From NCBI GenBank assembly GCA_964579205.1, contig CAZOFH010000003.1, positions 18,975 through 82,974 on the forward strand: a DNA stretch of 64,000 bases, in the 5' to 3' direction. Origin of the DNA: an uncultured Christensenella sp. (GTDB lineage Bacteria; Bacillota; Clostridia; Christensenellales; UBA1242). Positions 1-64,000 of this stretch are shown here, piece by piece. A program made the position numbers and the translations under genes. The notes beneath the pieces were generated by a model. It had not been told where the DNA came from. It was given only the letters and a program-made list of their open reading frames with translations, and did not search any database. Within the stretch, counting starts at the first letter, position 1, and every line of letters begins with the position of its first letter.

Positions 1-1
1 C

Positions 2-301
2 TATATCCCGAGTTTTCCGATTTTGCAGTCGGTCGATTTGATGATTCAGCAAAAAGCGGGCTTCGCGATTGGCGAAATCGACTGCATAAAGAGCCTGCAA
101 AATGCGACGCTACCGATATATTTTATCCACGGCGATGCCGATATTTTTGTCCCGTACTATATGCACGACCAACTTTTTGAGAGTTATCAGCACGAAAAAG
201 ATAAATTGGTCATACACCAGTCGACACACATTCACGGCAGCACGGTCGCTCCGACCGAGTATTGGACTGGGATAAAAAACTTTATCGCGACATACTTTTA
301 G
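2..301 (+). CDS. Alpha/beta hydrolase, C-terminal part (5'-truncated by window edge)
   Basis: Frame is open from position 2; LPIYFIHGDADIFVP acid-site motif and a downstream His typical of alpha/beta hydrolases. Confidence 0.75.
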   Translation, partial: YIPSFPILQSVDLMIQQKAGFAIGEIDCIKSLQNATLPIYFIHGDADIFVPYYMHDQLFESYQHEKDKLVIHQSTHIHGSTVAPTEYWTGIKNFIATYF

Positions 302-302
302 C

Positions 303-330
303 AAAAACTCACCTCTGTAGGTGGGTTTTT
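303..330 (+). terminator. Rho-independent terminator
   Basis: aaaactcacc-tctgta-ggtgggttttt hairpin plus T-run directly after the stop codon. Confidence 0.7.
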
Positions 331-355
331 ATTCAAATTTCGCCCAAAAACCCCA

Positions 356-384
356 TTGACAAAAGGCTCAAAGAATACTATAAT
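356..384 (+). promoter_or_regulatory. Consensus sigma-A promoter
   Basis: TTGACA (356-361), 17 bp spacer, TATAAT (379-384); AAGGAG RBS at 398-403 before ATG 413. Confidence 0.85.
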
Positions 385-412
385 TAACAAAACGCACAAG
401 GAGCACACAAAT

Positions 413-2680
413 ATGGCTACAAAACGCACCACAAAACCAATTAAAATCAGAATCGACAACCTGCGCGGCTCTTATTCTGGCGAAATCGCCGACGGACTCG
501 TGCGCGATCTGCCTGACGGTTACGGGACGGCGACGCTCGACGACGGTTTTACTCTCAAAGGGCGCTTTAAGCACGGCAATTTTGTCCAAGGCACAGCAGA
601 GAGCAGCAATATTTTTCTCAAGGGCGATTTTGACAACCTCACTTGGCTCGGCGGCGAAGACGGATACATCAAATTTAGCAATGGCGACACTCTCGAGGGC
701 GGCATCGACCCAATTTCCAAAGAACTGATTATCCGCCAACTGACCGCGACTCAAGAACCTTTTGGCGACACTGTCAAATTGTATCACCAAAAGACGGCAG
801 ACGGAAAATTTTATCTAGTCGGCGAACTGGGGATGCGCTGCGAGGGAAAGATATTCGGTACTTTCCGCGAACTTTCGCAAAACACTCGCGTGCCTACATA
901 TTTCGGCGTCCCAAAAATGAACTATATCTGCACGAACGGCGAATGCATAATCAATTTTAGCAGGAGCAACGGGCTTTTTTCTCAAATCGGTGGGCGCATT
1001 CGCACCGACCTCAATAACACCACGACTATCAATGGCGAGTTTAATTTTCGCAACGAGTCGCTGCAGACTTTCCTTACTATCAGGGGTCAATTTGGATTTG
1101 AGCGCGACCTCCAACAAGACAAGCAGTTTGATTTCAGCGAAAAATTCGTGACGCTGCATTTCCCAAACAGTCCAAAATTTCACACCACGCTCACACTCCA
1201 AGATGCGCCGAACACTATCATCTACGAGACACCGAACGGCAAATTTGTCGGGCAGAAAAAATTTATCGCATCAGAGAACCAGCCACCACAAAGTGACAAT
1301 TCTCAGAGCAACGACGCTCAGCAAGTCGTCTACGTCGGCACAATGACTAGTCGCGACCGCTGTATCGAACTGAATGGTACTTTTGACAGCACTCTTAGGT
1401 TTAAATGTGGTAAAATCCGCTACACCAAGGATGACGAAATCATCAATCTGACCAGCGAACAGATAAGCATTCAAGTGAAAAAGCCTCAGACTACCTGCTA
1501 TTCTAGCACGAACAGCATAGGCGAGTATCAAAATTCTATCATTCACCAAAAAGGCACAATGGCTGTAGAGTTTTCGCTGACTAGCGATTTTGATAACATT
1601 GTCAAATCTTGCTCTTTTGCATATCAGCCGATTTTGACACAAGGCGAAATCCAGCACACTTTGCCTGACGGCTCATATTTTGACGGGAAACTCACTTCGT
1701 CTGACCCCAAAACGCACAAGCACAACAATGCGTATGTTGGAGAATTTATCAAGACAGACAATGACGGCAACCTCGAATTCAGAAAAATGGGCATTTTTGA
1801 CAAAAATTATGTCCTAAAGTCGGGCAGTATTCATCAAAAAGATATTAACGACTCAAACAAGGACTTTGACGGGACCAAGGACGCGAGCGGCTACAATGGC
1901 ACGCTCACCGACCCGCGCGACGGCTCATACGAAAGCGGACTTTTTGACCGCGAACTCAATTTTTTGAGCGGTAAATTCAAAAAAATCTATGACAACTCGG
2001 CGATTTTTGAGGGCGAGACAACCGACCTAATCACAGCAAACGGCATTTTGTTCCGTAATGGCGATTTCATCCAAAAGGGCGACTTTATTATTGATTGGGG
2101 GTGTCCAGAAAATCCGACTTTTGAGCGAGGTAAACTTTTGGTTCGCTTTGATGACAAAGAGCAGACTTTTTGCGAGGGGATTTTTGACTGTGACGGCTTA
2201 GGGCTGACGACCAAGGATGACAAACCTCTATTTGCGGATGCCACCTATCTGCTGAATTTCAAAAATTCTAGTCATCCGAACGGAATGCCTCTCATTACTC
2301 GTGACATAACGGACGCATACACGCAGTTTTTGATGCTCACCCGATATCAGGATTTGGTTAATTGCAAACACCCAAAAGTTGCCGATGCCGCAAAATCTGC
2401 TGAGCAGACGAGCACAACCAGCCAAGCAAACACAACACCCCAACCTACAGTTGAACCACAACTACAAACAGAAATTACTGCTACCGAAAATAACAACAAT
2501 ACAGCAACAAACTCTGACGAAAACAAATCCGCCACCGCACACTATGACGACATTGTGCAAATCGCAGGGCAGACAATTCATACTCAAGATGCATCCACTC
2601 AACCATTCGACCAAAACTTGGCTAGCAATGTTATGTCAAAATTAATAAACCCAAACAAAGAGAATTCTCAAATAAAATAA
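413..2680 (+). CDS. Large hypothetical protein with degenerate MORN-like beta repeats and a T/Q/N-rich low-complexity C-tail
   Basis: Start placed at ATG 413 from promoter and RBS; repeated Y/F-x-G-x-F / xxxxDGxxxxG motifs (YSGEI, DDGFTLKGRF, FSNGDTLEG, LPDGSYFDG). Confidence 0.6.
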   Translation: MATKRTTKPIKIRIDNLRGSYSGEIADGLVRDLPDGYGTATLDDGFTLKGRFKHGNFVQGTAESSNIFLKGDFDNLTWLGGEDGYIKFSNGDTLEGGIDPISKELIIRQLTATQEPFGDTVKLYHQKTADGKFYLVGELGMRCEGKIFGTFRELSQNTRVPTYFGVPKMNYICTNGECIINFSRSNGLFSQIGGRIRTDLNNTTTINGEFNFRNESLQTFLTIRGQFGFERDLQQDKQFDFSEKFVTLHFPNSPKFHTTLTLQDAPNTIIYETPNGKFVGQKKFIASENQPPQSDNSQSNDAQQVVYVGTMTSRDRCIELNGTFDSTLRFKCGKIRYTKDDEIINLTSEQISIQVKKPQTTCYSSTNSIGEYQNSIIHQKGTMAVEFSLTSDFDNIVKSCSFAYQPILTQGEIQHTLPDGSYFDGKLTSSDPKTHKHNNAYVGEFIKTDNDGNLEFRKMGIFDKNYVLKSGSIHQKDINDSNKDFDGTKDASGYNGTLTDPRDGSYESGLFDRELNFLSGKFKKIYDNSAIFEGETTDLITANGILFRNGDFIQKGDFIIDWGCPENPTFERGKLLVRFDDKEQTFCEGIFDCDGLGLTTKDDKPLFADATYLLNFKNSSHPNGMPLITRDITDAYTQFLMLTRYQDLVNCKHPKVADAAKSAEQTSTTSQANTTPQPTVEPQLQTEITATENNNNTATNSDENKSATAHYDDIVQIAGQTIHTQDASTQPFDQNLASNVMSKLINPNKENSQIK

Positions 2681-2703
2681 TCCAAAAATATTATAATTTA
2701 TTC

Positions 2704-2734
2704 AACCAAATATCGCCAGATATTTGGTTTTTTT
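2704..2734 (+). terminator. Rho-independent terminator
   Basis: aaccaaatatc-gcca-gatatttggtt perfect 11-bp stem plus T-run. Confidence 0.85.
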
Positions 2735-2821
2735 GTATTAAATACAATTTTAATTGAATTATTTGCTATTTTTTATTTATTTTTGTGTTATTTAATTTAT
2801 ACTTTTTTTATTATTTTTACC

Positions 2822-2854
2822 AAAAAGAAAAGCCTGAGCGAAGATACTCAGGCT
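2822..2854 (-). terminator. Rho-independent terminator for the minus-strand operon
   Basis: agcctgag-cgaagata-ctcaggct stem preceded by an A-run on the + strand. Confidence 0.7.
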
Positions 2855-2970
2855 GCAAGAAATTCTTGCGATTTTTAAAGAAGAAAGGAATGTCTTACTA
2901 TGAAAAAAGTAAAAGAGAATACACGGTTTTTTAATTTATTTGGCGCAGAAACACGAAACTGCGCCGAATA

Positions 2971-4527
2971 TTAATTCTGCAACTCCAACTCAGTGTATCG
3001 CCAAAGCGCAGTACGATTGCGAGGGTCATTCGCAAACTTGCTAGGCTCGGTCGGCTTTTTGTTTTCATAAAGAACTACATTTTTTGGCAAACGCTCCGCC
3101 AAGCATAGATACATCGTAGTTTCGATACCCTGCTCGATACTCTTGCCGCGTTTTTTGACAAACTTTGCAAAGAATGCTTTTAGCCCGCGAGCGTTTTTGG
3201 TTCTCAGGTCAGTCGAAACAGTCCCCGGATTTACACAATAAGCGTGCAAATCGTCGCGGTCAGAATACTTGTGGTCATACTCCAGTGCAAACATCAAATC
3301 CGCCAACTTGGTCTGATTGTACACATCGTCATTAGATTTTGTCGTCAGCGAGCGCACATTACGCCAATCAATCTTCGTCTTGCTCGCCTCGTTGTTGGTA
3401 ATAGTTATCACGCGCGCATCAAGACTAGCGTCGAGGAGTGGCTGCAACTTTTTGGTCAGCAAAAACGCAGACAAATAGTTCGTCGCCCACATTAATTCGT
3501 GATTTTCGTAGGTAATTTTGTGAATATTCGTCTGAATACCAGCATTGTGTATCAACACATCCACACGGTCCTGCCCGATTTCGTACAGTTTTTGCTTTAT
3601 CTCGTCCGCAAGAATGCGCACCTGTCCCATCAGGCTCAAATCTGCAACAAAGAAATACAGATTTGCCTCAGGACACTCCGCCAAAATCTCATTGCGAGCA
3701 TCCCGACAAGCGCTCGGACGGCGCCCCACTGCAAAGACTACTTGCCCCAATTTGCTCAAATTCTTTGCCATAGCCAGCCCCAGCCCGCTAGTCGCACCTG
3801 TGACGACGATGACTTTTTGCTTGGTCGCGTGCTTAGTCTTGACTAAAGGCTGAGTCGATTTTTCACCAAAAGGCACTTCTGGCTGGTGAGGGCGAGATAC
3901 ATTCAGCCCCTGCTCAGTCATCACAGGTTCAAACACCTCATTGTACTGGCTCACCTGTTCATCATATGTCAAAATCGGCTCTTCCTTGAGATGCTTGGCA
4001 GGAATTATTATCGATTTTTGCGCGATTTTCGGCACAGTTACATCACGAATACTGCGCTTCTCGAGCGGCTCAATCGCATCGATATTATCCAAAATATCAT
4101 CTGCAACCAACTCATCGTCATACGCTCTGGTATTCGGCAACTCCTCATCCACCGAAAACAACTCATCGACCTCGTCAAAATCCGTGTCGTCGACAGTCGT
4201 CACAAACTCATCGTCATCGACAATCTCGGTCACGCGCGGAGTAGATTGATTTTTTATGTCCGCAAGTTGCGAAATCACCTCATCTGCCCCACCATTTTCC
4301 GCAAAATTTTCCTCTTTGCGTGGACGACCGCGGTTGCGTTTTGGCTTGTTCTCCAAAAAACTCTCATCCACCTCTTTACGAGGGCGCCCACGAGGACGCT
4401 TCTCCTTGATAGTTTCTATTTCGCCGCCTTCTTTGCGCGGACGACCGCGAGGACGCTTTTCTTGAGTCTCGCTGGTAGCGGGATACTTGCGAGGTCGCCC
4501 CCTACCCTTTTTCTTTTCTTCTTCCAT
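2971..4527 (-). CDS. SDR-family oxidoreductase with four N-terminal AT-hook motifs and an acidic linker
   Basis: TGATSGLG (TGxxxGxG), NAG and YNQTK (YxxxK) SDR motifs; RGRPRK x4 in the first ~72 aa. Confidence 0.85.
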   Translation of the reverse strand: MEEEKKKGRGRPRKYPATSETQEKRPRGRPRKEGGEIETIKEKRPRGRPRKEVDESFLENKPKRNRGRPRKEENFAENGGADEVISQLADIKNQSTPRVTEIVDDDEFVTTVDDTDFDEVDELFSVDEELPNTRAYDDELVADDILDNIDAIEPLEKRSIRDVTVPKIAQKSIIIPAKHLKEEPILTYDEQVSQYNEVFEPVMTEQGLNVSRPHQPEVPFGEKSTQPLVKTKHATKQKVIVVTGATSGLGLAMAKNLSKLGQVVFAVGRRPSACRDARNEILAECPEANLYFFVADLSLMGQVRILADEIKQKLYEIGQDRVDVLIHNAGIQTNIHKITYENHELMWATNYLSAFLLTKKLQPLLDASLDARVITITNNEASKTKIDWRNVRSLTTKSNDDVYNQTKLADLMFALEYDHKYSDRDDLHAYCVNPGTVSTDLRTKNARGLKAFFAKFVKKRGKSIEQGIETTMYLCLAERLPKNVVLYENKKPTEPSKFANDPRNRTALWRYTELELQN

Positions 4528-4546
4528 AATTTCCCCTATTTATTTT

Positions 4547-6898
4547 TTAACTACCTGATGTAGTACTATCTGGTAATCCATTTAGTAGGTTAATAGCATC
4601 TTGTACTGTCATCGCTTTGACTGATTCTTTTAACCCAGTATCTTCGACCAAACCAGCATCTATCAATTTTTGAATTGTCAAATGCTCAGTATCTACATTC
4701 ATCGAACTAATAGTCCCGAGCGTAAGGTCATCATAATTGCTTATCAAGTTTAGCACAAGAGGCTTTGTAGAGCCAACCACAACGCTCAACTTGATGTCGT
4801 TAATATTGGCAAACACATTATTAATCAGCATCCCACCTTGCCCCTCAGGGTCGTCAATGGTCATATTGTACAATTCCTTAAGAACGGGCGTCATAGTTTC
4901 AGAGTATTCACCGAATACATCCTTGAGTGTAAGCGCATCCATTACCTCCTGAATTGCGGCACTTGGGTTCGCAGTGGTCGTACTATTTCCCAAAAGCGCC
5001 GACATCTCAATAGCAGCCATCTTCTTGAGCACGCCACTCACAGCAGCACTTTCGGTATTAATCTCCAAAAAGTCACCCAAAGTCACCGCGCCAGTACTGC
5101 TATTAGTCAGTGCATCTTTTATCGAATCAATAGCATTTGCTCCCATAAGGTCGCCCAGTTGCACGTTAGCCAAATATTTAACAAATCCCGTCGTTTCAGC
5201 AGTCAAGCCCATAATACTGCCCAAAGTCTTGGCACTGATTGCGTTGGTAATCGCCGTACTACCATTAGTAAACAAATCACCCACCGTAATGTCCATCACG
5301 GTCGTAATAATTTCGTTTGCCCCAGCAGGAGCGGCACCCAACAAATCTGCAAGAGTCTTGGTCGATGCCTCCAACTTATCGTTGATTGCATCAGCAGGAT
5401 TGTTGAGCAAATCTTGGATAGTCACATCTTTGATTATGTCAAAAATCCCACCAGCACTGCCGCCGACTAATTCACCCAAAGTGCCAAAATTATTGAGCAA
5501 TGTGTCGACAGCATTATCACTCTCCACTATATCATCGATTGTGAGCCCTGCAAGTTTTGCAATCGGAGTCACAAGGTCAGCCCCACCCAACAAAACTTGG
5601 ATATTCGCATCATTGATTATTGTCGCATAACTAGACGCCTTTGCGTCCGCAATCAGCGCCACATATCCACCATAACTAGCGCAGTCAATCTGACTCCCTG
5701 TCGCGGTCTCGAATGTAATATCAGAGTATGTCAAAGAATTCAAAAATTCAACAATCGTTTGCTCGCCAGCATTAGAATATGCGCTAGTAATTTTCGCTAC
5801 ATCGGTAGCATTGAATATTTGATTAATCTTGAGCCCTAGAATGGTCTCTTTTAGTTTTGAAAGTTTGAGAGTTTTACTCAAACTACTATATTGAGGCTTT
5901 GCAAAATAAGCATCTTGGGTAGCGGTATCACCAGCGACCACGGTACTCAATTCCACAAATTCGCCGAGTTGCAAACTCGTGATATAAGTCCCCAAATCTT
6001 TGACTTTTGTCGCCTTGAATTCGTCTGTATTCAAAAAGTCATACGCACTCAAATCCACCAAACTCAGCAAAATTTCGCCAGTGATTTTGTCAGAAATTGT
6101 ATCAGTCGTAATTTCGCTAATTTTTATCGTACGCAATTCAGCATAAATGTCAGTTTCGCCCGCAGCAGGTTCTGGCAACAAATCTGAGCCGAGAGCATCC
6201 AGCGCCATTTGCACCGTCATCGTGTCTTGGCTAAAATATGCAGGCACGCGGTCGAGAGCCTGATTGAGAGTCAACTCGCTCAGCGTCTTCATCTCGGGCG
6301 CGCTCTCTGTGCCGACATTATAAAATTTGTCTTTTAGCGCAGGGTAGCCCAAGTCGTCGAGTATCGTCGTGCCGACAGTCTCGGTAATCTGCCCCACTGT
6401 CACGTGGTCATAAAGTTTTGGCAACACAGCCTCGACAAACTCCGTCAAATTGTTGACAATGTCTTGGATACGGAATTCCTTCACTTTTTTGGTTTCACCC
6501 AAGAAAGTGATTTGCTCCTCGTATGTCGCGCTCAAGTCAATTTTTGTCCCCGGAATAGAGTCAGGCAACTCCACCTTAAATTCGGTATTTAAAGTATCGA
6601 GCGAAACATTGACCAGTTTGTCAGTTTTCGCCAACAAGTCTTTGAGCGCCATATTCTTGATATCGCCCTCGACAGGTATGGTCACACCAAACATACTCTC
6701 GACCTTTTGGATGCTCATATTGTAGTAAAGGTACAACCCAGCACCAACCACAACGACCAGCATCAACACAAAAGCAAAGATAAAGCCCAAAAGAAATGTG
6801 CCGCAACCGCCGCGTTTTTTCACTTTTACATTGACCGATGATGGGACGACAGCGCCGTTATCATCGACAAGTTCTTGCTTATCTTTTTTTGACATCAA
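4547..6898 (-). CDS. Membrane-anchored hypothetical protein with short helical repeats
   Basis: 783-aa ORF with one N-terminal TM segment (FLLGFIFAFVLMLVVVVGAGLYLYY) and recurring T(I/L/V)xD(L/I) motifs. Confidence 0.7.
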   Translation of the reverse strand: MMSKKDKQELVDDNGAVVPSSVNVKVKKRGGCGTFLLGFIFAFVLMLVVVVGAGLYLYYNMSIQKVESMFGVTIPVEGDIKNMALKDLLAKTDKLVNVSLDTLNTEFKVELPDSIPGTKIDLSATYEEQITFLGETKKVKEFRIQDIVNNLTEFVEAVLPKLYDHVTVGQITETVGTTILDDLGYPALKDKFYNVGTESAPEMKTLSELTLNQALDRVPAYFSQDTMTVQMALDALGSDLLPEPAAGETDIYAELRTIKISEITTDTISDKITGEILLSLVDLSAYDFLNTDEFKATKVKDLGTYITSLQLGEFVELSTVVAGDTATQDAYFAKPQYSSLSKTLKLSKLKETILGLKINQIFNATDVAKITSAYSNAGEQTIVEFLNSLTYSDITFETATGSQIDCASYGGYVALIADAKASSYATIINDANIQVLLGGADLVTPIAKLAGLTIDDIVESDNAVDTLLNNFGTLGELVGGSAGGIFDIIKDVTIQDLLNNPADAINDKLEASTKTLADLLGAAPAGANEIITTVMDITVGDLFTNGSTAITNAISAKTLGSIMGLTAETTGFVKYLANVQLGDLMGANAIDSIKDALTNSSTGAVTLGDFLEINTESAAVSGVLKKMAAIEMSALLGNSTTTANPSAAIQEVMDALTLKDVFGEYSETMTPVLKELYNMTIDDPEGQGGMLINNVFANINDIKLSVVVGSTKPLVLNLISNYDDLTLGTISSMNVDTEHLTIQKLIDAGLVEDTGLKESVKAMTVQDAINLLNGLPDSTTSGS

Positions 6899-7139
6899 TA
6901 CCTCACAAAAATTTTATATAATTATTATATCTTATTTAGTCGCAAAAAATCAACTAATTAAAATTATTTTTTCATATTTTTTTCTTATTTTTTGCAAATT
7001 ATTAATAATTAGTCAAAAAAATACCCAAAAAATCAAAATAAATTCGTAAAAAATATTTTATTCTACCCAAAACACGGCTGCCGACGACGCAAAAATTGCG
7101 ATTTTTTTGCCCATCGAGCCACAAAAACAATTAGCGCAA

Positions 7140-9662
7140 TCACAACTCAAACCAAGAATATCCGTCCTCGACATCGACTACCAAAGGCACGCGCAATTCG
7201 ATGACATTCTCCATCACATCCTTGAGAATTGTGCGGACAGTCGCCACCTCATTTTCGGGCGTATCTATTATCAATTCGTCGTGAATTTGCAGCACCATTT
7301 TTGCTTTTAGACCGCGCTTTTTGATTTCTCTGTCCACCCCGAGCATTGCCAATTTGATGATATCACTCGCCGAACCTTGGAGCGGCATATTCATCGCAGC
7401 GCGCTCGATAAAACGCGCGACCTTGCCACTTGCGCCGCTATCAAAATTACGAATTCGCCCGAGTAGAGTGGTCACCTTGCCCGTGCGCCGATACTGCTCA
7501 ATGCTGCTATCCATAAAATTTTTAATCGTAGGATAGGTCTCAAAATATCTGTCAATGTACTGCTTCGCTTCGTACGGCGAAATGCCGATATTGCTAGCCA
7601 AACCGTACGACGAAATACCATAAATAATGCCGAAATTCACCGCTTTGGCACGGCGGCGCATTTGGTCGGTCACCATCTCTAGCGGCACTCCAAAAATCTG
7701 ACTCGCGGTAATTGCGTGAATATCACGCCCATCGCGATAAGCCTGTATCAGCACCTCATCTTGAGAATAATGCGCCAACAGCCTCAATTCGATTTGGCTA
7801 TAATCAGCACTCACCAGCCGACACCCCTTGCTCGCCACAAACATTTTGCGCAATTCGCGTCCCTCTTCCGTCCGCACAGGGATATTCTGCAGATTCGGCT
7901 CATTACTACTCAGACGCCCAGTCACCGTCACAGTCTGATTGAACTGCGTATGGATTTTGCCGTCAGCGCGAATATAATTATGCATACTCTCAATGTACGT
8001 GCTATACAATTTTGACGTTGTGCGATATCGCAACACCACATCGATAATCGGATGCGTCCCGCGTAACGCCTCCAAAATCTCCACGCTCGTCGATTTTTTC
8101 TTGTTGCGCGCCGAATTCAAGTGCAAAATATCAAACAATACGTGCCCCAGCTGCTTTGGGCTATTGACATTAAACTCGCATCCCGCCAAATCACAAATTT
8201 TCCGCCTCAAATCCTCAATCTCGCTGCGATATTTGGGCTCCAAATCCGCCATAATCCGCGTATCAATCGTAATACCATTAGTCTCCATTTCGTACAAAAT
8301 ACGCACGAGCGGCAATTCCAAATCAAAGTAAAGTTTCTCTAGCCCCTTTTGCCCCAACTCACTCTCCGATTTATCCCACGCGCGTATGCCCATCGCCGCG
8401 TAATTCTCGTGTGGCAAGCCGAAAAAATCCAACATATGCGTCGGGTCATCCACCTTGATATTACTATTAATGAGATACGCTGCGAGCGGCACATCAAAAG
8501 CCTGCCCACGCAACTCAATCCCCAGCGCCTCACATTCTCGATACAAATCTTTTAGCGAATACGCAAAAATAGTGACATCGTCGCGAGTCAAAAACTCACG
8601 CAATTCACTCAAAATCATCGCTTTGTTCACGCCAATTAGGTCGATAGAATAATTTTTATCACGCGAAAAAGCAAACTCAAAAACATTATCATTACTAAAT
8701 AACGAAAGCATCTGGCTAGAGCGATTTTGCTCCACAATTTCGCGAATTTGCGTCAGATTGACCACATTTGCTTCGCAAACTATCTCCTCTGCAGGCTCCT
8801 CTGGCTGTCCAAAAAGTTCTTCGCGGCGCGTAATGCTCCTAAATTCGTAACGATTACAAAAATCATAAACCGCATCCCCCCAAGGGAATTGCGTGCGCAA
8901 ATCCTGCAACTCAAATTCAATCGGCACATCGCATTTTATCGTCGCCAAGCGATAACTGAGCAGGCAAATATCCTTATTTTGCTCTAGTTTTTCTCGCAGA
9001 CGACCAGTAATTTTATCCAAATTTTCATAAATGCGGGTCACAAAATGATAATTTTTGAGCAGATTTAATGCAGTTTTTTCACCAACGCCCGGCACCCCAG
9101 GGATATTATCCGAAGCGTCGCCCATCAGTGCTTTTAGGTCGATAATTTGGCACGGAACCAGCCCCCATTCCTCGGTAAAAGTCTGCCTATTCATCACAGA
9201 AATTTCGCTGATTCCCTTTTTCGTCAGCCAAACCTCAGTATTTTTGTTGATGAGTTGCAGCGCATCTCGATCCCCAGTTACGATAATATTCTGCACCGAG
9301 GGAAATTTGCGCGAGAGCGAGCCGATGAGGTCGTCCGCCTCGACACCCTTTCGCTCAATCATTGCTATCCCCATAGTCTGGAGCATTTCTTTGAGAATAG
9401 GCATCTGCCTAGCCAAATCGTCAGGCATCCCTTTTCGCGTAGCTTTGTACTCGGCATACATATCGTTACGAAAAGTGTGCCGCCCCGCATCAAAAGCCAC
9501 ACAAATATATTCGGGCAGATTATTCATCATCAAACGCGCCAAAATATTCGCCACGCCGTAGACCGCATTACAATTAATCCCATCCGAATTGTACAGCGGC
9601 GGCATCGCATAAAACGCACGATTTACCAGACTGTTGCCGTCAATAATTACCAATTTTTCCAT
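7140..9662 (-). CDS. polA: DNA polymerase I
   Basis: IIDGNSLVNRAFYA 5'-3' exonuclease start; GRLSSNEPNLQNIP, ADYSQIELR, RRRAKAVNFGIIYG and QIHDEL family-A motifs. Confidence 0.98.
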   Translation of the reverse strand: MEKLVIIDGNSLVNRAFYAMPPLYNSDGINCNAVYGVANILARLMMNNLPEYICVAFDAGRHTFRNDMYAEYKATRKGMPDDLARQMPILKEMLQTMGIAMIERKGVEADDLIGSLSRKFPSVQNIIVTGDRDALQLINKNTEVWLTKKGISEISVMNRQTFTEEWGLVPCQIIDLKALMGDASDNIPGVPGVGEKTALNLLKNYHFVTRIYENLDKITGRLREKLEQNKDICLLSYRLATIKCDVPIEFELQDLRTQFPWGDAVYDFCNRYEFRSITRREELFGQPEEPAEEIVCEANVVNLTQIREIVEQNRSSQMLSLFSNDNVFEFAFSRDKNYSIDLIGVNKAMILSELREFLTRDDVTIFAYSLKDLYRECEALGIELRGQAFDVPLAAYLINSNIKVDDPTHMLDFFGLPHENYAAMGIRAWDKSESELGQKGLEKLYFDLELPLVRILYEMETNGITIDTRIMADLEPKYRSEIEDLRRKICDLAGCEFNVNSPKQLGHVLFDILHLNSARNKKKSTSVEILEALRGTHPIIDVVLRYRTTSKLYSTYIESMHNYIRADGKIHTQFNQTVTVTGRLSSNEPNLQNIPVRTEEGRELRKMFVASKGCRLVSADYSQIELRLLAHYSQDEVLIQAYRDGRDIHAITASQIFGVPLEMVTDQMRRRAKAVNFGIIYGISSYGLASNIGISPYEAKQYIDRYFETYPTIKNFMDSSIEQYRRTGKVTTLLGRIRNFDSGASGKVARFIERAAMNMPLQGSASDIIKLAMLGVDREIKKRGLKAKMVLQIHDELIIDTPENEVATVRTILKDVMENVIELRVPLVVDVEDGYSWFEL

Positions 9663-9727
9663 AATTTCGCCCTATCCCATCATCTAAATGAGCCTTTTAT
9701 CACAATTTATCAATCAATTTAATTTGT

Positions 9728-11017
9728 TCACGCCTTTGCTGCGCGCTTTGTTTTTTCCGCAACACACGCCCCACGCGCCGACGAAGAATTTTTGTCAAAC
9801 ATAACAATTTCGCCAAAAGTATTCCTGATGACAGCGAGTTTTGAGTTTAACACAAAGGCAAATTTCTCTTTTTTACCCTCACTCGCGGCAGCGAATTGCC
9901 CAAAAGTCACCGCATCAAAATCGCACTTTGTCGCGTATTCCAAAAATTCAGCAAACCGCCCCCACGCAGCACTGTGGCGTATTTTCCTTTTTGACCAATT
10001 CGCATACTGCTGCACGCAAAATGTCACGCAACCCAAGTAATTTTTGACTACATTTTTGCCAATCTCGGCAGAAAATTTCTGCTTTTTGCTTGCGTCAAAA
10101 TTATTACCCAAAACACTACAAATATAATTGGCAAAATGCTGCTTAAACCGCTCGGTAGCCTGCCAAATTTCCTCATCGGCACCACCGACTCCGAAATGCT
10201 GCCTTACCAACTCATCATCAGCCACAGCATTCCATAGCCCAACCAAACAAAACGCAGCCAAATTAGGCATATCACGGCGAATTTTAGCCAAAATCGCAGC
10301 ACTACCACAACGACAGCCACTTGTGCCGACATTCACCTCAAAATCACTCTCCACGCACACCATCGCTATCAGGCTCTCGATGCCAGCGTCTAGCATTTTG
10401 AGAGGGAGATTTTGCCACAACAAATCAGCCTTTGCTCCGTCTATACCGACCGAATAACCAGCCAGTGCATACTGCCCGACAAAATCCACCACCTGCTCAG
10501 CGCACTTCGGCGGCGTAGACAGCACATCTAATAGCCGCACGCTCCGCTCATCCAACACATGCAACACACGCGGCGCAAACACCCGCCCAAACTCGCGATA
10601 AATCAGCCAGTGCAATTTGGCAGTATCCGCAAAAGAATAGAATTTTATCCCCAAAAGGCTCACCGCCTCAGCGCGATTTTTTTGCCTACACTCGCGGCGG
10701 GCTAGTTTCGCATCCCCACTCCACACAGAGTAGCGCAGACAGGCTAGCGATGTGACAAAATTACAGACATTCACACGTCCACGCGCGCACGCCATTTTAT
10801 TATGTTTTACGCTAGTATTCGGTAGACGAGGCTTGCATATTCCGCGATAAATCCTTACCCGTGTCGCGCCCAAGCGCTCAAAGCACCGCTCCTCAATATC
10901 GTACCCTCTGCAAAATTCGTAAAACACCGCACCTTGCGGTACAAAATCCCCGAATATCTTCGCCATTTGTCTATGATTTGCCAAAAATTTCTTTTCGCGA
11001 CTTGATAAATTGCTCAT
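9728..11017 (-). CDS. Hypothetical protein (429 aa)
   Basis: Long ORF, tightly co-oriented between recF and polA; no recognisable motif. Confidence 0.6.
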   Translation of the reverse strand: MSNLSSREKKFLANHRQMAKIFGDFVPQGAVFYEFCRGYDIEERCFERLGATRVRIYRGICKPRLPNTSVKHNKMACARGRVNVCNFVTSLACLRYSVWSGDAKLARRECRQKNRAEAVSLLGIKFYSFADTAKLHWLIYREFGRVFAPRVLHVLDERSVRLLDVLSTPPKCAEQVVDFVGQYALAGYSVGIDGAKADLLWQNLPLKMLDAGIESLIAMVCVESDFEVNVGTSGCRCGSAAILAKIRRDMPNLAAFCLVGLWNAVADDELVRQHFGVGGADEEIWQATERFKQHFANYICSVLGNNFDASKKQKFSAEIGKNVVKNYLGCVTFCVQQYANWSKRKIRHSAAWGRFAEFLEYATKCDFDAVTFGQFAAASEGKKEKFAFVLNSKLAVIRNTFGEIVMFDKNSSSARGACVAEKTKRAAKA

Positions 11018-11028
11018 AAATCACCTCA

Positions 11029-12489
11029 TTATTTTTTGCTTGGTTGAGACTTCTTTAGAGGCTTATCCTCATCGTTCCACGGGTCAAAATCAATATTTTC
11101 CAAATCAATCGTTTCTTGCTCTTCATCCAGCACTTTCATCACAGTTTCGCGAGGAAACTCCACCACGCCGCACGCATCTTTTCGCGGAGTATCGTCCGAC
11201 AAAACGCGATTTCTGATAGGCTCGAGCCACGCTTGTTTTTCGTAATATCCGTCCGTCATCTCGTTGATTTTTTGCGCAAATTCAAAGGCGCGCGCGTTGA
11301 ATTCCCCTTGATAAGTAAATCGCCCGCTGTCGACCTCCATTTCGGTCACAGCACCATTCTCCACCTTGTACCACAAATCAGGCGCAGGATTTTCGTACGA
11401 CCACTCAGTGCAAGTCACAATGGTATCAAAATGCCTGCAATACTCCATCAATTTTCGCCTACGGTCAAAATCCAACTCAGACAAGACATCGTCGAGGAGT
11501 AGCACGGGCTTTTCGCCATAAAATTTGTGATAAATAAAAATCTCCGCCAATTTGAGCGCCAGCGTCGCCGTCCTCTGCTGCCCCAGACTCCCCTCGGTGC
11601 GCAAATTGATATACTCCACCTCTTGCGCATCCCTGCCCCGTTTTTTGTCCGCGCTCTTGAGGTAGACCAATTTTATATCAAAATCATCGAGGTGTGGCCC
11701 TACCGAACTCGTGTGTGTCAAGACATCCTTTGCGTAATTTAGGTGCGCCTTGCGATAATACTCGTCCGCGAGCGATTTTATGTGGATTTGGTCCAGACGG
11801 TCGCAAAAACTGCGATACGTAATCTTGAGCGTCTCGCTCTCGTCGGTCAAAATCCGCATAATTATGTCCACGATTTTTTGTAGCATTCGGATAAAGCCAT
11901 ATCGTCTCAACATTATCCGCAAACTATATTTTACTATTTGTGTGTCCCATGGGTCAAGCGAATGATCATAATTATTTGCTAATTTTATTCCGCGGAGGAG
12001 CGCATTCCGCTGTTTGATGCAATGCTGCAAATTTTTTAGGTCGGTCATATAATTTTTGCTGACCTGACAATTTATGATATCCATATAGCGCCTGCGAAAT
12101 TGCGGTCCGCCACGCACGATATTTATCTCATCGGGACTAAAGTACACGCAAGCAAAATTCCCCACAATCTCGCTAATCTTGCCGCTCGGCATTCCGTCCA
12201 AAATAACCGTCTTGCCTTTTGCTGAATTGAGGTGCACACCTACATTCCTAATCACACCTGCTCTTTGATACTCGAGCGAAATTTGACTGACGCTCTTGCC
12301 TCGGCTAATCAAAATACCGTCCTGACGCGTGCGCGGGCTACGCCCGATACTGCATAAATACAATGCCTCCAAAATGTTCGTCTTGCCTGCGCCGTTCTGC
12401 CCTGAGATGACAGTCAGCCCCGGACGAAAACCAATTTCTACATCATCAAAATTCCTAAAATTTTTTAAAACAAGTTTCTCTGCTTGCAT
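11029..12489 (-). CDS. recF: DNA replication/repair protein RecF with a long acidic C-terminal extension
   Basis: LKNFRNF, GQNGAGKTNILEA Walker A, GSLGQQR signature, LLLDDVLSELD Walker B; start moved to ATG 12489. Confidence 0.95.
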   Translation of the reverse strand: MQAEKLVLKNFRNFDDVEIGFRPGLTVISGQNGAGKTNILEALYLCSIGRSPRTRQDGILISRGKSVSQISLEYQRAGVIRNVGVHLNSAKGKTVILDGMPSGKISEIVGNFACVYFSPDEINIVRGGPQFRRRYMDIINCQVSKNYMTDLKNLQHCIKQRNALLRGIKLANNYDHSLDPWDTQIVKYSLRIMLRRYGFIRMLQKIVDIIMRILTDESETLKITYRSFCDRLDQIHIKSLADEYYRKAHLNYAKDVLTHTSSVGPHLDDFDIKLVYLKSADKKRGRDAQEVEYINLRTEGSLGQQRTATLALKLAEIFIYHKFYGEKPVLLLDDVLSELDFDRRRKLMEYCRHFDTIVTCTEWSYENPAPDLWYKVENGAVTEMEVDSGRFTYQGEFNARAFEFAQKINEMTDGYYEKQAWLEPIRNRVLSDDTPRKDACGVVEFPRETVMKVLDEEQETIDLENIDFDPWNDEDKPLKKSQPSKK

Positions 12490-13007
12490 AACGTTCTCCA
12501 AAATCCAACCTAATTGCCCCCAATTCTTTGCCCCTATTATAGCAGACTTTGAAAAAAAAATCAACTGTTTTTCGCAAATTTTTAAAACAAACTTTCGGAA
12601 CAAATTTTTTACCGATTTTTCGCGCATTTTTCCGAATATTTTTTATCCCCGATTTTTAGCATCCCTCGCGTGCGCGTCTATATAAGGACATAGGACGGCA
12701 ATATTTGCAAAGCGATGGCAGTTAATTTGGGGCTAAAAATCAGAGTTTATCCTCTCATTAAAAATGACGCCGAAATTTTATTAACTCAAAAAATTTTTTA
12801 TAAAAAATTACCACAATACCACCAAAAACGAAAAAATCAATTTTCTTCTTTTCTGTTCAAAACTCTAGTTTCTAGTTCACTATTTATTTTTTTGAATTTA
12901 TTTTTTCTGCTATTTTTTTTGAATTATTTTTATTTAAATTTTTTGAGCAAATTTTTGTGTTATAAATCTTCACAAATTAGGCAAAAATCATAGCAGGAGG
13001 CATCTCT

Positions 13008-13568
13008 ATGGAACTACTTTCGCTCTACTCAAACAGCCCGAATTCCTGTGATATTTTGGCAGAGTTTTTGACGAAACATTTTTTTACGCCGCCGATAATT
13101 CTCTGCCTCGGCACAGACAAAATGCTAGCGGATTGTTTGGGCGCGGTGGTCGGCACTAACCTCAGAAATAGTGATTATCCAAACTATGTATACGGAGGAA
13201 TGCTCGCACCGATTACGCATCAAAACGCGCAATTTTGCCACGACTTTATCCACACAATGCACCCATTTTCGCCGCTAATAATTATCGACAGTATGGCGAC
13301 AATTACACAATCGCGGCTGGCGCATATTAGCGTTCGCGACGACTACATCGGCGCAGTCAATTCACTCAATCTTCACGCCGATTTATTTATTTACGGCATC
13401 AGCGCAATTCTCAAAAATGACCACCTGCATTCAGCCAAGTTGTGCAATATTTTGAGCCTAAACAACACAATAATTGTGGGGATAAAAAAATTCCTAAAAA
13501 ATACTCAAAAAATCGGCAAAAATTCTTTTATCCCCAATATTTCGCATTTTTCTTCTAGCAAATATTAG
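13008..13568 (+). CDS. yyaC: YyaC-like spore protease (DUF1256 family)
   Basis: LCLGTDKMLADCLGAVVG and IIIDS motifs matching the YyaC C-I-G-T-D-x-x-x-G-D-x-L-G pattern; origin-proximal location. Confidence 0.7.
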   Translation: MELLSLYSNSPNSCDILAEFLTKHFFTPPIILCLGTDKMLADCLGAVVGTNLRNSDYPNYVYGGMLAPITHQNAQFCHDFIHTMHPFSPLIIIDSMATITQSRLAHISVRDDYIGAVNSLNLHADLFIYGISAILKNDHLHSAKLCNILSLNNTIIVGIKKFLKNTQKIGKNSFIPNISHFSSSKY

Positions 13569-13667
13569 GGCTATCAAAACGAGAACTCATCAGCATTTTA
13601 TCAGCAGGGTATCATACTCGAGCACGGGTATTTTTGATTTTTTTTCTTTTAATTTTTACGCGTTCGC

Positions 13668-13708
13668 AAACGCAAAAAGTTATCCACTGTGGATAACTTT
13701 TTGCGTTT
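13668..13708. repeat. 41-bp perfect palindrome containing overlapping inverted DnaA boxes
   Basis: aaacgcaaaaagttatccac-t-gtggataactttttgcgttt, 20-bp arms. Confidence 0.9.
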
Positions 13709-13911
13709 ATTTTTTCTGATTTTTTTATATTTATTTTTTATTTTTAATCATTTAATTTTTGCTTTTAACAACGGGTACAAAAAATTTTATTTTTTACAAT
13801 TTGGGGTAGGAAATATTTGCGCAAATGTGGAAAATTTTTCATCTTTAATTTTTTGTAAAAACCACATAGCCGCGTAAAAAATATTTGCAGCCCAAAATAC
13901 AAAAAAGAATA

Positions 13912-14361
13912 TTATTTACCAAAATCAGAGTGGATTTCTATTTTTTCGCCCGCAAAAAGTGTGCCATTATCCAAGTCTTTTAGCAGTTGCTCTTTCAATT
14001 CCACGGGCAACAAATTCAGATTTTTGAGTTCATCCAGCGACACAAGCACAGGCTCATAGTCGCCGCCGACACGGTCATCACGATACTCTTCGGCATCCGT
14101 TTTACTCACTTCGCCACTCAACCATTCTGCACAAAAAATGCCCTGACGACGATAATCCATCAAATCATAGACCAATTTTCGAGGGCGAATAGTAATATTC
14201 AATTCCTCCTTGATTTCCCTTATGACGCACTGTTCAGCGCTCTCATTTGGCTCCAACCTGCCGCCGGGCAAGACGAAGAAATGCGCCCCATTTTTCCAGC
14301 GCTCAATAAGAGCGATTTTGCCGTCTTTAATAACGATCGCCCGAAAACCAGAATACTGCAT
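13912..14361 (-). CDS. NUDIX hydrolase
   Basis: Nudix box GGRLEPNESAEQCVIREIKEELNI. Confidence 0.92.
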   Translation of the reverse strand: MQYSGFRAIVIKDGKIALIERWKNGAHFFVLPGGRLEPNESAEQCVIREIKEELNITIRPRKLVYDLMDYRRQGIFCAEWLSGEVSKTDAEEYRDDRVGGDYEPVLVSLDELKNLNLLPVELKEQLLKDLDNGTLFAGEKIEIHSDFGK

Positions 14362-14443
14362 AATACCTCCAAATAATCAAGTGAGGATAAAGCGTAATTT
14401 TCTCCTCAGAGCCGCGCGTAATATTTTTACGAATTTTAATAAT

Positions 14444-14467
14444 CAAAAAGTTATCCACTGTGGATAA
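14444..14467. repeat. Second copy of the 24-bp inverted DnaA-box pair
   Basis: caaaaagttatccactgtggataa, identical to 13673-13696. Confidence 0.85.
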
Positions 14468-16389
14468 TTTTAAAATTGTCGCAAATTCGCAAAAATGATA
14501 GTTAGGTGACTAAAAATTGCGGGTAACCCGCTAAAAATCAGCGGCTAACCGACGCAAAATTGCATTTTGTGATTTTAGAGCGTATTCACAATACAGGGTA
14601 ATCTAACAAAAAGCATAATTTGCAAATTACCTTATCAGTTACAAAAAACTTTTCCACACCTATCTTGATAAGTGGAAAACTCAACAAAAAACGCAGAGCA
14701 TTTTTTGCTAAAAACAGCGAAAACTTTTGACAATTTTGGGGGCAAGAAAAATGCCACGAGATTAGCGAATCCCCGTAAAAAATGCACTGCCACAACACAA
14801 CTTAGCGCAAACGCCCGCAGTAGTCGCGGTCGCAACAAGGGCTATCATCACGACAGCCCGCACGCAGTCATCAAATTAGGTAAATCTTTATTGCCTTTTG
14901 ACAGCTCACAAAAGCAAGCCCTTAATCCCGTAGTTGCCGTTTTTGTCATTTCCGCTCGGATACTTTTTGTGACATCAGAAACATAAACAGCCGAATTGAC
15001 GCAAATTTTTGAGCAATACTACCAGCCCAAAAAACATATCAAAATATCGCTATTTGCCCCGACAACACAGCCTCAAAATCACACACAAAGCCCCGCTCTA
15101 GTCGACATTTTAACCCAAATTACAGTCATCCCGACAGTTATTTGGACCACCTGCCTCAATAGTCAAAAGCACCCGACGAGCAGCCGTAAGAATCCAACCT
15201 CGGACGAGCACCGACCACCATTTTTGCTCTCGGCATACACTCCAACAATCCAGCATTTCCCATAAGCATTCGGCGACTACCCAAGCCTAACCGACTCCAA
15301 TAAGAGCCGCTCACTATTCGCTCAAACCGTAACACAAGCCTCACTCAAGCCGCCACTTCACTAGAAAATCACTCTAGCGCCCCCCCATCTAGGACATCCC
15401 AAGCCCAGCAAAAGTCGTCCCAAAAATCACTCATTACCAGCCTGATAGCGACATAAAATGTGACCAACTAACAAAACAAAACTGAGTACTCGCCTAACCT
15501 TAACACGGCATCAAACCGTCATTACACAGTAAGCAATCAAACACGATACACCCTCTCGACTAACCCTATCCAGCATACTACCGCACGCCGTTTGACTCGC
15601 CAAAATTTCGGCACCTTGCCCAATCATCCAGCCCATTGATACCGTGCTAATTATCGCACTCGGCACATCATACTCCTTAAGCCATGGCTCAACATCTCGC
15701 TCAATAATCCCTAGCCAATAGTCTCGCCCTTTCCACATCTAGCCCAGCAGCGACCGAGCCGCAGCCGCCGTTCAAAAACTCTAGCCGCATCACGACTGCC
15801 GCCACTTTTGAGCAGCGACCATCTCCTCAAAGTCTGCGCCCAATCCACAGTACTTTTGCCATCCGGCGATAGTACAATCGATCAGGATACTGCACATATT
15901 ATTACACACGTACAAAGCCCCTGTCAACGTTTTGAGACACCTTTCTCTCAAAAAGGCGATTTTCGTACTTTTTGCACAAATATCCACAACGCGCCCTCCG
16001 AATTTTTGGCTTAACTAAAGGCTTTTGTCCACATTTCCACTTTTACACAATTTAAAATTTTACAAAATTTGCGAAAAACAAACACTTATCGACGCGCAAT
16101 TTTTTAACAATTCAACCAGCCACAGCCACTCAGCGCCCCTGCTATCACCACACATCCCGACAATTCAAGAACCTCAAACATTCATCCGTCAATCAATCTT
16201 TCAAACAATCCGCTAATTTATCAATCTTCCCATTTATTCATATCCTTATTCCCCTCAAATTCTCATCCACTTCAAAACCCATTCATTTCCAATCATACCA
16301 ATTCAAATCCTATGCAATCCCCTCCACCGTTCATCTCATTCCATTAAGACCAACACGAGCACGCTTATCCAGCCCACAACCTGCAGCAC

Positions 16390-17038
16390 TTATTCACAAT
16401 TCTATCTCACAAAGAACGAGAGAGAAAAATATATATTTTTTATTTTTTAATTAATAGGAGTATTAGTATATATTGTGGAAATGTGGAAAACTTTACTAGC
16501 GCCGCCGCAATTCTGGCTTAACAAGGGCATTTTCGCCATATTTCGACAAGTGATTTTATTGTGGATAATCTGTGGATAACTACCTTTTTGTGCGTGGATA
16601 ACTCAAAAAATTCCGTGGATAACTCGTGCAAAATCGTGGATAACTCACCCTTTCGAGCGATTTTGGCAAATTTCTTGTAAAATTTCCACAGACATAAGGA
16701 GTTTTTGGCTTATTTAAAGGCTTTTCGGATTGCCCTAATTTTTTCAGTCGCCTCACAAATTTCTACTTATTTGCAAAATTTGTAAAAAATCGCTCCCGCA
16801 TTCCGCTTCCACCGTCTAAACTACTCATTTTTCAGCCTGAAATTACCAGTAGTTTTATAATTATATTATAAACTACTGGTAAAAATTGCAAAACTATTTT
16901 ACGACAAATTTTTACTTTTTGTGCAAAAGTGTTATTTTGTGGATATTTATCCACATACCAAATGCCCTTGCCTAGGGCGTTTCCTTGAGTTATCCACGAA
17001 ATCCACAATTTAGTGCATTGTGGATAAAATGTGGAAAA
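16390..17038. promoter_or_regulatory. Dense DnaA-box cluster with adjacent AT-rich tract; oriC candidate
   Basis: TTWTNCACA-type boxes at 16390, 16482, 16560, 16571, 16947, 17019 and 17030; one-mismatch boxes at 16593, 16614, 16635, 16938 and 16990; AT-rich stretch ~16420-16475; upstream of rpmH. Confidence 0.8.
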
Positions 17039-17405
17039 GTGGAAAAGTCGGTTTTGCGCCCTCAGCAAATTGCAAAAATCCCATCATTCTCAAATTCCCC
17101 CTCAAGCAATAATCAGCCCAAACTTCCTTAGCCCTGCCCCATAATCGCCCCACCCCTGCGGGTAAGCCAACTTGCCAATCACAATACCATAATTATCTAA
17201 CAATAAAATCCTGTCCACCACATCAGGTCAATCCCCTTGCGGCCCCTACACAATCTACCACACCTATCTACTTCCCCCCACTCACCCCCCCCCAGAATCC
17301 TCGCCCCTATCCTTATCTCGTCAGCCTTTTTACGACAGCCCTATCCTTGGAAATTACTAGATTATTTGTTAAAAAGTACTTTTTCCAAAACCTTGCAAAA
17401 GGGGC

Positions 17406-17434
17406 TTGACAAAGGGGCTTTTATTTGGTATACT
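17406..17434 (+). promoter_or_regulatory. Sigma-A promoter of rpmH
   Basis: TTGACA, 17 bp spacer, TATACT with extended TG. Confidence 0.85.
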
Positions 17435-17471
17435 TAAGTACAATTTTAGTTATACTGACTAGGAGGAAAAT

Positions 17472-17609
17472 ATGAAGAGAACTTTTCAACCCAAAAAGCG
17501 TCAACGTAGCAAAGTACACGGTTTCCGTGAGCGTATGAAAACTACTAGCGGACGTAAAGTTTTAAAGCGTCGCCGTGACCGCGGCCGCAAGCAACTAGTT
17601 CGTGCTTAA
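17472..17609 (+). CDS. rpmH: 50S ribosomal protein L34 (absent from the ORF track; translated by hand)
   Basis: [45 protein letters not shown]; AGGAGG RBS. Confidence 0.98.
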
Positions 17610-17669
17610 TTTAGGTACTATGCTTTTGGCATAATACCTATTTTTTTATCAAATAAAAAGGAGTAAAAA

Positions 17670-18008
17670 ATGCTCAACGCCCAAAATAGACTGAGAAAAC
17701 GAAAAGAGTTCGCATACATTTATCGTAAAGGCGAAAAATTCAATACCCCAAACTTGACACTTTATCAGGTTCATAGCAAATATCCGACACCACGTATTGG
17801 CTTTTCGGTTAGTAATAAAATTGGCAAAGCCGTTGTCCGAAACAAAATCAAGAGACAACTCAGAGAGATAATACGAAACTACATTCCGCAAATCAAGCAT
17901 TGCAACCTAATCTTAGTCGCAAAACCTACCATTACAAAAATCGATTTTCAATCACTAAAAAACGAAGTTGGAAAAATTTTGAGTAAAGGGAAGGTTCTTT
18001 GTGAATAA
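17670..18008 (+). CDS. rnpA: Ribonuclease P protein component
   Basis: RIGFSVSNKIGKAVVRNKIKRQLRE (RNR-motif region); follows rpmH. Confidence 0.97.
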   Translation: MLNAQNRLRKRKEFAYIYRKGEKFNTPNLTLYQVHSKYPTPRIGFSVSNKIGKAVVRNKIKRQLREIIRNYIPQIKHCNLILVAKPTITKIDFQSLKNEVGKILSKGKVLCE

Positions 18009-18276
18009 AATTTTCAAAATCTTGCTGTTCCCACTCACTTTTTTAGGGATGTTGCTGATTTACATCTACAAATACACAATCAACTTGATTTTGCCGTCGA
18101 CCTGTATCTATTATCCAACTTGTTCAACTTATGCACTACAAGCAGTCAAGCGTTTTGGATTTTTCAAAGGTGCTTATCTAGGGGCGCGGCGAATTATGCG
18201 GTGTCGTCCGAGTTATCAAGGCGGCTTTGACCCAGTACCGGACGGATTGAATGAAAATTTACGATTTTTAGTGTAA
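18001..18276 (+). CDS. yidD: Membrane protein insertion efficiency factor
   Basis: CIYYPTCSTYA...RRIMRCRP...GGFDPVP motifs. Confidence 0.95.
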   Translation: MNKIFKILLFPLTFLGMLLIYIYKYTINLILPSTCIYYPTCSTYALQAVKRFGFFKGAYLGARRIMRCRPSYQGGFDPVPDGLNENLRFLV

Positions 18277-18343
18277 ATTTAATAAAAAAACGCAAAATAC
18301 CTCAAAAATCGCATTTTTTAGCAAAAATACACAAAAAAACAAG

Positions 18344-18369
18344 AAAAAACGCCATTTTTGGCGTTTTTT
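18344..18369. terminator. Bidirectional terminator between yidD and yidC
   Basis: aaaaaacgcca-tttt-tggcgtttttt between convergent genes. Confidence 0.8.
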
Positions 18370-18390
18370 TGTATGTCTTTTGTCAAAAAG

Positions 18391-19626
18391 TCACTTTTTT
18401 CTGCTATATTCAACTACAGGAGTGCTTTTTTCGGCTTTTTTCTTATCCAAATGGTCAAATATTTTCACACAACTGAGACTAATTAATACAGACATTATCG
18501 AGTTCGTCAAAATGTACAAAGCGAATGCTGTTGAATAGAACACTACAAATATTACCATAATCGCCGGCATTATAAATTTCATTATGCCCATTGATTTTTG
18601 CGGGTCAGGCTGTTGTTGCTTGTTTTTGTCGATACCATTTACCATATTCCCATTCACTGGTGCGGTCTTTTTTGATTTTTTAGGACCATTTGCGCGCTGT
18701 GTGAGACTAAATGATAGATAGGTTACGACACCACAAAGGATTGCCAGAATAAAATAACCATTCCAACTGTTGTATTTTTCTTGAATATTCTTGGTAACTA
18801 TATCATATTCAAGAGAAATTTGCTCCAAAGTGGCTGGGTCATCCGCAAATCTTGCCCTCAAGTTCGCAATGTTATAAAAATCATTATAATTACCCACACC
18901 AGATACATAAGTTTCAGGTCTCCAAATACTATCAACCCACAACCAATCATCTTTGATTTCTTCATATTTGATTTCAACAGCTTCTTGAGCCACAATCAAC
19001 TGAGCGCTATACAGGTCTGATACAGAAAGGTCATAAGATTTTGACTTAATCTGCGCCTCTGTAGGTTCTGCTATACCAGCGCTAACCAATTCTTCTCTAG
19101 CGCGCGTTTGCATTGCCTCTTTTGCCATTTCTTCTTTTATTTTTGCATCAATTTGCTCATAAGAAGTGATACTTGGGTCAGTTTTTGATACTTCTTGTAC
19201 AAAAGCAGCCTGATATACAGTTTCCAATTTTGTGTACTGCTGATAAGTATTTTCTTGTGACAATTCACTCAACCCTGAGAATAAAGTGAAGAATATAAAC
19301 AATGTCAATACCAAGTTTACCAACATACTCACGCAGGAACCAACGACATTATACCCTTCTTTTTTATACAGAGCCATTTGTTTTTGGTTTAATAATTGTT
19401 TATTATGCCCATATTGTTTTTGTAATTTTTGCAACTGAGGTTGCATTTTTTGCTGTTTCATTGTACTGTCACGACTAACTTTTCGTTGCCAGATATCCAG
19501 TGGAGACAGTACCAATTTCAAGGCTATTGTGAATACAATAATCATCCAACCATAATTTGGTATAAAACTAAACAAATTTATTATCGGAGACCACATATCC
19601 ATTGTCCAGCCGGCTAAAAAACTCAT
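18391..19626 (-). CDS. yidC: YidC/Oxa1 membrane protein insertase
   Basis: YGWMIIVFTIALKLVLSPL, QPQLQKLQKQY, WLWVDSIW and FALYILTNS motifs. Confidence 0.9.
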   Translation of the reverse strand: MSFLAGWTMDMWSPIINLFSFIPNYGWMIIVFTIALKLVLSPLDIWQRKVSRDSTMKQQKMQPQLQKLQKQYGHNKQLLNQKQMALYKKEGYNVVGSCVSMLVNLVLTLFIFFTLFSGLSELSQENTYQQYTKLETVYQAAFVQEVSKTDPSITSYEQIDAKIKEEMAKEAMQTRAREELVSAGIAEPTEAQIKSKSYDLSVSDLYSAQLIVAQEAVEIKYEEIKDDWLWVDSIWRPETYVSGVGNYNDFYNIANLRARFADDPATLEQISLEYDIVTKNIQEKYNSWNGYFILAILCGVVTYLSFSLTQRANGPKKSKKTAPVNGNMVNGIDKNKQQQPDPQKSMGIMKFIMPAIMVIFVVFYSTAFALYILTNSIMSVLISLSCVKIFDHLDKKKAEKSTPVVEYSRKK

Positions 19627-19771
19627 AAATACTCCTAAAATTGTTAATTTTTTGTTAAAATTGCGTCAAAAATGAGATTTTTATAGACGAATTGGTGGTC
19701 GTTTCAAATAAAAATCTCGGCTCTCAACGCGTTTAAAATGAGGTAAAAAACTACACTTTTTTAATGATTTT

Positions 19772-20800
19772 TCACTTCAATTTGTTAATAAGTGAATAAA
19801 TTCTATCCAAATCATCCTGATTATAATAATCAAAATAGATTCTACCCTTTTTGTCATTACCTAAAATTGTTATTTTTGTGCCAAAAACTTGCTGCATTTC
19901 GTCTTTCATTGATAGCAATTCAGCACTCAATGGAGCCGATTTTTTCGCTGTTACTACTTCTGGTCTGAGCAGTTCTTGCACGGTTTTTTCCACATCACGA
20001 GCGGTCATTTTGCCATCAGAAGCCTTTTTTGCTAGTGTAATTTGCTGTTCTCTTGATAGACTTATGATTGCGCGAGCAATACCAGGAGCCAATTTCCCCT
20101 TTTCGACCAAAGTCAAAACTTCTGGTTCTAGCGACAACAAACGCAAAGAATTGGCGATAACAGGCCTACTTTTGCCTATTTTATCAGCAATTTGCTCTTG
20201 AGTGAAGCCATAATTGTCTATCAACTGCTTGATTGCCATTGCTGTTTCGATTGGATTTAGATCTTCGCGCTGCAAGTTTTCAATAAGCGCTATCTCTTTT
20301 ATTTGGTGCTCATTGTAATCCCTAACGATGACAGGCACTGTTTTGAGCCCTGCCATTTTTGCTGCTCTAAAACGCCTTTCACCTGCAATTATTTGATAAT
20401 TTTCACCTTCTTGCACAACTATTATCGGTTGAATAATTCCGTGTTCGCGTATTGATTGTGCTAATTCCTTCAAAGCCTCTTGATTAAAGTTTTTTCTTGG
20501 TTGGTCTGGATTTTGTACAAGTTTTGTAATAGCAACTTGTTTCCCACCACTACCATACAGATTATCGCCAGCCGTGGCTAACTTTTGTTCAACAGATGCT
20601 TTTTCTTTCAAGAATTCTTTGTTTTCAACTTTTTCCACATCCGGCTTATTTTCTGTCTTTTTCTGATATTTTTCTAGCAAATTATCAGCATTATTCAAAA
20701 TATCTAACTTTTTCTCTTCTTTTTGAGGTGTTTTCACCTCTTTTGGCTCATCATAGACAGCAAAAAGCGAACTTAATCCGCGTCCTAACCCTTTACTCAT
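19772..20800 (-). CDS. parB: ParB/Spo0J chromosome partitioning protein
   Basis: GLGRGL N-terminus, NPDQPRK, IIAGERRFRA and ALIENLQREDLNPIE. Confidence 0.97.
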   Translation of the reverse strand: MSKGLGRGLSSLFAVYDEPKEVKTPQKEEKKLDILNNADNLLEKYQKKTENKPDVEKVENKEFLKEKASVEQKLATAGDNLYGSGGKQVAITKLVQNPDQPRKNFNQEALKELAQSIREHGIIQPIIVVQEGENYQIIAGERRFRAAKMAGLKTVPVIVRDYNEHQIKEIALIENLQREDLNPIETAMAIKQLIDNYGFTQEQIADKIGKSRPVIANSLRLLSLEPEVLTLVEKGKLAPGIARAIISLSREQQITLAKKASDGKMTARDVEKTVQELLRPEVVTAKKSAPLSAELLSMKDEMQQVFGTKITILGNDKKGRIYFDYYNQDDLDRIYSLINKLK

Positions 20801-21615
20801 TGTTTAAACTCTCCCTTAAATATTTGTCTTTTATCCTTTAGCACCCCACCATCTTTGTTGCGCCTTAAGAATTCACGCGCCAACCCATTATAAGCGATTC
20901 CACCAATACTTTTACCATCATAAAGATATATTGGTAGACCGTGGCTCGGAGCCTCTGCAAGTCTAACATTTCTAGGAATTACTGTTTCGTATACTAATTT
21001 TCCAAAAAATTTCTTAATTTCATCAGCAACTTGATTAACCAAATTACTTCGACTATCCTTCATTGTCAAAATTACTCCTTCAATTTCTATAGAAGGGTTG
21101 TAATACTGTTTAACAAGTCTGACAGTATTCATTAACTGACTTAGCCCCTCTAGAGCATAAAACTCACATTGTATAGGAATAATCACACTATCGGTGGCTG
21201 TCAAAGCATTCACTGTAATCAAACCTAATGACGGAGGGCAGTCCATAAGTATATAATCATACTTGTTCTTCACGATTTCTAGTTGATTTTTTAACACTTT
21301 TTCGCGATTTTCCATTTGAACAAGGTCAACTTCCGCTCCAGCCAAATCCACATTACTAGGTACCAAATCCAAGCCTCGTATTGCGGTTTCTTTTATCACA
21401 TCCGAAATTTTTTGTTCCCCGGTGATTACATCATAAAAAGTAGACATATCTGCCGTTTTTTCATAACCAACACCAGTTGTTGCATTTCCTTGCGGGTCCA
21501 TATCGACCAATAATACTTTTTTACCATAAGCAGCAAGATAAGTAGCAAGATTTACACAAGTTGTAGTCTTGCCCACTCCACCTTTCTGATTGGTAAAAGC
21601 TACAATTTTACTCAT
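20797..21615 (-). CDS. parA: ParA/Soj ATPase
   Basis: NQKGGVGKTTT deviant Walker A, DMDPQGN, DCPPSLG and IPRNVRLAEAPSHG. Confidence 0.97.
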   Translation of the reverse strand: MSKIVAFTNQKGGVGKTTTCVNLATYLAAYGKKVLLVDMDPQGNATTGVGYEKTADMSTFYDVITGEQKISDVIKETAIRGLDLVPSNVDLAGAEVDLVQMENREKVLKNQLEIVKNKYDYILMDCPPSLGLITVNALTATDSVIIPIQCEFYALEGLSQLMNTVRLVKQYYNPSIEIEGVILTMKDSRSNLVNQVADEIKKFFGKLVYETVIPRNVRLAEAPSHGLPIYLYDGKSIGGIAYNGLAREFLRRNKDGGVLKDKRQIFKGEFKQ

Positions 21616-21744
21616 CTTTTCTCATCTCCTTTCGGGTACTATTATATCATATTTAAGTTTTCTATGCAATAAAAATGTAGTAAAAATTGCGCAAAATATA
21701 GAAAATTTTACCCTTTTTTATCATTTCTTGCGAACAATTATTAT

Positions 21745-21760
21745 TGTTTCACGTGAAACA
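21745..21760. promoter_or_regulatory. parS site
   Basis: Perfect TGTTTCACGTGAAACA. Confidence 0.93.
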
Positions 21761-22013
21761 TATTCAAATTATTCTTTTTGTATTTATACTAATAACTATA
21801 CAAACAAGTTATTATGCATTATCACTTAAATGGTGTTATCTCATTGCGAACAACAAAATTTGTATACCATTTTATAAGTAATTATGCTTGTGTACAATAA
21901 AATTGCAATGTTTCTCATAAAACTTTGCATACTTAATAATAATCACTATTCTTATTAATACTATTATAGACAATGTAGTATATTGTAGTAATAATTAAAT
22001 TAAAAAGATAATC

Positions 22014-22029
22014 TGTTTCACGTGAAACA
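22014..22029. promoter_or_regulatory. parS site
   Basis: Perfect TGTTTCACGTGAAACA. Confidence 0.93.
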
Positions 22030-22106
22030 AATAGTATTTGTGTATGCTGATTATGTGTTTTGTATAAAATAATAAAAACACACAAAAAGCGTGTTTGTTA
22101 CTATTT

Positions 22107-22826
22107 TTATAGAGGTTTTTGAATTATCTTGTTTTTCTGTCGTGGATATCTACTGTCTGTTGGAAAAACTTTTCTAATATGAATTAAGTTTCTTTGATAT
22201 ATACCGTTATCGAATGATTTTAAGTTAAAACTATCAATATTTAAAACATCTCCACCTAGTACGGCTATTGCATTTTGGGCGTTATTTAATTCATCTGTAG
22301 TTGTTAATGACTTAAAAGCAATCATTTCACCACTAATTTTTACAAAAGGCAAGCATAATTCAGTTAAAATATTTAATTGAGCCACGGCTCTTGAAATAAC
22401 ATAATCAAATGTTTCACGTGAAACATTTTGTTGTGGTAATTCTTGGGCTCGAGAATGTATGGCTCTAATATTAGTTAATCCCAATTCTGATATCGCAGTA
22501 TTCAAGAAATTAACTCTCTTTTGTAAACTATCAACCAAAGTTATATCTAAATCAGGTCGCATTATTTTAAGCGGGATGCCAGGGAATCCTCCTCCAGTAC
22601 CGATATCACATAAAGATGAGTTGCTTTTGTAGTAATCATAGTTTAATAAACTATCAGCGAAATGTTTGCAAGCAAATTCTTTAATCTCTGTAATTGATGT
22701 TAAATTGAATTGTTGATTATAATAAACAACCAAATCGTAAAATTTTGAAAGTTGTTCAAGTTGCTGACTAGACACGGAAATGTTATTTTGGTCTAAAACA
22801 GTCGAAATGATATCTAATTGCTGCAT
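22107..22826 (-). CDS. rsmG: 16S rRNA m7G527 methyltransferase RsmG (GidB)
   Basis: KHFADSL, DIGTGGGFPGIPL and FDYVISRAVA motifs. Confidence 0.96.
   Translation of the reverse strand: MQQLDIISTVLDQNNISVSSQQLEQLSKFYDLVVYYNQQFNLTSITEIKEFACKHFADSLLNYDYYKSNSSLCDIGTGGGFPGIPLKIMRPDLDITLVDSLQKRVNFLNTAISELGLTNIRAIHSRAQELPQQNVSRETFDYVISRAVAQLNILTELCLPFVKISGEMIAFKSLTTTDELNNAQNAIAVLGGDVLNIDSFNLKSFDNGIYQRNLIHIRKVFPTDSRYPRQKNKIIQKPL
22410..22425. promoter_or_regulatory. parS site inside rsmG (encodes VSRET)
   Basis: Perfect TGTTTCACGTGAAACA within the coding sequence. Confidence 0.9.
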
Positions 22827-24691
22827 TTTTGTGCTCTCCTCTTTTTTAGATAAATAGTAAGAATTTGAATATCGGCAGGCGACACCCCGCTAATTCTGCT
22901 CGCTTGCGCTAATGTTGTTGGGCGGGTGCTAGATAGTTTTTGTTGCGCCTCGATACGCAACCCTTTTAGAGCGCTATAATTAAAATCGGGCGCTATCTCG
23001 ATCGACTCACTTTTTAACTGCTCGAACACTTGTTCTTTTTGAATATTTATATATCCTTCATATTTTGTGATTATATTGAGTTGTTGTAGTATTTCTTGCG
23101 AAAAATCATCAAAAAAGTGGAATTTTTCGTTAAAATTATAAATATTTAGATTACCACGCTTTAATAATGTGCGCAATTTTATTCCTGTTATTACTTCATT
23201 TTCGCCTAAATTGCGCAAATATTCGTTTAATTCTTGTGTTGGGGATAATATTGTTTCTAATACAACTTCTCCCCTAGCGATTTCTTGTTCTTTTTTCAAT
23301 AATTTTTGATAATTTTTGTGGCTAACCAATCCAGCATGGTAGCCCATTTGGGTTAATCTCAAATCCGCATTGTCCTGCCTTAATAGCAAGCGATATTCGG
23401 CGCGCGACGTCATCATCCTATAAGGCTCATTAGTCCCTTTTGTGACTAAATCATCAATCAAAACCCCAATATATGCGTCACTTCGCTTTAAAACGAGAGG
23501 TTTTTGACCTCGAATCGCTAAACTTGCATTAATTCCCGCAAGTAGTCCTTGCGCAGCGGCCTCTTCATATCCGCTACTACCGTTGATTTGCCCTGCGCAG
23601 TATAAACCGCGGATGTTTTTGTACTCCAAAGTAGCAAACAAATCGCGCGAGTCGATACAATCATATTCGATTGCATAAGCATACCTCATCAGATGCGCCC
23701 TCTCCAACCCTTTGATGCTATGGATAAAATCCTGCTGCGAGTGATACGGCAAACTACTCGACAAACCTTGGACATAAACCTCATTAGTGCTGAGCGCTTC
23801 TGGTTCCAAAAAGAATTGATGCCTATTCTTGTCAGCAAATCGTACCACTTTGTCTTCTATAGATGGGCAATATCGCGGACCCACGCCCTTGATTACACCT
23901 TGATATAGTGGGCTATAGCGCAAATTTTCCTTTATTATCTCGTGTGTGCGCTCGTTTGTGTAGCCCATATAGCAAACCGCGATATTTTGCGGCGTTTTGC
24001 GTGTATTTTTGCTAAATGGTGGCAAATTATCTTGCCCCGCTTGAATTTCTAACGCATCAAAGTCTATTGTGCGCTTGTCCACGCGCATTGGCGTTCCAGT
24101 CTTGAAGCGATAAATCGTAAATCCAAGATTAGAAAGGCTCTTTGTCAGTTTTGTTGCATTGGTAAAACCGTTCGGACCGCTATTCTTGATATAATTACCT
24201 GTCAAAGTCCGACTATTAAGGTATACGCCAGTACAAACTACTATAGCCTTTGCAGAAAATTTCTCCCCCATTCCTGTCTTAATGCCACAAACTTTGCCGT
24301 CTTTCACCAAGATTTTGGTTACTTCTGCTTGCAAAATCGTCAAATTTTCTTGATTTTCGAGTGTTTTTTTCATAATTTCGTGATATTTGACTTTGTCTAC
24401 CTGAACTCGTAAAGAATGTACGGCAGGACCTTTTGCCTCGTTGAGCATTCTCCTGTGTATGGTTGCCTTGTCTGCAACCTCTCCCATCACGCCGCCTAGC
24501 GCATCAATCTCAAAAACTAAATGCCCTTTCGCTGTACCGCCAATACTTGGATTGCAAGGCAAAAAACCAATACTATCCAAATTGAGAGTCGTAACCAAAG
24601 TTTTTAGACCAGTTCTGGCGCAAGCCATTGCTGCCTCGCAACCAGCGTGCCCCGCGCCAACAACAATAACATCATAATCAGTATATTTCAT
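22814..24691 (-). CDS. mnmG: tRNA uridine-5-carboxymethylaminomethyl modification enzyme MnmG (GidA)
   Basis: VVGAGHAGCEAA, CNPSIGG, GPRYCPSIEDK and AGQINGSSGYEEAAAQG; start moved to ATG 24691. Confidence 0.98.
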   Translation of the reverse strand: MKYTDYDVIVVGAGHAGCEAAMACARTGLKTLVTTLNLDSIGFLPCNPSIGGTAKGHLVFEIDALGGVMGEVADKATIHRRMLNEAKGPAVHSLRVQVDKVKYHEIMKKTLENQENLTILQAEVTKILVKDGKVCGIKTGMGEKFSAKAIVVCTGVYLNSRTLTGNYIKNSGPNGFTNATKLTKSLSNLGFTIYRFKTGTPMRVDKRTIDFDALEIQAGQDNLPPFSKNTRKTPQNIAVCYMGYTNERTHEIIKENLRYSPLYQGVIKGVGPRYCPSIEDKVVRFADKNRHQFFLEPEALSTNEVYVQGLSSSLPYHSQQDFIHSIKGLERAHLMRYAYAIEYDCIDSRDLFATLEYKNIRGLYCAGQINGSSGYEEAAAQGLLAGINASLAIRGQKPLVLKRSDAYIGVLIDDLVTKGTNEPYRMMTSRAEYRLLLRQDNADLRLTQMGYHAGLVSHKNYQKLLKKEQEIARGEVVLETILSPTQELNEYLRNLGENEVITGIKLRTLLKRGNLNIYNFNEKFHFFDDFSQEILQQLNIITKYEGYINIQKEQVFEQLKSESIEIAPDFNYSALKGLRIEAQQKLSSTRPTTLAQASRISGVSPADIQILTIYLKKRRAQKCSN

Positions 24692-24775
24692 AATTTTCCC
24701 TTTATTTGTATTATGTATAATTATACCATATTTCTGCATAAAAGTACATACCTAAAGGGTGAAAACTATGCATAA

Positions 24776-25062
24776 ATATCCACAAAATCTAATTTTATTC
24801 ATAAAAAATTTTGATAAAATTGCTAAAAATTAGGTAAAATTCGGTAATAATTTTTTATTATTCTGGACTGAAAAAGTTTTACAACAATTTTGTTCTAACT
24901 ATCGGAATTATCAAATTGCAAATAGCCTAAACAAAAGGATTTAAAAAAGTTATCCACAATCACATCAATAAAAAACTGCAAAAATCGCGGTTTTTCGCTG
25001 TAAAAACATCGCAAATATTATCGAAATTAAAAGTTATCCACATAGTTATCCACATTTCCACA
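24776..25062. promoter_or_regulatory. Further DnaA-box cluster upstream of mnmG
   Basis: Perfect TTATCCACA at 24950, 25034 and 25046; one-mismatch boxes at 24776 and 25054; AT-rich flanks. Confidence 0.75.
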
Positions 25063-25289
25063 ATTTTTAAATAAATTATTTTATAATAAAAAAATCTAAA
25101 AAATTGACAGCGGTAAAAATAAAAAATTCAATAAATCAGGAAAATGAAAAAAAATACCAATAAAAAAGAAAAAAATTGCGAATACAGGTCGTTTTTGTTT
25201 TGAAAATAGTGCATAAATATGGTAAAATTATATTTATAAAAAATAAATATTTTTTCGCTAGTTATGCATAATATTGGTAGGGGAAATTT

Positions 25290-28200
25290 ATGAGCAAGTT
25301 ATACAAAAAAATTTATAATTATTTATTTGTAGTCTTGGGCATCGCGCTGATGTCTTGTCTTGCTATAACGTTTTGCTGGTTGGGTAATCCAAAATCACAA
25401 AAACAAGCGTTTGCGATCGAGGGGGAGTCTGTAGGTTATTGGTTGGATGATGGGAATTTTACTGAAATAAATTTAGGTGCGGCAACCGAATTTGAAATCA
25501 GCACGCCCGAGCAGTTCGCTGGAGTGTGTGCGGCAATAAATAAAGCGACAGATACTGCGGTTTTTGGCGGGGTGACTTTTTACATAACTCAAAATTTGGA
25601 TTTTTCGGCGCATTATTGGGTGCCTATAGGCTTATCGAGTGCTGAAAATTCGGTTTTGGCAAAATTTGTGGCTCGGACAAACAGTAATCAAGACACTATT
25701 CAATTAAGTGGAATAAAAATCGACAACACTTTGTCTGATTTTGCGACCAAATTCCCAGAGATTTCTGCGTTTGGCTTGTTTGGAGTGGTGGATAATTGTG
25801 TGCAAGTTTCTCAAGGATTTATTAAAGGCATCGAACTGGTTGATATGGATATAAAAATTGACCTCAGCAAAGTATCTGCCGACACAATTAATGTTGGTGG
25901 TGTGGCTGGATACTTTGCGGGGCAAAAAGAAAGCAACACGCCAGGGGTGAGTGGTGCTGGTATGATAAATTGTTGCGCGAGCGGTACGATCACTATAACG
26001 CAGTCTACAACAACGGATACAAAAACTGTAAATGTTGGCGGGGTGGTCGGAAATATCGGATTAAATACTTCGACGGGTGCCGGGGCGATGCTTAGTTACA
26101 CAGGGACTTCGATTGCGCAAAGGTTTCAGACTAATGCGGTAGAAATTTCTGTGACTGGCGGTGCGAACAATTTTAATATCGGCGGAGTTGTTGGGCAAAA
26201 TAATGGTACTATTAACGCAAAAAACACCACTTCGACTGAAATTTTCGTGAAAAATCTAAGTAAAATCGCTTCAGATACGGGTAATTGTGGTGGAATCGTT
26301 GGGTTGAATTCTGTCAATAGTGTGGTAGAAAATCTCTCGAGCGGGACAGACGATACTTCTGTTACAAATGCAAAAATCGCCGCTGCGGGTGATAGCGTGC
26401 AAGAAAAATTCTGCGCTGGCGGAATTGCGGGAAGTAATAAAGGAACAATCAAGAACTGTGCTAATTACGCGACGCTGAGTACTTACCAAGGCGCTCTCGG
26501 CGGAATAGCGGGCGACAATGCTAATGTGATAGATAATTGTAAAAACATGGGAATTATTGGCGTCGATAGCACGAGCATACCTGCGAGCGCTGTGAATATC
26601 GATGGAGTAAATCTCAACACCACAATCATTTTGGGTGGAATTGTTGGTAAAAATAGTGCCGCGACAGCCATAATTTCTCTTTGTAAAAATAATGGAGCAA
26701 TCGGCGGAATCGGGCAAGTCAATTATTTGGGCGGCTCTTTTGGGGGAGTGATTGGTAGTAATTGCGCCAACGCGACAATAAAAAATTGTGTAAATTACGC
26801 AACAATCGGCACGAATATTTACGCCAAAAATGCCGGCGGAATAGCGGGCTCAAACTCTGGTAAAATCACCTCGGACACAACTTTGTCTACGGCTAGCGAA
26901 TTTAAATTTACCGCAAATTTGGGTGACGTATATGCTAACAGTTATGCGGGCGGAATCGCTGGCGAGTGGAATAATGAAGTGCTGGGGATGCCGACGATTG
27001 AGATTTCGAACTGTTATAACAAAGGTAAAATCGACGGGCGGATTATGGGGGACAATACGAGTGCCTCAGTGGGAGGAATTTTGGGTGTTTCTCGGAATTG
27101 TCAATCCGATTCGCAAATAAAAAATTGTATTAATTTGGGGCAAATTGGCTCGACAAACGCCGTAGGCACTGCTGGCGGAATTATCGGCGATTCGCAATCT
27201 GTATTTGTGATACAGAATTGTGCAAATTATGGGACTTTGTCTGCAGCTGCTAATTTGGGCGGCATCATCGGCAATATCACTACTGCGGCGCCAACCTTTA
27301 ATTTGGTGATGGCTACTGGCGGATTGTTGCCGCAAAGCGATAATACAAATATTGGTGGAATTGTAGGCAAAATTGCGACGGGTATCACTATAGAGAGTGA
27401 TAGTTTGACAAAAAGCATTTTTGACCTCGGGGTGCTGGGATATGGCTTGCCATCGAACTTGCCTGATTACAAAGAGAACAAACTTTACCCTCTAAAAGTC
27501 ATAGGTTTTGGGAATACGCAGGCGAGATTTTCCCTTCTCAATTCGCCGATTACATATTATATGACTGCTCCCGGGGTGGAGTCTACTACCGGTAGAGAGT
27601 ACCATACGCTCGCATTTTTGAATAGTAGTGACTGGTATTTCCCGACTCAAAATCAGTCTACCCAAACATATTATTATGCTGTGCCAAAAATTTTTCAAGA
27701 TAACGGAATTTTTACTACTGATACCTCTAGTGCGTGGCAAAATGCCGTCGGTGCGCCTTATCCATCTCAACAACTCGCGAAAGTTTCGATAGAAAATCGC
27801 CTGCCGATAGCGTGGGATGCGGAGAATGATGCGGAAGTGGTGCAGTCGTACTATGTGAATATTTTTGACGGCTTGTTGCCTGAAAGTGCAAAAGCGAGCG
27901 TAATCGCAGGCGAGGGGCAGTATGTAATCATTGGGCAAAAAATTGCAAAACCGACGCAAAGCACAACCGCGATTTACCGAGACAGTGACACAACTGCGAG
28001 CGCTTATGATGAGCAAGTGAACGCTCTCGGGTGGAGTGGTCAGTACAATTTTCACGAAGGTTATCAGTCAGAATTCAAGAAAAATCAGCCTTATGGCGAA
28101 GAGTACACTTTTACTGAGAATGTCTTGGATTATAATTTAAATATCATCATAAAATGGACGCCGCGCGCATTCGAGGTGCAGTTGTATGTGTATGATTACG

Positions 28201-30152
28201 ACAACGACGAGTACAAGTTGCAAAATCGCGACGGTCAGGCGAACGAATTTATCACTTATTCGTTAAAGCCGGGTAACAAGCAGACGATTAGCCTGCTCAG
28301 CACAATGGGCAAAACCTATTACGGCTGGAGGTTGGACGGAACGCTCATTCGTACCGATTACGAAAACGAAGATGCGTGGATTGCTGCGTGGGTAAGTGAT
28401 TCGACGACCGAATTTGACCAAAATCAAATCTATCCTAGCGGACTAAAACTATATTGTATGTCCACATTGCAAAAAATTACCCTGCATCTCGGTGCTGGCG
28501 AAATTAGTATTTCTGGGACTGGCGGCGGCATCAGCGGAGTTTTTGACAGCAGCGTCACCCAAATCAACAGAGAGGTGCAATTTGGTATTCAGGTACAGTT
28601 GCCAATTCCGACAATTAGTGTGGCAAATTATACTTTCGAAGGGTATTTCGATATCAACGGCAACAGAAAGACTGCCGCGGATGCAAAATATACGCACACC
28701 GATGCTGCGACTGAGTTTGCGTTGGTGGCGCATTGGACATACACAATAAAATACATCAGGTATGTGTCAAAAATTGATGGTAACGAAATCGAACTAAAAA
28801 CGGTGGAGGCGACTTACAATCAGCCAATTAGCCTTGACAATCAGGCGAGTGAGCAGAATTTTGCGACATGGAACATAAATTACACGATGATTAATTCGGA
28901 GATTGACCCGCTTGGCTACAAATTCAGCGGCGCATATAGCGACCCTGAATGTCAAAATGCTTTTGATTATACCCAAGATATCACGGGCGACTTGACGATT
29001 TATATCGCGTGGGAGCGGTTGAGTTTTACCCTGATGCTCAACGCAAATATCGGATACGATTTGTCAGGGAATTTGCGCGAAGGTGGCTGGGGAGATGGCT
29101 CTAGGATCATTACGCTAAGAGTGCCATATAATGAAAATTTGACTACTTATCTGCAAAACTGGAAAAGTAGCGAAACAGAAAAAAGCGCTGTCAGCGCTAC
29201 GGGTTTTGAACCAATATTAAAAGGAACGGGGTACAACTGGGCTTTGCGCGCTATTCCGATGGGAGATGACTTTACCTCGGATGCGCTCCTCGCAAACAAT
29301 GCTGACAAAAACTTTATGCCAGCGAACAACACCCTTGCCTTGTACATTGTGTGGGAAAGGCAGTTTTATGACATAATTTTTAACGCGAACACGGGGTACT
29401 TCCCAAGCGATAGTGGGGGTGCAACCACTACACAAACGCGCAAAATCTTGTACGAGGCGAATATCAAAAATGCAATCAACTCTTTTGACGCCGACTCGCT
29501 GCAAACAGTCAAGGTCGACGATTATTCAAAATGGGTATTCAAATACTGGAGTCTGACTCCTGACGGCGTGGAAATCCCTGCTGATACCATTATGGGGACA
29601 GGGCTCACGGTTTATGCGATTTATGGTGAGCAGCGTATTGTAAAATTTTATGTCGGCGGCGCGCAACCGGGCAACAAAATCGGTGAAATGATTGTACCAG
29701 ACGGTGCTATTTTGGGCGAAATGTCTGACAAAATGGCTGACTTTAATAAAAGAATTCAAGAAATGCTGCAAGATAGTGAAAGCAAGCAAAGTGCTTTTGA
29801 CTTGGATTATTGGGTAGAAATGACTTACGATGTGGCATACAATATTACCGAATCGACTGAGCCATTTGATTTTGATACTCGCGTGATAAATGAAAATATC
29901 GACTTGCTCGCAAAATTGAAGCCGAACGCAAATTATGTCGCACCGAGCAAAGATACTACAAACTACATAATTATTGCGGGAATTGTGATTGTGGCATCGC
30001 TCGTGCTGTTGTTTGTCGTGTTGGTTGCGCGACCTGCAAAAGCAAGTCTATCTACCGACAAAAAAGCGAAAAACAAGGAAATACAAGCGCAACTAGACGA
30101 AATCAAAGAGTTGGAGCGTCGGCGCAGAAATATGGATAACCCTTATGACTAA
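25290..30152 (+). CDS. Large cell-surface protein with GLUG-like repeats, InlB-B-repeat-like domains and a C-terminal TM anchor
   Basis: N-terminal hydrophobic signal; about 10 GGI(A/V)GxNxxxIxNC repeats; GYxFxGxY...YxxW modules; TM segment YIIIAGIVIVASLVLLFVVLV followed by a basic tail. Confidence 0.85.
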   Translation: MSKLYKKIYNYLFVVLGIALMSCLAITFCWLGNPKSQKQAFAIEGESVGYWLDDGNFTEINLGAATEFEISTPEQFAGVCAAINKATDTAVFGGVTFYITQNLDFSAHYWVPIGLSSAENSVLAKFVARTNSNQDTIQLSGIKIDNTLSDFATKFPEISAFGLFGVVDNCVQVSQGFIKGIELVDMDIKIDLSKVSADTINVGGVAGYFAGQKESNTPGVSGAGMINCCASGTITITQSTTTDTKTVNVGGVVGNIGLNTSTGAGAMLSYTGTSIAQRFQTNAVEISVTGGANNFNIGGVVGQNNGTINAKNTTSTEIFVKNLSKIASDTGNCGGIVGLNSVNSVVENLSSGTDDTSVTNAKIAAAGDSVQEKFCAGGIAGSNKGTIKNCANYATLSTYQGALGGIAGDNANVIDNCKNMGIIGVDSTSIPASAVNIDGVNLNTTIILGGIVGKNSAATAIISLCKNNGAIGGIGQVNYLGGSFGGVIGSNCANATIKNCVNYATIGTNIYAKNAGGIAGSNSGKITSDTTLSTASEFKFTANLGDVYANSYAGGIAGEWNNEVLGMPTIEISNCYNKGKIDGRIMGDNTSASVGGILGVSRNCQSDSQIKNCINLGQIGSTNAVGTAGGIIGDSQSVFVIQNCANYGTLSAAANLGGIIGNITTAAPTFNLVMATGGLLPQSDNTNIGGIVGKIATGITIESDSLTKSIFDLGVLGYGLPSNLPDYKENKLYPLKVIGFGNTQARFSLLNSPITYYMTAPGVESTTGREYHTLAFLNSSDWYFPTQNQSTQTYYYAVPKIFQDNGIFTTDTSSAWQNAVGAPYPSQQLAKVSIENRLPIAWDAENDAEVVQSYYVNIFDGLLPESAKASVIAGEGQYVIIGQKIAKPTQSTTAIYRDSDTTASAYDEQVNALGWSGQYNFHEGYQSEFKKNQPYGEEYTFTENVLDYNLNIIIKWTPRAFEVQLYVYDYDNDEYKLQNRDGQANEFITYSLKPGNKQTISLLSTMGKTYYGWRLDGTLIRTDYENEDAWIAAWVSDSTTEFDQNQIYPSGLKLYCMSTLQKITLHLGAGEISISGTGGGISGVFDSSVTQINREVQFGIQVQLPIPTISVANYTFEGYFDINGNRKTAADAKYTHTDAATEFALVAHWTYTIKYIRYVSKIDGNEIELKTVEATYNQPISLDNQASEQNFATWNINYTMINSEIDPLGYKFSGAYSDPECQNAFDYTQDITGDLTIYIAWERLSFTLMLNANIGYDLSGNLREGGWGDGSRIITLRVPYNENLTTYLQNWKSSETEKSAVSATGFEPILKGTGYNWALRAIPMGDDFTSDALLANNADKNFMPANNTLALYIVWERQFYDIIFNANTGYFPSDSGGATTTQTRKILYEANIKNAINSFDADSLQTVKVDDYSKWVFKYWSLTPDGVEIPADTIMGTGLTVYAIYGEQRIVKFYVGGAQPGNKIGEMIVPDGAILGEMSDKMADFNKRIQEMLQDSESKQSAFDLDYWVEMTYDVAYNITESTEPFDFDTRVINENIDLLAKLKPNANYVAPSKDTTNYIIIAGIVIVASLVLLFVVLVARPAKASLSTDKKAKNKEIQAQLDEIKELERRRRNMDNPYD

Positions 30153-30156
30153 GATT

Positions 30157-30202
30157 AAAAAGAGTTTATGTTATATTAAGAGAATAACAAAACTCTTTTT
30201 TA
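30157..30202 (+). terminator. Rho-independent terminator
   Basis: aaaaagagttt...aaactcttttt inverted repeat after the stop codon. Confidence 0.65.
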
Positions 30203-30286
30203 TTTATTAACTTTGATTTTCTACTTGAAAAAATCTTGTTCGTAATATATAATAATGTAATAAAATTGTACAAAAGGGGTAAAAAT

Positions 30287-31588
30287 ATGGATACAATTTG
30301 TGCGATTTCGACCGCCGTCGGGAATGGTGGCGTGGCGATAATCAGGATTAGTGGCGATCGTGCGTTGTCTATCGGGGCGACCGTTTTTGAAAAATTGGGC
30401 AAGAACCCAAAACCGCGCTACGCAATATTTGGTAAAATCTGTTTTGAGGATATTCGTGATGAGGCTTTGGCGCTCTATTTTCCTGCGCCGAATAGTTTTA
30501 CTGGCGAGGATGTGGTGGAATTACAAATCCACGGGGGGTATTATTTGGCTCAAAGTCTAGTAAAATATCTGATTTCGCAAGGAGCAAGGCTCGCAGAAAG
30601 GGGAGAATTTAGTCGCCGCGCAGTGCTAAATGGACAAATGGATATGAGTAAGGCTGAAGGGATAATTGACATTATCAATGCGACCTCGAATAGCCAACTG
30701 CGTGCTGGGTCTAGTCTGCTAGCGGGGGCGATGACGCAATATGTCGGTGCGCTCCAAGACGAACTCACTGAATTGATGTGCGAGGTCAATGTTGCGCTCG
30801 ATTATCCTGAGCACGATATCGAATACATTACTGCGCAAAAAATCGCTCAAAAATGTACCGAAATTATCCAAAAAATCGACCAAAAACTCGCCACTGCAGA
30901 GACGGGGGCTTTGGTAAAAAATGGCGTCAATGTCGTGCTGGCGGGTAAGCCAAATGCAGGGAAGTCTAGCATACTCAATGCTCTATTGGGGTATGAGCGG
31001 GCAATAGTTACTGAGGTCGCTGGCACAACACGCGACACTGTGAGTGAAAGTTACGAATACAACGGTGTAAGGTTTAATATTATTGACACCGCGGGAATTC
31101 GTGACACTGCTGATATTGTCGAGGGTGCAGGAATTGACCGCGCAAAGCGCGAAATCCAGCACGCCGATATCGTGCTACATATTACCGATGCGGGCGACTC
31201 GGGCACTGAAACAATAGAAGCAAAAAATATAATAAAAATTGCGAATAAAATTGACAAAAATTCGTCAACAAAAATCACTTGCGACATTGCGGTCAGTGCA
31301 AAAACTGGTGATAATATTGAGACGCTCAGGCAGATGATTTTTGACAAGACTATCAACTCTAGCGTGCTGCTGGGTGGAGATTTTTTGACCAATACTCGCC
31401 ACATCGAATGCCTCAGAGATGCCCGTGCCGCTCTCACCGATACGATACAAAATTGTCAAGACGCGACCATTGATTGCCTCGCTGTTACATTAATGCAGGC
31501 GTGGAATAAATTGGGCGAAATCACAGGAGAGAGTGCGAGCGAAAAAATATTGAATGAAATTTTTGCACGATTTTGTCTCGGAAAATAA
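30287..31588 (+). CDS. mnmE: tRNA modification GTPase MnmE (TrmE)
   Basis: DTICAISTA, SFTGEDVVELQIHGG, GKPNAGKSS, GTTRD, DTAGIR and C-terminal FCLGK; start at ATG 30287. Confidence 0.98.
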   Translation: MDTICAISTAVGNGGVAIIRISGDRALSIGATVFEKLGKNPKPRYAIFGKICFEDIRDEALALYFPAPNSFTGEDVVELQIHGGYYLAQSLVKYLISQGARLAERGEFSRRAVLNGQMDMSKAEGIIDIINATSNSQLRAGSSLLAGAMTQYVGALQDELTELMCEVNVALDYPEHDIEYITAQKIAQKCTEIIQKIDQKLATAETGALVKNGVNVVLAGKPNAGKSSILNALLGYERAIVTEVAGTTRDTVSESYEYNGVRFNIIDTAGIRDTADIVEGAGIDRAKREIQHADIVLHITDAGDSGTETIEAKNIIKIANKIDKNSSTKITCDIAVSAKTGDNIETLRQMIFDKTINSSVLLGGDFLTNTRHIECLRDARAALTDTIQNCQDATIDCLAVTLMQAWNKLGEITGESASEKILNEIFARFCLGK

Positions 31589-31993
31589 TAATTATAAAAT
31601 TGATATAGCGATATATCAATTTTATTTTTTGCGCATAGAGCAGAATTTTGCTTGCGTGAATATTGGCGAAAATCTATCTCAAAAAAATCCACAAAAAAAA
31701 TACAACAAAAAAACAAATAAAATATGAAATAATAATAGAATAGGGGAATATTGCCCGCAAATAATCCAACAAAAAAATCATAAAAAAATAATAAAAATAT
31801 CAATAAATAGGCAAAAAACAACAAATTTATTTCTTTGACTCTTGTTGCTATACGCAAACTGTCGCGGTGTGGAGGTTCGCTCCGCTCGCGGATTCTACGG
31901 ACGCCGCTAGCGCCCTCTGAATAGCAAGCCGATGTAAAGGGCAGACGCGCTCGCGGTCATACTATTGGAATAAATTAACCGTATTAAAAAGTA

Positions 31994-32332
31994 TTAGAAC
32001 AAGTAGATTTTTGTTTCGGTAGTTTGATAGTCGATGAGAATATTTGGTGCGTGAAAAATCACCTGCAACAATCGTCCGCCTCTCGCCTGATACTCTTGAG
32101 AAATTTCGGTCAATTTTTGGCGCAACTGGCTAGGGGACAGGAGGAGGATTTGCGGCATACTGTACCCCAGCGTCTTGGCGTCTATAATGCTGATATCAAA
32201 TTCGCAAAACACGCTCAACACGGCGCTCACCTCACTAATGCTCGTATCATCGAGCATTGGGTACTGCGCAAAAATTGCGCTTGTTTCGTCCTCTAAAATT
32301 CCGAAATATTGGGTAAACTCGCTTTGTTTCAT
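31994..32332 (-). CDS. Small mTERF-like repeat protein
   Basis: PQILLLSPSQLRQKL and APNIL motifs resemble those of the upstream gene; AAGGAG RBS overlaps the upstream stop codon. Confidence 0.55.
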   Translation of the reverse strand: MKQSEFTQYFGILEDETSAIFAQYPMLDDTSISEVSAVLSVFCEFDISIIDAKTLGYSMPQILLLSPSQLRQKLTEISQEYQARGGRLLQVIFHAPNILIDYQTTETKIYLF

Positions 32333-32335
32333 AAA

Positions 32336-33808
32336 TTACTCCTTTACGCACACCGCGTCCAACTCTGCCTTGTCAAGTTGCACGCGTTGCCCAACTTGGG
32401 CATAGTATTCATCCTCGACCTGTCGCACAGCGCTCCTGTCGAGAGGGTACTCTGCGATAAGGTCGGCGCTATTTTTGCCGAAAATACTCTGGAATTTGGA
32501 CTCGGTAAAGGCGATTGCGCCACGATTGGCTGAATACTCGGTCGCGCGAATGTGCTTTAGACGCGCGTAAGTCTTTGCCTCATTCTGAATGAAAATCGCC
32601 GACTGCATCCCCACCTCAGCAAGTGGCGAAATATTAAAAAGCATATAGCGGATTTTGATTTTGTTGGACGGCATACCGAAAAGGATAGGCATCCGCGTCA
32701 ACACAGACCTATCTATACCCAATTCGTCAATAACCCTCAATTTATTGACGACCGCGCTTGGCTCTTTGCTATTCGGGTCGCAGTCGTAGCCCAAAATATT
32801 GGTAAACTTGAGGAAAACCGACCTGTCTACCCCCATACTTTCGTAAAAGTGCACCTTATTGATAATGGCTGCGGGATTGTTTGAGGTCGCTGAACAGTCC
32901 ATCCCGAGAATTTGCGGATAAGAGTTGATTTGCGCCGCAGAAAACCCGAGCTCTCTCTGCAAAAATCGCATCTTGCTAGCGATAGAGGTCTCGCTAGTGC
33001 TTTCAGGGTCGCAGTCAGATAGCAAAATCTCAGGCGCCTGCTGCCACGCGATCGGACTCAGTCCAAAAGCCTCGCCCAGCAGCGCTATTTTGTGTTGGAC
33101 TGAAAAATGCGACTCACTCTGCGGGTCACAATCCAATACCAGCAAATTCGGGCAACTACGGAATTGCTTTTGCCCCAGCCCGACCTCCTCGAGCGCGGCA
33201 ACCTTGTTGCGAATGTTGGCAGGATTTGTCGAACCCTCAGAGCAATCCATCATCAAAATTTGCGGGCATTTGTGGAATTGACGCTTGCCAAAGCCCAACT
33301 CTTTGGTCAGATATCTCAGTTTGTATGGCAAACAGTTCGGTGTGCCATTGTCTTCGATGCTGTACTGCAAAATCGACGGATATTTGACTATGGTCTCGTG
33401 CGTGAAACCGCATTGCTCCTCCAAATATAGCACCTTTTGCCGAATAGATGACGGCGCCGTCGCGTCAGCCTCAGCGCTGAGGGTGAGAATGGTCGGACTC
33501 TTGGCAATGGATGCCCTGCCTAGCCTAAAATTCTGCTCCAATAGCGCGGCTTGTCTATCATAATATCGTGTATATTCCTCGCTAGACCCTGCTGGCGAAA
33601 CCAAAAAAGACAAATGATGCACGACGCGATTGGCAGGAATGCCTAGATTATTCACCAAATAATTCAAGCGAAAATTAACCGCCGAAATCAACTCATTTTC
33701 GTCATCAAAACTACGCCCCCAATGCGAATTGCGCGCTGTCTCAAAAAAACGCTCAGCCAACTGGCTAGGAATATCACACCCAGCCACTGAAATTTGCGAA
33801 ATATCCAT
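32336..33808 (-). CDS. Helical-repeat protein resembling mTERF (about 9 repeats of 38-39 aa)
   Basis: Repeat consensus K-(V/L)-x-(F/Y)L-x-x-x-x-G-(x)8-9-P-x-IL-x-x-(D/S); start at ATG 33808 with AGGAGG RBS. Confidence 0.7.
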   Translation of the reverse strand: MDISQISVAGCDIPSQLAERFFETARNSHWGRSFDDENELISAVNFRLNYLVNNLGIPANRVVHHLSFLVSPAGSSEEYTRYYDRQAALLEQNFRLGRASIAKSPTILTLSAEADATAPSSIRQKVLYLEEQCGFTHETIVKYPSILQYSIEDNGTPNCLPYKLRYLTKELGFGKRQFHKCPQILMMDCSEGSTNPANIRNKVAALEEVGLGQKQFRSCPNLLVLDCDPQSESHFSVQHKIALLGEAFGLSPIAWQQAPEILLSDCDPESTSETSIASKMRFLQRELGFSAAQINSYPQILGMDCSATSNNPAAIINKVHFYESMGVDRSVFLKFTNILGYDCDPNSKEPSAVVNKLRVIDELGIDRSVLTRMPILFGMPSNKIKIRYMLFNISPLAEVGMQSAIFIQNEAKTYARLKHIRATEYSANRGAIAFTESKFQSIFGKNSADLIAEYPLDRSAVRQVEDEYYAQVGQRVQLDKAELDAVCVKE

Positions 33809-33832
33809 ACTCGCCGTCCTCCTTATATCATT

Positions 33833-33861
33833 ATTATAACACATTTATTCTAATAATGCAA
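33833..33861 (-). promoter_or_regulatory. Sigma-A promoter of the mTERF-like operon
   Basis: TTGCAT, 17 bp spacer, TATAAT with extended TG on the minus strand. Confidence 0.75.
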
Positions 33862-34404
33862 TAGCAAAATCAAAATTTTAGCACAAATTTTTTAATTTCG
33901 CCCAAAATTCAGATTCTCACTAATTTTTTGCAGCATAAAATTGCAAGGTTCTCAGGTCGCTGGCGGAATTCGAGGCGCTTTTTGACAATGAGATAATCAC
34001 CTACCTAAAGGAGTAGCGATAAAGTGGCGTACATAAAAAAGCAGATAGAAGAAGGGAAATTGCCGCTTGCACACAATAATGCACATTTGGAGGGTGGGGC
34101 GAAATAGACGGTGGATGATTTTTGAGCAACCGTTGCACCTTTTTAATCCGCTGGTGTCGATTTTCAAGGTTGCTACCGTTAGTTTTTGTGGGGGCGCGGG
34201 GGCGTTTTTTGGCTGCAAGTAGTGGAGCGAAAGGGGGAAAATGGCGAAAAATTTGAAAATTTGTCAAAAAGTGTACGAAATCATTTGTAAAATTTGGCAA
34301 ATATGTTTATAATATATTATATAAAGAATTGTAATTTGGGCAAGAAACGCTTTTTACTGAGTTCGTTTGGGCAAAACGAAACGCAATAAATAGGGGGTAA
34401 CAGA

Positions 34405-35772
34405 ATGAAAAAATGGTTGTGCGCGCTATCAATTTGCACAGTGGCAGGAATGGGTGCGCTGGGATTCGCTGGGTGCAGCAATGGAGAAGAGGTTGCGTCT
34501 ATCCGCATCAAGACTTTGCCAGAGACGAGTTTTATTGTGGGGGATGTGGTGACACCGACGCTAAAAGACGGTGTTTTTACCATTCAATATAATAACGGGC
34601 GGACGAGCGACCTGCCTTTGAGCGCTGCCGACCTAGTGTATGTGGATTACAACGACGGCACGACGGGGAACCAATTTACCCAAGCCAACCGTGCGCAAAT
34701 CGTGGTGGTTCGCTACAAAACAAAGTCCACGACCTATAATGTAAATGTGGTCAAGAGCGAAATGGCTATCGAATATCAAAAGAATTATTCCGCAGTATAC
34801 AATGGCACGCAGCAGCGCCTGAATGACAGCCTGTCGATAGCGCTCCCTGACGGCGTGAGTATCACTAATATTGAATACAAATTGAGTGGCAGCGAGGCGG
34901 ATTTCTCTAGCATTCCGCCGGTAGATGCTGGCGTGTACAATGTGCGCGTGACCCTCAATGGCGGCTCAAAATACAATGACGCCGTGCTCAATGATATTGA
35001 GTACACTATCAAGAGGGCGGATATCAGTTTTGCTTTGGATAAAACGGTAACTTTCGGCGATATTTTTATGCAATACAATGACAATATCGACCCTAGCAAA
35101 AACTGGAATGTTGACGACCAGGGCATCCCGAATATCCTTACCAACGCCCTCAAAACTCAGTACCAAGGCATCGCGGCGCAGATAAAATACGCGTACAAAT
35201 CGACAGCGAGCGGTGCGGCAGAGAATTATACAGATTTGACCCAAGAGGGCGGCGAATGGACGCTCAAAAACCTCGCTCCCGGTGCATACAAATTGCGTGC
35301 ATACTGTGGCGACCTCGACAATTTTAATAGTTTCGCTTATGAATGTAACCTCGACATTTCGGCGCGCGCTCTCAAATATGGGGAGGATTACGAACTCCGC
35401 ATTATGCAGGGCACCACGACTACCGCTTATGTTGAGACTGACTCGCTGATGAACATTCAGACCCAAATACTCACCACCGATCCGACTAGTGTCAGGGTAG
35501 AGGTGATTTTCCTCAACGAAACGGTACAAAATAAACTAGAGAACACACCTGTGATTTACCTTAATTATTCTGCGCCATTCGCAGCCAACTGGGGCGGCGA
35601 GGGTGTGACCCAAATCACTCAATACGGCGATTACAAGATTAGCATTTCGGCGAAATTTGCGGGCAATGTATGCTACTTTGGTAGCGAGCCGCTCGGCATA
35701 AATGTCGCCGACCCCGCCAATCCGCCGGTGAACCCTACTCCTGGCGAAATCCCTACCATTCCTACCGAATAA
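34405..35772 (+). CDS. Lipoprotein with Ig-like and MBG-like domains and a Pro-rich tail
   Basis: Lipobox-like FAGC at residues 21-24; IRIKTLPETSFIVGD Ig-like start; YNGTQQ...PVDAGVYNVRVT MBG-like motif. Confidence 0.7.
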   Translation: MKKWLCALSICTVAGMGALGFAGCSNGEEVASIRIKTLPETSFIVGDVVTPTLKDGVFTIQYNNGRTSDLPLSAADLVYVDYNDGTTGNQFTQANRAQIVVVRYKTKSTTYNVNVVKSEMAIEYQKNYSAVYNGTQQRLNDSLSIALPDGVSITNIEYKLSGSEADFSSIPPVDAGVYNVRVTLNGGSKYNDAVLNDIEYTIKRADISFALDKTVTFGDIFMQYNDNIDPSKNWNVDDQGIPNILTNALKTQYQGIAAQIKYAYKSTASGAAENYTDLTQEGGEWTLKNLAPGAYKLRAYCGDLDNFNSFAYECNLDISARALKYGEDYELRIMQGTTTTAYVETDSLMNIQTQILTTDPTSVRVEVIFLNETVQNKLENTPVIYLNYSAPFAANWGGEGVTQITQYGDYKISISAKFAGNVCYFGSEPLGINVADPANPPVNPTPGEIPTIPTE

Positions 35773-35777
35773 ATAAT

Positions 35778-35808
35778 AAAAAATAGCCTAAAAAATGGGC
35801 TATTTTTT
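35778..35808 (+). terminator. Rho-independent terminator
   Basis: aaaaaatagcc...ggctatttttt inverted repeat. Confidence 0.75.
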
Positions 35809-35866
35809 GTCTTGGTGATAATGCGAAAAAATCGTGCATAAATTAGTAAAAAAATCGGGGGAAATT

Positions 35867-36142
35867 ATGGCACAAATCGAAGCAAAAAATCTCTGCCGCG
35901 AGCACAAAATCATTCTGGAAAATCGCACGCATCTATCTATCACAGGAGTGGAGCGCGTGGATGTCGCTATTCCTACGCAATTCTTATGCGTGGTGTGCGG
36001 GCAAAAACTCCAAATCTGCGGCAAAAATCTGTCTGTCGGGCAACTGAATGTCGATAGCGGTGCGGTCGTAATCACGGGCGAAATCTCGTCAATTCAATAC
36101 CTCGGCGAAAAGAAAAGTATTTTCCAGCGGATGTTTGGCTAA
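35867..36142 (+). CDS. yabP: YabP-family sporulation protein
   Basis: HKIILENRTHLSITGVERVD...ITGEISSIQY; first gene of a yabP-yabQ-divIC arrangement. Confidence 0.85.
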   Translation: MAQIEAKNLCREHKIILENRTHLSITGVERVDVAIPTQFLCVVCGQKLQICGKNLSVGQLNVDSGAVVITGEISSIQYLGEKKSIFQRMFG

Positions 36143-36615
36143 TGTTATTTTATGCAGTCGGGCAGGGGTATATTTTTTTGTTGCTGCTGTGCGCAGGTGC
36201 TGCTCTCGGGCTGGTAGAAATTCTTTGCAAAATCGTATCTCGCAGCCTAAAAAATCTCCCTAAAATAAAATCAAAAAAAATAGCAGAAAAATCAAAAATA
36301 AATCCGCCGCCGCCCGCTCAAACCGAGCGAAAAATCGTATTTGTCGCGCCGCAAAAAAATAAAGAGAAAAATACAAAAAAAATACCAAAAAAATTATCCC
36401 AAAAATCAAAGAATATATTGCGAAATTCGTGCTGCGCCGCACTAAGCGCGGGGCGAGTGCTCATATATAGCGCGGCTCTATTCTGGGTGATACTGATGTG
36501 CGATTATGGCGAAATTAGAGCGTATCATTTTTTGGCATTTTGGATAGGATTTTGGCTAACCAAGACTATTTTTGCGAAACACTTACGCCGCCGCATAAAT
36601 TGTGCTAAACTGTGA
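36142..36615 (+). CDS. yabQ: YabQ-like spore cortex membrane protein with a Lys/Pro-rich insertion
   Basis: Position after yabP; C-terminal DYGEIRAYHFLAFWIG matches the YabQ GEIRxY motif. Confidence 0.65.
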   Translation: MLFYAVGQGYIFLLLLCAGAALGLVEILCKIVSRSLKNLPKIKSKKIAEKSKINPPPPAQTERKIVFVAPQKNKEKNTKKIPKKLSQKSKNILRNSCCAALSAGRVLIYSAALFWVILMCDYGEIRAYHFLAFWIGFWLTKTIFAKHLRRRINCAKL

Positions 36616-36640
36616 CCTGCAAAAAACAGGGAGGCAAAAA

Positions 36641-36904
36641 ATGAGATACAAACCAAGGGTGATTTTGACGGCGATTTTATTAGCGTGTGCGGGGCTAGTG
36701 GTGATATGCGCATATCAATTTAGCACTATTATCGGCAAAAAAATCTCGCTAAATTCGACGACGCAGGCGTTATCGGCGGTGCAAGCGGAATTGGCTGCCG
36801 CCTGTGAAGTTCTAGCAGAAGTGTCGAGCGACGAGTATCACAATCTTTACGCGCGCCAAAAGGGCTACGGGGTGGAGAACGAGCGGCAGTATGTCGCGAG
36901 ATAA
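36641..36904 (+). CDS. Septum formation initiator (DivIC/FtsB-like)
   Basis: N-terminal TM segment plus coiled coil; SSDEYHNLYARQKGY resembles the DivIC YIEKxAR...G motif; synteny. Confidence 0.65.
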   Translation: MRYKPRVILTAILLACAGLVVICAYQFSTIIGKKISLNSTTQALSAVQAELAAACEVLAEVSSDEYHNLYARQKGYGVENERQYVAR

Positions 36905-37011
36905 AAGGATGCATAAAACCAACAAAAAATTGCATAATTTGCATAAAAATGCATAATTTATTTGACAAAAGATTTTTTACCTCCTATAATTAAAATAAAA
37001 AGGGGTAAAAA

Positions 37012-37722
37012 ATGCAGGCTATTATACTATGCGGCGGACTGGGCACGAGACTGAGAGAGGTGGTGAGCGCCGTCCCCAAACCAATGGCGCCTATCAATGG
37101 CAAGCCTTTTATGCAAATTCAAGTAGACAAATTAATCGACGCGGGCGTAACAAAAATTATCTTTGCAGTGGGCTACAAAAAGGAGATTATTCGCGACTTT
37201 TTTGGCGACGAATATCGCGGCGTGCCATTGGTGTATAGCGAGGAGGAGCATCCGCTCAAGACGGGCGGCGCGATGAAGCTGGCTATGAGTTTTGTCGATG
37301 ATGATTGTGTGCTGGTGCTAAATGGCGACATCTACACGACTATTGATTATCGCGATATGATGCTGCAGCACAAGGCGAGCGGTGCGGTGGAGACGCTGGC
37401 GGTCAAGCCGATGCGCGATTTTGACCGATTTGGCAATGTCGTGCTGGGGGATGAGGGCAATGTGATAGTCGATTTTATCGAAAAGCAGCCCACCGCATTC
37501 GGCAATGTAAATCTCGGCGTGTACATCCTCAATACCGATATTTTTGACGAGTACGCGGACGAATTGGGAGAGGTCTTTTCGCACGAAGTCGACTACCTGA
37601 GCCGCCACTTGCACGACCGCAAGCACTGCGCCTACCTCTACGACGGCTATTATATTGATATCGGCATCCCAGACGATTATTTTGCGTTTTGCGAGTATTT
37701 CGCGCAAAATGCCGATGAGTAA
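37012..37722 (+). CDS. Sugar-phosphate nucleotidyltransferase (HddC/GmhD-like)
   Basis: ILCGGLGTRLR, PKPMAPING, VLNGD and YYIDIGIPDDY. Confidence 0.85.
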   Translation: MQAIILCGGLGTRLREVVSAVPKPMAPINGKPFMQIQVDKLIDAGVTKIIFAVGYKKEIIRDFFGDEYRGVPLVYSEEEHPLKTGGAMKLAMSFVDDDCVLVLNGDIYTTIDYRDMMLQHKASGAVETLAVKPMRDFDRFGNVVLGDEGNVIVDFIEKQPTAFGNVNLGVYILNTDIFDEYADELGEVFSHEVDYLSRHLHDRKHCAYLYDGYYIDIGIPDDYFAFCEYFAQNADE

Positions 37723-37730
37723 TAAATAAT

Positions 37731-37761
37731 AAAACGGATAGATATCCTCTATCCGCTTTTT
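37731..37761. terminator. Terminator between convergent genes
   Basis: cggatag-atatcct-ctatccg stem with A- and T-runs. Confidence 0.65.
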
Positions 37762-37932
37762 GTTTGTAAAAAATTCCTTTTCCGCCACTCATTCTCGCTA
37801 GTCCACGCACAAATTCACTCTGCCCAGCCGTACCGCATAGCCCAAGTCCCCAGCCCCGCAAAACTATAGCCGCGGACTAACGCGTGTGTTGAGCCGAATA
37901 CGCACTGTTTTCCGAATGTCCGTGCCCGCGGG

Positions 37933-38220
37933 TTAGTTCTCCTCAGTCTGAGACGATAGCAGTTTTTCCACAAGAGCGGCCTGCTGCATTAGCGCATCTT
38001 GCAATTTGTGCACCTGCGTCGCCAAAACTCGCAAAGCGGTGTTGTTTTCCTCCAGTTTTTGGCAAATAGCGCCCAATAATTGCGTTGCCTCGGCGCGGTT
38101 GATTGATTTGATGAGGCGCTCCTGCTCGTCCATTTGCTGATGCAAACTCTGCTTGCCCGCCTCGCAAATCACTCTCTCGATATCTTTGAGCGCCTCGGGC
38201 GCAAGTCTGATATAATCCAT
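37933..38220 (-). CDS. Small coiled-coil hypothetical protein
   Basis: ATG 38220 preceded by GGAGGT; heptad-like helical sequence. Confidence 0.6.
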   Translation of the reverse strand: MDYIRLAPEALKDIERVICEAGKQSLHQQMDEQERLIKSINRAEATQLLGAICQKLEENNTALRVLATQVHKLQDALMQQAALVEKLLSSQTEEN

Positions 38221-38488
38221 AAATTCGTAACCTCCGATATGCTTAATTTTATCAAAAGTTACCGCGAATGTAAAACGAAATAACAAAATTATTTTGCCAG
38301 CGTCGTTATTTTGCCCGCACACAATCCGCCCCCGCGCCGTCGTTTGGGCATGTTCTCGCCCCGTCGTCGCCACTTACCTAGTATCTGCTGCTTACCCGTC
38401 CCGACCAGTTCCACAAGCCACCCTGCCGCACCCTAAATTACTCACCCGTCCGCGCCGTTTTGAGTAGTCGATTTGCGGGGTGATAAAC

Positions 38489-38516
38489 AAAAAGCACCTC
38501 AGGCAAGGTGCTTTTT
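38489..38516. terminator. Terminator downstream of dnaN
   Basis: aaaaagcacct-caggca-aggtgcttttt. Confidence 0.85.
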
Positions 38517-38542
38517 GTGTGTAAAATTCAACAAAACTTACA

Positions 38543-39646
38543 TTAAATCTTGTGCATTGGCAATACTAGGTACAAGTAGTCGCCCTCGTCTTGCGAAGTG
38601 ATGACGCAAGGATGTACTGCTGACCCGTACTTGATTTGGACAAATTCATCCGAAATCACGCGCAAAGCATCCGTGTACAGCCTACCATTAAACTCGATTT
38701 TGAGGTCGGCACCGTTGTGAGTGGTCTGCAAATGCTCGGTGATGTTACCCAATTCACTCTCACTGTTGATGACCATATCCTTGCCCGTGATGTCAAATTT
38801 GACGGTAAAGTTGCGGTCCACACGGCTCAGCAACCCTGCACGCTCGATAGTATCCAAGAGGTGTCGGCGGTTGATATTGATAGTGGTGGTAAAGTCGTTC
38901 GGCAAAATCTGACGATATGACACATAGTCGCTCTGCAGCCCCATCAGTCTAGTCAAGAGAATAGTGTCGCCCAAAGTGATTTGCAAATGGTTCTTTTGAG
39001 TACAAATCTTGATAGCGTCATCGGTGTCAGGCAGCAGACGTACGATTTCGAGTAGGCACCTAGCGCTGACTACTATGCCAAATTCCGCACTGTGGCTAAT
39101 AGTCTTTTTGCGGATAAATGCCATCCTCACGCCGTCCAGAGCGACCCCGTGCATCTCCTCTTTGTCCACCTCGAGAAGTATACCGCGCAGCATTGGTCTG
39201 CTGTCGTCTTGGGCAACTGCGACGCTAGATTTGGTGACCAAATCCTTGAAACTGTCGCTGCGGATTTCTACATACTCGGGCTGGTCGAGAGTCTTTGGCT
39301 CGGGGAATTCGCTCGCGTCTTGGCACTGAAAGAACGCCTTGTTGTCGCCGTAGGTCACATCCAGAGTGTTGTCACGCAGGTTAAACTCAATCTGCTCGCT
39401 ACTGATTTTGCTAGCAAAGTCAGCGAAGAATTTGGCAGGGATGACTGCCACACCTGCGATTTTGACATCGGCGTTGATGACCTTGGTAATAGTCAATTCT
39501 AGGTCGGTACAGGTGAGGGTCAATTTTTCCTCTTCAGCGACCATTTTGACACATTCCAAAATTGGGTTGGTCGTGCGCACGGCTGCAGCCTTGACGACTT
39601 TGAGGACTGCGTCCGCCAAATCCAAACCTTGACAAGTAAATTTCAT
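38543..39646 (-). CDS. dnaN: DNA polymerase III beta sliding clamp
   Basis: TTNPILECV, LTCTDLEL, SRPMLRGILL, ALDGVRMA, YVSYRQILP and YLYLVLPM; start at ATG 39646. Confidence 0.96.
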   Translation of the reverse strand: MKFTCQGLDLADAVLKVVKAAAVRTTNPILECVKMVAEEEKLTLTCTDLELTITKVINADVKIAGVAVIPAKFFADFASKISSEQIEFNLRDNTLDVTYGDNKAFFQCQDASEFPEPKTLDQPEYVEIRSDSFKDLVTKSSVAVAQDDSRPMLRGILLEVDKEEMHGVALDGVRMAFIRKKTISHSAEFGIVVSARCLLEIVRLLPDTDDAIKICTQKNHLQITLGDTILLTRLMGLQSDYVSYRQILPNDFTTTININRRHLLDTIERAGLLSRVDRNFTVKFDITGKDMVINSESELGNITEHLQTTHNGADLKIEFNGRLYTDALRVISDEFVQIKYGSAVHPCVITSQDEGDYLYLVLPMHKI

Positions 39647-39888
39647 AAGATTACACCTCGATAGTAAAATATTTGCGGGCATATTGTAGCACAGAAGACA
39701 AAAAATTTCAAATACTTTTGACTAAATTTTGATTTTGAATGTCGCTTTTGCAAAAATAAGACGATTTTTGAAAAATTTTTAAAGAAAACTGCCTTTATTT
39801 TTTGTAAATAAATTGATTTTGCTTTACTTTTGGGTGCGATTTTTGATACAATTACAAAAAGAGGTTTCTTTTTTAGGGGAGGTAAAAA

Positions 39889-41388
39889 ATGAAATTCAAA
39901 ACAAGTATCGGCGACGGGGCATTTTTGGGGCTGATGGTGTTTTGCCTTTTGACGCTCGCTATGTACATTTATTGGGTCGTGAGCGCTGTGTGGTGGCCTG
40001 CGGTTGCGTTGTCTGCCGTGTTGATTGTGGTGATTGTGCCGATTTATTTTGGTACAAAATATGTCCTCACTCGCGATAGGCTGAATATTTATTGTGGCGT
40101 TTTCTGTCGTACGGTGCCATACAGGAATATTATTTCGGTCACCGATGCAAACTGCATTACACCAGCATACGCGATGAGTCACAAGAGGATTTGTTTGCGC
40201 TATCTCGATGGCGATAATATCAAGGTGACTTATATCAGCCCGACCAATCGCGACGCATTCCGTGACGCGCTCAATACTGCTATGCAAAAGTCGATTGCTA
40301 CGCTAAAATCACAGGGCGACACCAACAACATCGAGGCTATTGAGGCTGTGGAGGCTATCAAGGTGCGCTTGGCTCAAGAGCACGAAATCTCACGTGCAGA
40401 GGAGCGCGCTTTGGCGCAGCAAGAGGATGAGCAGAAAAACAAGGCAAAAGAGGATTTGGCTCGCGAAATCAAAAAATTGGACGCTATTATCGACGGAAAT
40501 CTCGCTCCTGAGAGCGTCGTTTTGTCGCAGGAGCAAGAGAATATTATTGCTAGTCGTCGTGCTGCTGAAAGGAAACTTTTGGCGAAAGTCCGCAAATTAA
40601 AACACAAAAAGGACAAAGCTGAGGCAAAGCAATTACTCATCCAAAAGCAAGAGGAAGAATTCGCGCGTGAGTTCGATGCTCGCGAGACTGCTCGGGCTGC
40701 GCAAAAGGCTGCCAAAGAGGAAAAACCCAAATTGACCGCTGACCAAAAATTCGCCGAAAATGAGAGAAAAAAGGCGGAAAAATTCAAACAAAAAGAAGAA
40801 AAACGCAAGCAAAAAGCGGAAAAACAGGCTTTGGCGAAACAACAGGAGGACTTTGAGAACGAGAGTGTTTCGATTGAGCCGCAAGAGGAAAAGCAAAAGC
40901 CTCAAATCGAAAAAATCAAGTCAAAGAATAAGGACAAAATCAACACTGCCAAGCCGAAAAAACAAAAGAATAAACCTGCCACCCCAATATCCCAAGGTGC
41001 TAACGAGGCGAGCACGGAGGAGCAGCAGGCAGTAGAGAAAGATGCTGTGGACGCAAAGGCAAAAAAGAGTGCCGAGGCTGAGGCAAAGAAACTCCAAAAA
41101 GAGCAGCGTGTCAATGATAAAAAGGCTGCCAAGGAGCAAAAGGCTACCGCTAGACAAGCAGAAAAAGAGCAAAAAATCAATGACAAGCAGTCGACCAAAG
41201 CGCAGCGCGCTACTGACAAAAAAGCGGAAAAAGAACAGCGTGCGAGCAACAAAAAATTTGAAAAAGAAGTAAAAGCGGAGGCGAAAAAACTCAAAAAAGA
41301 AGCCGCTGCCGAAGCAAAAGCCGAAAAGAAATCTTCTGCTGAGCAACTAGCCAAAAAAGCCGCAAAATCACAGAAAAATGACCAATAG
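39889..41388 (+). CDS. Membrane protein with a bacterial PH-like domain and a long K/E/A/Q-rich tail
   Basis: Two N-terminal TM segments; TKYVLTRDRLNIYCG...PAYAMSHKRICLRY PH-like region; more than 300 aa of charged low-complexity sequence. Confidence 0.7.
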   Translation: MKFKTSIGDGAFLGLMVFCLLTLAMYIYWVVSAVWWPAVALSAVLIVVIVPIYFGTKYVLTRDRLNIYCGVFCRTVPYRNIISVTDANCITPAYAMSHKRICLRYLDGDNIKVTYISPTNRDAFRDALNTAMQKSIATLKSQGDTNNIEAIEAVEAIKVRLAQEHEISRAEERALAQQEDEQKNKAKEDLAREIKKLDAIIDGNLAPESVVLSQEQENIIASRRAAERKLLAKVRKLKHKKDKAEAKQLLIQKQEEEFAREFDARETARAAQKAAKEEKPKLTADQKFAENERKKAEKFKQKEEKRKQKAEKQALAKQQEDFENESVSIEPQEEKQKPQIEKIKSKNKDKINTAKPKKQKNKPATPISQGANEASTEEQQAVEKDAVDAKAKKSAEAEAKKLQKEQRVNDKKAAKEQKATARQAEKEQKINDKQSTKAQRATDKKAEKEQRASNKKFEKEVKAEAKKLKKEAAAEAKAEKKSSAEQLAKKAAKSQKNDQ

Positions 41389-41673
41389 ATGGTCTTTTTC
41401 TTTTCCCTACACTTGCCTTAGCCCTCGATAAAAAACGCCGTTTTACCTTGCTTTGTCGCGTGCAGTCTAACACGATAATTTCGCGCCTGTCTAGGCAAAA
41501 AACAAGGCGTACCTCGCACCCGCCGCACCCTCTTATAATAAATAAGAATAGAGCGCCCGCTTTTACTCACTCGCCACCAACATTTTGTAGTGTCCTCTTG
41601 TCGGATTTTTTACGCAAAAAATTGGCGAAAAATTTAAAAAGAAAAAAATGTGGAAAAATTTTTCTAAAAATAG

Positions 41674-41702
41674 TTGACAAATTCGCAAAAATGTTGCATA
41701 AT
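41674..41702 (+). promoter_or_regulatory. Sigma-A promoter of the RT; predicted +1 near the ATG
   Basis: TTGACA (41674-79), 17 bp spacer, CATAAT (41697-702); ATG at 41709. Confidence 0.7.
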
Positions 41703-41708
41703 TGGGGT

Positions 41709-42863
41709 ATGATAAAAGATAAGTTTGAAGACGTCTTTTCTCTAAAAAATTTGTATGAGGCGCATATTCGGGGTAGGCGGGCGAAACGGAGCAAGCGGCC
41801 GATTGTGGTGTATGAGCAGGGGCTACTCCACAATCTGCAGATTATGCTCGATGAGGTGCTGTCGGGCAAGTACAGGGTCAAAAAATATCACGATTTTGCC
41901 GTTTACGAGCCGAAAAAACGCCAAATACAGACGCTTTTGTATCGCGACAGAATTATTCAGCACGTTTTGTGCGACCACTTGATCGCGCCGTATTTTACCC
42001 AGCGCGCCGTCATTGATAATGGCGTTTGTCAGGTCGGCAAGGGGACGCATTTTACCCTCAATCGCCTAGTCGCCAACGCTCGCAAACTCGTCCTCCGCGA
42101 GGGCACAGCTGATTTGTATGTGCTAAAATGCGATATTTTGAAGTATTTTCCCAGCATTCCGCACGCCCAACTCAAGCGCCAAGTTTTGCATCATATCGAG
42201 GACAAGCGCTTGCGCGATTTTGTGGAAATGGTCATCGATAGTTATCACACTGCGCCGAGATATCTCATCGAGCACGGCATTCCGCTGGTCGAGCCGTGCG
42301 GCCCGCACCCGTACAATCCTAGCCTAGTCACCACGGGGCGAGGATTGCCTATAGGCAATCAGACGAGCCAAGTTTTTGGGATGTTTTACCTCGACCCGCT
42401 AGACAGATTTATCAAGGAGCAGTTGCGCGTCAAATGCTATTCGCGGTATATGGATGACTTTATCCTCATTCATCCAGACAAGCAGTTTTTACGGCAGGCG
42501 TTGGTCAAAATCAAAGAATTTTTGGACACGCTCGGGCTACAACTCAACGAAAAAACGAAGATTTTTCCGCTCAAAACGGGCGTCACATATCTAGGTTTTC
42601 GGCTGTATTTTTACCCGTCGGGCAAGGTTGTGCGACGCGTCGTGCCAAAGACGGTCAAGCGCTTTGTGTCGCGTGCAAAACTGATAAATTACGCATTTGC
42701 GCACGGACTAATCAAGGTGCCACGCGTGCAATCGATGCTGTCCGCTTATCACGGTCATCTCAAGCACGGTAATTGCAGAACTCTGGAATTGCGGCTCTTC
42801 AAACTGATAAAAATCAATGAAATTTATTCTCAACAAAAGGCTATTCAAAATGGAATCAACTGA
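41709..42863 (+). CDS. DGR-type reverse transcriptase (384 aa)
   Basis: YEPKKRQI, RDRIIQH, GKGTH, LKCDILKYFPSI, GLPIGNQTSQ (the DGR-type GxxxSQ motif), RYMDD and YLGF; no maturase or endonuclease extension. Confidence 0.93.
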   Translation: MIKDKFEDVFSLKNLYEAHIRGRRAKRSKRPIVVYEQGLLHNLQIMLDEVLSGKYRVKKYHDFAVYEPKKRQIQTLLYRDRIIQHVLCDHLIAPYFTQRAVIDNGVCQVGKGTHFTLNRLVANARKLVLREGTADLYVLKCDILKYFPSIPHAQLKRQVLHHIEDKRLRDFVEMVIDSYHTAPRYLIEHGIPLVEPCGPHPYNPSLVTTGRGLPIGNQTSQVFGMFYLDPLDRFIKEQLRVKCYSRYMDDFILIHPDKQFLRQALVKIKEFLDTLGLQLNEKTKIFPLKTGVTYLGFRLYFYPSGKVVRRVVPKTVKRFVSRAKLINYAFAHGLIKVPRVQSMLSAYHGHLKHGNCRTLELRLFKLIKINEIYSQQKAIQNGIN

Positions 42864-43362
42864 TGATGAACTCAATTTAGACATTACAAAAGATGCGCTC
42901 AGGGTGGTGGCGCGAAAGCCGTTTGTCTTGGAGAGTATCGACCCAAACAAGGATAAAGAAAAGGAAATGGAGGTTTTTACTGCGGCTAAAAAACTTTCTG
43001 AATATATCTTTGTGGTTACCCAAAATGCGCCGTCAAAATTTCGCTGGTCGATTGTGACGCGCCTGCAAAATACTAGCGTCGAGATTATCGAGGCGCTGTA
43101 TCTCGCGAATTTCGAGCGCGGCAACGAGCGGCTGAAATTTCAAAAAACTGCAGGGACCAAGTTGCGCCTGCTCGACCATTATGCCGAGGTGGGGTACAAA
43201 CTCAAACTTTTTCCGTTCAGACGCCTCGGTGTGATAACTAGGTATATCGTCGTCGTCCGCAACTTGCTAGCGGGCTGGACAAAGAGCACTCAGCGATATG
43301 AAAAATTGGCTGAGGAGAAATCTCGAGCATCTACCCAAGACGACGCGGCGAACGATAATTGA
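42850..43362 (+). CDS. avd: Avd-like accessory variability determinant (four-helix bundle)
   Basis: PSKFRWSIVTRLQNTSVEIIEALYLAN...LRLL...LLAGW resembles the bAvd pattern; basic helical protein overlapping the RT stop codon. Confidence 0.8.
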   Translation: MESTDDELNLDITKDALRVVARKPFVLESIDPNKDKEKEMEVFTAAKKLSEYIFVVTQNAPSKFRWSIVTRLQNTSVEIIEALYLANFERGNERLKFQKTAGTKLRLLDHYAEVGYKLKLFPFRRLGVITRYIVVVRNLLAGWTKSTQRYEKLAEEKSRASTQDDAANDN

Positions 43363-43620
43363 TTTTGCTGTCATTCGGGTGTTAGAGAGAAGTGGCAAAA
43401 ACAAAAAAGGACCCACCATATCGCAGGCAAAAAGGAAAATCTTCTGCATATTCGCCGTCTTGCTGCTAGTGAGTCGAAATTTGCGCCCGAGACTCGCTCG
43501 CTACGTCAGGACTCGGACCCCTTCATCCACCTCCGTGACTTCTGCACAGCAGTCCTTGGATATGCTGAATACTGGTCGTGTTGCCGCAGCGCGATTTTTT
43601 GCGCTATGTTCCGCAGCAAT

Positions 43621-43760
43621 TAGGGGGTGAAGCGAGGGGCGTACCGCTTGGCTATTGTTTACATTATTGTTATTATAAGAGGAACCTGAGGGGTTGAGAT
43701 TTTAGCTATTATTTGCATTATTATTGTTCGCAGAGCGCCCCCACGTGTAAACATAAGCAG
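43621..43760 (-). ncRNA. DGR template repeat (TR)
   Basis: Minus strand reads TGG GGG CGC TCT GCG AAC AAT AAT AAT GCA AAT AAT AGC TAA AAT CTC AAC CCC TCA GGT TCC TCT TAT AAT AAC AAT AAT GTA AAC AAT AGC CAA GCG GTA CGC CCC TCG CTT = WGRSANNNNANNS*NLNPSGSSYNNNNVNNSQAVRPSL; 14 AAY codons, an internal stop and a G/C-rich 3' end. Confidence 0.88.
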
Positions 43761-43841
43761 TCACAAACACAAAGTCCGTAGCCCTAAACGGCCGCTCTCG
43801 CAAAACAAAATACAGTTTTGGGTAGGCGGTCGTTCGCTAAT

Positions 43842-43870
43842 ATTTTATTCCTTTTTGCGTCTCTCGTCAA
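43842..43870 (-). promoter_or_regulatory. Dedicated sigma-A promoter for the TR RNA
   Basis: TTGACG (43870-65), 17 bp spacer, TAAAAT (43847-42) on the minus strand, about 100 nt upstream of the TR core. Confidence 0.72.
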
Positions 43871-44049
43871 CTGCTTTTTGTTACTTTCCGTGGCTCGTAT
43901 GTCAAAATTTTTCGGTTAAATTGGCTTTTGTGTGGGCGTCGGCTCGCTAATATTTTTTTATAATTTTTCGCTACTATCGGATTGCTCAAGAATTGGCAAA
44001 TTTTTTGCGGTCGACTATTAGATAGGTAGCAAGACACAAAAGCGAAACA

Positions 44050-44077
44050 AAAAGAAGACCTTGCGAGGTCTTCTTTT
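44050..44077. terminator. Terminator of glnS
   Basis: aaaagaagacct-tgcg-aggtcttctttt perfect 12-bp stem. Confidence 0.9.
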
Positions 44078-44082
44078 GATAA

Positions 44083-45768
44083 TTATTTGTTAAAAGAATC
44101 CTTGAGTCCGATAGTTTTGTTAAAAACTAGGCGGTCAGCAGTACTGTCCTTGTCGACGCAGTAGTAGCCTTTACGGACGAATTGGAACACGCGCCCCACT
44201 TCAGCACCCAGCACAAAATTTTCTGCCAGCGCCTCCGTTTCGGTGAGCGATTGCGGGTCAAAAATCTCGTCAATCGTCGTGCCGTTAGCCAACGCCTTGG
44301 CTGGCTCGAGGTATTCCATTTTTGTTAAATTGCCGATTTCGCGAATAGTCACGCGAGTAAAATTACCCTCGGCAACAAAGTGAATGGTACCCTTGACCTT
44401 GATGCCGCTGTTGTCGCAGCCGCTGCGAGTCTCAGGCAAGTACTCGCACTCGAGATAGTCGATTTCGCCATTCTCTTTGTACACCACATTGTTGCACTTG
44501 ATGACGTACGCGTTTTTGAGGCGAACCAGCCCGCCCAAGACGAGGCGGTTGTATTTCGCTGGTGGGTTGAGGCTGAAGTCCTCTTTTTCGATATAAACTA
44601 CGCGCCCGAATTGACTCTCGTGAGTGGTTTTCGGCTCGGCGTTCGGATTATTTTCTACCGCAATCGTCTCGTTTGCACCCTCGTAATTTGTGATTACCAC
44701 TTTGAGCGGGTCGAGTACAACCATTGCACGGTCGGCTGTGCGGTTGAGTTCTTCACGAATGTAATAATTTAGGTTTGAGATGGGCAGCACGGTGACCGCT
44801 TTTGTGACTCCGTTGTTCATCACGAAATTTTTGACCGCCGCGGCAGGGATACCCCTTCGCTTCATTCCCACAATCGTGTACAATCTCGGGTCGTCCCAGC
44901 CCATTACTTTGCCACTGTTGACCAGTTGTTTGAGGTAGCGTTTTCCCAAAAGGACATTTTCGATAGCCAATGCCGCGAATTCAATTTGGCGAGGCTTGTA
45001 TTGCAGGTCTGGGAAGCAATTATCCACTATCCAATTATACAGTGGGCGGTGGTCTTCAAAAGAAATGTCGCACATACTGAATGTGATGCCCTCGAGTGCG
45101 TCCTCAATCGGGTGGGCAAAATCATACATCGGATAAATGCACCATTTATCGCCCGTCTTGTAATGCGGTGTGTGCATAATTCGGTAAATAATCGGGTCAC
45201 GCATATTCATATTTGGGCTCGCCATATCGATTTTTAGACGCAGAGTCATACTGCCGTCAGGGTGGATGCCTGCACGCATTTCCTCAAAAAGTCGCAAATT
45301 CTCCTCAATCGGTCTGTCGCGATATGGGCTGTTTTGCCCAGCAGTTTTGAGGTCGCCACGGGTAGCAAAAACCTCGTCCGCCGTCAATTCGCAAGCGAAT
45401 GCCTTGCCCTCTTTTATCAGAGTTTTGGCAATTTCGTAAAACTTCTCAAAATACGCCTCACTCGAATAAATCACATTTTTTGGGGTGTAGCCCAGCCACC
45501 GCAAATCCTCGAGATAACTATCTGCAAAATCGCCGTCTTCCTTTGTAGGATTTGTGTCGTCCATTCTAAGGTTTGTGTAGCCGCCGAATTTTTTTGCCAT
45601 TTCAAAATCCAGTGTCCAAGCCTTGCAGTGTCCAATGTGCCAGTAGCCGCTCGGCTCAGGCGGGCAGCGGGTGATGACCTCGACCTGCTTGCCTGAGCGC
45701 AAATCCTCGATGATTGCCTCCTCGATAAAATTGGTCGGTGTAATATTGTCCAAAATTTCTTTGTTCAT
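44083..45768 (-). CDS. glnS: Glutamine--tRNA ligase
   Basis: PPEPSGYWHIGH, RMDDTNP, NMNMRDPIIYR, WCIYPMYDFAH, GWDDPRL and FQFVRKGYYCVD. Confidence 0.96.
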   Translation of the reverse strand: MNKEILDNITPTNFIEEAIIEDLRSGKQVEVITRCPPEPSGYWHIGHCKAWTLDFEMAKKFGGYTNLRMDDTNPTKEDGDFADSYLEDLRWLGYTPKNVIYSSEAYFEKFYEIAKTLIKEGKAFACELTADEVFATRGDLKTAGQNSPYRDRPIEENLRLFEEMRAGIHPDGSMTLRLKIDMASPNMNMRDPIIYRIMHTPHYKTGDKWCIYPMYDFAHPIEDALEGITFSMCDISFEDHRPLYNWIVDNCFPDLQYKPRQIEFAALAIENVLLGKRYLKQLVNSGKVMGWDDPRLYTIVGMKRRGIPAAAVKNFVMNNGVTKAVTVLPISNLNYYIREELNRTADRAMVVLDPLKVVITNYEGANETIAVENNPNAEPKTTHESQFGRVVYIEKEDFSLNPPAKYNRLVLGGLVRLKNAYVIKCNNVVYKENGEIDYLECEYLPETRSGCDNSGIKVKGTIHFVAEGNFTRVTIREIGNLTKMEYLEPAKALANGTTIDEIFDPQSLTETEALAENFVLGAEVGRVFQFVRKGYYCVDKDSTADRLVFNKTIGLKDSFNK

Positions 45769-46189
45769 TTTTTACTCCTTTTGATTAATGTAGTAATATG
45801 CCTCTGCCGCTCATCGCGCATAATTCCACCGCGTCGCTCGCCGCAAATGTCAGTTCTCGCTTGAGTTGGATGCTTTCGTATCATTTTTTTGTGTCATATT
45901 TACCACATTTATATAACATTTGTAACACTTTTTACAGCGTATACATTACATTTATACAACTTATATTATATAACAAAAATATAAAATTTTCAATAGTTTT
46001 GCCTAGAAAGATTGTTTTATTTGGAGTTTGCCGATTTTAGCGCTATTTTTTTGATTTTTTATTAATTTTTGCTTATTTTTTGGAATTAAATTAATTGCTT
46101 TGATTTTTTTGATTGTAGTTTGATTTTTTAGGTATTTTTTTGCTGTTTGTTTTATTAATTATTTGCTAATATTTTTTGAATTATTTTTG

Positions 46190-46218
46190 TTGACAAAAAA
46201 TCTATGCGAGAATATAAT
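46190..46218 (+). promoter_or_regulatory. Consensus sigma-A promoter
   Basis: TTGACA, 17 bp spacer, TATAAT. Confidence 0.8.
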
Positions 46219-46354
46219 TATTGAGAAGAAAGACGGCGGCGTTTTTTGGTTTTGCCACCCTCTCTCGATTTCCTTGATAATCAAAATTTGTCCTAGATAA
46301 CTGGCGGGACAAGTTTGATTTTATATTTACCCAAAAGGATAATAGGAGGTAAAA

Positions 46355-47074
46355 ATGATGGACAAAAAGACTCTTTTGATGCAAATCGGGTGCGTGATTT
46401 TGTGGCTGGTGGGCATCGTTTATGTGATTTTGGTCAGCCTACTTGTCAGCCCTGTCGCAATGCATATCAATGCGTTCGGCATCGTGGACGGCGTCGGCTC
46501 GGCATTGTGGCTGCTGCCGATGGGGATATTACTCATCGTACTGGCAATAGGGCTATTTATCTATAATTTTGCCAAAAAGGACGGCAAAAATCGCGACATT
46601 CTCAACTGTTATTTGCTGGCTCTCGGCGTGTTTATCGCGATAATCGCGTGGGTGTATTACGCAATCGCTGCGGGCGGCTACAGTTTGGGCGATGAACTGA
46701 ATTTTAGCATCGCAATGGCGATTTTGATACCGCTCGGCGCGCTAATTATCTTGCTCGGCAACCTTGCACCGCGATTGCAGCCCAATTCTTGGCTCGGCTT
46801 TAGGATTGGCAAAAATCTCGACGACCCTGCCGTTTGGCAAAAAACTCAACGAATAGGCGGACTAACAGCAATGATTTGCGGCGCTGTCGTGATTTTGAGC
46901 GCGATAATTTTCGGGCTCTTGGGGCTGGATATTGGGGCAATGGTCGCACTTATCATCTGCCTAATCGCCCTTGTTTGCGTTCCTCTCATCATTATGCGCA
47001 AGGACTTGGTTTTTCGCAAAGACTCACCCGACACTCCATCAGACAAAAATTCCGAAGAGCAAGCAAGCAAGTAA
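46355..47074 (+). CDS. SdpI-family immunity-like membrane protein
   Basis: Multi-TM protein; GNLAPRLQPNSWLGFRI...WQKTQRIGG matches the SdpI pattern. Confidence 0.8.
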   Translation: MMDKKTLLMQIGCVILWLVGIVYVILVSLLVSPVAMHINAFGIVDGVGSALWLLPMGILLIVLAIGLFIYNFAKKDGKNRDILNCYLLALGVFIAIIAWVYYAIAAGGYSLGDELNFSIAMAILIPLGALIILLGNLAPRLQPNSWLGFRIGKNLDDPAVWQKTQRIGGLTAMICGAVVILSAIIFGLLGLDIGAMVALIICLIALVCVPLIIMRKDLVFRKDSPDTPSDKNSEEQASK

Positions 47075-47153
47075 TTTTTTCTGCGTTATTGATACAAACT
47101 AGCAATAATTTTTTTTGCAACTATGTTGTTGAAATGTTGTAAAGGAGAAAATT

Positions 47154-47819
47154 ATGGCAGCCAAAATGATTGCGGTCGCAAAAGACGGTAGTTGTATGTC
47201 GGGAGTGAATATAATCAAGAGGGCGGATATTCGCGGCAAAGTTTTGATGAACTATGTAGAAATCCCCAAAACGGCGGGGCGCATTTCTCAAGGCAGCGTT
47301 GTGTTTTTGGAGGAAAGTGCGGTAAAATTCGTCGATAAGTTTGTTGGTTTTCGAGATGATGGCCCGTGCGTGAGAATGAAAAATCTTGAATTTGCTTTTT
47401 CGCATTTTGTTGATTGCCTCGATGCTGACGCGCGGTCTTATAGTATGGATACGTATCGCCGCGTTGCAGGCAAGCCTTTTTACGACGATAATATTTATTT
47501 TGACGGATATTCGATTTTGGAGGCTTATTCCAAAGTTTTTGCATCGATGAGTGAGGATAAGCAGACCGTTAAAGCAATCAAATCCAAATTGAAAGATATG
47601 CGGATTTTTGAAGAAAACTTGCTCGGTGTCGAGTGGGGCGTGTCGGAATATCGCAATATTCAGTCTTATGTAATGCAAAAATTCGGCAAAAAGAAGAGTG
47701 AAGTGTCTGATTTTGTACATAGCAAGACAGTTGAGTATTTGATGCATTCTGGTGCAGAAGTTTTCGGCTTGGCAAAAGCAAGCCTCAAGGCAAACAACCA
47801 GTGCCAGAATGTGCAATAG
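47154..47819 (+). CDS. Putative orphan immunity protein (paralog of 49176-49880)
   Basis: Alignable to the gene downstream of the toxin; last 46 codons identical at DNA level. Confidence 0.6.
   Translation: MAAKMIAVAKDGSCMSGVNIIKRADIRGKVLMNYVEIPKTAGRISQGSVVFLEESAVKFVDKFVGFRDDGPCVRMKNLEFAFSHFVDCLDADARSYSMDTYRRVAGKPFYDDNIYFDGYSILEAYSKVFASMSEDKQTVKAIKSKLKDMRIFEENLLGVEWGVSEYRNIQSYVMQKFGKKKSEVSDFVHSKTVEYLMHSGAEVFGLAKASLKANNQCQNVQ
47673..47811 (+). repeat. 139-bp perfect direct repeat, copy 1
   Basis: atgcaaaaattcggc...gtgccagaatg, identical to 49698-49836. Confidence 0.95.
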
Positions 47820-47965
47820 AAAAGATAATATGCGACACGCACGGAATAGTGCCGCCATTACCGCAATTTTGTGTATTATTTTGGTAAAATAAATGTTCAA
47901 TCGCTTGACAGTTCACTGCTTTTGTCTGATAATAAAATTAAATTTTTCAGAAGGAGGGAAATTTA

Positions 47966-49159
47966 ATGAAAAGTTTAGCGACAAAAATTAGTGTGGCTGC
48001 GGTTTGTTTGGTTGCGTTTTTGGCTGTGATTTTGTGGTCACATTATGCGCAAGCACAGCAAATCGCACCGAATTTTGATGCCGATGCCATCGCGGTCGAG
48101 GCTCAAGATATGTCGTATCTTCAGCGACTTTGTGACGACTTGAGTGTTATTACAGATACGCAGCAGGGCATCAAAAATGTGACAGGTTCGATGCTTTTTG
48201 CTGGGGATAGCCTAAATAGTTTGGCCTACACGAGCCAAGAGGAAGATGCTTCTATCAGATTGAATTTTGAGACCGTAGAGAATATAGATACTGGTGAAAT
48301 GAGTGTCGTTTTGAATTTTGACGACGGCACAGAGGTTGAGCGTATGGAGTTCCCTGCGTTCACTGAAGTTGATGAAAATGGTGAGAAGCAGACCTATTTT
48401 GAGTTTGAAGGACAAATTTACAACCTGCAGGAAGAGATAGAGAAATCCAACCTGCTCAACGGCACAGAGGATTGCTTCTTCTTTTCGCTATTCTCGCTCT
48501 TTGTGCTCGTGGTGACTATTGTTTCGATTGTTAGTACGGCTATAGATGCATACAAGTATTTCGCTTTTGAAGAGGTTACTGTCGCAGGCGTATTAATGCT
48601 TGTGTGCGAGGGGCTTATGCTTGCTGTTCCCGGTGGTGTGGCTGTAAAGTGTGGTTCTACCGCGTTAAAGGCGGCTGGTGTTTCTGCTGCAAAATGTGCT
48701 ACCAAAAATACTGCTTCAAAGTACATTGTGAAGCAATCTGCTGATACAATTATGAAGGCTCTTAGCAAGTCTGGCACAGAAATGGTGAATGCTGGGAAAG
48801 ATTTCAAAACTCACAAACAACTAGTTTCTTATATCGAAGAGAAATTGGGTAAAAGAGCAAAAAGTCAAGTTCATCATATTGTAGAGCAAAGATTAATTAA
48901 TATCAAAAATTTTAGTGTAAAAAAGATTCAGAATACAGGTAATGTTATTCGAATGCCTGACGAAATGCATTATAAAATTACAGGATTATATAATAGCAAA
49001 AACCGAGATTTGTTCAAAAAAATTACAGGTAGAGATTGCGGAAATATGAAAGTGCGTGAATATATGGACAATTTAAGTTTTGATGAGCAGTATGAGGTTG
49101 GAATAAAAATAGTCAACTATTATAAAGAACAAGGCAAATACACAATCGAAATGTTATAA
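47966..49159 (+). CDS. Secreted polymorphic-toxin-like protein with a C-terminal His-rich nuclease-like domain
   Basis: Signal peptide; central hydrophobic hairpin; C-terminal VHHIVEQ...N...H...YNS...VREY...SFDEQY...G; own promoter (TTGACA-17-GATAAT at 47905-47933) and AAGGAGG RBS. Confidence 0.7.
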   Translation: MKSLATKISVAAVCLVAFLAVILWSHYAQAQQIAPNFDADAIAVEAQDMSYLQRLCDDLSVITDTQQGIKNVTGSMLFAGDSLNSLAYTSQEEDASIRLNFETVENIDTGEMSVVLNFDDGTEVERMEFPAFTEVDENGEKQTYFEFEGQIYNLQEEIEKSNLLNGTEDCFFFSLFSLFVLVVTIVSIVSTAIDAYKYFAFEEVTVAGVLMLVCEGLMLAVPGGVAVKCGSTALKAAGVSAAKCATKNTASKYIVKQSADTIMKALSKSGTEMVNAGKDFKTHKQLVSYIEEKLGKRAKSQVHHIVEQRLINIKNFSVKKIQNTGNVIRMPDEMHYKITGLYNSKNRDLFKKITGRDCGNMKVREYMDNLSFDEQYEVGIKIVNYYKEQGKYTIEML

Positions 49160-49175
49160 GTGGTAGGGGAGAAAA

Positions 49176-49880
49176 ATGGAAAGAGATTTGATAATTTTTG
49201 CACGAGATGCTAATCTTTATGTTGGAATTGGTATGATTCCCAAAGAGCAGATGAAAGATGAATTTCTTGTTGATTATTTAGAAGTCAAGGATGTTGGGAA
49301 AGGCTTCCCATTTGGTAGTATTGTTCATGTTGGTGATGGCAAAAAAAAATTTGATAATACAATTTTAAAAATTGTAAAGGTGAGCGATTGCCAAAGGCTA
49401 AAGAATTTAGAAAAAGCATTCTACCATTTTATGGACTGTTTGGACGCAGGATCTTATACCTTTAATAATCCTCATCAGATGGATTTTATATTGGGTAAAC
49501 CTTATTGTGATGATGAAATATTTTATGACGGTCACTCAATTTTGGAAGCATATTCAAAAGTTTTTGCCTCGATGAGCGAGGATAAAAAAACGATAAAAAC
49601 GATTAACCTAAAGTTAAAAGAAATGGAAAAATTTGAAGAAGATTTTTATGGTTTGCCATTTGGTGAAATGGGGTGCAAAACCCTCGTTCCGCACATTATG
49701 CAAAAATTCGGCAAAAAGAAGAGTGAAGTGTCTGATTTTGTACATAGCAAGACAGTTGAGTATTTGATGCATTCTGGTGCAGAAGTTTTCGGCTTGGCAA
49801 AAGCAAGCCTCAAGGCAAACAACCAGTGCCAGAATGATACTCCCTCCGCCGAGATGCTAGAAGCGCAAGCAAGCAAATAA
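49176..49880 (+). CDS. Putative cognate immunity protein
   Basis: Lies 16 bp downstream of the toxin-like gene; cytoplasmic; paralog of 47154-47819. Confidence 0.65.
   Translation: MERDLIIFARDANLYVGIGMIPKEQMKDEFLVDYLEVKDVGKGFPFGSIVHVGDGKKKFDNTILKIVKVSDCQRLKNLEKAFYHFMDCLDAGSYTFNNPHQMDFILGKPYCDDEIFYDGHSILEAYSKVFASMSEDKKTIKTINLKLKEMEKFEEDFYGLPFGEMGCKTLVPHIMQKFGKKKSEVSDFVHSKTVEYLMHSGAEVFGLAKASLKANNQCQNDTPSAEMLEAQASK
49698..49836 (+). repeat. 139-bp perfect direct repeat, copy 2
   Basis: Identical to 47673-47811. Confidence 0.95.
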
Positions 49881-50112
49881 TTGGGGGAGATTGCATTATC
49901 AAATATTAAGCCGCTCACTCCCAATATCATCAAGAGCAGAGAATAAGGCGCAGTGATAATTTGAGAATTATTTAGACTATCGCCATTGTAATGTTTAGAT
50001 TTTGGTTTTTATACTCCATTGTTTCGATATTGCGGCAATAAATAAAAAATCAAAATAAAATCCCCCAAAAATAGTGAAAAAATACAAAAAATAACAAAAA
50101 ATAATAAAAAAT

Positions 50113-50820
50113 GTGAAAATTATGAAAAAACAAAGAGAATATAATGCAGGAAACTATATTTTTGTAGCGCTAATAACGGCAATTTTTGTATTGAGTGTTG
50201 TTTGTATTTTGAATGCTTGCACGCCCGCCACGACTTTGTCAAAGAGCGTGGTGAATAACTTTATGAATAATGTGATGATTTTGGAGGTTACGACGGCGAG
50301 CGGCGACATTGCGAAAGGTACAGGAGTTTTTATTGACACCGACGAGGTCGTTTCGGTCGCACACCTTTTTGAGGATGAGTACCAAAAAATCGAAGCGTTT
50401 TCATACGATAGGTCGATGCGGTTTGAGTTGGAGTTAGTCAAAATTGACGCGGACAAAGACTTGGCAAAACTCAAATCCAAGACCCGTGGAGCCGTAAAAA
50501 CGGTAAATTTCGCCACAAAGTATCAAATAAATTACGGCGACGCGATAGCCAAAATCGGTAATGCGCTGGGGTATGGATTGTCTGTCGATGAGGGTATAGT
50601 CGCTAATCCGTATGTCAAAATCGAGTCCGACGGAGTAGAGAAAGAGGTCGTCCAAATCTCGATTGATATCAAAAACGGTGACAGCGGTGCTCCTGTTTTT
50701 GGTGCCGACGGGCGTCTTATCGGGATTATTTCTTTCAAAACGAACACTGGCCTCATCGGTGGCGATGGGGCGAGTTTTGTGATACCCGCCTATATCGTCG
50801 CGGATTTTTGTGCAGCATAG
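50113..50820 (+). CDS. Trypsin-like (S1) serine protease, probably exported or a lipoprotein
   Basis: VAHL (His), DKDLA (Asp) and GDSGAP (Ser) triad; hydrophobic N-terminus ending LNAC. Confidence 0.88.
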   Translation: MKIMKKQREYNAGNYIFVALITAIFVLSVVCILNACTPATTLSKSVVNNFMNNVMILEVTTASGDIAKGTGVFIDTDEVVSVAHLFEDEYQKIEAFSYDRSMRFELELVKIDADKDLAKLKSKTRGAVKTVNFATKYQINYGDAIAKIGNALGYGLSVDEGIVANPYVKIESDGVEKEVVQISIDIKNGDSGAPVFGADGRLIGIISFKTNTGLIGGDGASFVIPAYIVADFCAA

Positions 50821-51067
50821 CCTCGCAAAAAATTACCCGCCTCGAAGAGTCTAAACACCGCCACCCCGCCGCGCCACGCAATCACAAAATCAAATCATCT
50901 ACTATCACCGATTTTTAGGCAATAAGTCGAATTAATTTTCGCCCAATATTGCCGACAATAATATTTTACAGCAACAAAAAAACGCCCCAAACTGGGCGTT
51001 TTTGATTTTATACTAATTTGTTTTTGTCTATTTTTTGCGAATTATTTGCATTAGCACTTGCTATCGC

Positions 51068-52543
51068 CTACAGTTTTTCTACCAAGTTGAGCCAATCTCG
51101 ATAATGCGCCTCGCGTTCGTCATCATCTGGTGTCGGCGTGAATGTTGTGTTGGTGCGATATAGGTCGTGGATTTCTGCGAGCGAGCGATACGCCCCAAAA
51201 GTCATCCCGCACATATAGCACGCGCCGAGGCTAGTCGATTCCGCTTCTTTCGAGCGAACGATTGGAGCGTGCAATATGTCACTCAAAAACTGCATAAAAA
51301 TAGCGTTTTGTGTCATCCCGCCATCGATTCTCATCGGATGCCGCATCCGAATATTGTCTCCCATACAGTCAAAAACTGCACGCGACTGATACGCAATACT
51401 CCTGAGCACCGCGCGCACCATATGGTCGGGAGTGGTGCCGAGGTTCAGTCCGCAAAACTGCGCTTTTGCACCACTTTTCCAAAACGGCGCCCCCAGCCCA
51501 GACAGGGCGGGGACGAATTGCACTCCGTTGCAGTCGGGCACAGAATTCGCCATTTTTTCCGTCTCGGCAGCAGATTTGATTAGCCCTAGCCCGTCTTTGA
51601 GCCACGAAATGCACGCACCAGCGCTGTACATATTGCCTTCAAAAGCGTATGCCACCCCCTCGCGCGTTTTCCACGCGACCGTGGTGATGAGTTTGTCGGA
51701 CAAAATCGGCTCGGCACCCATATTGCACAGCATAAAGCCGCCCGTGCCAAAAGTCGTCTTGACTTCACCCGTCATCGTGCACGCTTGCCCAAAAAGCGAC
51801 GCCTGCTGGTCACCCAAAATACCGCCGATTTTGATGGTCTTGCTATTGACGACCGTGTCGCCCAAATACTCGTCGCTATTCACAATCGTAGGCAGTGCCT
51901 CTCGCGGGATGCCGAAATATTTTAGCAGTTCTATATCCCAGTCTTGAGTGTGTAGGTTGTACAATAGCGTCCGACTGGCGTTGCTGTGGTCAGTGGCGAA
52001 AACCTGCCCGCGGGTCAAATGGAAGATGACGAAAGCATCCAGCGTACCGAGGCATAGGTCGTTTTGTTTAATAGCCTCTTGCACCTTGGGCTCGTTGGCG
52101 ATTAACCAGTTCATCTTGGTGGCACTAAAATACGGGTCGACAAAAAGCCCTGTTTTGCGGTGAATTTTGCTAGCGAGCCGCTTGTTTTTTGTGATTTTTT
52201 GGCAAATTTCGTGCGTTCTGCGACATTGCCAAACGATTGCGTTGTGCAGCGGCTGCCCTGTGGATTTTTGCCACGCAACAAAAGTCTCGCGCTGATTGGT
52301 CATCCCCAGTCCAAAAATTTCCTCTTGCGAAAAATTGCTAGTCGTCTGCTCCAAACAGTCGTCAATTATTTGCAAAATTTCCTGCGCATCTTGCTCCACC
52401 CACCCCGCGCGCGGGTAGTATTGTTTCAGTTTTTTCTGAGCAATCCCCAAAAATTCATTTTTTTGCGTGTCAAAAGCGATGGTGCGGATGCTGGTCGTGC
52501 CGAGGTCGATGGCGATAATATATCGGCGAGCGTCGTTTTGCAT
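51068..52543 (-). CDS. glpK: Glycerol kinase
   Basis: IDLGTTSIR, TNQRET, DPYFSATK, GDQQASLFGQ and PALSGLGAPFW. Confidence 0.96.
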   Translation of the reverse strand: MQNDARRYIIAIDLGTTSIRTIAFDTQKNEFLGIAQKKLKQYYPRAGWVEQDAQEILQIIDDCLEQTTSNFSQEEIFGLGMTNQRETFVAWQKSTGQPLHNAIVWQCRRTHEICQKITKNKRLASKIHRKTGLFVDPYFSATKMNWLIANEPKVQEAIKQNDLCLGTLDAFVIFHLTRGQVFATDHSNASRTLLYNLHTQDWDIELLKYFGIPREALPTIVNSDEYLGDTVVNSKTIKIGGILGDQQASLFGQACTMTGEVKTTFGTGGFMLCNMGAEPILSDKLITTVAWKTREGVAYAFEGNMYSAGACISWLKDGLGLIKSAAETEKMANSVPDCNGVQFVPALSGLGAPFWKSGAKAQFCGLNLGTTPDHMVRAVLRSIAYQSRAVFDCMGDNIRMRHPMRIDGGMTQNAIFMQFLSDILHAPIVRSKEAESTSLGACYMCGMTFGAYRSLAEIHDLYRTNTTFTPTPDDDEREAHYRDWLNLVEKL

Positions 52544-52684
52544 AAGTGCCTCCCAAAGTATTTTTTAATATTTTACCATTAAAATCAAATTTTTACAAAT
52601 AATAACTTCATACTAAAAGCAATTTATTTGACTTTGAGGCAAAAAATCACTAAAATATTACTATAAAACATTCAGGTGGTAATT

Positions 52685-54127
52685 ATGGAAGAATTTGAGG
52701 TAGCAATTATTGGCGCGGGCATCGTCGGGGCGAGCCTGTTTAGCGAGTTGACGCGCAAAGGTGTGCGGGCAGTTTTGCTAGAAAAATCAAGCGATGTGAG
52801 TAACGGCAGCACAAAGGCAAACAGCGGCATCGTCCACGCGGGGTACGACCCAATTCCCAACACGCTCAAAGCGCGTTTTAACATTCGCGGGAGTCAGATT
52901 TTCCCGAGCGTGTGCAAGCGTCTCTCTGTGCCGATTTTGCAATGTGGCACGCTGGTCGTCTCGCCTGAGAGTGGCAGGCAGGCGATGGAGGAACTTTTGG
53001 CCCGCGGCATAGAAAATGGCGTGTCAGGGCTGCGAATTATTGAGCACGACGAACTCCACGAAATGGAGCCGAATCTCGCCGACTGCATTGATATCGGGCT
53101 TTTTGCGCCGACGGGTGCGGTTATTTCGCCGTACCTCGTTTGCATTGCGCTTTGCGAAGAGGGTGTGATAAATGGCGGCATGGTCAAGACGGATTTTGAG
53201 GTTACTGAAATCACTCAAAACGACGATTTTTATGAGGTAAAAAGTGAAAATTCTGCCATAAATGCGCGTTTTGTGGTCAACTGCGCTGGCGTCGGTGCCA
53301 ATAAAATCAACGAAATCGCTGGTGCGAAAACTTTCCCTATGCAGTATGTCAAAGGTGAATATATCTTGCTCGACAAATCGCAAAATGGCTTTGTCAGCAG
53401 ACCGATTTTCCCACTTCCGACCAAGGCTGGCAAGGGGATTTTGGCGACTCCAACCTTGCACGGCAATGTAATGTTTGGACCGACCGCCATCCCTTGCGAA
53501 CCTGAGGACACCACGGTCGACGCGGAGGGGATTGCGATTATCAAACAGAAAGTACTGTTGTCCGTCAAGGAGCCGAATTACAAAAAAACTATAAAATTAT
53601 TCGCTGGTGTCAGGGTGGTTTCGGGCGATGATTTTGTGATTGACAAAAAGCCCGATTCGCGTTTTTACTACACTGTGGGGATTTGCTCTCCGGGGCTGAC
53701 CGCCGCGCCTGCGATTGCGGAGTATTTGTGTGAAATGCTGACCAAAGACGGCTTGGGGACGCGCCCGCACGAGTTTGTCGCTCGCAAACCGTACACCAAC
53801 ACTGCCGAAATGCCGCGAAAACAGTTGCGTGAGTTGATAAAAACGGACCCAAGTTTCGGCAAAATTGTCTGCCGTTGCGAAAAAATCACCGAGGGCGAAG
53901 TCATCGAAGCGCTTCGTAGCCCTCTGCACCCTGTGACTGTGGATGGGATAAAACGCCGCGTTCGTCCGACAATGGGACGCTGCCAAGGCGGATTTTGCTT
54001 GCCCAAACTAATAAAAATTATCGCCGATGAGACGGGCATTCCTATGGAGGAGGTGACTTTGCACGGCAAACAAAGTCGTGTTTTGATGAGCGAAAACGAG
54101 CAGGAGGCGGATAAAAATGCAGACTGA
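52685..54127 (+). CDS. FAD-dependent oxidoreductase with a C-terminal BFD-like [2Fe-2S] domain (G3P dehydrogenase subunit A-like)
   Basis: GAGIVG, STKANSGIVHAG, GICSPGLTAAPA, CRCE...GRCQGGFC; divergent from glpK. Confidence 0.85.
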   Translation: MEEFEVAIIGAGIVGASLFSELTRKGVRAVLLEKSSDVSNGSTKANSGIVHAGYDPIPNTLKARFNIRGSQIFPSVCKRLSVPILQCGTLVVSPESGRQAMEELLARGIENGVSGLRIIEHDELHEMEPNLADCIDIGLFAPTGAVISPYLVCIALCEEGVINGGMVKTDFEVTEITQNDDFYEVKSENSAINARFVVNCAGVGANKINEIAGAKTFPMQYVKGEYILLDKSQNGFVSRPIFPLPTKAGKGILATPTLHGNVMFGPTAIPCEPEDTTVDAEGIAIIKQKVLLSVKEPNYKKTIKLFAGVRVVSGDDFVIDKKPDSRFYYTVGICSPGLTAAPAIAEYLCEMLTKDGLGTRPHEFVARKPYTNTAEMPRKQLRELIKTDPSFGKIVCRCEKITEGEVIEALRSPLHPVTVDGIKRRVRPTMGRCQGGFCLPKLIKIIADETGIPMEEVTLHGKQSRVLMSENEQEADKNAD

Positions 54128-55367
54128 TGTGGTGATTGTCGGGGGCGGACCTTGCGGTTTGGCTGCGGGGTTCGGTGTCGCACAAAGTGGGGCGAAATGT
54201 ATGATTTTGGAGCGCGATGACCGCTTGGGCGGAATTCTCAACCAGTGTATTCACAATGGTTTTGGGCTTCACCGCTTTAACGAGGAACTGACTGGTCCTG
54301 AGTACGCGCGCCGTTGGGTCGAGATGATTGACGGCAATCCGCAGATTGAGGTAAAATTGGACTGCTTTGTCAATGCGATTACGCGGACGGAGCACGGGTA
54401 TACCGTCGAGGCTGTGAGTGGCGACGGTCTCATTGAGGTTGAGTGCCGCGCTGTCGTTTTGGCTCAAGGCTGCCGCGAGCGTCCTGCTGGCGCGATTATG
54501 CTGTGCGGCTCGCGTCCGAGTGGGATTTATACGGCTGGTTGTGCGCAAAAATTAATCAATATCGACGGCAAAACGGTTGGCAAAAAAATCGCGATTTTGG
54601 GGTCGGGCGATATCGGGCTAATTATGGCACGGCGCCTGACTTGCGAAGGGAGCGAGGTGGTTGGTGTCTACGAAATTATGCCGTCGAGTGGCGGTTTGGC
54701 GCGAAATATCACTCAGTGCCTAGACGATTTTGAGATACCGCTGCATCTTTCCACCACTGTTACGCGCGTGGTTGGCAGTGATAGACTGACAGGAATTTTC
54801 GTCGCACCCGTCAACGAAAAAATGCAGCCAGTCCGCGAACTGGAGAAATTCATCGAGTGCGATACCTTGCTACTGTCCGTCGGCCTGCAACCCGAGAACG
54901 AAATCGTGTCGCCGCTCGGTCTTGAGTGGAGCGGCGCGACCAATAGTTACACCGTCGATGAGTATTTTATGACGGCGGCGGACGGGCTGTTTTTGGCTGG
55001 GAATATGCTGCACGTGAATGATTTGGTAGATAATGTTTCGCGCGAAGGCGAAACGGCAGGGCAGGCGGCAGGGCTTTTTGCACAAGGAAAATTGCCGATA
55101 AATTCGCAAAAAATCGAGATAAAATTCGATGACCACATCAAATACACCGCGCCCAAATACATTCACAATACAGGTTCGGGGACGGCGCAGGTTAGTTTTC
55201 GTGTAAACAAAAATTATCGACGCGTGATTATCAAGGCGATGAGCGGCGGTCAAGAGATTAGTCGCAAGCCTTGCCCTGCTGTGACTGCGGGCGAAATGCA
55301 GACGATTGCGATTGACAAGTCAAAAATTGTCGGCGACAAACTCTATTTTGAAATCGAGGTGTTATAA
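54117..55367 (+). CDS. Pyridine nucleotide-disulfide oxidoreductase (G3P dehydrogenase subunit B-like)
   Basis: GGGPCG, LGGILNQCIHNGFG, GCRER, ILGSGDIGLIMARR and AGNMLHVNDLVD. Confidence 0.85.
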   Translation: MQTDVVIVGGGPCGLAAGFGVAQSGAKCMILERDDRLGGILNQCIHNGFGLHRFNEELTGPEYARRWVEMIDGNPQIEVKLDCFVNAITRTEHGYTVEAVSGDGLIEVECRAVVLAQGCRERPAGAIMLCGSRPSGIYTAGCAQKLINIDGKTVGKKIAILGSGDIGLIMARRLTCEGSEVVGVYEIMPSSGGLARNITQCLDDFEIPLHLSTTVTRVVGSDRLTGIFVAPVNEKMQPVRELEKFIECDTLLLSVGLQPENEIVSPLGLEWSGATNSYTVDEYFMTAADGLFLAGNMLHVNDLVDNVSREGETAGQAAGLFAQGKLPINSQKIEIKFDDHIKYTAPKYIHNTGSGTAQVSFRVNKNYRRVIIKAMSGGQEISRKPCPAVTAGEMQTIAIDKSKIVGDKLYFEIEVL

Positions 55368-55729
55368 TGAGCGATAGAATTTTGCAAACTGTGTGCATTA
55401 GGTGTCCTGTCGGGTGTCACCTGACTGTCAAAAAAGTCGATGGCGAAGTGGTGGTCGCGGGGAATTCGTGTCCGCGCGGCAGCGAATATGGGCGGCAAGA
55501 ATTTATCAATCCGATGCGCACCATTACTGCGGTTTTTAGGCTAAAGAATGGCGGCACGCTGACCGTTCGCACCGACAAGGCGGTCGAAAAAATCAAATAT
55601 TTTACCGTCCTAGACGCTATTCACTCGGCGCCCGAGCCTGCTGAGATGAGTGTCGGCGGCGTGCTCGTCGCTAATGTGTGTGGCACGGGAGCCAATGTGA
55701 TTATCACTAGTGTCAATCGCCCAAAATAG
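55367..55729 (+). CDS. DUF1667-family CxxC protein (subunit C-like)
   Basis: CIRCPVGC...GNSCPRG..Y...E..NPMRT. Confidence 0.85.
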   Translation: MSDRILQTVCIRCPVGCHLTVKKVDGEVVVAGNSCPRGSEYGRQEFINPMRTITAVFRLKNGGTLTVRTDKAVEKIKYFTVLDAIHSAPEPAEMSVGGVLVANVCGTGANVIITSVNRPK

Positions 55730-55941
55730 CGTCTCACAAACGATTTTTTGGTATTTTTTAGTATTTTTCCGCTATTTTTCCGAATTTATTTTTAGTAATT
55801 TTTGACATTTTTTCATATTTTTTAGGTATTTTTTGGGTATTTTTCGAGGGAGAAAATTTATAAAAATTTGCCTCAAAGTATGGACTTTTTTGATAAAATA
55901 TGTTACAATCACTTAACGATATCCCAAGGAGATTTTTGTTT

Positions 55942-56538
55942 ATGGAATTTGATAAAGAGAGTTTCGAGGCAACATCTGAGGTTATGGCACTGGCTACGAT
56001 TTGCGAGCAGACACCAATGGGCGAAATGGGCAATGGCGCTTTTGCGTTTGCCTATGGCAAGGATGCTCTTGCTGCGCTCCCAGGTGAAAACAAGATTGGT
56101 TTTACTATGGTTGATGTGCAAAATGGAGTTCGTAGTGACCTCGCGACTAACGCAATCGTTAGCAAAATTCTGACTTCTGGGCAAATTTTTGACAAAAATG
56201 GCTATCTAAACAACAATTTGGAGACTTTTATTGATGCCCAAGCAGGGCAGGTCGGCAGTATCGATGCCTTGCGCGCGATTAACGCGCGCGACCCTCAGAT
56301 TGGCAGACAGCAGGTGCGTGGGCTAAACCAAACTTTGGTCGGCACACTTTCTCAGAGCCCTGATTGGGCGAGGGATTTTGTCGAGCGCGCCCGCGTTTTT
56401 AGGGGGATTAGTCTCAATTCTAATAATAATTGCGTTCAGGCGACCGTCCAAAAATTGGGTGAGTATGTCCAACTTGCACGCGACACTAGTCAAAAGAATG
56501 TTATCGCGAATATCAACGAGAACGTTCAGAGTAGATAG
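55942..56538 (+). CDS. Hypothetical protein
   Basis: AAGGAG RBS before ATG 55942; no motif recognised. Confidence 0.6.
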   Translation: MEFDKESFEATSEVMALATICEQTPMGEMGNGAFAFAYGKDALAALPGENKIGFTMVDVQNGVRSDLATNAIVSKILTSGQIFDKNGYLNNNLETFIDAQAGQVGSIDALRAINARDPQIGRQQVRGLNQTLVGTLSQSPDWARDFVERARVFRGISLNSNNNCVQATVQKLGEYVQLARDTSQKNVIANINENVQSR

Positions 56539-56668
56539 CGCATATATTTTACCGAAACTCCTATTTTGGGAGTTTTTTCTTTGCGTTTCAAAAATATTTG
56601 TTGATATATTTGGAAAAATATTTGAAGTGTGGTATAATTTGAGCATAAAAAACTAGAGGAGATGTGTT

Positions 56669-57685
56669 ATGGCTATTTTAAAAAATATCGAATGGGTAGA
56701 TAATAGTAGCAATCTGATTGTTTACAAGTTCCCTATTAACAAGGACCAAATCAACAAAGGGTCGGTTTTGACCGTGCGCGAGAGCCAAGTTGCGATTTTT
56801 GTGGACAAAGGTCGCCTCGCCGATGTGTTTTTGCCGGGCTATTACAAGTTGTCGACCGACAACATCCCCGTTTTGACAAAATTGATGTCATGGAAGTACG
56901 GCTTTGAGACGCCTTTCAAATCGGACATTTATTTTGTGAACACAAAGCAGTTTACCAACCAAAAATGGGGGACGCTCAATCCGATTTTGATAAGGGACAA
57001 GGATTACGGTGCGGTGCGCGTGCGCGCTTTTGGTAATTATTCGTTCAAAGTCGACGATGCGTATGTGTTTATGCAGAACTTGAGCGGCACAAATGTGCAG
57101 TTTAATTCGGATGAAATCGTCGATTACTTGCGCAGTTTTGTCGTGTCGGGCATTAGCGATGTGATTGGCGAAAGTCAAATTCCTGTCCTTGATATGGCGG
57201 GCAATTTGCAAGAAATGTCAAAAATCGTTGAGCAAAAAGTGGCTGACGATTTCAAGGCGATTGGTCTCAAACTGACTAAATTCGTTTTTGAGAATTTCTC
57301 GCTCCCTGAGGAATTGGAAAAGGCGCTAGACAAAAACGCTAGTATGGGCGTGTTGCGTGGTAATCTCGATGTGTATACTCAGGTCGAGACTTTGGACGCG
57401 ATGAAAGAGGCTGCCAAAAATCCAGGGTCAGCAGGTTCGGCGATGGGCGCTGGTATGGGGCTCGGTATGGGTATGGGAATGGGAAACATTTTCGCCCAAA
57501 ATATGCAGCAGATGGGTAATCAGAATGCTGGCAAATCTTGTCCTGTTTGTGGCGCAAATGTGGCGCATAATGCCAAATTTTGTCAGGAATGTGGTCAAAA
57601 TATGCGACCTACCTGCCCAAATTGTGGAATTGAAGTTCGAGCAAATGCAAAGTTTTGTGCGGAGTGTGGAGCCAAATTAAAATGA
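56669..57685 (+). CDS. SPFH-domain protein with a C-terminal double zinc ribbon
   Basis: LTVRESQVAIFV, FVNTKQFTNQKWGT; Gly/Met linker; CPVCG...CQECG...CPNCG...CAECG. Confidence 0.88.
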   Translation: MAILKNIEWVDNSSNLIVYKFPINKDQINKGSVLTVRESQVAIFVDKGRLADVFLPGYYKLSTDNIPVLTKLMSWKYGFETPFKSDIYFVNTKQFTNQKWGTLNPILIRDKDYGAVRVRAFGNYSFKVDDAYVFMQNLSGTNVQFNSDEIVDYLRSFVVSGISDVIGESQIPVLDMAGNLQEMSKIVEQKVADDFKAIGLKLTKFVFENFSLPEELEKALDKNASMGVLRGNLDVYTQVETLDAMKEAAKNPGSAGSAMGAGMGLGMGMGMGNIFAQNMQQMGNQNAGKSCPVCGANVAHNAKFCQECGQNMRPTCPNCGIEVRANAKFCAECGAKLK

Positions 57686-58878
57686 TAAAAGAAGATTTGA
57701 CACAAGAGCAAATTACATCGAATTTTGCTGATGCTGGTTACGATGTATGGGAAGAGGTGGAGAGCGAAAATTCTACTCCCGACAGCCAGCCAGCACCACA
57801 GAATGTCAAAAAAAAGAAAACGCTAGAAGAAAAACTTTATTCTGATGACCATATCGATACCGTGATTCAAAAATGTCCGAATTGCGGCGGCGAGACGGTT
57901 TTTGATGTAAAATCGCAAAAGACCAAGTGCCTCTATTGCGGCGGCTGCTTTGATATTAATATTGAGCAGCAGGTGTCTGAGCAGGATATTGAGAGTTTGT
58001 TGACGCAGGCGACCGTGTGGAAGGATGCGGATGTTTATCGCTGCCAGACTTGTGGAGCAAAACAGATAATTAGCAAGCAGGATGTCGCAATGGAATGTTC
58101 GTTCTGCGGCACGACACATATTGTCAAGACGGAAGAATTGCCGGGACTCAAGCCACAAGGCGTCGTTCCATTCAAAATGCCAGTGGAAAAAGTCTCAGAC
58201 TGTGCGTTAAAATGGGTGAAAAAACGATTTTTTGCCCCACTTGCGTTCAAAAAAAGTGCTATTCCTGAGAATATTCACGGCGTTTATAACCCTGTATTTA
58301 CTTTTGATAGCGAAACTGTGTCGACTTACCGCGGGCGCTTGGGGCGTCGAGTGAATGTGGGCAAAGATTCTTATATTCATTATTTTAACATTGAGGGTGA
58401 TATCGAGGTGAAATTTGATGACTTGCTCGTGCAAGCGTCCTCTTCCATCACGACAACCACGTTGAATAAAATTTCGCCCTTTAGTACGAATGACGCGCCT
58501 GTCTATACTGACAAGTATTTGCGTGGGTTCAAGGCGACCACATACAACAAGGACGGTAAGGCGTGTTGGGCTGAGGGTAAAGATTTGATGAGTGCTCAGA
58601 TTGAGCAGAAAATTTTGAGCAAGTACGATTATGATATAAAACAGCACCTCAAGGTCAAGACTGCTTTTCTCAAGCAGCGGTACAAGTATATTTTGGTGCC
58701 TGTCTATGTCGGTCACCACACTTACAAAGGTAAACTCTACAATTTTTATGTAAACGGCGAAAACGGTAAGGTAACAGGCAAGACGCCAGTCAGCCCGTTT
58801 AAGGTTGCGCTGGTCGTGATTTTGTCGATTTTGTTTGTCGTGGGTATCTGTTTGTTGTCGATGAATCTTGATTTGTGA
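57682..58878 (+). CDS. Zinc-ribbon membrane protein usually paired with SPFH genes
   Basis: CPNCGG, CLYCG, CQTCGA and CSFCG; ILVPVY...VNGENGKVTG; C-terminal TM segment; ATGA overlap. Confidence 0.8.
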   Translation: MIKEDLTQEQITSNFADAGYDVWEEVESENSTPDSQPAPQNVKKKKTLEEKLYSDDHIDTVIQKCPNCGGETVFDVKSQKTKCLYCGGCFDINIEQQVSEQDIESLLTQATVWKDADVYRCQTCGAKQIISKQDVAMECSFCGTTHIVKTEELPGLKPQGVVPFKMPVEKVSDCALKWVKKRFFAPLAFKKSAIPENIHGVYNPVFTFDSETVSTYRGRLGRRVNVGKDSYIHYFNIEGDIEVKFDDLLVQASSSITTTTLNKISPFSTNDAPVYTDKYLRGFKATTYNKDGKACWAEGKDLMSAQIEQKILSKYDYDIKQHLKVKTAFLKQRYKYILVPVYVGHHTYKGKLYNFYVNGENGKVTGKTPVSPFKVALVVILSILFVVGICLLSMNLDL

Positions 58879-58996
58879 GCAGTTTTGATGAGATTTTGAG
58901 TAAAAATTATCAAAAATTAATAAATTGAGTCAAATTATTTGTAAATACAAAGCAAAACCTGTATAATTATAAAAAATAAAAAAGGAAATTGATTAT

Positions 58997-59416
58997 ATGA
59001 GTTGGAGTGAAATTGCGCTGATTGTAGTCGGCGCGGTGCTGGTCATCGTGGTTTTGGCTTGGATAATTAGTGCGGTTGTGCGCCACCGCAAAAAAGATGG
59101 CGAAGTCGTGGACGGTATTTATGTGCGCAAGAATGTGCGCTATACCAAGCACGACGAAATTACCCAAAAAGATGGTTCGGTCAGAGTTAGTTTTAGAGAA
59201 GGGGATGTTATGCTTGATTGTGGGCAAACTTATCTCGTAGCAAAAGAAAGCAAACTCTTGCCGGGCAAGTATACTGTGCTGGTGGCTAACGAGAATATGC
59301 CTGAGGTAAAAATTCGTCTCGGAGGGCTGACTCGCGCGTATGCACACAATAGCGATATCGTGTTGGCGGAGGGCGACAAAATTTGCGCCGTTTCTGCGAC
59401 AGTGATTTTGAGATAA
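58997..59416 (+). CDS. Hypothetical protein with an N-terminal TM anchor
   Basis: Hydrophobic first ~30 aa followed by a soluble beta-rich domain. Confidence 0.65.
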   Translation: MSWSEIALIVVGAVLVIVVLAWIISAVVRHRKKDGEVVDGIYVRKNVRYTKHDEITQKDGSVRVSFREGDVMLDCGQTYLVAKESKLLPGKYTVLVANENMPEVKIRLGGLTRAYAHNSDIVLAEGDKICAVSATVILR

Positions 59417-59428
59417 TCGGGAGGGAAT

Positions 59429-59869
59429 ATGAATAAAAAATTTTTGACGAGGTCGCTGGCGGCGCTTGCGCTGGTTGCGGCTGCAGTTCTGTACCTGTTG
59501 AGCGTGATAAATCCTGAAATTTTTGGATTTTTCAATCTTGCGTGGGCAGGGCTCATTGTGTCTGGCGCGTGGGGCTTAATATTGTTGTTGGAAGGTGTGT
59601 TTGAGCGGAATACTAGTGTAGTCAAAAAATTCAAAATTATTGGCGGCTCAATCCTGCTCGTTTGCGCAGTGATTTGTGCAGTGTTCGCTTGCTTGCTACC
59701 ACAAAACTTGGTTGTTCCAATTATCGTTCTCGTAGCTGCAGTTGCAATTTTCTTGGGGATTATCGCGACCGGTGGTAAGAAATGGGATGAGGGGGATAAC
59801 CAAAAAGTTGGTTACGAAAACTATCACCAACGCAAAGAAAGAGAAGAAAAAGAAAATCAAGATAAATAA
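59429..59869 (+). CDS. Four-TM membrane protein
   Basis: Four hydrophobic segments and a charged tail; GGGAGG RBS. Confidence 0.7.
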   Translation: MNKKFLTRSLAALALVAAAVLYLLSVINPEIFGFFNLAWAGLIVSGAWGLILLLEGVFERNTSVVKKFKIIGGSILLVCAVICAVFACLLPQNLVVPIIVLVAAVAIFLGIIATGGKKWDEGDNQKVGYENYHQRKEREEKENQDK

Positions 59870-59871
59870 AC

Positions 59872-59916
59872 AAAAACAGTGCTGTTTCATAATCGAGTGA
59901 AACAACACTGTTTTTT
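59872..59916. terminator. Bidirectional terminator
   Basis: aaaacagtg-ctgtttca...tgaaacaa-cactgtttt between convergent genes. Confidence 0.75.
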
Positions 59917-59921
59917 ATTTA

Positions 59922-60383
59922 TTATCGTGACATTGTAGGGAAATCTTTGTCAGATGATTTTTCAGCAAAATCATCTGCGCGCTGAATGCTGCGCGGCGCA
60001 AGAATAGTGTCTTCTGGACAAACACCCACATATTCGCCGCTACAAACTTTCACAATCCTAGTGGCGTTGTCTGCCTTGAGTTCTCGATAAATAGGGGAGT
60101 CAGTGCCCAATTCTTGTGCTACTGCATTCAAATTATAAGTCTTGCCAATGTAGTATTGGCTGCGGTTGACCACTTCTCCGATGAAGACTGTATCGTCAAT
60201 ATCGCTCTGACGGCTGACTCTATCGAATAGCTCAAACCCAATACAAGTATTCGGGAATATTAAAGTGCTAATGTCGCGACGCTTTATTGCCTTTTCTTGC
60301 GTAACATAATGCCCATAATTGTAGTAAGTATATGAGATAAAGTGAAACAAACGATAATTGTATTCAAACTTTTGCTCAGACAT
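59922..60383 (-). CDS. Hypothetical protein
   Basis: 153-aa ORF with an AGAGAGG-like RBS; no motif recognised. Confidence 0.55.
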   Translation of the reverse strand: MSEQKFEYNYRLFHFISYTYYNYGHYVTQEKAIKRRDISTLIFPNTCIGFELFDRVSRQSDIDDTVFIGEVVNRSQYYIGKTYNLNAVAQELGTDSPIYRELKADNATRIVKVCSGEYVGVCPEDTILAPRSIQRADDFAEKSSDKDFPTMSR

Positions 60384-60466
60384 AATTGACCTCTCTTGGT
60401 TTTTGTTATTTTAACATATGTTTGAGTTTTCGTCAATACTTATTGGCAAATTTGCAAAATTAATTT

Positions 60467-61216
60467 TTAGAATAACATAGCAATCGCATAAAGCAGCACG
60501 ATATGTGCTGGATAGAAAATATAGAAAAAGTATTTTAATCGCAACTTGCCGCGTGCGCCGTTGTAGAATGCTAGCGGGATAAGCGCCAATAATGCGACTA
60601 TCTGATTACCACCCAAAGCAATAGCCAGCGCGAGTAGGGCAATACCCAAAAACATCAAACGGCAGGGCTGACTGTCAAAACGATTTAGTGTGCCTGCATT
60701 GATGCCCTTTAGACTTGGGATGCTAGCAAAAAATGCAACCATAACCCCATAAATACCATAGTCTACTGCCAAAATATTGCAACTAAGTGCGCAAAAAATG
60801 AGAGTTGTTGCAAAAAGTAATAAGTAAAAAATGTTATTGAACCAACTAAATTTTTGCTCAAATATCACTTGTTTGCATTTTTGAAAGGAGTAAATCAGAG
60901 TAATAGAAAGCGCAAAACAAATAAAAATATTTCCAAAATACATCCCAATACAAGCATACTGCACTATCATCATTAGCATTCCGAGTATTGCCATAAACAG
61001 CAAATACTTGGGTTTGTTGCGAGTGTGCTTGCAACCCTCGGCGATAAAGAATGCAAAAATTGGCATCGCCAGTCTGCCGATGGTGCGAAAGAAGGTGACT
61101 TGCGGAAAAAGTATCATCCCAATATGATCAAGAAGCATACATACACAAGCAAATATCTTGAGCGTGTTGCCATTCAAAAATCGGAAATTATGTGACTGAG
61201 CGAAACTAGGCGTCAA
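60467..61216 (-). CDS. TraX-family membrane protein
   Basis: LKIFACVCMLLDHIG...IGRLAMPIFAFFIAEG..HTRN..KY...YNGARG...FYIFYPAH. Confidence 0.85.
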   Translation of the reverse strand: MTPSFAQSHNFRFLNGNTLKIFACVCMLLDHIGMILFPQVTFFRTIGRLAMPIFAFFIAEGCKHTRNKPKYLLFMAILGMLMMIVQYACIGMYFGNIFICFALSITLIYSFQKCKQVIFEQKFSWFNNIFYLLLFATTLIFCALSCNILAVDYGIYGVMVAFFASIPSLKGINAGTLNRFDSQPCRLMFLGIALLALAIALGGNQIVALLALIPLAFYNGARGKLRLKYFFYIFYPAHIVLLYAIAMLF

Positions 61217-61635
61217 TTATCCTCCTCATCCTCAGGGGTGTCAACAGCCTCTTCTAGAGAATCGGTGATGTCCTTGATAACAATTTTTGACGAAAAATAC
61301 CCTGTCTTGAGCATAATTTTGTATGTGGCATTTGGCTTTGCTCGCAAAACAGCTCGCCCAGTTTTCCACGCAACTTTCGTCACGGCGATTTCTGTTGGCT
61401 CGGTAATAGTCAAAAAGAATACATCCCCAAGTTTGACCTCGGTGATGAATTCGCCCGATTTGTGATTGTAAACAGTGAGCGTATTGCCCCCGAGCGGCAA
61501 AACATTTGGAGCCTGCACAACCAATTTGATGCGCGTATCGCGGTCGTAATTTGTCATATCAAATTTGCAATACATACACTCTTGCGACGCGCTCTGAATT
61601 TCCTTGCCGCAACTAGGGCATTTGATAAAAGCCAT
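61213..61635 (-). CDS. Zinc-ribbon domain protein
   Basis: MAFIKCPSCGKEI...ECMYC N-terminus; overlaps the TraX-like start. Confidence 0.75.
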   Translation of the reverse strand: MAFIKCPSCGKEIQSASQECMYCKFDMTNYDRDTRIKLVVQAPNVLPLGGNTLTVYNHKSGEFITEVKLGDVFFLTITEPTEIAVTKVAWKTGRAVLRAKPNATYKIMLKTGYFSSKIVIKDITDSLEEAVDTPEDEEDN

Positions 61636-61832
61636 TTTCTCACCTCAATTTCTTTGTTTTAATTTTACACAAATATGTCGTAAAAGGCAAGCGATTACAT
61701 CTATAATATAAAATTTGAAAAATTCGAATAAAATTCACAAAAAATCAGCAAAATATTATGAAAAAATCAACAAATTCTATTTATTATTTAAATTACTCAA
61801 AAAATCAATATAAAATATTTTCACAAAAGAGA

Positions 61833-62339
61833 CTAATATCTGACTTGTTCAATATCTGTCAACTGCTCAGAGTGCTGCTCAGACTGTTCGCACTCTTGAG
61901 TTTGTGCGTCAAATTGCTCGGCAGGGTAGAGGCGCGCTGCTTCTTCTCGCTCACATTGCAAAAAATACAGTCTGTCGCCCTTGCGCTCCATTGCTTTGTG
62001 AAAGACCTCAATAGACTCGCCTAAGACTCCGCCATTGTATGCCGCCCTATAGATAGAGAGCATAGCGGCAGTGACTGCGCAAGTAATGCTTGCTTTTGCA
62101 CACAGGTCGTTACCAGTCGCCCCAGCTATAGCCAAAAATGCAAACGCCCCGACATAAAAAGGTACTCCAGAGTTGCAAGCCTCTAGTCCTGTTGCCCTGT
62201 GTTTTAAGGCCGTGTAATAACGGTGGTCGACATTGATGCGAAAAGCACCCCTGTCATCCTTTTTCTCATCGGCAATACGAGCAGATGGATGCTCGCGCTC
62301 TTTTTGGTAACATTTTTGGTACAGTTTGTAAAAATACAT
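61833..62339 (-). CDS. Hypothetical membrane-associated protein
   Basis: 168-aa ORF with AAAGGAG RBS and a central hydrophobic hairpin. Confidence 0.55.
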   Translation of the reverse strand: MYFYKLYQKCYQKEREHPSARIADEKKDDRGAFRINVDHRYYTALKHRATGLEACNSGVPFYVGAFAFLAIAGATGNDLCAKASITCAVTAAMLSIYRAAYNGGVLGESIEVFHKAMERKGDRLYFLQCEREEAARLYPAEQFDAQTQECEQSEQHSEQLTDIEQVRY

Positions 62340-62365
62340 AAATTCTCCTTTGTAAATAAGTTATA

Positions 62366-64000
62366 TTATAGTTGATTAACTACATCAATACCCAAAAGGT
62401 AAAGGCAGTTTTTGATAACGATTGCAGTTTTTGCAATCAACCCAAGGCGCGCCTGCTTTAGCGCAAAATCCTCAACATTCAAAATGCTCTCTGCTGAATA
62501 AAATTGACTAAACTTGCTAGTCAGGCTGAATACGTAATTGGTCAGCAAACTAGGGTTTAGATTGCGATATGTAGCGAAAATCGTACTCTCAAAATTGTAC
62601 AACTGCTTTATCAAACTCAGTTCGCTAGCGCTGGTGAGCAACCCAAAATCAGGATTGTCAAAATCGCAATCCGCCTTGTTGAGTACAGATTGAATACGCG
62701 CGTAATTGTATTGAGCGTAAAGGCTACTATCACCAGTAAAGTTGAGTGCATTTTCCCAGTCAAAAAGCACATTCTTTTCGGGGCTACTCTTCAAAATGCT
62801 GTATTTTAGCGCACCGTAGCCGACAACTTTTGCTTTGTCAAGGTCGTTAATCCCGCGTTTTTGCTTGATAATATCATTCGCTTTGTTGGTAATCTCGCGC
62901 ATAAAATCAGCCAAAAGCACGACATTCCCTTGACGTGTACTCATCTTGCCGTCGGGGAGCAATACAAAAGAGTAGTGTACAACCTCGGCAGGCTCAGCCC
63001 CCAAAAGTCGCATCGCCGCACTAATCTGCTGGAAATAAACCTTTTGGTCTTCACCTAGCACCAAAAGATTGCGGTCGGCGCCACTCCGCGCCTTGTCTAG
63101 ACTATAGCAAATATCACGCAAAGCGTACAGACTGGTCTTGTCTTGACGGGTCACGACCAGCATAGGGTTGTCAATGCCGATTTTTTCGCCGTGCTGATCC
63201 AAAACCAGCCTGCCATTCTCGTCTTCAAACAGTTGTGGAGATTTTTTGAGTTCCTCCAAAACCTTGTCTGTGATGTGCTCGTGAATGTAGTGCGATTCAT
63301 AGTCAAAATGGTCCCAACAAATGCCTAATTCGTTAAAAATCGCAGTCTGCCCCTTGATGCAGGTGCCGACAATTCGATTGAACTCAGCAATAACAGTGGC
63401 GTCACCATTCTCAAATTTATTAAGATAAGCAAAAACCTCTTGCTCGATTTGCGGGTCAGTTTTAGCGCGCTCGTTGATATCAATATAGATTTGCAAAAGG
63501 TCGTCAAAAGTCACGTTAGGCTTGTCGTGAGTGGCGTAAACCAGCATCGCAATCTGTTTGCCGACATCATTGACAAAGTAGTGAGTGTCAGTGCGCCACC
63601 CCAAAAACCTAAAAACACGCACCAAACTATCCGCGATGAGTGCATTCCTCGCGCGCCCAATGTGCGGACTGGCGTTAGGGTTGATGCTGGTGTGCTCGAT
63701 GAGTACAGTTTTGTCACGCATCCCCGAAATTTCACTGATTTGCTCTTGGGTAATGTGGAGATTATCCATCATTTGCTTGGCAACAAATTGCGGCGCAAAA
63801 GTGAAATTAAGAAAGCCTCCAACACTCTCAACCTTGACAATATTGTCATCATTCAAACCGTCAGCCAACTGCTCAGCAATCGCCACGGGCGCCTGATGCA
63901 AGACCTTGCTCAACTTGAAACAAGGTAGGGAAACATCCCCGCGCTCAGGTGCTGGCGTCTCCAAAAACTCCAAAATCTGCTCACGCTCCAAGCCATTTTG
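62366..64000 (-). CDS. argS: Arginine--tRNA ligase (5'-truncated by window edge)
   Basis: EHTSINPNASPHIGRARN (HIGH-type), KMSTRQG (KMSKS-type), YAQYNYARI and the DALR-like C-terminus; frame is open to the edge. Confidence 0.95.
   Translation of the reverse strand, partial: QNGLEREQILEFLETPAPERGDVSLPCFKLSKVLHQAPVAIAEQLADGLNDDNIVKVESVGGFLNFTFAPQFVAKQMMDNLHITQEQISEISGMRDKTVLIEHTSINPNASPHIGRARNALIADSLVRVFRFLGWRTDTHYFVNDVGKQIAMLVYATHDKPNVTFDDLLQIYIDINERAKTDPQIEQEVFAYLNKFENGDATVIAEFNRIVGTCIKGQTAIFNELGICWDHFDYESHYIHEHITDKVLEELKKSPQLFEDENGRLVLDQHGEKIGIDNPMLVVTRQDKTSLYALRDICYSLDKARSGADRNLLVLGEDQKVYFQQISAAMRLLGAEPAEVVHYSFVLLPDGKMSTRQGNVVLLADFMREITNKANDIIKQKRGINDLDKAKVVGYGALKYSILKSSPEKNVLFDWENALNFTGDSSLYAQYNYARIQSVLNKADCDFDNPDFGLLTSASELSLIKQLYNFESTIFATYRNLNPSLLTNYVFSLTSKFSQFYSAESILNVEDFALKQARLGLIAKTAIVIKNCLYLLGIDVVNQL

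Follow-up and report, generated by a model that had tools for sequence, protein, structure and literature searches.

MTERF1 is a sequence-specific binder of double-stranded DNA in mitochondria, where it serves as a transcription terminator and fork barrier. Together with DmTTF and mtDBP it belongs to the polar barriers to transcription or replication in this organelle. The ligands of eukaryotic mTERFs also include RNA and ribosomal subunits. In organelles, MTERF3, MTERF4-NSUN4 and the plant proteins mTERF4 and mTERF9 have rRNA or introns as their targets.

In a plant mTERF paper of 2026, the family was still called absent from prokaryotes (PMC12977773). Prokaryotic mTERF-like tandem-repeat proteins, named pTERF, were described in 2024 from Clostridia MAGs of the ruminant gut (Nucleic Acids Res 2024, PMC11417379). 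According to the passages on pTERF in that paper, pTERF1 (MBQ3414883.1) binds dsDNA of the sequence ACTNNNAGTC with a Kd of 1.87 nM and pTERF2 binds another motif; the binding of pTERF1 is sequence-specific, as assayed by EMSA, BLI and reporter activation (PMC11417379). The same passages count about 46 homologues, all of them derived from MAGs, mostly from Bacillota and built of 3-11 units. They file pTERF1 in a cluster with a period of 35 aa, and the authors report the canonical Pro/Leu pattern to be absent (PMC11417379). Going by these passages, bacterial mTERF relatives have been demonstrated in this one paper only, and purely in vitro (PMC11417379). Because pTERF was already in print in 2024, the novelty of a bacterial mTERF that was implied in the initial annotation of the locus analysed here was overstated (PMC11417379).

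The locus was analysed within a stretch of 64,000 nucleotides, referred to as the window. A gene for a 490-aa protein is followed on the minus strand by a gene for a 112-aa protein (Table 1), and the ORFs of this two-gene operon are as initially described. On the 5' side in the window the neighbour is mnmE (30236..31588, plus strand), and on the other flank a divergent lipoprotein-yabP-yabQ-divIC operon begins at 34405. The putative promoter of the pair has a perfect -10 hexamer, TATAAT (33838..33833), with a TG extension (TGTTATAAT). Its -35 hexamer, TTGCAT, is weak, and because only 3 of its 6 bases match the consensus, the promoter was missed by a consensus scanner. The block TTGCAT/TTGCAA ... 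TGTG(T/C)TATAAT is kept at two related loci (L034 and L035). The promoter that had been proposed is present in the sequence, and both of the ribosome binding sites that had been called intact were found.

Table 1. Features of the large/small gene pair, in coordinates of the window.
Feature	Position	Strand	Details and basis
Putative promoter	33833..33861	-	TTGCAT 33861..33856, 17-nt spacer, extended -10 TGT-TATAAT 33841..33833; sequence reading
Shine-Dalgarno AAGGAGG, large gene	33818..33824	-	9 nt 5' of ATG; sequence reading
Large mTERF-fold protein gene, 490 aa	32336..33808	-	stop TAA 32338..32336; Pfam PF02536, AF2, Foldseek, homologues
Eight canonical mTERF motifs (residues ~79-386)	32651..33574	-	period 38-39 aa; anchors and AF2 model
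C-terminal helical domain, ~100 aa	32339..32650	-	IKIRYML ... FIQNEAKTYAR ... YPLD; bacterial superfamily signature
Shine-Dalgarno AAGGAG, small gene	32339..32344	-	within last codons of large gene (translational coupling)
Small acidic mini-mTERF gene, 112 aa	31994..32332	-	three motifs, pI 4.4; Pfam, AF2, Foldseek, downstream conservation

Exactly one large/small pair is found in the host genome (1.14 Mb, 95.5% complete), and its GC content is that of the neighbouring genes. Clusters of DnaA boxes are located at 13.2-17.0 kb (the larger one) and at 24.95-25.05 kb of the window, and the GC skew switches sign at about 24-25 kb. The placement near the origin, as initially annotated, was correct, because the pair is only about 7-9 kb away from the skew switch and the DnaA-box cluster at 24.95-25.05 kb.

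The large protein matched the Pfam mTERF profile (PF02536) in three stretches with 38.8 bits (E = 6.6e-10), above the gathering cut-off of 23.1 bits for the whole-protein score. The small protein remained slightly under this cut-off, with 19 bits (E = 7e-4), and seven of eight small-protein homologues matched the profile singly, with a best E of 7e-6. Thus, the mTERF-like identity that had been proposed from the repeat pattern was borne out. The AlphaFold2 model of the large protein, based on an alignment of 11 homologues, showed a pLDDT of 90.5 and a pTM of 0.76. When this model was compared to the PDB using Foldseek, ranks 1-6 were all mTERF proteins with a probability of 0.98-1.00, namely the MTERF1-DNA complexes (3mva, 3mvb, 5crj, 3n7q), MTERF3 (3m66) and the Tetrahymena mitoribosomal mTERF. 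The E-values were modest (~1e-2), and TM scores normalised to the target were only 0.29-0.46, as is usual for solenoids of unequal length.

In the case of the small protein, a joint MAFFT alignment placed the small proteins on the repeats of the large ones; this alignment could not be used, and a model was therefore built from the small protein by itself. The resulting AlphaFold2 model (pLDDT 86.7) consists of three helix-helix-short-helix units, and its top 18 Foldseek matches in the PDB were all mTERF proteins, MTERF3 and MTERF4 among them. The structural check suggested at the outset therefore returned mTERF as the top match for both proteins, and not HEAT, LRR or ankyrin. Sequence searches of the PDB, with the single sequence and with a profile, gave no match, and an NCBIfam search gave nothing meaningful. 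The family profile matched P0138 at E = 3.6e-13 (1.8 billion proteins searched). P0138 is a canonical mTERF (171.7 bits on the Pfam mTERF profile) from a short contig with 55% GC and is probably of eukaryotic source; BLASTP aligned it to the window protein repeat by repeat, with 25% identity.

The features that characterise the mTERF family can be recognised in the pair. The three-helix motif is repeated into a solenoid, with eight units in the large and three in the small protein (AF2/DSSP), and the conserved Pro and spaced Leu/Ile of each motif are found in the large protein. The usual description as nuclear-encoded and organelle-targeted does not apply to genes with a bacterial genome, promoter and ribosome binding sites, and this description concerns the distribution of the family, not its fold. 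Altogether, profile scores and predicted models identify both proteins as mTERF-fold solenoids.

At the residue level, the P-x-I/L-L anchors of the large protein are located at residues 105, 144, 182, 220, 259, 298, 336 (where Thr replaces Pro) and 374. Pro is present in seven of the eight repeats, while I/L(+2), L(+3) and G(-10) are present in all. About nine repeats of 38-39 aa had been annotated; the period stood, and the count was revised to eight canonical repeats by their anchors, with degenerate motifs flanking this array on both sides. DSSP analysis of the AF2 model resolves each repeat into three helices, of 10-12, 6 and (the short one) 5 residues, plus a D-C-D-P-x-S loop of about 12 residues. 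The extra loop of about 8 aa that had been described holds in comparison with the textbook motif of about 30 aa. It does not hold in comparison with P0138 (36-37-aa spacing), where the difference amounts to only about 2 residues.

Among nine orthologues, G(-10), P(0), I/L(+2) and L(+3) are common to every repeat, with good conservation also of D(+6), C(+7), K(-19) and S(+11). At -24, -21 and +8 the residues vary between repeats, yet they are kept among orthologues, as would be expected of specificity positions. Charged residues form stripes along the repeat, with K/R at -19, -18, -16, -3 and -2 and D/E at -13, -12, +6 and +8. Overall, the large protein has a pI of 5.8 and a net charge of -6.7, with pI values of 5.6-9.0 for its orthologues. 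The C-terminal domain of about 100 aa was detected in 145 of 158 superfamily proteins, and in the profile search most distant homologues align via this domain; searched alone against Pfam, it gave no match.

Among 5.8 billion proteins, clustered at 90% identity, only 11 clusters are close homologues. Their lengths are 434-491 aa (nine of them 490-491 aa), with 28-64% identity to the query. When 1.84 billion representatives were searched with the profile, 295 clusters were retrieved at E <= 1e-3, and this superfamily splits according to the repeat period into subfamilies of 38/39 aa, 41 aa, 36 aa and others. In the 36- and 41-aa subfamilies the tandem units are often near-identical and the large proteins basic, with a median pI of about 8.9, compared to a near-neutral 38/39-aa subfamily.

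The full-length protein was found in 4 of 17 genomes (species representatives of about 1 Mb) of one genus, whose members are listed at NCBI under names such as 'Christensenella sp. UBA4651' and 'uncultured Clostridia bacterium'; a fifth genome has a truncated relative of 339 aa. Shorter relatives are present in three further genomes of the same family, and no member was found in the species-representative genomes of 24 other families of the order. In an even sample of the class, the superfamily was present in 2 of 399 genomes. A class survey based on Pfam was discarded as too insensitive per segment, since even the genome of the window itself was below E = 1e-5. The taxonomic survey recommended in the initial annotation thus depicts the homologues as rare and patchy. 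In five loci including the window, full-length orthologues with 36-64% identity are located beside mnmE. The maintenance of intact orthologues in synteny at five loci therefore indicates purifying selection.

A small partner gene is located directly downstream of the large gene in 10 of the 12 loci examined (the window, L034, L007, L005, L013, L014, L019, L020, L021 and L018, the last one cut by a contig end). These partners comprise 81-124 aa and are separated from the large gene by a gap of 1-4 nt or overlap with it. The partner is not obligatory, because two loci (L006 and L035) lack it. Loci with a partner span the 36-, 38/39- and 41-aa subfamilies. The small proteins align with one another, and all eight that were examined are acidic, with pI values of 4.0-4.9. 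A search for Rosetta-stone fusions detected no true fusion, the small-protein profile matching only the repeat arrays of large proteins. Because wider gene neighbourhoods beyond the pair are not conserved across loci outside the sub-clade, the gene pair is the conserved unit. Comparative sequence evidence thus establishes the pair as a conserved, chromosomal bacterial gene module with its own predicted promoter and predicted coupled translation.

Similarities to pTERF can be recognised. Like pTERF, as presented in the pTERF passages, the window protein originates from uncultured gut Clostridia/Bacillota MAGs and consists of contiguous three-helix mTERF-like units, eight here against 3-11 in the prokaryotic proteins described there (PMC11417379). 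The repeats of both carry annotated mTERF motifs, and Clostridia MAGs are also the source of the close relatives of the window protein. The window profile retrieved many proteins, at E-values down to about 1e-30 (P0053), in which tandem repeats of 36 aa are near-identical and the C-terminal domain is the same. These fit the description of pTERF in the published passages, a comparison by description only. In contrast to pTERF1 as described there, the period of the window protein is 38-39 aa and its units are diverged, so that it departs from the near-identical units of about 35 aa, and it retains Pro and Leu at the canonical positions. Unlike pTERF in the same passages, the window protein is near-neutral rather than basic and has loops with conserved Cys/Asp. 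An acidic partner gene, a 38/39-aa subfamily with Cys loops and a near-neutral charge do not appear in the mTERF/pTERF passages of the paper (PMC11417379). Set beside pTERF by the description in these passages, the window pair is therefore a divergent new example of a young, little-studied bacterial mTERF family. Relative to the same passages, two things are new here: a divergent subfamily of 38/39-aa period, which has Cys/Asp loops and canonical mTERF features, and an acidic partner that occurs superfamily-wide.

Regarding the organellar proteins, the large protein is matched best in structure by MTERF1 (3mva, 3n7q), at 12-15% sequence identity. MTERF1 superposes on the small protein with an rmsd of 3.2-3.4 A over about 100 residues, and it has the helix-helix-short-helix motif with conserved Pro in common with both window proteins. 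The differences are a number of motifs of 8 in 324 resolved residues of MTERF1, against about 12 in the large protein, and the lack in MTERF1 of both the bacterial-type C-terminal domain and a small partner; MTERF1 is also organelle-targeted. The Cys/Asp loops (D-C-D-P-x-S) of the window family have no counterpart in DNA-bound MTERF1. MTERF3, which ranks first for the small protein (query-normalised TM 0.72), has the fold in common with it. MTERF4 pairs with a methyltransferase, whereas the window locus encodes no such partner.

For the function of the pair, sequence-specific DNA binding is the best-supported guess. We propose, with a probability of roughly 0.55, a two-protein mTERF-fold module in which the large protein would read specific dsDNA as a regulator or roadblock and the mini-mTERF would tune this binding. 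By analogy to pTERF1/pTERF2 and MTERF1, the 490-aa protein would form a superhelix of about 12 helical motifs. Its basic stripe would be laid along dsDNA so that one specific sequence is recognised, and the bound protein could then act as a site-specific transcription regulator or roadblock. More tentatively, the co-translated acidic mini-mTERF may bind the large protein and tune its DNA binding, possibly by capping an end of the solenoid or by occupying its groove as an antagonist.

Several observations point in this direction: MTERF1-DNA complexes (3mva and 3n7q) are among the best Foldseek matches, the repeats carry charge stripes, and helix-turn-helix fusions occur among the relatives (P0121 with HTH_60, P0068 with an HTH array, P0009 with HTH_19). 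The repeat-wise alignment to P0138, the repeat positions that behave like specificity positions, the conserved acidic partner and the synteny of the orthologues also speak for the proposal. Against DNA binding speaks that the large protein is not basic. This near-neutral charge, together with a hunt for a target site that gave none, is the main weakness of the proposal. The hunt covered the conserved intergenic sequence of the five syntenic loci and found no mTERF site. The five upstream regions have in common a block of about 75 nt (window ~34240-34320) with an imperfect palindrome, TTTGA-N7-TCAAA, inside. As an mTERF operator this palindrome was rejected: it is also located 5' of the lipoprotein homologue in three genomes (G002, G003 and G016), all without mTERF genes, and for this reason the block is no evidence of an mTERF site. 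The block is part of the promoter of the neighbouring operon.

The near-neutral charge, which suits a dedicated DNA clamp less well, would be more in line with a factor in RNA binding or ribosome biogenesis, where the solenoid would sit on rRNA or another structured RNA, with the small protein as its co-factor. Two further observations fit such a role. The best structural matches of the small protein include MTERF3/MTERF4 in mitoribosome assembly intermediates, with the Tetrahymena mitoribosomal mTERF among those of the large protein, and the pair adjoins mnmE, a tRNA-modification gene. However, the mnmE neighbourhood is not conserved outside the sub-clade, and the HTH fusions of the relatives point to DNA. 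Moreover, the distribution in the genus (full length in 4 of 17 genomes plus one truncated) and class is so patchy that a core ribosome-assembly role is unlikely. In addition, the only tested bacterial relatives bind dsDNA, as reported in the pTERF passages (PMC11417379). On balance we regard an RNA-directed role as unlikely.

A solenoid that binds a protein or peptide and not nucleic acid, with the small protein as a homologous competitor or adaptor, seems quite improbable. Alpha-solenoids are often protein binders, and both the acidic net charge of the large protein and the family-specific Cys/Asp loops, without counterpart in DNA-bound MTERF1, could be interpreted in this sense. However, the mini-mTERF is the only conserved partner gene, and every characterised member of the mTERF fold binds nucleic acid, as is established for the family and as the pTERF passages describe for bacterial members (PMC11417379).

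A more far-reaching version of the DNA-binding proposal, to which we would give only a slim chance, is a two-component switch. Here, the large, sequence-reading solenoid of bacterial mTERF loci would combine with the acidic mini-mTERF as its DNA-mimicking antagonist or obligate end-cap; in the window, the single-copy pair would form a polar barrier to transcription or replication near the origin, and the superfamily would be ancestral to the organellar mTERFs rather than captured from eukaryotes. This ancestral stock is a corollary drawn from the switch; the bacterial superfamily aligns in register with canonical mTERFs.

The patchy distribution even inside one genus, and one relative (L021) that has genes for a Rep protein and a serine recombinase nearby, might suggest accessory cargo of a mobile element, a module for anti-phage defence or a gene pair captured recently and neutrally from a eukaryote. 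These origins are very improbable: PADLOC and PHROGs gave no meaningful match, and 50,697 phage records and 72,556 plasmids gave none. Further points against them are a GC content as in the neighbours, synteny by mnmE across orthologues at 40-64% identity, a bacterial promoter and ribosome binding site, and a C-terminal domain and partner specific to the bacterial superfamily.

Returning to the proposed DNA binder and its modulator, if the pair does work in this way, it would offer a tractable bacterial model for the reading of nucleic acids by mTERF solenoids, with a bearing on the origin of the organellar family and possibly a further programmable DNA-binding scaffold. The locus is a clean, chromosomal and single-copy bacterial example in a 1.1-Mb genome. 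Its canonical mTERF features connect bacterial with organellar mTERFs in sequence, and the conserved, tightly coupled acidic mini-mTERF partner is an addition to the picture given in the pTERF passages.

Some minor observations concern the locus itself. In the flanking spacers, neither an Rfam nor a tRNA scan gave a match, and shuffled sequences fold as well as a GC-rich island at 31860-31965. The large and small genes are in one reading frame here (TAA, TTT, then the ATG of the small gene). Programmed read-through from the large into the small gene was considered and rejected: in the relatives the two genes are 4 nt apart or overlap, in other frames, and because of these differences the shared frame is regarded as coincidental. 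The mechanical ORF of the large gene extends from an upstream ATG at 33844 and comprises 502 aa.

The large mTERF-fold gene and the small acidic mini-mTERF gene directly downstream of it share a reading frame in the window, where a TAA stop and one TTT codon are all that separates them, and reading through would give a predicted 604-aa fusion. In relatives, the two genes stand in different frames, joined via a 4-nt gap or overlaps. Because the relatives use other frames, the shared frame looks coincidental.

Within the genus, related genome G013 carries a 489-aa mTERF gene convergent to a conserved 363-aa gene, this time without the small partner (locus L006). As genome G007, which has no mTERF, shows a 625-bp gap at the matching position, the comparison of both suggests that another insertion or loss site exists in the genus.

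Coordinates of the features (window positions unless a relative's locus is named)
Feature	Position	Detail
DnaA-box clusters (n=2)	13200-17040; 24950-25054	
1620-aa protein	25290-30152	
Spacer, small gene to mnmE	31589-31993	400 nt
GC-rich island	31860-31965	inside spacer
Junction of large and small genes	32330-32341	
Conserved ~75-nt block	34240-34320	upstream of lipoprotein-yabP-yabQ operon
Promoter	within block	TTGTAA-17-TATAAT
Imperfect palindrome	within block	TTTGACAAATTTTCAAA
Tandem-repeat superfamily members, 36- and 41-aa period	L018 1031-2113; L019 956-2092	
Gap in G007	L029 8764-9388	

The tandem units of the L018 and L019 superfamily members are near-identical and vary at few positions, resembling programmable arrays with a TALE-like logic, and the C-terminal domain of these proteins is the same as that of the window's large protein. 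The giant protein P0068, 4679 aa long, carries mTERF-like repeats at about residues 1348-1554; toward its C-terminus (residues 4020-4430), at least five different helix-turn-helix domains form an array.

Downstream of the small gene, the spacer contains a GC-rich island of ~110 nt followed by a very T-rich stretch. An Rfam search of the spacer gave no match, and the island folded no better than shuffled sequence. The equivalent region of relatives harbors an additional membrane-protein gene in L007 and L005 and is empty in L035.

On the other side of the gene pair, the ~75-nt block is nearly invariant. It was also found in L005, L007, L034, L035 and L026-L028, across genomes whose proteins share only 30-60% identity, including genomes without mTERF genes. 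The block is a candidate operator for some regulator of the sporulation/division-linked operon.

The 1620-aa protein begins with a signal/anchor segment, contains numerous G-G-I-A/V-G repeat units and ends in a transmembrane helix followed by a basic tail; related genomes keep it in synteny with mnmE (L005, L007 and L035). Finally, DnaA boxes (at most one mismatch) gave 59 matches in the window against 15 expected. Together with a GC-skew minimum near 24 kb, their clusters fit an origin region in which the boxes have a split or bipartite layout.

Follow-up and report, generated by a model that had tools for sequence, protein, structure and literature searches.

The described systems closest to this locus are the DGR of Bordetella phage BPP-1 (brt, avd, TR, mtd; structures 4dwl and 8ub7-8ube) and the chromosomal DGRs of the Treponema denticola type (Wu et al. 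2018, PMC5758913). The former is carried by a phage, in the order avd-TR-brt with one adjacent target, while the latter are non-phage, trans-acting systems with an HRDC accessory gene (Architecture C) and several paralogous surface-protein targets far from the reverse transcriptase (RT) gene (PMC5758913). Published arrangements vary further: the architectures named by Wu et al. include B2 (avd-RT-TR) and B3 (TR-(avd)-RT) (PMC5758913), Schillinger et al. 2012 distinguish a group 2, with the TR downstream of the RT, and a group 4 of 'inverted' DGRs (PMC3521204), and both papers treat the order of the components as free of mechanistic constraint and allow TR and RT to be separate transcripts (PMC5758913, PMC3521204). 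In gut Firmicutes, DGRs were mainly phage-derived in the survey of Roux et al. 2021 (PMC8144416).

Here we describe an RT-avd gene pair in a window of 64,000 nucleotides, by which we mean the whole stretch of DNA analysed, from a 1.14-Mb assembly of a gut Clostridia host (Table 1). We consider it very probable that positions 41709-43362 encode the proteins at the core of a complete DGR that resides on the chromosome and acts in trans. As in BPP-1, the RT combines an IGxxxSQ signature with YMDD, the Avd model shows a basic bundle of four helices, TR and VR differ specifically at adenines, and both have, by sequence, a GC-rich 3' boundary. Unlike in BPP-1, the RT gene precedes and overlaps avd on a chromosome, the TR occupies the opposite strand, the targets number four and lie on other contigs, and the Avd has an extra acidic N-terminal extension of 40 aa. 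With the Treponema denticola-type DGRs the locus shares its non-phage, trans-acting character and its several paralogous surface-protein targets at a distance from the RT, but it has Avd only in place of the HRDC accessory gene, and its RT belongs to a different clade, found in small-genome gut Clostridia. A TR located downstream of the RT on the opposite strand has parallels among the non-canonical DGRs described in the two architecture papers (PMC5758913, PMC3521204); by contrast, the major B types named in the former, which counts 48 variants in total, all place avd before RT and do not include RT-avd-TR (PMC5758913). In published inverted DGRs the TR, VR and target lie together on the other strand, whereas here the TR unit lies there alone and the targets are remote. 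The locus is a further example of a known DGR system, not a new kind, and the known DGR mechanism is unchanged by the present findings; what it shows is that gut Clostridia have a DGR lineage that is wholly cellular and acts in trans.

Table 1. Features of the RT-avd locus, its neighbours and the remote variable repeats (window positions, except for VRs, which are given by contig)
Feature	Position	Strand	Details
dnaN	38543-39682	-	
bPH-domain gene	39889-41388		match to bPH_4, 1.2e-11
Predicted sigma-70-like promoter, RT-avd operon	41674..41702	+	TTGACA-17-CATAAT; consensus scan 11/12
DGR reverse transcriptase (assigned from sequence)	41709..42863	+	384 aa, intact; Pfam RVT_1 1.7e-15
RT stop / avd start overlap	42850..42863	+	14 nt (ATGGAATCAACTGA); sequence read; RT stop 42861-42863
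Avd accessory protein (assigned from model)	42850..43362	+	170 aa, ATG at 42850
TR-transcript segment 3' of TR, position of Bordetella 'Sp' spacer	43400..43628	-	67% identity to G009 over 43403-43751
Template repeat (TR)	43629..43761	-	133 nt, 267 nt downstream of avd, convergent with RT-avd
Predicted promoter-like site, antisense TR transcript	43842..43870	-	TTGACG-17-TAAAAT; consensus scan 10/12
Bidirectional terminator-like hairpin, glnS end	44050..44077	.	12-pair stem, T-runs on both strands
glnS	44083-45768	-	class I Glu/Gln tRNA synthetase with both C-terminal anticodon domains
VR, C1	C1:217428-217560		18 A-to-N vs 2 other mismatches to TR
VR, C4	C4:116263-116395		15 A-to-N vs 5 other mismatches to TR
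VR, C11	C11:961-1093		15 A-to-N vs 5 other mismatches to TR
VR, C18	C18:1023-1155		15 A-to-N vs 5 other mismatches to TR

Template repeat and remote targets

A genome-wide search with positions 41001-44100 uncovered the template repeat and its variable repeats. The TR has 43 adenines, which are concentrated at codon positions 1 and 2 with AAY codons in runs, and a single TAA in frame; it reads ...SANNNNANNS*NLNPSGSSYNNNNVNNSQAVRPSL in frame 0 and is 85% identical to four VRs, all on other contigs. Each VR has only one non-A change inside the core. TR and VRs have a GC-rich 3' boundary in common (...GCGGTACGCCCCTCGCTTC) and diverge directly beyond it, an arrangement that is IMH/IMH*-like by sequence. 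The RT-avd pair is part of a complete DGR with a TR and four adenine-mutated VRs, and it is the TR just downstream and the remote targets, more than phylogeny, that prove the pair to be a DGR.

The preliminary description of this DNA had not connected the pair to its TR or to the remote targets. Separately, two repeats (100% and 72%) located at 47469-47811 and 49494-49836, within ORFs 47154-47819 and 49176-49880, were considered as a possible TR/VR pair and set aside after the adenine-specific set was found.

The VRs lie in paralogous surface-protein genes whose products carry the VR in an N-terminal domain, at about residues 400-440, ahead of Listeria-Bacteroides repeats; a Pfam search of the target recognised the downstream Flg_new repeats only, with no match for the VR-bearing domain. 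The VR on C1 falls within an open 707-aa gene. Those on C4, C11 and C18 are mutually identical, and the VRs on C1 and C4 differ from one another at different adenines, which implies at least two independent homing events.

At the codon of the TR TAA, seven relatives have TAY, three of the four VRs have TAG and the C1 VR has TCT. The stop in the template, the in-frame TAG in most targets and the identity of three VRs, which speaks for no independent diversification since their homogenisation, would all fit a decaying, inactive relic in which RT and avd are still open while the template carries a stop and most targets are knocked out. We regard such decay as unlikely: neither RT nor Avd is truncated and no catalytic or signature motif is missing, strong purifying selection acts on the clade (see below), the C1 VR, with TCT in place of the stop and changes at other adenines, points to separate homing events, and the TAA would be mended by mutagenesis itself in most events and so would not be lethal to the system.

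The TR has a predicted promoter of its own, and a terminator-like hairpin with a T-run (43428-43411) closes the TR-transcript segment. Folding of the minus strand over 43400-43640 gave z = -1.1, no better than shuffled sequence and thus supporting no RNA structure, and an Rfam scan of 41300-44200 returned nothing at E<=1.

In the reading that we favour, RT and Avd would be made from one short operon under its own predicted promoter and would join in the kind of complex for which Bordetella phage BPP-1 is the precedent. The template for this complex would be the antisense-encoded, separately transcribed TR RNA (minus strand, from 43761 to 43629), and its product an adenine-mutagenised cDNA, which would in turn take the place of the VRs on other contigs, in at least four genes for paralogous surface proteins. 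In this scheme we infer that the complex forms, that translation is coupled, that the promoters are used and that the system is active at present.

Chromosomal setting, mobility and host relationship

The pair is flanked by the bPH-domain gene and glnS, with dnaN 2 kb off, and the hairpin at the glnS end marks the right-hand boundary of the DGR block. On the contig, cumulative GC skew reaches its minimum near 25 kb of the window, some 17 kb left of the RT. Among the scanned ORFs of the window we found no integrase, phage or transposase families; the 1.14-Mb assembly as a whole encodes a single tyrosine recombinase, located on contig C1, and serine recombinases are absent. The surrounding 30-56 kb are free of tRNA genes. 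A search around the block for att-like direct repeats or terminal inverted repeats gave nothing beyond AT-rich arms of 17-19 nt; these are copies of a promoter-like motif that occurs genome-wide and were rejected as element ends. The preliminary description had named the same neighbours, placed the pair close to the origin and reported no mobility genes, and all three statements agree with what we find.

The position of the cassette differs between genomes of the genus: it follows tuf in G007 and G010, and in G015 it comes after ftsW. In the present genome (G000) its neighbours are the bPH gene and glnS, and in no congener examined is it beside glnS, dnaN or the bPH gene. In G007 it forms a clean 6.7-kb insertion consisting of DGR parts, a GIY-YIG gene and the target only, at a tuf site that is empty in G015, G000 and G009; a GIY-YIG nuclease gene is present inside two cassettes. 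The closest relative by glnS, G014, is without a DGR RT, and even the nearest relatives do not share synteny around glnS, so that the insertion in G000 has no definable empty site. By these comparisons the cassette behaves as an accessory block, at different housekeeping loci in different species.

The RT itself follows its hosts more closely. Identities of glnS and RT across genome pairs were 80/70, 72/59, 87/71 and 99/98%, within the clade the ranking of RT identities follows that of glnS, and within the genus the divergence of the RT goes along with that of glnS. Between G007 and G010, dN/dS was 0.04 for the RT and 0.12 for Avd; in the other genome pairs dS was saturated, with dN of 0.23-0.52. 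These data indicate that the DGR lineage is under purifying selection and that, as judged from one marker gene in eight MAG-quality genomes, it co-diverges with its host genus, with the G031 and G002-G003 comparisons deviating. In G031, a member of another family, RT identity exceeds host identity, which points to horizontal transfer, and the two exceptions together suggest that transfer is occasional. The earlier proposal of a "stably host-adopted" diversifier accordingly divides in two: the RT tracks host divergence and bears the marks of purifying selection, but the position is not conserved among congeners, given the different sites, the three empty tuf sites and the relative without a DGR RT.

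A further reading would make RT-avd-TR(-target) an integrase-less mobile island and, separately, would have the TR TAA turn the DGR into a device for both diversification and phase variation. Such an island would relocate among intergenic sites beside essential genes (tuf, ftsW, glnS) while co-diverging with its host, either by recombination at the AT-rich, promoter-like repeats that occur genome-wide and flank it, or aided by the GIY-YIG nuclease, and the in-frame TAA would give each homing event about a one-in-three chance of turning a target paralogue OFF. We hold this to be unlikely. Classical mobility, with the RT-avd block as cargo of a prophage, ICE or transposon extending beyond the examined region, seems very improbable. 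It would account for the different loci in congeners, for the discrete G007 insertion with empty sites elsewhere, for a G031 RT closer than host distance predicts and for a GIY-YIG gene that travels in two cassettes. Against it stand a sole tyrosine recombinase on another contig, the clean scan of the window, the missing tRNA and att-like flanks, immediate neighbours such as dnaN, glnS, tuf and ftsW, a G007 insert with nothing beyond DGR parts, GIY-YIG gene and target, and a clade with no member in IMG/VR or GenBank phages.

For a chromosomally resident DGR of the kind we favour, these very small, single-recombinase host genomes offer a clean natural system in which to study relocation of the cassette, and they suit the question of how a cell tolerates a mutator beside essential, origin-proximal genes.

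Reverse transcriptase, Avd and their order

The RT carries the motif-4 signature as GLPIGNQTSQ (residues 212-221) and YMDD at residues 247-250. Its top PDB match is the Bordetella phage bRT (8ub7_A, E 4.2e-36), with group II RTs at 2e-9, and the residues aligned with R74 and I181 of bRT are conserved. In trees built with aligned bRT segments and with group II RTs drawn from other genomes within the order, RT and bRT formed one clade with support of 100, separate from the group II outgroups; viral RTs (phage and IMG/VR) were at most 38% identical to the RT. These features identify the protein, at the level of sequence, as a DGR reverse transcriptase. That it is instead a defence-type (UG/DRT, Abi), retron or group II intron RT that lies beside a helical ORF by chance is scarcely conceivable, for although generic RT models of PADLOC/NCBIfam give moderate scores (e.g., RT_UG17 7.5e-25, Drt3a 6e-18), none of the group II, retron or DRT models reaches its own cut-off, bRT is by far the closest solved relative and clusters with the RT away from group II, and the cognate TR with its four adenine-mutated VRs refutes the idea.

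Both curated models of Avd match the 170-aa ORF over their full length, and both do so below threshold: Pfam bAvd (PF22296) at 29 bits against a cut-off of 40, and NCBIfam DivGenRetAVD (NF033474) at 34.6 bits against 80. Iterative searching found related Avd ORFs beside 84 of 89 related RTs, and a 37-sequence Avd profile matched 2gsc (1.6e-6), bAvd 4dwl (3.6e-3) and 8ub7_B (0.04). An AF2 model (pLDDT 88.9) predicts four helices, at residues 41-57, 62-88, 92-117 and 123-168. The top 22 Foldseek matches of this model were all to 2gsc, 4dwl, Avd chains of 8ub7-8ube or 2rld, with target TM-scores of 0.72-0.93 overall; against bAvd 4dwl the target TM-score was 0.87-0.89 and the rmsd ~1.6 Å. As judged from its modelled fold, the ORF is an Avd. 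Its core (residues 41-150) is a basic four-helix bundle of pI 10.3, preceded by the acidic, disordered 40-aa extension and followed by an acidic C-terminal tail; the extension contains an RKPFVLE motif common to the three members of the RT-then-avd clade in the alignment.

An alternative in-frame ATG for avd, upstream at 42817, is without a ribosome-binding site and is unsupported by relatives. With the start at 42850, translation of Avd is probably coupled to termination of the RT through the overlap. The junctions in the 10-member RT-then-avd clade measure -14, -11, -8, -4, -4, +6, +13, +20, +137 and +206 nt, eight of the ten falling between -14 and +20 nt.

The order itself is uncommon. Among the 84 genomic relatives with an Avd match, avd lies upstream of the RT in 72 and downstream in 11, and in viral relatives it was upstream in 79 of 80 and downstream in 0 of 79. 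Ten of the 11 RT-then-avd relatives form one clade (support 100/100). Members of the clade normally have RT-avd-TR with every part in one direction; an inverted TR unit is found in the present genome and in G009, its nearest DGR-bearing relative. The sister DGR clade of the same host genus (G002, G003, G013; L005-L007, L094, L098) likewise has Avd, and its RTs (G002, G003, G013) are 44-48% identical to the present one. There avd is upstream throughout, the members with a detectable TR (L005, L006) being avd-TR-RT, which implies that the RT-then-avd order arose after the two clades split. RT-then-avd is a derived arrangement of one cellular DGR clade. On these points the preliminary description fares well: it had reported an intact RT with both motifs, a DGR affiliation that the trees bear out, an unusual gene order, a 14-nt overlap that suggested translational coupling, with which the tight junctions of the clade are consistent, and an Avd-like ORF, whose predicted four-helix fold fits bAvd structures though the HMM scores fall short.

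In this clade, RT and Avd present themselves as a tightly coupled two-gene operon and the template as an independent, even invertible unit, which supports viewing the DGR protein machine and its template RNA as separable modules, a property useful for engineering trans-acting diversifiers.

The predicted -10 box of the operon ends 6 nt upstream of the RT ATG, so that the RT may be translated from an mRNA with no leader or only a very short one; in G009, a TATAAT likewise ends 6 nt upstream of the RT ATG.

Identity of the RT and its partner ORF

All that the preliminary description had observed at this locus was confirmed in the sequence: an intact RT ORF with the motifs GLPIGNQTSQ (residues 212-221) and YMDD (247-250), a small ORF that it overlaps by 14 nt (RT stop, 42861-42863), and the neighbours: on the left a bPH_4-domain protein gene with dnaN beyond it, and on the right a class I tRNA synthetase gene (Gln type) in convergent orientation. 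Comparison of the RT against all PDB sequences returned the Bordetella phage BPP-1 RT (bRT, 8ub7_A) as by far the top match (E 4.2e-36), with group II intron RTs trailing at 2e-9 or worse. In the PDB alignment the IGxxxSQ motifs of the two proteins coincide, and counterparts of bRT R74 and I181, residues that influence adenine-specific infidelity, line up in the window RT. No NCBIfam group II, retron or Drt model reached its cut-off on this protein, and PADLOC gave generic RT scores only. We built RT trees from 86 related genomic RTs, bRT segments and, as outgroup, group II RTs from genomes of the same order; the quick and the careful tree both placed the window RT in a fully supported clade that holds bRT, with the group II outgroups outside. 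In keeping with the preliminary description, these data show that the gene encodes the RT of a diversity-generating retroelement (DGR).

As a single sequence, the 170-aa ORF covered the whole of Pfam bAvd and NCBIfam DivGenRetAVD but scored below their cut-offs (29 bits versus 40 and 34.6 bits versus 80, respectively). Iterative search tied the small ORFs adjoining 84 of 89 related RTs to it, and a profile of 37 sequences matched 2gsc (1.6e-6), bAvd 4dwl (3.6e-3) and 8ub7 (its Avd chain). An AlphaFold2 model based on the 37-sequence alignment (pLDDT 88.9) has four helices over residues 41-168; its best 22 Foldseek matches in the PDB all belong to the Avd/'S23-like' four-helix-bundle family; against bAvd 4dwl the target TM-score is 0.87-0.89, at ~1.6 Å rmsd. 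The core is basic (pI 10.3) and is flanked by a 40-residue acidic, low-confidence N-terminal extension and an acidic tail. Together, the profile matches and predicted fold argue that this ORF is an Avd, as had been proposed.

Template repeat, variable repeats and target genes

Comparing 41001-44100 with the whole 1.14-Mb assembly revealed that 43629-43761 is 85% identical to four sites, on contigs C1, C4, C11 and C18, with mismatches almost all T-to-N on the plus strand. Each variable repeat (VR) carries 18 or 15 A-to-N changes relative to the template repeat (TR) and one non-adenine change in its core. The TR lies 267 nt past the avd stop, convergent with RT-avd. This adenine-specific TR/VR set shows that the RT-avd pair is part of a complete DGR.

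Features of the DGR (window coordinates unless a contig is named)
Feature	Position	Strand	Remarks
RT	41709-42863	+	384 aa, open; Pfam RVT_1 1.7e-15
Avd ORF	42850 (ATG) to 43362	+	170 aa; AAAGG 10 nt upstream of start
Predicted promoter, RT-avd	-10 ends 6 nt before RT ATG	+	TTGACA-17-CATAAT
Predicted promoter, TR	upstream of TR	-	TTGACG-17-TAAAAT
Terminator-like hairpin, TR unit	43428-43411	-	sequence scan
TR	43761-43629	-	43 adenines, runs of AAY codons
VRs	C1:217428-217560, C4:116263-116395, C11:961-1093, C18:1023-1155		A-to-N differences from TR

The locus is a genuine DGR core operon, cellular and integrase-free; from its sequence we infer complex formation and current activity. On C1 the target gene is open and encodes 707 aa, with the VR at about residues 400-440 and Listeria-Bacteroides repeats after it. 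At sense positions 58-60 the TR reads TAA in frame, a codon that is TAY (Tyr) in the TRs of 7 of 7 relatives; the corresponding VR codon is TCT in C1 and TAG in C4, C11 and C18, truncating the target genes of these three. A sizeable share of homing events should yield null alleles, since the template itself contains a stop codon. This TAA, and the TAG that the three identical VRs share, would be compatible with an element in decay, a reading that we consider improbable.

The targets at the end of C4 and the starts of C11 and C18 are only 94-96% identical over ~1.1 kb (loci L119, L121 and L120), but their VRs are identical over 133 nt, including the TAG and every one of the 15 A-to-N changes, which points to gene conversion among the paralogues or assembly collapse at contig ends. 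All genomes used are drafts, mostly metagenome-assembled. In G007, of the same genus, the VR (locus L091, 5951-6078) lacks 1 nt opposite a TR adenine, which splits the target into two ORFs; either the DGR generated this frameshift, or it is an artefact that arose in assembling a heterogeneous VR. Locus L004 has two TR-like copies 3' of avd (10612-10735 and 11577-11697), both inverted relative to RT, one of which pairs with a VR at 14849-14969; these may be alternative templates.

Gene order and predicted transcription

As the preliminary description had held, avd usually lies upstream of RT: this is so, on the same strand, in 72 of 89 genomic RT loci (11 downstream on the same strand, 1 downstream on the opposite strand, 5 with none found) and in 79 of 80 IMG/VR relatives (1 with none found). 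RT-then-avd occurs in 10/10 RTs that share 50% or more identity with the query, and these form a single clade (100/100 support). Its sister clade, which takes in three species of the same genus, has avd upstream of RT in all members, and avd-TR-RT in both members with a detected TR. Within the RT-then-avd clade the usual layout is co-directional RT-avd-TR (congeners G007, G010 and G015, genome G031 of another family, and locus L002); an inverted TR unit is seen in G000, the source genome of the window, and in its nearest DGR-bearing relative, G009, and independently in L004. NCBI labels of certain records, such as locus L001, are at odds with the genome grouping used. The RT-then-avd order is clade-specific and uncommon. 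Flexible DGR component order is already on record, as are TRs downstream of RT or on the opposite strand (PMC5758913, PMC3521204); the named major types B1-B3, as far as PMC5758913 describes them, do not include RT-avd-TR, a comparison limited to major types.

The predicted promoter-like sites fit two transcription units, RT-avd and TR. In G000 (CATAAT, 41697-41711) and G009 (TATAAT, L001 1-18) alike, the predicted -10 box ends 6 nt upstream of the RT ATG, which suggests that their RT mRNA is leaderless or nearly so; in other members of the clade the RT is preceded by an ordinary leader that includes a Shine-Dalgarno sequence. Gaps from RT stop to avd start in the clade (n=10) are -14, -11, -8, -4, -4, +6, +13, +20, +137 and +206 nt. 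Close junctions are thus the rule, and it is reasonable to infer translational coupling. An AT-rich promoter-like motif (aaaaattggcgaaaaattt...TTGACA...) at 41600-41703 has 60-73% identical copies in dozens of intergenic regions, on nearly all contigs, and makes imperfect inverted arms flanking the DGR block.

Host association and chromosomal position

The claim that mobility genes are lacking was borne out: the scanned window ORFs included no mobile-element families, and the G000 assembly holds one tyrosine recombinase, on a contig other than the window's, with no serine recombinases found. Neither a tRNA near the block nor an att-like repeat was found, and IMG/VR and GenBank phages held no RT more than 38% identical to the window RT. 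The sole window ORF with a plasmid-derived family name is of the TraX family (60467-61216, minus strand; Pfam PF05857, 4.6e-28), with no further conjugation genes around it.

The description of the element as stably host-adopted stands in part. Purifying selection is strong, with G007-G010 dN/dS values of 0.04 (RT) and 0.12 (Avd); the remaining pairs are dS-saturated. RT/glnS identities of pairs inside the clade (70/80, 59/72, 71/87 and 98/99%) follow the same rank order, a co-divergence based on a single marker gene; in G031, the RT is 53-58% identical versus merely 50% for glnS. Overall, this DGR lineage is host-associated and non-phage. Its position, however, differs among congeners. A DGR RT is present in 9/17 species of the genus, in two different lineages, and none was found in G014, the closest by glnS. 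None of the other DGR-bearing species of the genus has the cassette beside glnS, dnaN or the bPH gene. In G007 an RT-avd-TR-GIY-YIG-target block of ~6.7 kb (L091 ~4490-11164) exactly fills the space from the tuf stop to the next gene's promoter, a site that is empty in G015 (L283), G000 (L116) and G009 (L286), where tuf is directly followed by the next gene; in G015 the cassette adjoins the 3' side of ftsW. The cassette is thus an accessory block subject to gain, loss or relocation, and not positionally stable.

Proximity to the origin is real in G000: on contig C3, which carries the window, cumulative GC skew falls to a sharp minimum at about window 25 kb (C3 ~44000), with a gidA-like gene on the minus strand (22814-24739) to one side and a gene for 1620 aa on the plus strand (25290-30152) to the other. 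Judging from their N-terminal sequences, the ORFs around it resemble ParB, ParA, RsmG, MnmG and MnmE. As a trait of the element, this origin-proximal site is not conserved.

AT-rich promoter-like repeats occur at gene starts within the G007 insert and at its right border. A 95-aa ORF with a GIY-YIG nuclease domain (Pfam PF01541), absent from G000 and from 167 further DGR loci examined, lies within the DGR cassettes of G007 (L091 7703-7990) and G031 (L096 11459-11746), genomes of different families. The two proteins are 40% identical and differently placed (RT-avd-TR-GIY in G007, RT-avd-GIY-TR in G031); the ORF may simply hitch-hike, or may serve as an accessory or mobility factor.

Follow-up and report, generated by a model that had tools for sequence, protein, structure and literature searches.

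The region studied here contains a real diversity-generating retroelement (DGR): its template repeat (TR) runs antisense to RT-avd, and its targets lie at a distance. It lies in a 64-kb stretch of DNA, hereafter the window, which corresponds to positions 18975-82974 of contig C3 (CAZOFH010000003.1) in the 20-contig, 1.14-Mb metagenome assembly (MAG) GCA_964579205.1 of an uncultured gut Clostridia bacterium with a small genome. The reading we favour, to which we give a probability of roughly 80%, is that of a chromosomal DGR with a separate ~430-nt template RNA gene on the minus strand, an inverted version of the RT-avd-TR layout. The features of the locus are as follows (window coordinates, strand).

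41674..41702, plus: promoter-like site of the RT-avd operon, TTGACA-17-CATAAT, 11/12 consensus
41709..42863, plus: DGR-type reverse transcriptase (RT), 384 aa, with GLPIGNQTSQ and YMDD motifs; Pfam RVT_1, E 2.3e-15
42817..43362, plus: Avd-like accessory gene, overlapping the 3' end of RT; the true start is possibly the ATG at 42850
43842..43870, minus: promoter-like site of the TR cassette, TTGACG (43870-43865), 17-nt spacer, TAAAAT (43847-43842), 10/12, predicting +1 near 43835
43770..43791, minus: 5' leader arm of a long-range duplex bracketing TR (CCGTTTAGGGCTACGGACTTTG), from leader:Sp duplex energies and from single-sequence MFE and centroid folds
43629..43762, minus: TR, with W codon at 43743, adenine-substituted positions from ~43728 to 43656, and in-frame TAA at 43704-43702
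~43646-43629, minus: IMH*-like GC-rich 3' end of TR
43581..43619, minus: stem-loop directly 3' of TR, where the Bordetella phage DGR RNA has its Avd-binding stem-loop
43545..43569, minus: second 3' hairpin (consensus helix 1), 3' of a conserved CCAGTATTC motif; 7 pairs, 5 changed on both sides
43503..43521, minus: 3' (Sp) arm of the long-range duplex, right after an invariant TGAAGGG
43402..43475, minus: 3' terminal domain, a long-range helix (43475-43467 / 43418-43410) around an inner helix, then the U-run 43409-43402
44050..44077, minus: intrinsic terminator of glnS, a bidirectional 12-pair hairpin with a T-run on the minus strand
44083-45768, minus: glnS, on the TR-sense strand, 320 nt upstream of TR

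The minus-strand TR converges on the plus-strand RT and avd genes, both of which have intact reading frames, and no phage genes are present near RT. The first-pass annotation had reported an AAY-rich TR facing the RT-avd operon. This TR is indeed found at 43762->43629, and an AAY-density search near RT returned the minus-strand TR only, with no co-oriented second copy. An adenine-tolerant match, in which template adenines were ignored, was applied to the whole 1.14-Mb assembly and identified four VRs in the same genome, all on other contigs (C1 ~217559, C4 ~116394, C11 ~962 and C18 ~1024), that of C4 lying near a contig end and those of C11 and C18 near contig starts. No VR was detected within the 64-kb window by the same sliding match on both strands, and a general repeat finder run on the window returned AT-rich low-complexity families only. 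Over a 115-nt core, 17 of the 18 mismatches between TR and the C1 VR fall at TR adenines, as do 15 of the 16 that separate TR from the C4, C11 and C18 VRs. Adenine represents 34% of the TR core, the bias having a P of ~1e-7 or lower (hand calculation). The non-A positions are identical between TR and VRs save for one T>G, the two distinct VR alleles carrying one non-A mismatch each. These data demonstrate that TR and VRs differ almost exclusively at TR adenines, and confirm that the locus is a DGR. At the 3' end, TR-VR identity stops after the GC-rich GCGGTACGCCCCTCGCTTC, where TR goes on with ACCCCC and the VRs with TCATAT, and a GC hairpin (GCCGCG-TCTCA-CGCGGC) is located ~20 nt downstream of the C1 VR; these elements would represent the IMH/IMH* boundary and the GC-rich inverted repeat of the system.

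The RT groups with the DGR clade, based on its RVT_1 domain, its GLPIGNQTSQ and YMDD motifs, and the detection of a TR/VR pair for 91 of 160 relatives, the RT relatives aligning with the window RT from residue 1. Among solved structures it is most similar to the 328-aa chain 8ub7_A (E 4e-36), which bears only the label 'Reverse transcriptase' and which we take to be the Bordetella phage bRT. The Avd-like protein has no sequence match among solved structures, and its match to Pfam bAvd (PF22296) reaches 29 bits, under the 40-bit cut-off. Homologues adjoin RT relatives in more than 35 loci (tblastn), most of them with a detected TR/VR pair. The gene next to RT is thus a probable avd, assigned by synteny and a sub-threshold profile match. 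The promoter-like site of the operon ends 6 nt upstream of the RT start codon, such that the RT mRNA may be leaderless; in the relative G015, ~27 nt separate the -10 box of the equivalent site from the start codon.

The intact C1 target is a 707-aa membrane-anchored protein, with the VR in the middle of the protein, followed by Listeria-Bacteroides (Flg_new) repeats. TR itself contains an in-frame TAA (43702-43704, minus strand), at a codon that is TAY (Tyr) in six relatives. The codon derived from it is TCT in the C1 VR and TAG in the C4, C11 and C18 VRs, where it constitutes the sole stop in otherwise long frames, suggesting that the template can write stop codons into its targets and that three of the four targets appear switched off. 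The C4, C11 and C18 paralogues share one identical VR, embedded in an exactly identical ~750-nt block that ends at the VR 3' end. The flanks on both sides have diverged by 5-40%, and none of the three paralogues is more than ~1.1 kb away from a contig end. The block could result from gene conversion with the IMH as its boundary, or be produced by the assembly, with possible collapse of the copies. In G015, a target-like gene (L093:8130-8456) with its own promoter starts ~120 nt past the terminator of the TR cassette, and its N-terminus resembles those of the remote targets of the window genome. The presence of this gene beside the cassette suggests that the remoteness of the targets, as seen in the window genome, is probably a derived state as well.

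Because of the antisense position of TR, the RT-avd mRNA cannot include the template RNA, whose production from a separate minus-strand transcript is well supported by the comparative evidence set out below. The signals that the first-pass annotation had placed around TR were recovered: the TTGACG-17-TAAAAT motif with a +1 near 43835 (10/12 consensus match), the glnS terminator at 44050-44077 (12-pair hairpin and T-run), and, for the announced spacer of about 200 nt leading to a U-rich tract near 43400, a ~225-nt region with a hairpin and a T-run at 43409-43402. The promoter match has to be read against a background of 16 promoter-consensus sites in the 5.2-kb region (7.5 +/- 2.5 in shuffles), so that a single match could be due to chance. 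It is raised above chance by the orthologous locus L001, in which a promoter-like site (TTGACT-16-TATAAT, with a TG-extended -10, 11/12) occupies the aligned position while the sequence further upstream is unrelated. TR and its ~225-nt 3' region share ~68% nucleotide identity between the window and L001/G009, with the same closing T-run, and the flanks are poorly conserved. The terminator scan proposed the hairpin 43428-43411 followed by the T-run, and the comparative helix is 43475-43467 / 43418-43410 followed by the T-run 43409-43402; the 3' terminal domain with its U-run is likely the intrinsic terminator of the TR RNA. From the promoter-like site and the terminal U-run, this RNA is predicted to extend from ~43835 to ~43402, about 430 nt.

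An alternative, which we consider unlikely, is that the TR RNA has no promoter of its own and that read-through from glnS supplies the template, whose supply would then track glnS expression. glnS is suitably placed, on the TR-sense strand and 320 nt upstream of TR, and the TR promoter is a consensus match only, located in an AT-rich spacer. However, the strong glnS terminator stands between the two, and is predicted to insulate the cassette. Moreover, the promoter-like site of L001 is better than that of the window, and is found at the aligned position despite unrelated upstream sequence. Lastly, the co-oriented relatives L002, L003 and L096 have promoter-like sites right before each TR leader, and a terminator after avd. 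These last arrangements suggest that the TR cassette is often autonomous in this clade, in which case its inversion would be harmless. A self-contained, promoter-to-terminator unit of ~430 nt fits the promoter-like site of L001, the covarying duplex and 3' domain described below, and the U-run. A search of RNA-seq runs for the stretch found no run containing it, and a comparison of 43300-44100 with Rfam found no matching family. We also observed a 34-nt direct repeat, 79% identical, at 43813-43846 and 43930-43963 on the minus strand, the first copy overlapping the start region of the TR cassette together with its -10 box. Read on the plus strand, both copies form a weak hairpin followed by a T-run, and might stop RT-avd read-through that has already passed the cassette in antisense.

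Folding and covariation against homologous loci had been put forward as a check of the template RNA. The 3' region is recognizable in the co-oriented relatives G015/L093, G031/L095, L096, L097 and G007/L091, and an RNAalifold consensus of this region, built from six sequences, comprises 32 pairs, 17 of them with compensatory changes, a number reached by none of 500 shuffles. Within the 3' domain, 90% of the cells are paired, compared with 39-49% in slid-partner controls; helices 3 and 4 of the 3' terminal domain account for 20 pairs, 12 of which are changed on both sides, and several invariant G-U pairs fit the TR-sense strand only. A further RNAalifold helix, helix 2, a local GGG...CC hairpin obtained with the 3' region alone, was rejected: it has no compensatory pairs, and it is the pairing of the same segment with the 5' leader that covaries. 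Immediately 3' of TR, folding predicts a hairpin within the first 60 nt in all seven related RNAs, with stem sequences that differ between them. The duplex that brackets TR comprises 14-18 bp, its leader arm following a conserved GGG 35-45 nt upstream of TR. As the leaders are misaligned by MAFFT, this duplex was tested by comparing cognate with non-cognate energies rather than by column counts. Cognate leader:Sp duplexes have a mean energy of -21.5 kcal/mol (-23.7 kcal/mol in the window), versus -12.6 +/- 2.6 kcal/mol for non-cognate combinations, and the cognate partner ranks first in both directions in 7/7 RNAs. The same pairing also occurs when the window RNA is folded by itself, in its MFE as well as its centroid structure. 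Overall, the 436-nt RNA folds with an energy no better than that of shuffles (z = -0.6 on either strand). Taken together, the leader:Sp duplex and the covariation of the 3' domain indicate that one minus-strand RNA spans at least 43791-43503. The stem-loop 3' of TR and the duplex between upstream and downstream sequences correspond to the Avd-binding stem-loop and to the cPRT Stop duplex of the Bordetella phage RNP, respectively. Of 278 DGRs with an Avd, 207 were predicted to have both elements (Handa et al. 2024, bioRxiv 10.1101/2023.10.23.563531).

The orientation of the cassette was then compared among relatives. G009 (= locus L001), from another species of the same genus and from an independent assembly, encodes an RT 70% identical to that of the window and presents the same arrangement, RT, avd, then an inverted TR. 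The close RT relatives share the unusual RT-then-avd order. In nine of them (G007, G010, G015, G031, L002, L003, L096, L097 and L098), TR follows avd on the same strand, and it is inverted in the window, G009 and L004. The RT tree groups the window with G009 (100/100) in a clade that is nested (96/94) among the other DGRs of the genus; the three of these with a locatable TR (G007, G010 and G015) are all co-oriented, and L004 is placed elsewhere. We conclude from this nesting, and from the separate position of L004, that the inversion is derived, that it has been kept across 30% RT divergence and that it arose more than once. The first-pass annotation had asked whether the convergent layout would define a clade among RT homologs: the window and G009 do form one, but L004 acquired the same layout in another part of the tree. 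When a local TR/VR detector was applied to the 160 more distant RT relatives, 90 of the TRs that it located were co-oriented and one (L071) was inverted, this count of 1/91 referring to locally detectable TR/VR pairs, with L001 and L004 being additional cases found by homology. A metagenome scan yielded three further close relatives, with 47-50% identity. The 2.6-kb L001 contig (CAVEBU010000038.1) is filed in an 'Alistipes finegoldii' bin, has both the length and the content of a G009 (Clostridia) contig, and is likely a binning contaminant there.

Some of these loci carry more than one template. L003 contains four promoter-leader-TR units with a spacing of ~235 nt (L003:5620-6810), followed by a single 3' domain, located after the last unit only, which can pair with each of the four leader arms. 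At least two complete TR-Sp-terminator cassettes are present in L096 (L096:4150-4906), a TG-extended -10 box preceding each of them. L004 has two inverted TR copies (L004:6580-7720) in a 3.3-kb stretch without ORFs.

The stop codon in TR invites a second alternative, namely that the inverted TR is a relic, uncoupled from RT-avd by the inversion, and that the targets are no longer diversified. The TAA of TR, the TAG at that codon in three target copies and the single identical VR shared by these copies are all compatible with such a decay. We nevertheless judge it very unlikely. The RT and avd frames are intact, and compensatory changes between the window and L001 maintain the pairing of the RNA helices. 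Each of the two distinct VR alleles departs from the present TR at a single non-A position; as the inversion came before the 30% RT divergence from G009, retrohoming from the inverted TR must be more recent than the inversion. Furthermore, both the TCT of C1 and the TAG found in the other copies go back to the TAA codon now in TR, indicating that retrohoming took place after that TR mutation. Finally, it is hardly credible that the antisense TR is a MAG assembly artefact: the assembly is metagenomic and in 20 contigs, and DGR repeats can mislead assemblers, but the window holds one TR copy without a local repeat to flip it, the independently assembled congener G009 shows the same orientation, and five DNA runs contain 98-100% of the sampled words across the 2.4-kb stretch 41700-44100.

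In the mechanism that we propose for this inverted DGR, RT and Avd would be made from the plus-strand operon, and the template would be supplied by the minus-strand RNA gene, composed of a sigma-70-type promoter, a 5' hairpin and leader, TR, a stem-loop, a 3' spacer-like domain and an intrinsic terminator. The leader would pair with the 3' region across TR, resembling the duplex by which cDNA synthesis is halted on the DGR RNA of the Bordetella phage. The RT-Avd complex would bind this RNA in trans and copy TR with errors at adenines, and the resulting cDNA would be written into at least four genes elsewhere in the genome that encode surface proteins with Listeria-Bacteroides repeats. The strand of TR, the adenine-specific TR/VR pattern, the remote targets, the conservation and covariation of the RNA elements and the inversion relative to congeners are demonstrated; the use of the promoter and of the terminator, the assembly of the RNP in trans and current activity are inferred. 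The two promoters might also be regulated separately, as proposed in the first-pass annotation.

A broader proposal, which we advance tentatively and at less than even odds, concerns the RT-avd clade of gut Clostridia as a whole. The template in this clade might be an autonomous promoter-leader-TR-Sp-terminator cassette behaving as a movable module, which can be inverted (window, G009, L004) or arranged in tandem (L003, L096), so that one RT-Avd pair could be fed by several independently regulated templates; the TAA of the window TR would then allow retrohoming to switch targets off as well as to diversify them.

These loci provide a clean natural experiment: within one genus, the RT-avd pair stays the same and the TR cassette faces one way or the other. 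Covariation of the leader:spacer duplex and of the 3' domain extends over the two orientations, supporting the view of the DGR RNA as a self-contained unit acting in trans. This is the design of recent reconstitutions in E. coli, in which a TR-RNA expressed from its own promoter works in trans (PMC12875486). The locus also offers a compact and well-delimited Bacillota DGR RNA of ~430 nt for structural or engineering work, and the template stop codon and the tandem-TR relatives are points possibly worth the attention of DGR specialists.

With regard to known systems, the first-pass annotation had combined two proposals, a separate template RNA and an undescribed architecture. The separate antisense RNA is well supported by the comparative evidence, whereas the layout had been published in 2012, 2018 and 2019, and its novelty falls, even though it is catalogued as rare rather than common. 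Schillinger et al. 2012 defined 'inverted' DGRs as Group 4 and concluded that the mRNA for RT and the RNA serving as template need not form one transcriptional unit (PMC3521204). Wu et al. 2018 describe DGRs with TR and RT on different strands (PMC5758913). In Yan et al. 2019, an RT inverted relative to the canonical VR-TR-RT cassette (G1) constitutes pattern G5, more than 20 times rarer than the canonical pattern (PMC6642488). The antisense TR, exotic beside the textbook phage cassette, is thus a published rare layout, and the main value of the locus is one of calibration.

Compared with the phage prototype, the BPP-1 DGR (mtd-avd-TR-Sp-brt, whose bRT-Avd RNP contains an avd-TR-Sp RNA; Handa et al. 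2018, PMC6182149; Handa et al. 2024), the window shares an RT homologous to bRT, an Avd-like partner, adenine-specific transfer from TR to VR, a GC-rich, IMH-like 3' boundary, a stem-loop immediately 3' of TR and a long-range duplex joining sequence upstream of TR with sequence downstream of it. In BPP-1, these elements belong to one co-oriented operon, in which the TR leader is the 3' end of avd and the spacer runs into brt. By contrast, the template of the window appears to be a stand-alone, convergent RNA gene whose leader is non-coding and which has a promoter-like site and a putative terminator of its own; the protein genes are in the RT-avd order, and the targets are cellular and remote, with a VR in mid-protein followed by Flg_new repeats. 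In chromosomal DGRs with remote targets (Treponema denticola; Lineage 4 of Wu et al. 2018), one TR likewise serves several remote paralogous surface-protein genes, with no phage genes nearby; T. denticola has an HRDC accessory gene and a co-oriented TR (Wu et al. 2018; PMC4891356), whereas the window has an Avd-like gene and an inverted TR.

The closest counterparts are the inverted DGRs of Group 4 and G5, in which, as here, TR and RT lie on opposite strands and would be expressed as separate transcripts, the other DGR features being standard. In the three examples of Schillinger et al., TR, VR and target gene lie together, opposite to the RT strand, whereas only the TR-RNA cassette is flipped in the window, with no VR or target adjacent to TR on its strand and all four VRs on other contigs. 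Furthermore, avd stays with RT, in the RT-then-avd order, and the inversion can be polarised as derived within the genus and recurrent, given L004. We conclude that the architecture and its mechanistic implication were already known, and that the window differs from these inverted DGRs in detail only: avd remains with RT, the RNA cassette alone is flipped, and the targets are remote.

Follow-up and report, generated by a model that had tools for sequence, protein, structure and literature searches.

A chromosomal DGR engine with probable remote surface-protein targets in a Christensenellales-like Clostridia bacterium

The stretch of DNA that we analyzed (64,000 nt; hereafter, the window) very probably carries the engine of a chromosomal diversity-generating retroelement (DGR) without targets of its own, from which four or more genes for surface proteins, located on other contigs, are diversified remotely. 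The window corresponds to positions 18975-82974 of C3, a 122-kb contig of a 20-contig, 1.14-Mb metagenome-style assembly (G000) that is 95.5% complete with 0.02% contamination and whose GC content is even from contig to contig. We found the RT/Avd/TR anatomy of a DGR in the window, variable repeats (VRs) whose differences from the template repeat (TR) are restricted to TR adenines, a single target family to which the VR-bearing genes belong, and the same design in congeners. In the mechanism that we propose, the reverse transcriptase (RT) and Avd would bind the TR RNA and produce cDNA with misincorporation opposite template adenines, and this cDNA would replace homologous VRs of 122-130 nt in at least four genes located at least about 60 kb away. 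The targets would form one subfamily of a surface-protein family with at least 14 members, each of which has an N-terminal membrane anchor, a putative ligand-binding, DUF6273-like domain of ~370 aa with the VR at its end, Listeria-Bacteroides repeats and a C-terminal InlB-B-like domain, and the outcome would be that the binding surfaces of several surface proteins are varied at once. As far as can be judged from sequence, the element is probably active at present and its target proteins probably bind ligands.

Reverse transcriptase, Avd-like gene and template RNA

The DGR RT is encoded at 41688..42863 on the (+) strand, in a frame that is open from 41448 and with which relatives align from about 41697-41709. 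A profile search matched it to Pfam RVT_1 at 2.3e-15, and its translation contains the motifs IGNQTSQ and YMDD. RTs of the DGR clade are marked by [LIV]GxxxSQ, which replaces QGxxxSP, together with YxDD, and the window RT carries this signature. Among solved structures, its top match was the 328-aa 'Reverse transcriptase' of 8ub7-8ube (E=4e-36), which we take to be the Bordetella phage bRT complex, whereas group II intron RTs matched far more weakly (2e-9). Directly 3′ of the RT gene and overlapping its end, the accessory gene of a DGR is present as an Avd-like gene (42817..43362, (+) strand), which matched Pfam bAvd (1.6e-6; profile positions 8-106 of 107) and NCBIfam DivGenRetAVD (1.9e-8; profile positions 2-104 of 104). 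Although these matches are full-length, both scores fall under the curated cut-offs, and no sequence match was found in the PDB, which points to a divergent Avd.

A genome-wide search of the 20 contigs returned no second RT, Avd or TR, i.e., there is only one of each, and neither RT nor Avd, as delimited here, was present in the protein collection. With the RT and Avd frames intact and the catalytic motifs kept, the engine looks intact, and this argues against the reading that the element is a relic, i.e., a DGR that formerly diversified targets and is now inactive, with its TR and VRs decaying, which we consider quite unlikely for this and further reasons given below. The product of the gene directly upstream of the RT gene (39889-41388, (+) strand) begins with a bacterial PH domain (bPH_4, 1.2e-11), after which come ~350 aa of low complexity that are rich in Lys, Glu and Ala.

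Housekeeping genes neighbor the DGR in the window (dnaN, yabP, glnS at 44083-45768 on the (−) strand, and an NTP transferase) and also the target gene on contig C1 described below (murE-like, secE and nusG). We rejected a prophage location on account of these neighbors at both loci, which argue that the DGR resides in the chromosome and not in a phage. Among relatives of the RT, those with names are labeled 'Candidatus Borkfalkiaceae bacterium' and 'uncultured Christensenella sp.'

The TR lies at 43629..43758 on the (−) strand (43758->43629), outside any long ORF and on the strand opposite to the RT and Avd-like genes, which adjoin it on the (+) strand. It is A-rich (41 A in its 122-nt core; 14 AAY codons) and translates as W-G-R-S-A-N-N-N-N-A-N-N-S-*-N-L-N-P-S-G-S-S-Y-N-N-N-N-V-N-N-S-Q-A-V-R-P-S-L. 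The original prediction that the TR encodes a WGRSA...VRPSL-type stretch is thereby confirmed, although that reading had overlooked the in-frame TAA and the opposite-strand placement. Since the A-mutated strand is the minus strand, the template RNA must run against the direction of RT and avd. A promoter-like site suited to such an RNA is located at 43842..43870 on the (−) strand (43870->43842; TTGACG, 17 nt, TAAAAT; 10/12 consensus matches), and its hexamers are kept (TTGACT ... TATAAT), with a different spacer sequence, in the relative G009, whose RT is 69% identical and whose TR is likewise inverted. At the other end, a terminator-like hairpin followed by a T-run (43401..43428, (−) strand, 43428->43401) would close the TR RNA unit, the G009 equivalent being GGGTGAGCC-TTTTTTT, while a glnS terminator (44050..44077, (−) strand, 44077->44050; 12-bp stem, then a T-run) splits glnS from the TR unit. 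These signals suggest that the TR RNA, at ~430 nt, is transcribed separately from the minus strand.

Downstream of the TR, a conserved block at 43440..43575 on the (−) strand, which includes GGAGGTGGATGAAGGGGTCCGAGTCC at 43534->43497, shows about 65-78% identity to G009 (in 40-column blocks), compared with 35-50% upstream of the TR; across 43575->43440, its conservation equals that of the TR itself. The core of the block, a ATGAAGGG..GTCC motif, is also found 3′ of the TR in G007, G015, G031 and the named relatives L031 and L032, whatever the orientation of the TR. An Rfam search of the TR RNA gave no match, and the folding energy of the post-TR region is unexceptional (z=-0.42); our claim for the block is one of sequence conservation only, not of structure. 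In the Bordetella element, spacer RNA downstream of the TR is functionally important, and by analogy, we regard the post-TR block as a candidate for the portion of the DGR RNA that serves in RT/Avd binding and in priming. The conservation of promoter and block also speaks against a relic. In L032:4880-5980 (CAJTQF010000001.1, 'uncultured Christensenella sp.' MGBC105391), a single RT gene is followed by four copies of the post-TR motif (GGAGTTGAAGGGGCTTACGTCCTGCC) at intervals of ~345 nt, an arrangement that resembles four TR RNA units in tandem.

Two similar, short terminator-like elements, GGCGGTCGTTCGCTAATATTTT and GGGCGTCGGCTCGCTAATATTTTT, occupy positions 43820-43850 and 43930-43955 of the window on the (+) strand, between glnS and the TR promoter, with no evident gene to terminate. 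They may be members of the genome's intergenic hairpin-repeat family.

Remote variable repeats and their host genes

The original prediction described a trans-acting mutator and proposed a search of the whole genome with the TR in which mismatches are free at adenines. We ran this search with TR 40-mers in which every A was a wildcard and no more than three other mismatches were allowed, followed by anchoring on GGGGGCGCTCTGCG, and found four VRs, all on other contigs and all confirmed by blastn: C1:217428-217557 and C4:116263-116384 on the (−) strand, and C11:972-1093 and C18:1034-1155 on the (+) strand. No VR or target lies in the window, as had been claimed: the 14-mer GGGGGCGCTCTGCG is single-copy on C3, tblastn finds no target paralog on C3, and the contig is VR-free for about 59-62 kb on either side of the TR. 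With all four VRs on other contigs, each lies at least about 60 kb from the TR. When JGI metagenome contigs were scanned for exact patterns from the ends of TR and VR, 0 matches were returned.

Differences between TR and VRs are confined to TR adenines except for one non-A change per VR (C1 type and C4 type). Specifically, in the 122-nt core, 17 of the 18 mismatches of the C1 VR (hypergeometric p=8e-9) and 15 of the 16 mismatches of the C4-type VR (hypergeometric p=1e-7) fall on TR adenines, with ~40% of TR adenines changed per VR. Four VRs with this restriction in surface-protein genes elsewhere in the genome support the predicted action in trans. The VRs share 96-99% of their non-A positions with the TR, whereas their flanks have diverged to about 66%. 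Likewise, the C1 and C4 VRs agree with each other at 78/81 non-A positions and 19/41 A positions, compared with 159/240 positions in the 240 nt upstream of the VR. Such an excess of non-A identity over flank identity indicates that the template has overwritten the VRs since the paralogs diverged, recently homogenizing them, which speaks against a relic.

An IMH/IMH* pattern with an inverted repeat is also present. TR and VRs have the GC-rich end GCGGTACGCCCCTCGCTTC in common, after which the VRs continue with TCATATC and the TR with ACCCCCT, and 17 nt downstream of this shared end, C1 and C4 contain a GC-rich inverted repeat (GCCGCG-5nt-CGCGGC); the inverted repeat is weaker in C11 and C18 (4-bp).

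Some caution applies to the VR count. C4, C11 and C18 share a block of 800 nt at 100% identity (C4:116260-117060; C11:~270-1100; C18:~330-1160), which starts ~700 nt upstream of the VR, stops at the VR end and has diverged sequence on both sides. The contig ends overlap by exactly 55 nt, as is characteristic of de Bruijn assembly at k=55, and the identical block is probably one collapsed graph edge that was threaded into three contigs. If so, there are four target genes but two independently observed VR sequences; a similar caution was voiced for a Stenotrophomonas DGR (Wu et al. 2018, PMC5758913). The target subfamily may have one or two further members with an unassembled VR, to judge from N-terminal gene fragments at C8:2-508 and C9:17-217.

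These features also lend something to a different explanation, namely that the VR contigs stem from another strain, organism or phage, or that the assembly hides an adjacent target. This would fit a 20-contig metagenome-style assembly with 55-nt end overlaps, the position of three VRs ~1 kb from contig ends within the identical block, and the many family members at contig ends. We nevertheless regard an artefact as highly improbable: the TR is about 59-62 kb from the ends of a VR-free contig, the C1 target lies 14 kb inside a 232-kb contig beside murE-like, secE and nusG, contamination is low and GC content uniform over the contigs, and a near-complete congener (G007, see below) shows the same dispersed pattern.

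All four VRs are located inside large genes, in the same reading frame, and these genes encode proteins predicted to be membrane-anchored at the surface, in agreement with the earlier proposal that surface proteins are targeted. The intact C1 target comprises 707 aa, with an N-terminal hydrophobic anchor and a ~370-aa domain that ends in the VR (residues about 374-411 of 707), followed by a Listeria-Bacteroides repeat (Flg_new, 1.7e-11) and then a divergent InlB-B domain. Contrary to what was expected originally, the VR is thus internal, found mid-protein rather than at the C-terminus, and the IMH and the hairpin belong to the coding sequence.

The target family has at least 14 members by tblastn, many of them at contig ends, and takes up roughly 3% of the genome; only four members align with the TR at the DNA level. 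Other paralogs have a variable stretch between conserved W/T-x-R-S and AVRP-x-L motifs. We considered these as cryptic targets and rejected them, as their VR-equivalent DNA either cannot be aligned to the TR or mismatches it at non-A positions as often as at A positions. Such a TR-unmatched segment is present in at least 10 paralogs beyond the four, several of them in tandem and many at contig ends; they include C1:122160-129449, C1:229174-231666, C15:18483-22058, C16:712-2817, C14:20722-23808, C8:40998-43562, C17:10505-14029 and C11:25295-27379, and look like former or never-targeted family members.

The variable domain is best described as DUF6273-like. The C1 target's N-terminal domain has no Pfam match, including to PF19789, even at E<=10, and in the protein collection, the C1 target forms a singleton cluster with no near-identical orthologs. 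Many homologs that are 36-44% identical to it carry PF19789 (DUF6273), however, and in one of them (P0003), the match (8.9e-10; residues 302-397) covers the VR-equivalent part. We modeled residues 40-425 of the C1 target with AlphaFold2 from an input of 62 homologs, and the model is confident (pLDDT 95.4; pTM 0.93). Foldseek returned 130 matches for this model in the PDB, none with E<=0.001 and none to a solved C-type-lectin-fold (CLec) variable protein of the Mtd and TvpA type, the top one being a non-significant match (E=0.016) to the IgA peptidase of Thomasclavelia ramosa (9qa6), while the best matches in BFVD were phage DUF6273 proteins (E 1e-4 to 1e-2). The N-terminal domain of 9qa6 is annotated as DUF6273; it has no effect on catalysis, and no function was shown for DUF6273 (PMC12402451). 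Structural matches to DUF1566 and Lcl were weak and non-significant, and the W-x-R-S ... AVRP-x-L motif is merely suggestive of CLec. Of the DUF6273/CLec-fold targets predicted originally, the DUF6273 part finds support in the homologs with PF19789, and the CLec part found no solved CLec match by Foldseek; we therefore call the domain DUF6273-like and leave a CLec fold unproven.

A nonsense codon in the template and the design in relatives

The in-frame TAA of the TR lies at 43702..43704 on the (−) strand (43704->43702). The corresponding codon is TAC in G009 and TAT in G007; in the VRs, it reads TCT in C1 and TAG in C4 (~116345), C11 (~1015) and C18 (~1077), after which the frame stays open for another 330-560 codons. 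Recoding of TAG was ruled out, since the genome contains no suppressor tRNA and TAA, TAG and TGA each end long ORFs, as in the standard code; accordingly, the VR TAG is a stop, and the long open frames beyond it mark the stop as recent. TAG is one A-site change away from TAA, while it would take a non-A change to derive it from TAC or TAT, which places homing of the C4-type VR after the mutation in the TR.

Targeted codons of DGRs avoid the creation of nonsense codons (PMC10907252). By a rough estimate, about half of the homing events from the present TR would leave TAA, TAG or TGA, and the TR TAA reads as a recent, mildly harmful mutation. We also considered that the TAA acts as a combined on/off and diversity switch, with the TAG in the C4-type VR as the off state, which we judge unlikely. 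If true, homing would each time bring either a rewritten binding surface or, when TAA is left unchanged or becomes TAG or TGA, a truncated protein, which would combine phase and antigenic variation of a dispersed multigene family under one RT/TR in a 1.1-Mb genome. An adaptive on/off role of the TAA is possible but unsupported.

The nonsense codon, where relatives encode Tyr, is also among the observations that a relic would explain, along with the stop in three VRs, the at least 10 paralogs that no longer align with the TR at the DNA level, and the result that no VR turned up in G009, the nearest relative in which the TR is likewise inverted, perhaps because its assembly is fragmented. Against this stand, in addition to the intact engine and the conserved promoter and post-TR block, the near-identity of the VRs to the TR outside adenines, the TAG that lies a single A-site step from the present TAA and thus dates homing to after the TAA arose, and the frames that remain open past TAG. 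A chromosomal engine that diversifies remote genes hence remains our preferred reading.

Of 16 congeners, 9 have an RT homolog, as does one genome among 16 that represent the order's other families. In the congener G007 (1.1 Mb in 3 contigs), tuf-RT-Avd-TR all lie on the same strand, with the position of Avd conserved, and there are seven good, all-different VRs and one decayed copy, which are spread across all three contigs. Each of the seven has 15-20 A-site mismatches and 2-7 others, including a shared pair at the 3′ end, and all belong to the target protein family; six of the seven good VRs are located off the TR contig, and one VR is just 2.7 kb from the TR. Dispersed multi-target DGRs thus recur in the genus. 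G015 contains one VR on a contig separate from that of the TR, and G031, from a different family, has one adjacent VR 1.5 kb after the TR. A likely history starts from an adjacent RT-Avd-TR-target cassette, with subsequent expansion and dispersal of the target family within the genus, and with inversion of the TR and loss of the adjacent target, also likely, in the lineage of the window and G009. The G009 contig C38 (L030; CAVEBU010000038.1) is labeled 'Alistipes finegoldii', although its DGR and genome neighbors are those of the window's Clostridia genus, and the label is probably wrong.

Comparison with known DGRs

Targets that are not adjacent to the RT were reported for 45 of 372 DGRs, with a maximum of seven non-adjacent targets in Treponema, and ten DGRs had remote targets, defined as lying >100 kb from the RT; internal VRs and TRs on a different strand than the RT are documented as well (Wu et al. 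2018, PMC5758913). Diversification in trans was also reported in Thiohalocapsa PB-PSB1 (PMC10907252). A survey of metagenome DGRs was unable to detect DGRs with remote targets (Roux et al. 2021, PMC8144416), and such cases are consequently under-counted. Among the papers covered by our search, none ties DGRs to Christensenellales in substance. In a reduced-genome gut Clostridia lineage (Christensenellales/Borkfalkiaceae-like), one retroelement would serve four to eight dispersed surface-family genes, which suggests that variable surface recognition is central to how the lineage lives. The lineage also offers a natural system in which to study how the cDNA of a DGR reaches several targets far away and why some paralogs stay targets and others do not.

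Among known systems, Treponema denticola is alike in that a single chromosomal RT and TR, outside a phage, serve several non-adjacent surface-protein targets (PMC5758913; PMC4891356). The Treponema clade differs by its Architecture C with an HRDC accessory gene (PMC5758913), in place of which the window element has an Avd-like gene; unlike in T. denticola, moreover, there is no adjacent target, the TR is inverted, the variable domain is DUF6273-like and internal, and the genome, of 1.1 Mb, is that of a Christensenellales-like Clostridia bacterium. The Bordetella phage BPP-1 element (mtd-avd-TR-brt) shares with the window element the RT, Avd and TR, A-to-N mutagenesis, the GC-rich IMH-like end, the GC-rich inverted repeat after the VR and an RNA segment downstream of the TR, which is important in BPP-1 and conserved in the window. 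It differs in that its cassette belongs to a phage, its one target is adjacent and has the VR at the C-terminus, and all components lie on one strand in the order avd-TR-brt.

In Faecalibacterium prophages, DGRs target the DUF6273 domain, whose C-terminal end holds the VR (PMC11792537), and our targets resemble these in the position of the variable region at the end of a DUF6273-like domain, in the gut Firmicutes host, and in that the best fold matches of the C1 target model are phage DUF6273 proteins. The prophage targets, however, are phage proteins encoded beside the DGR, whereas those of the window element are cellular, predicted to be membrane-anchored, multi-domain and far off, and the C1 target, unlike the Faecalibacterium proteins, gives no Pfam DUF6273 match. 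Thiohalocapsa PB-PSB1 differs by its nine DGR loci and other target families (putative antigen sensors), and the nonsense-avoidance rule described there (PMC10907252) is broken by the TAA in the window TR. The finding leaves the working principles of DGRs unchanged: multiple remote targets, an inverted TR and internal VRs are each already documented, the nonsense codon in the template being the exception.
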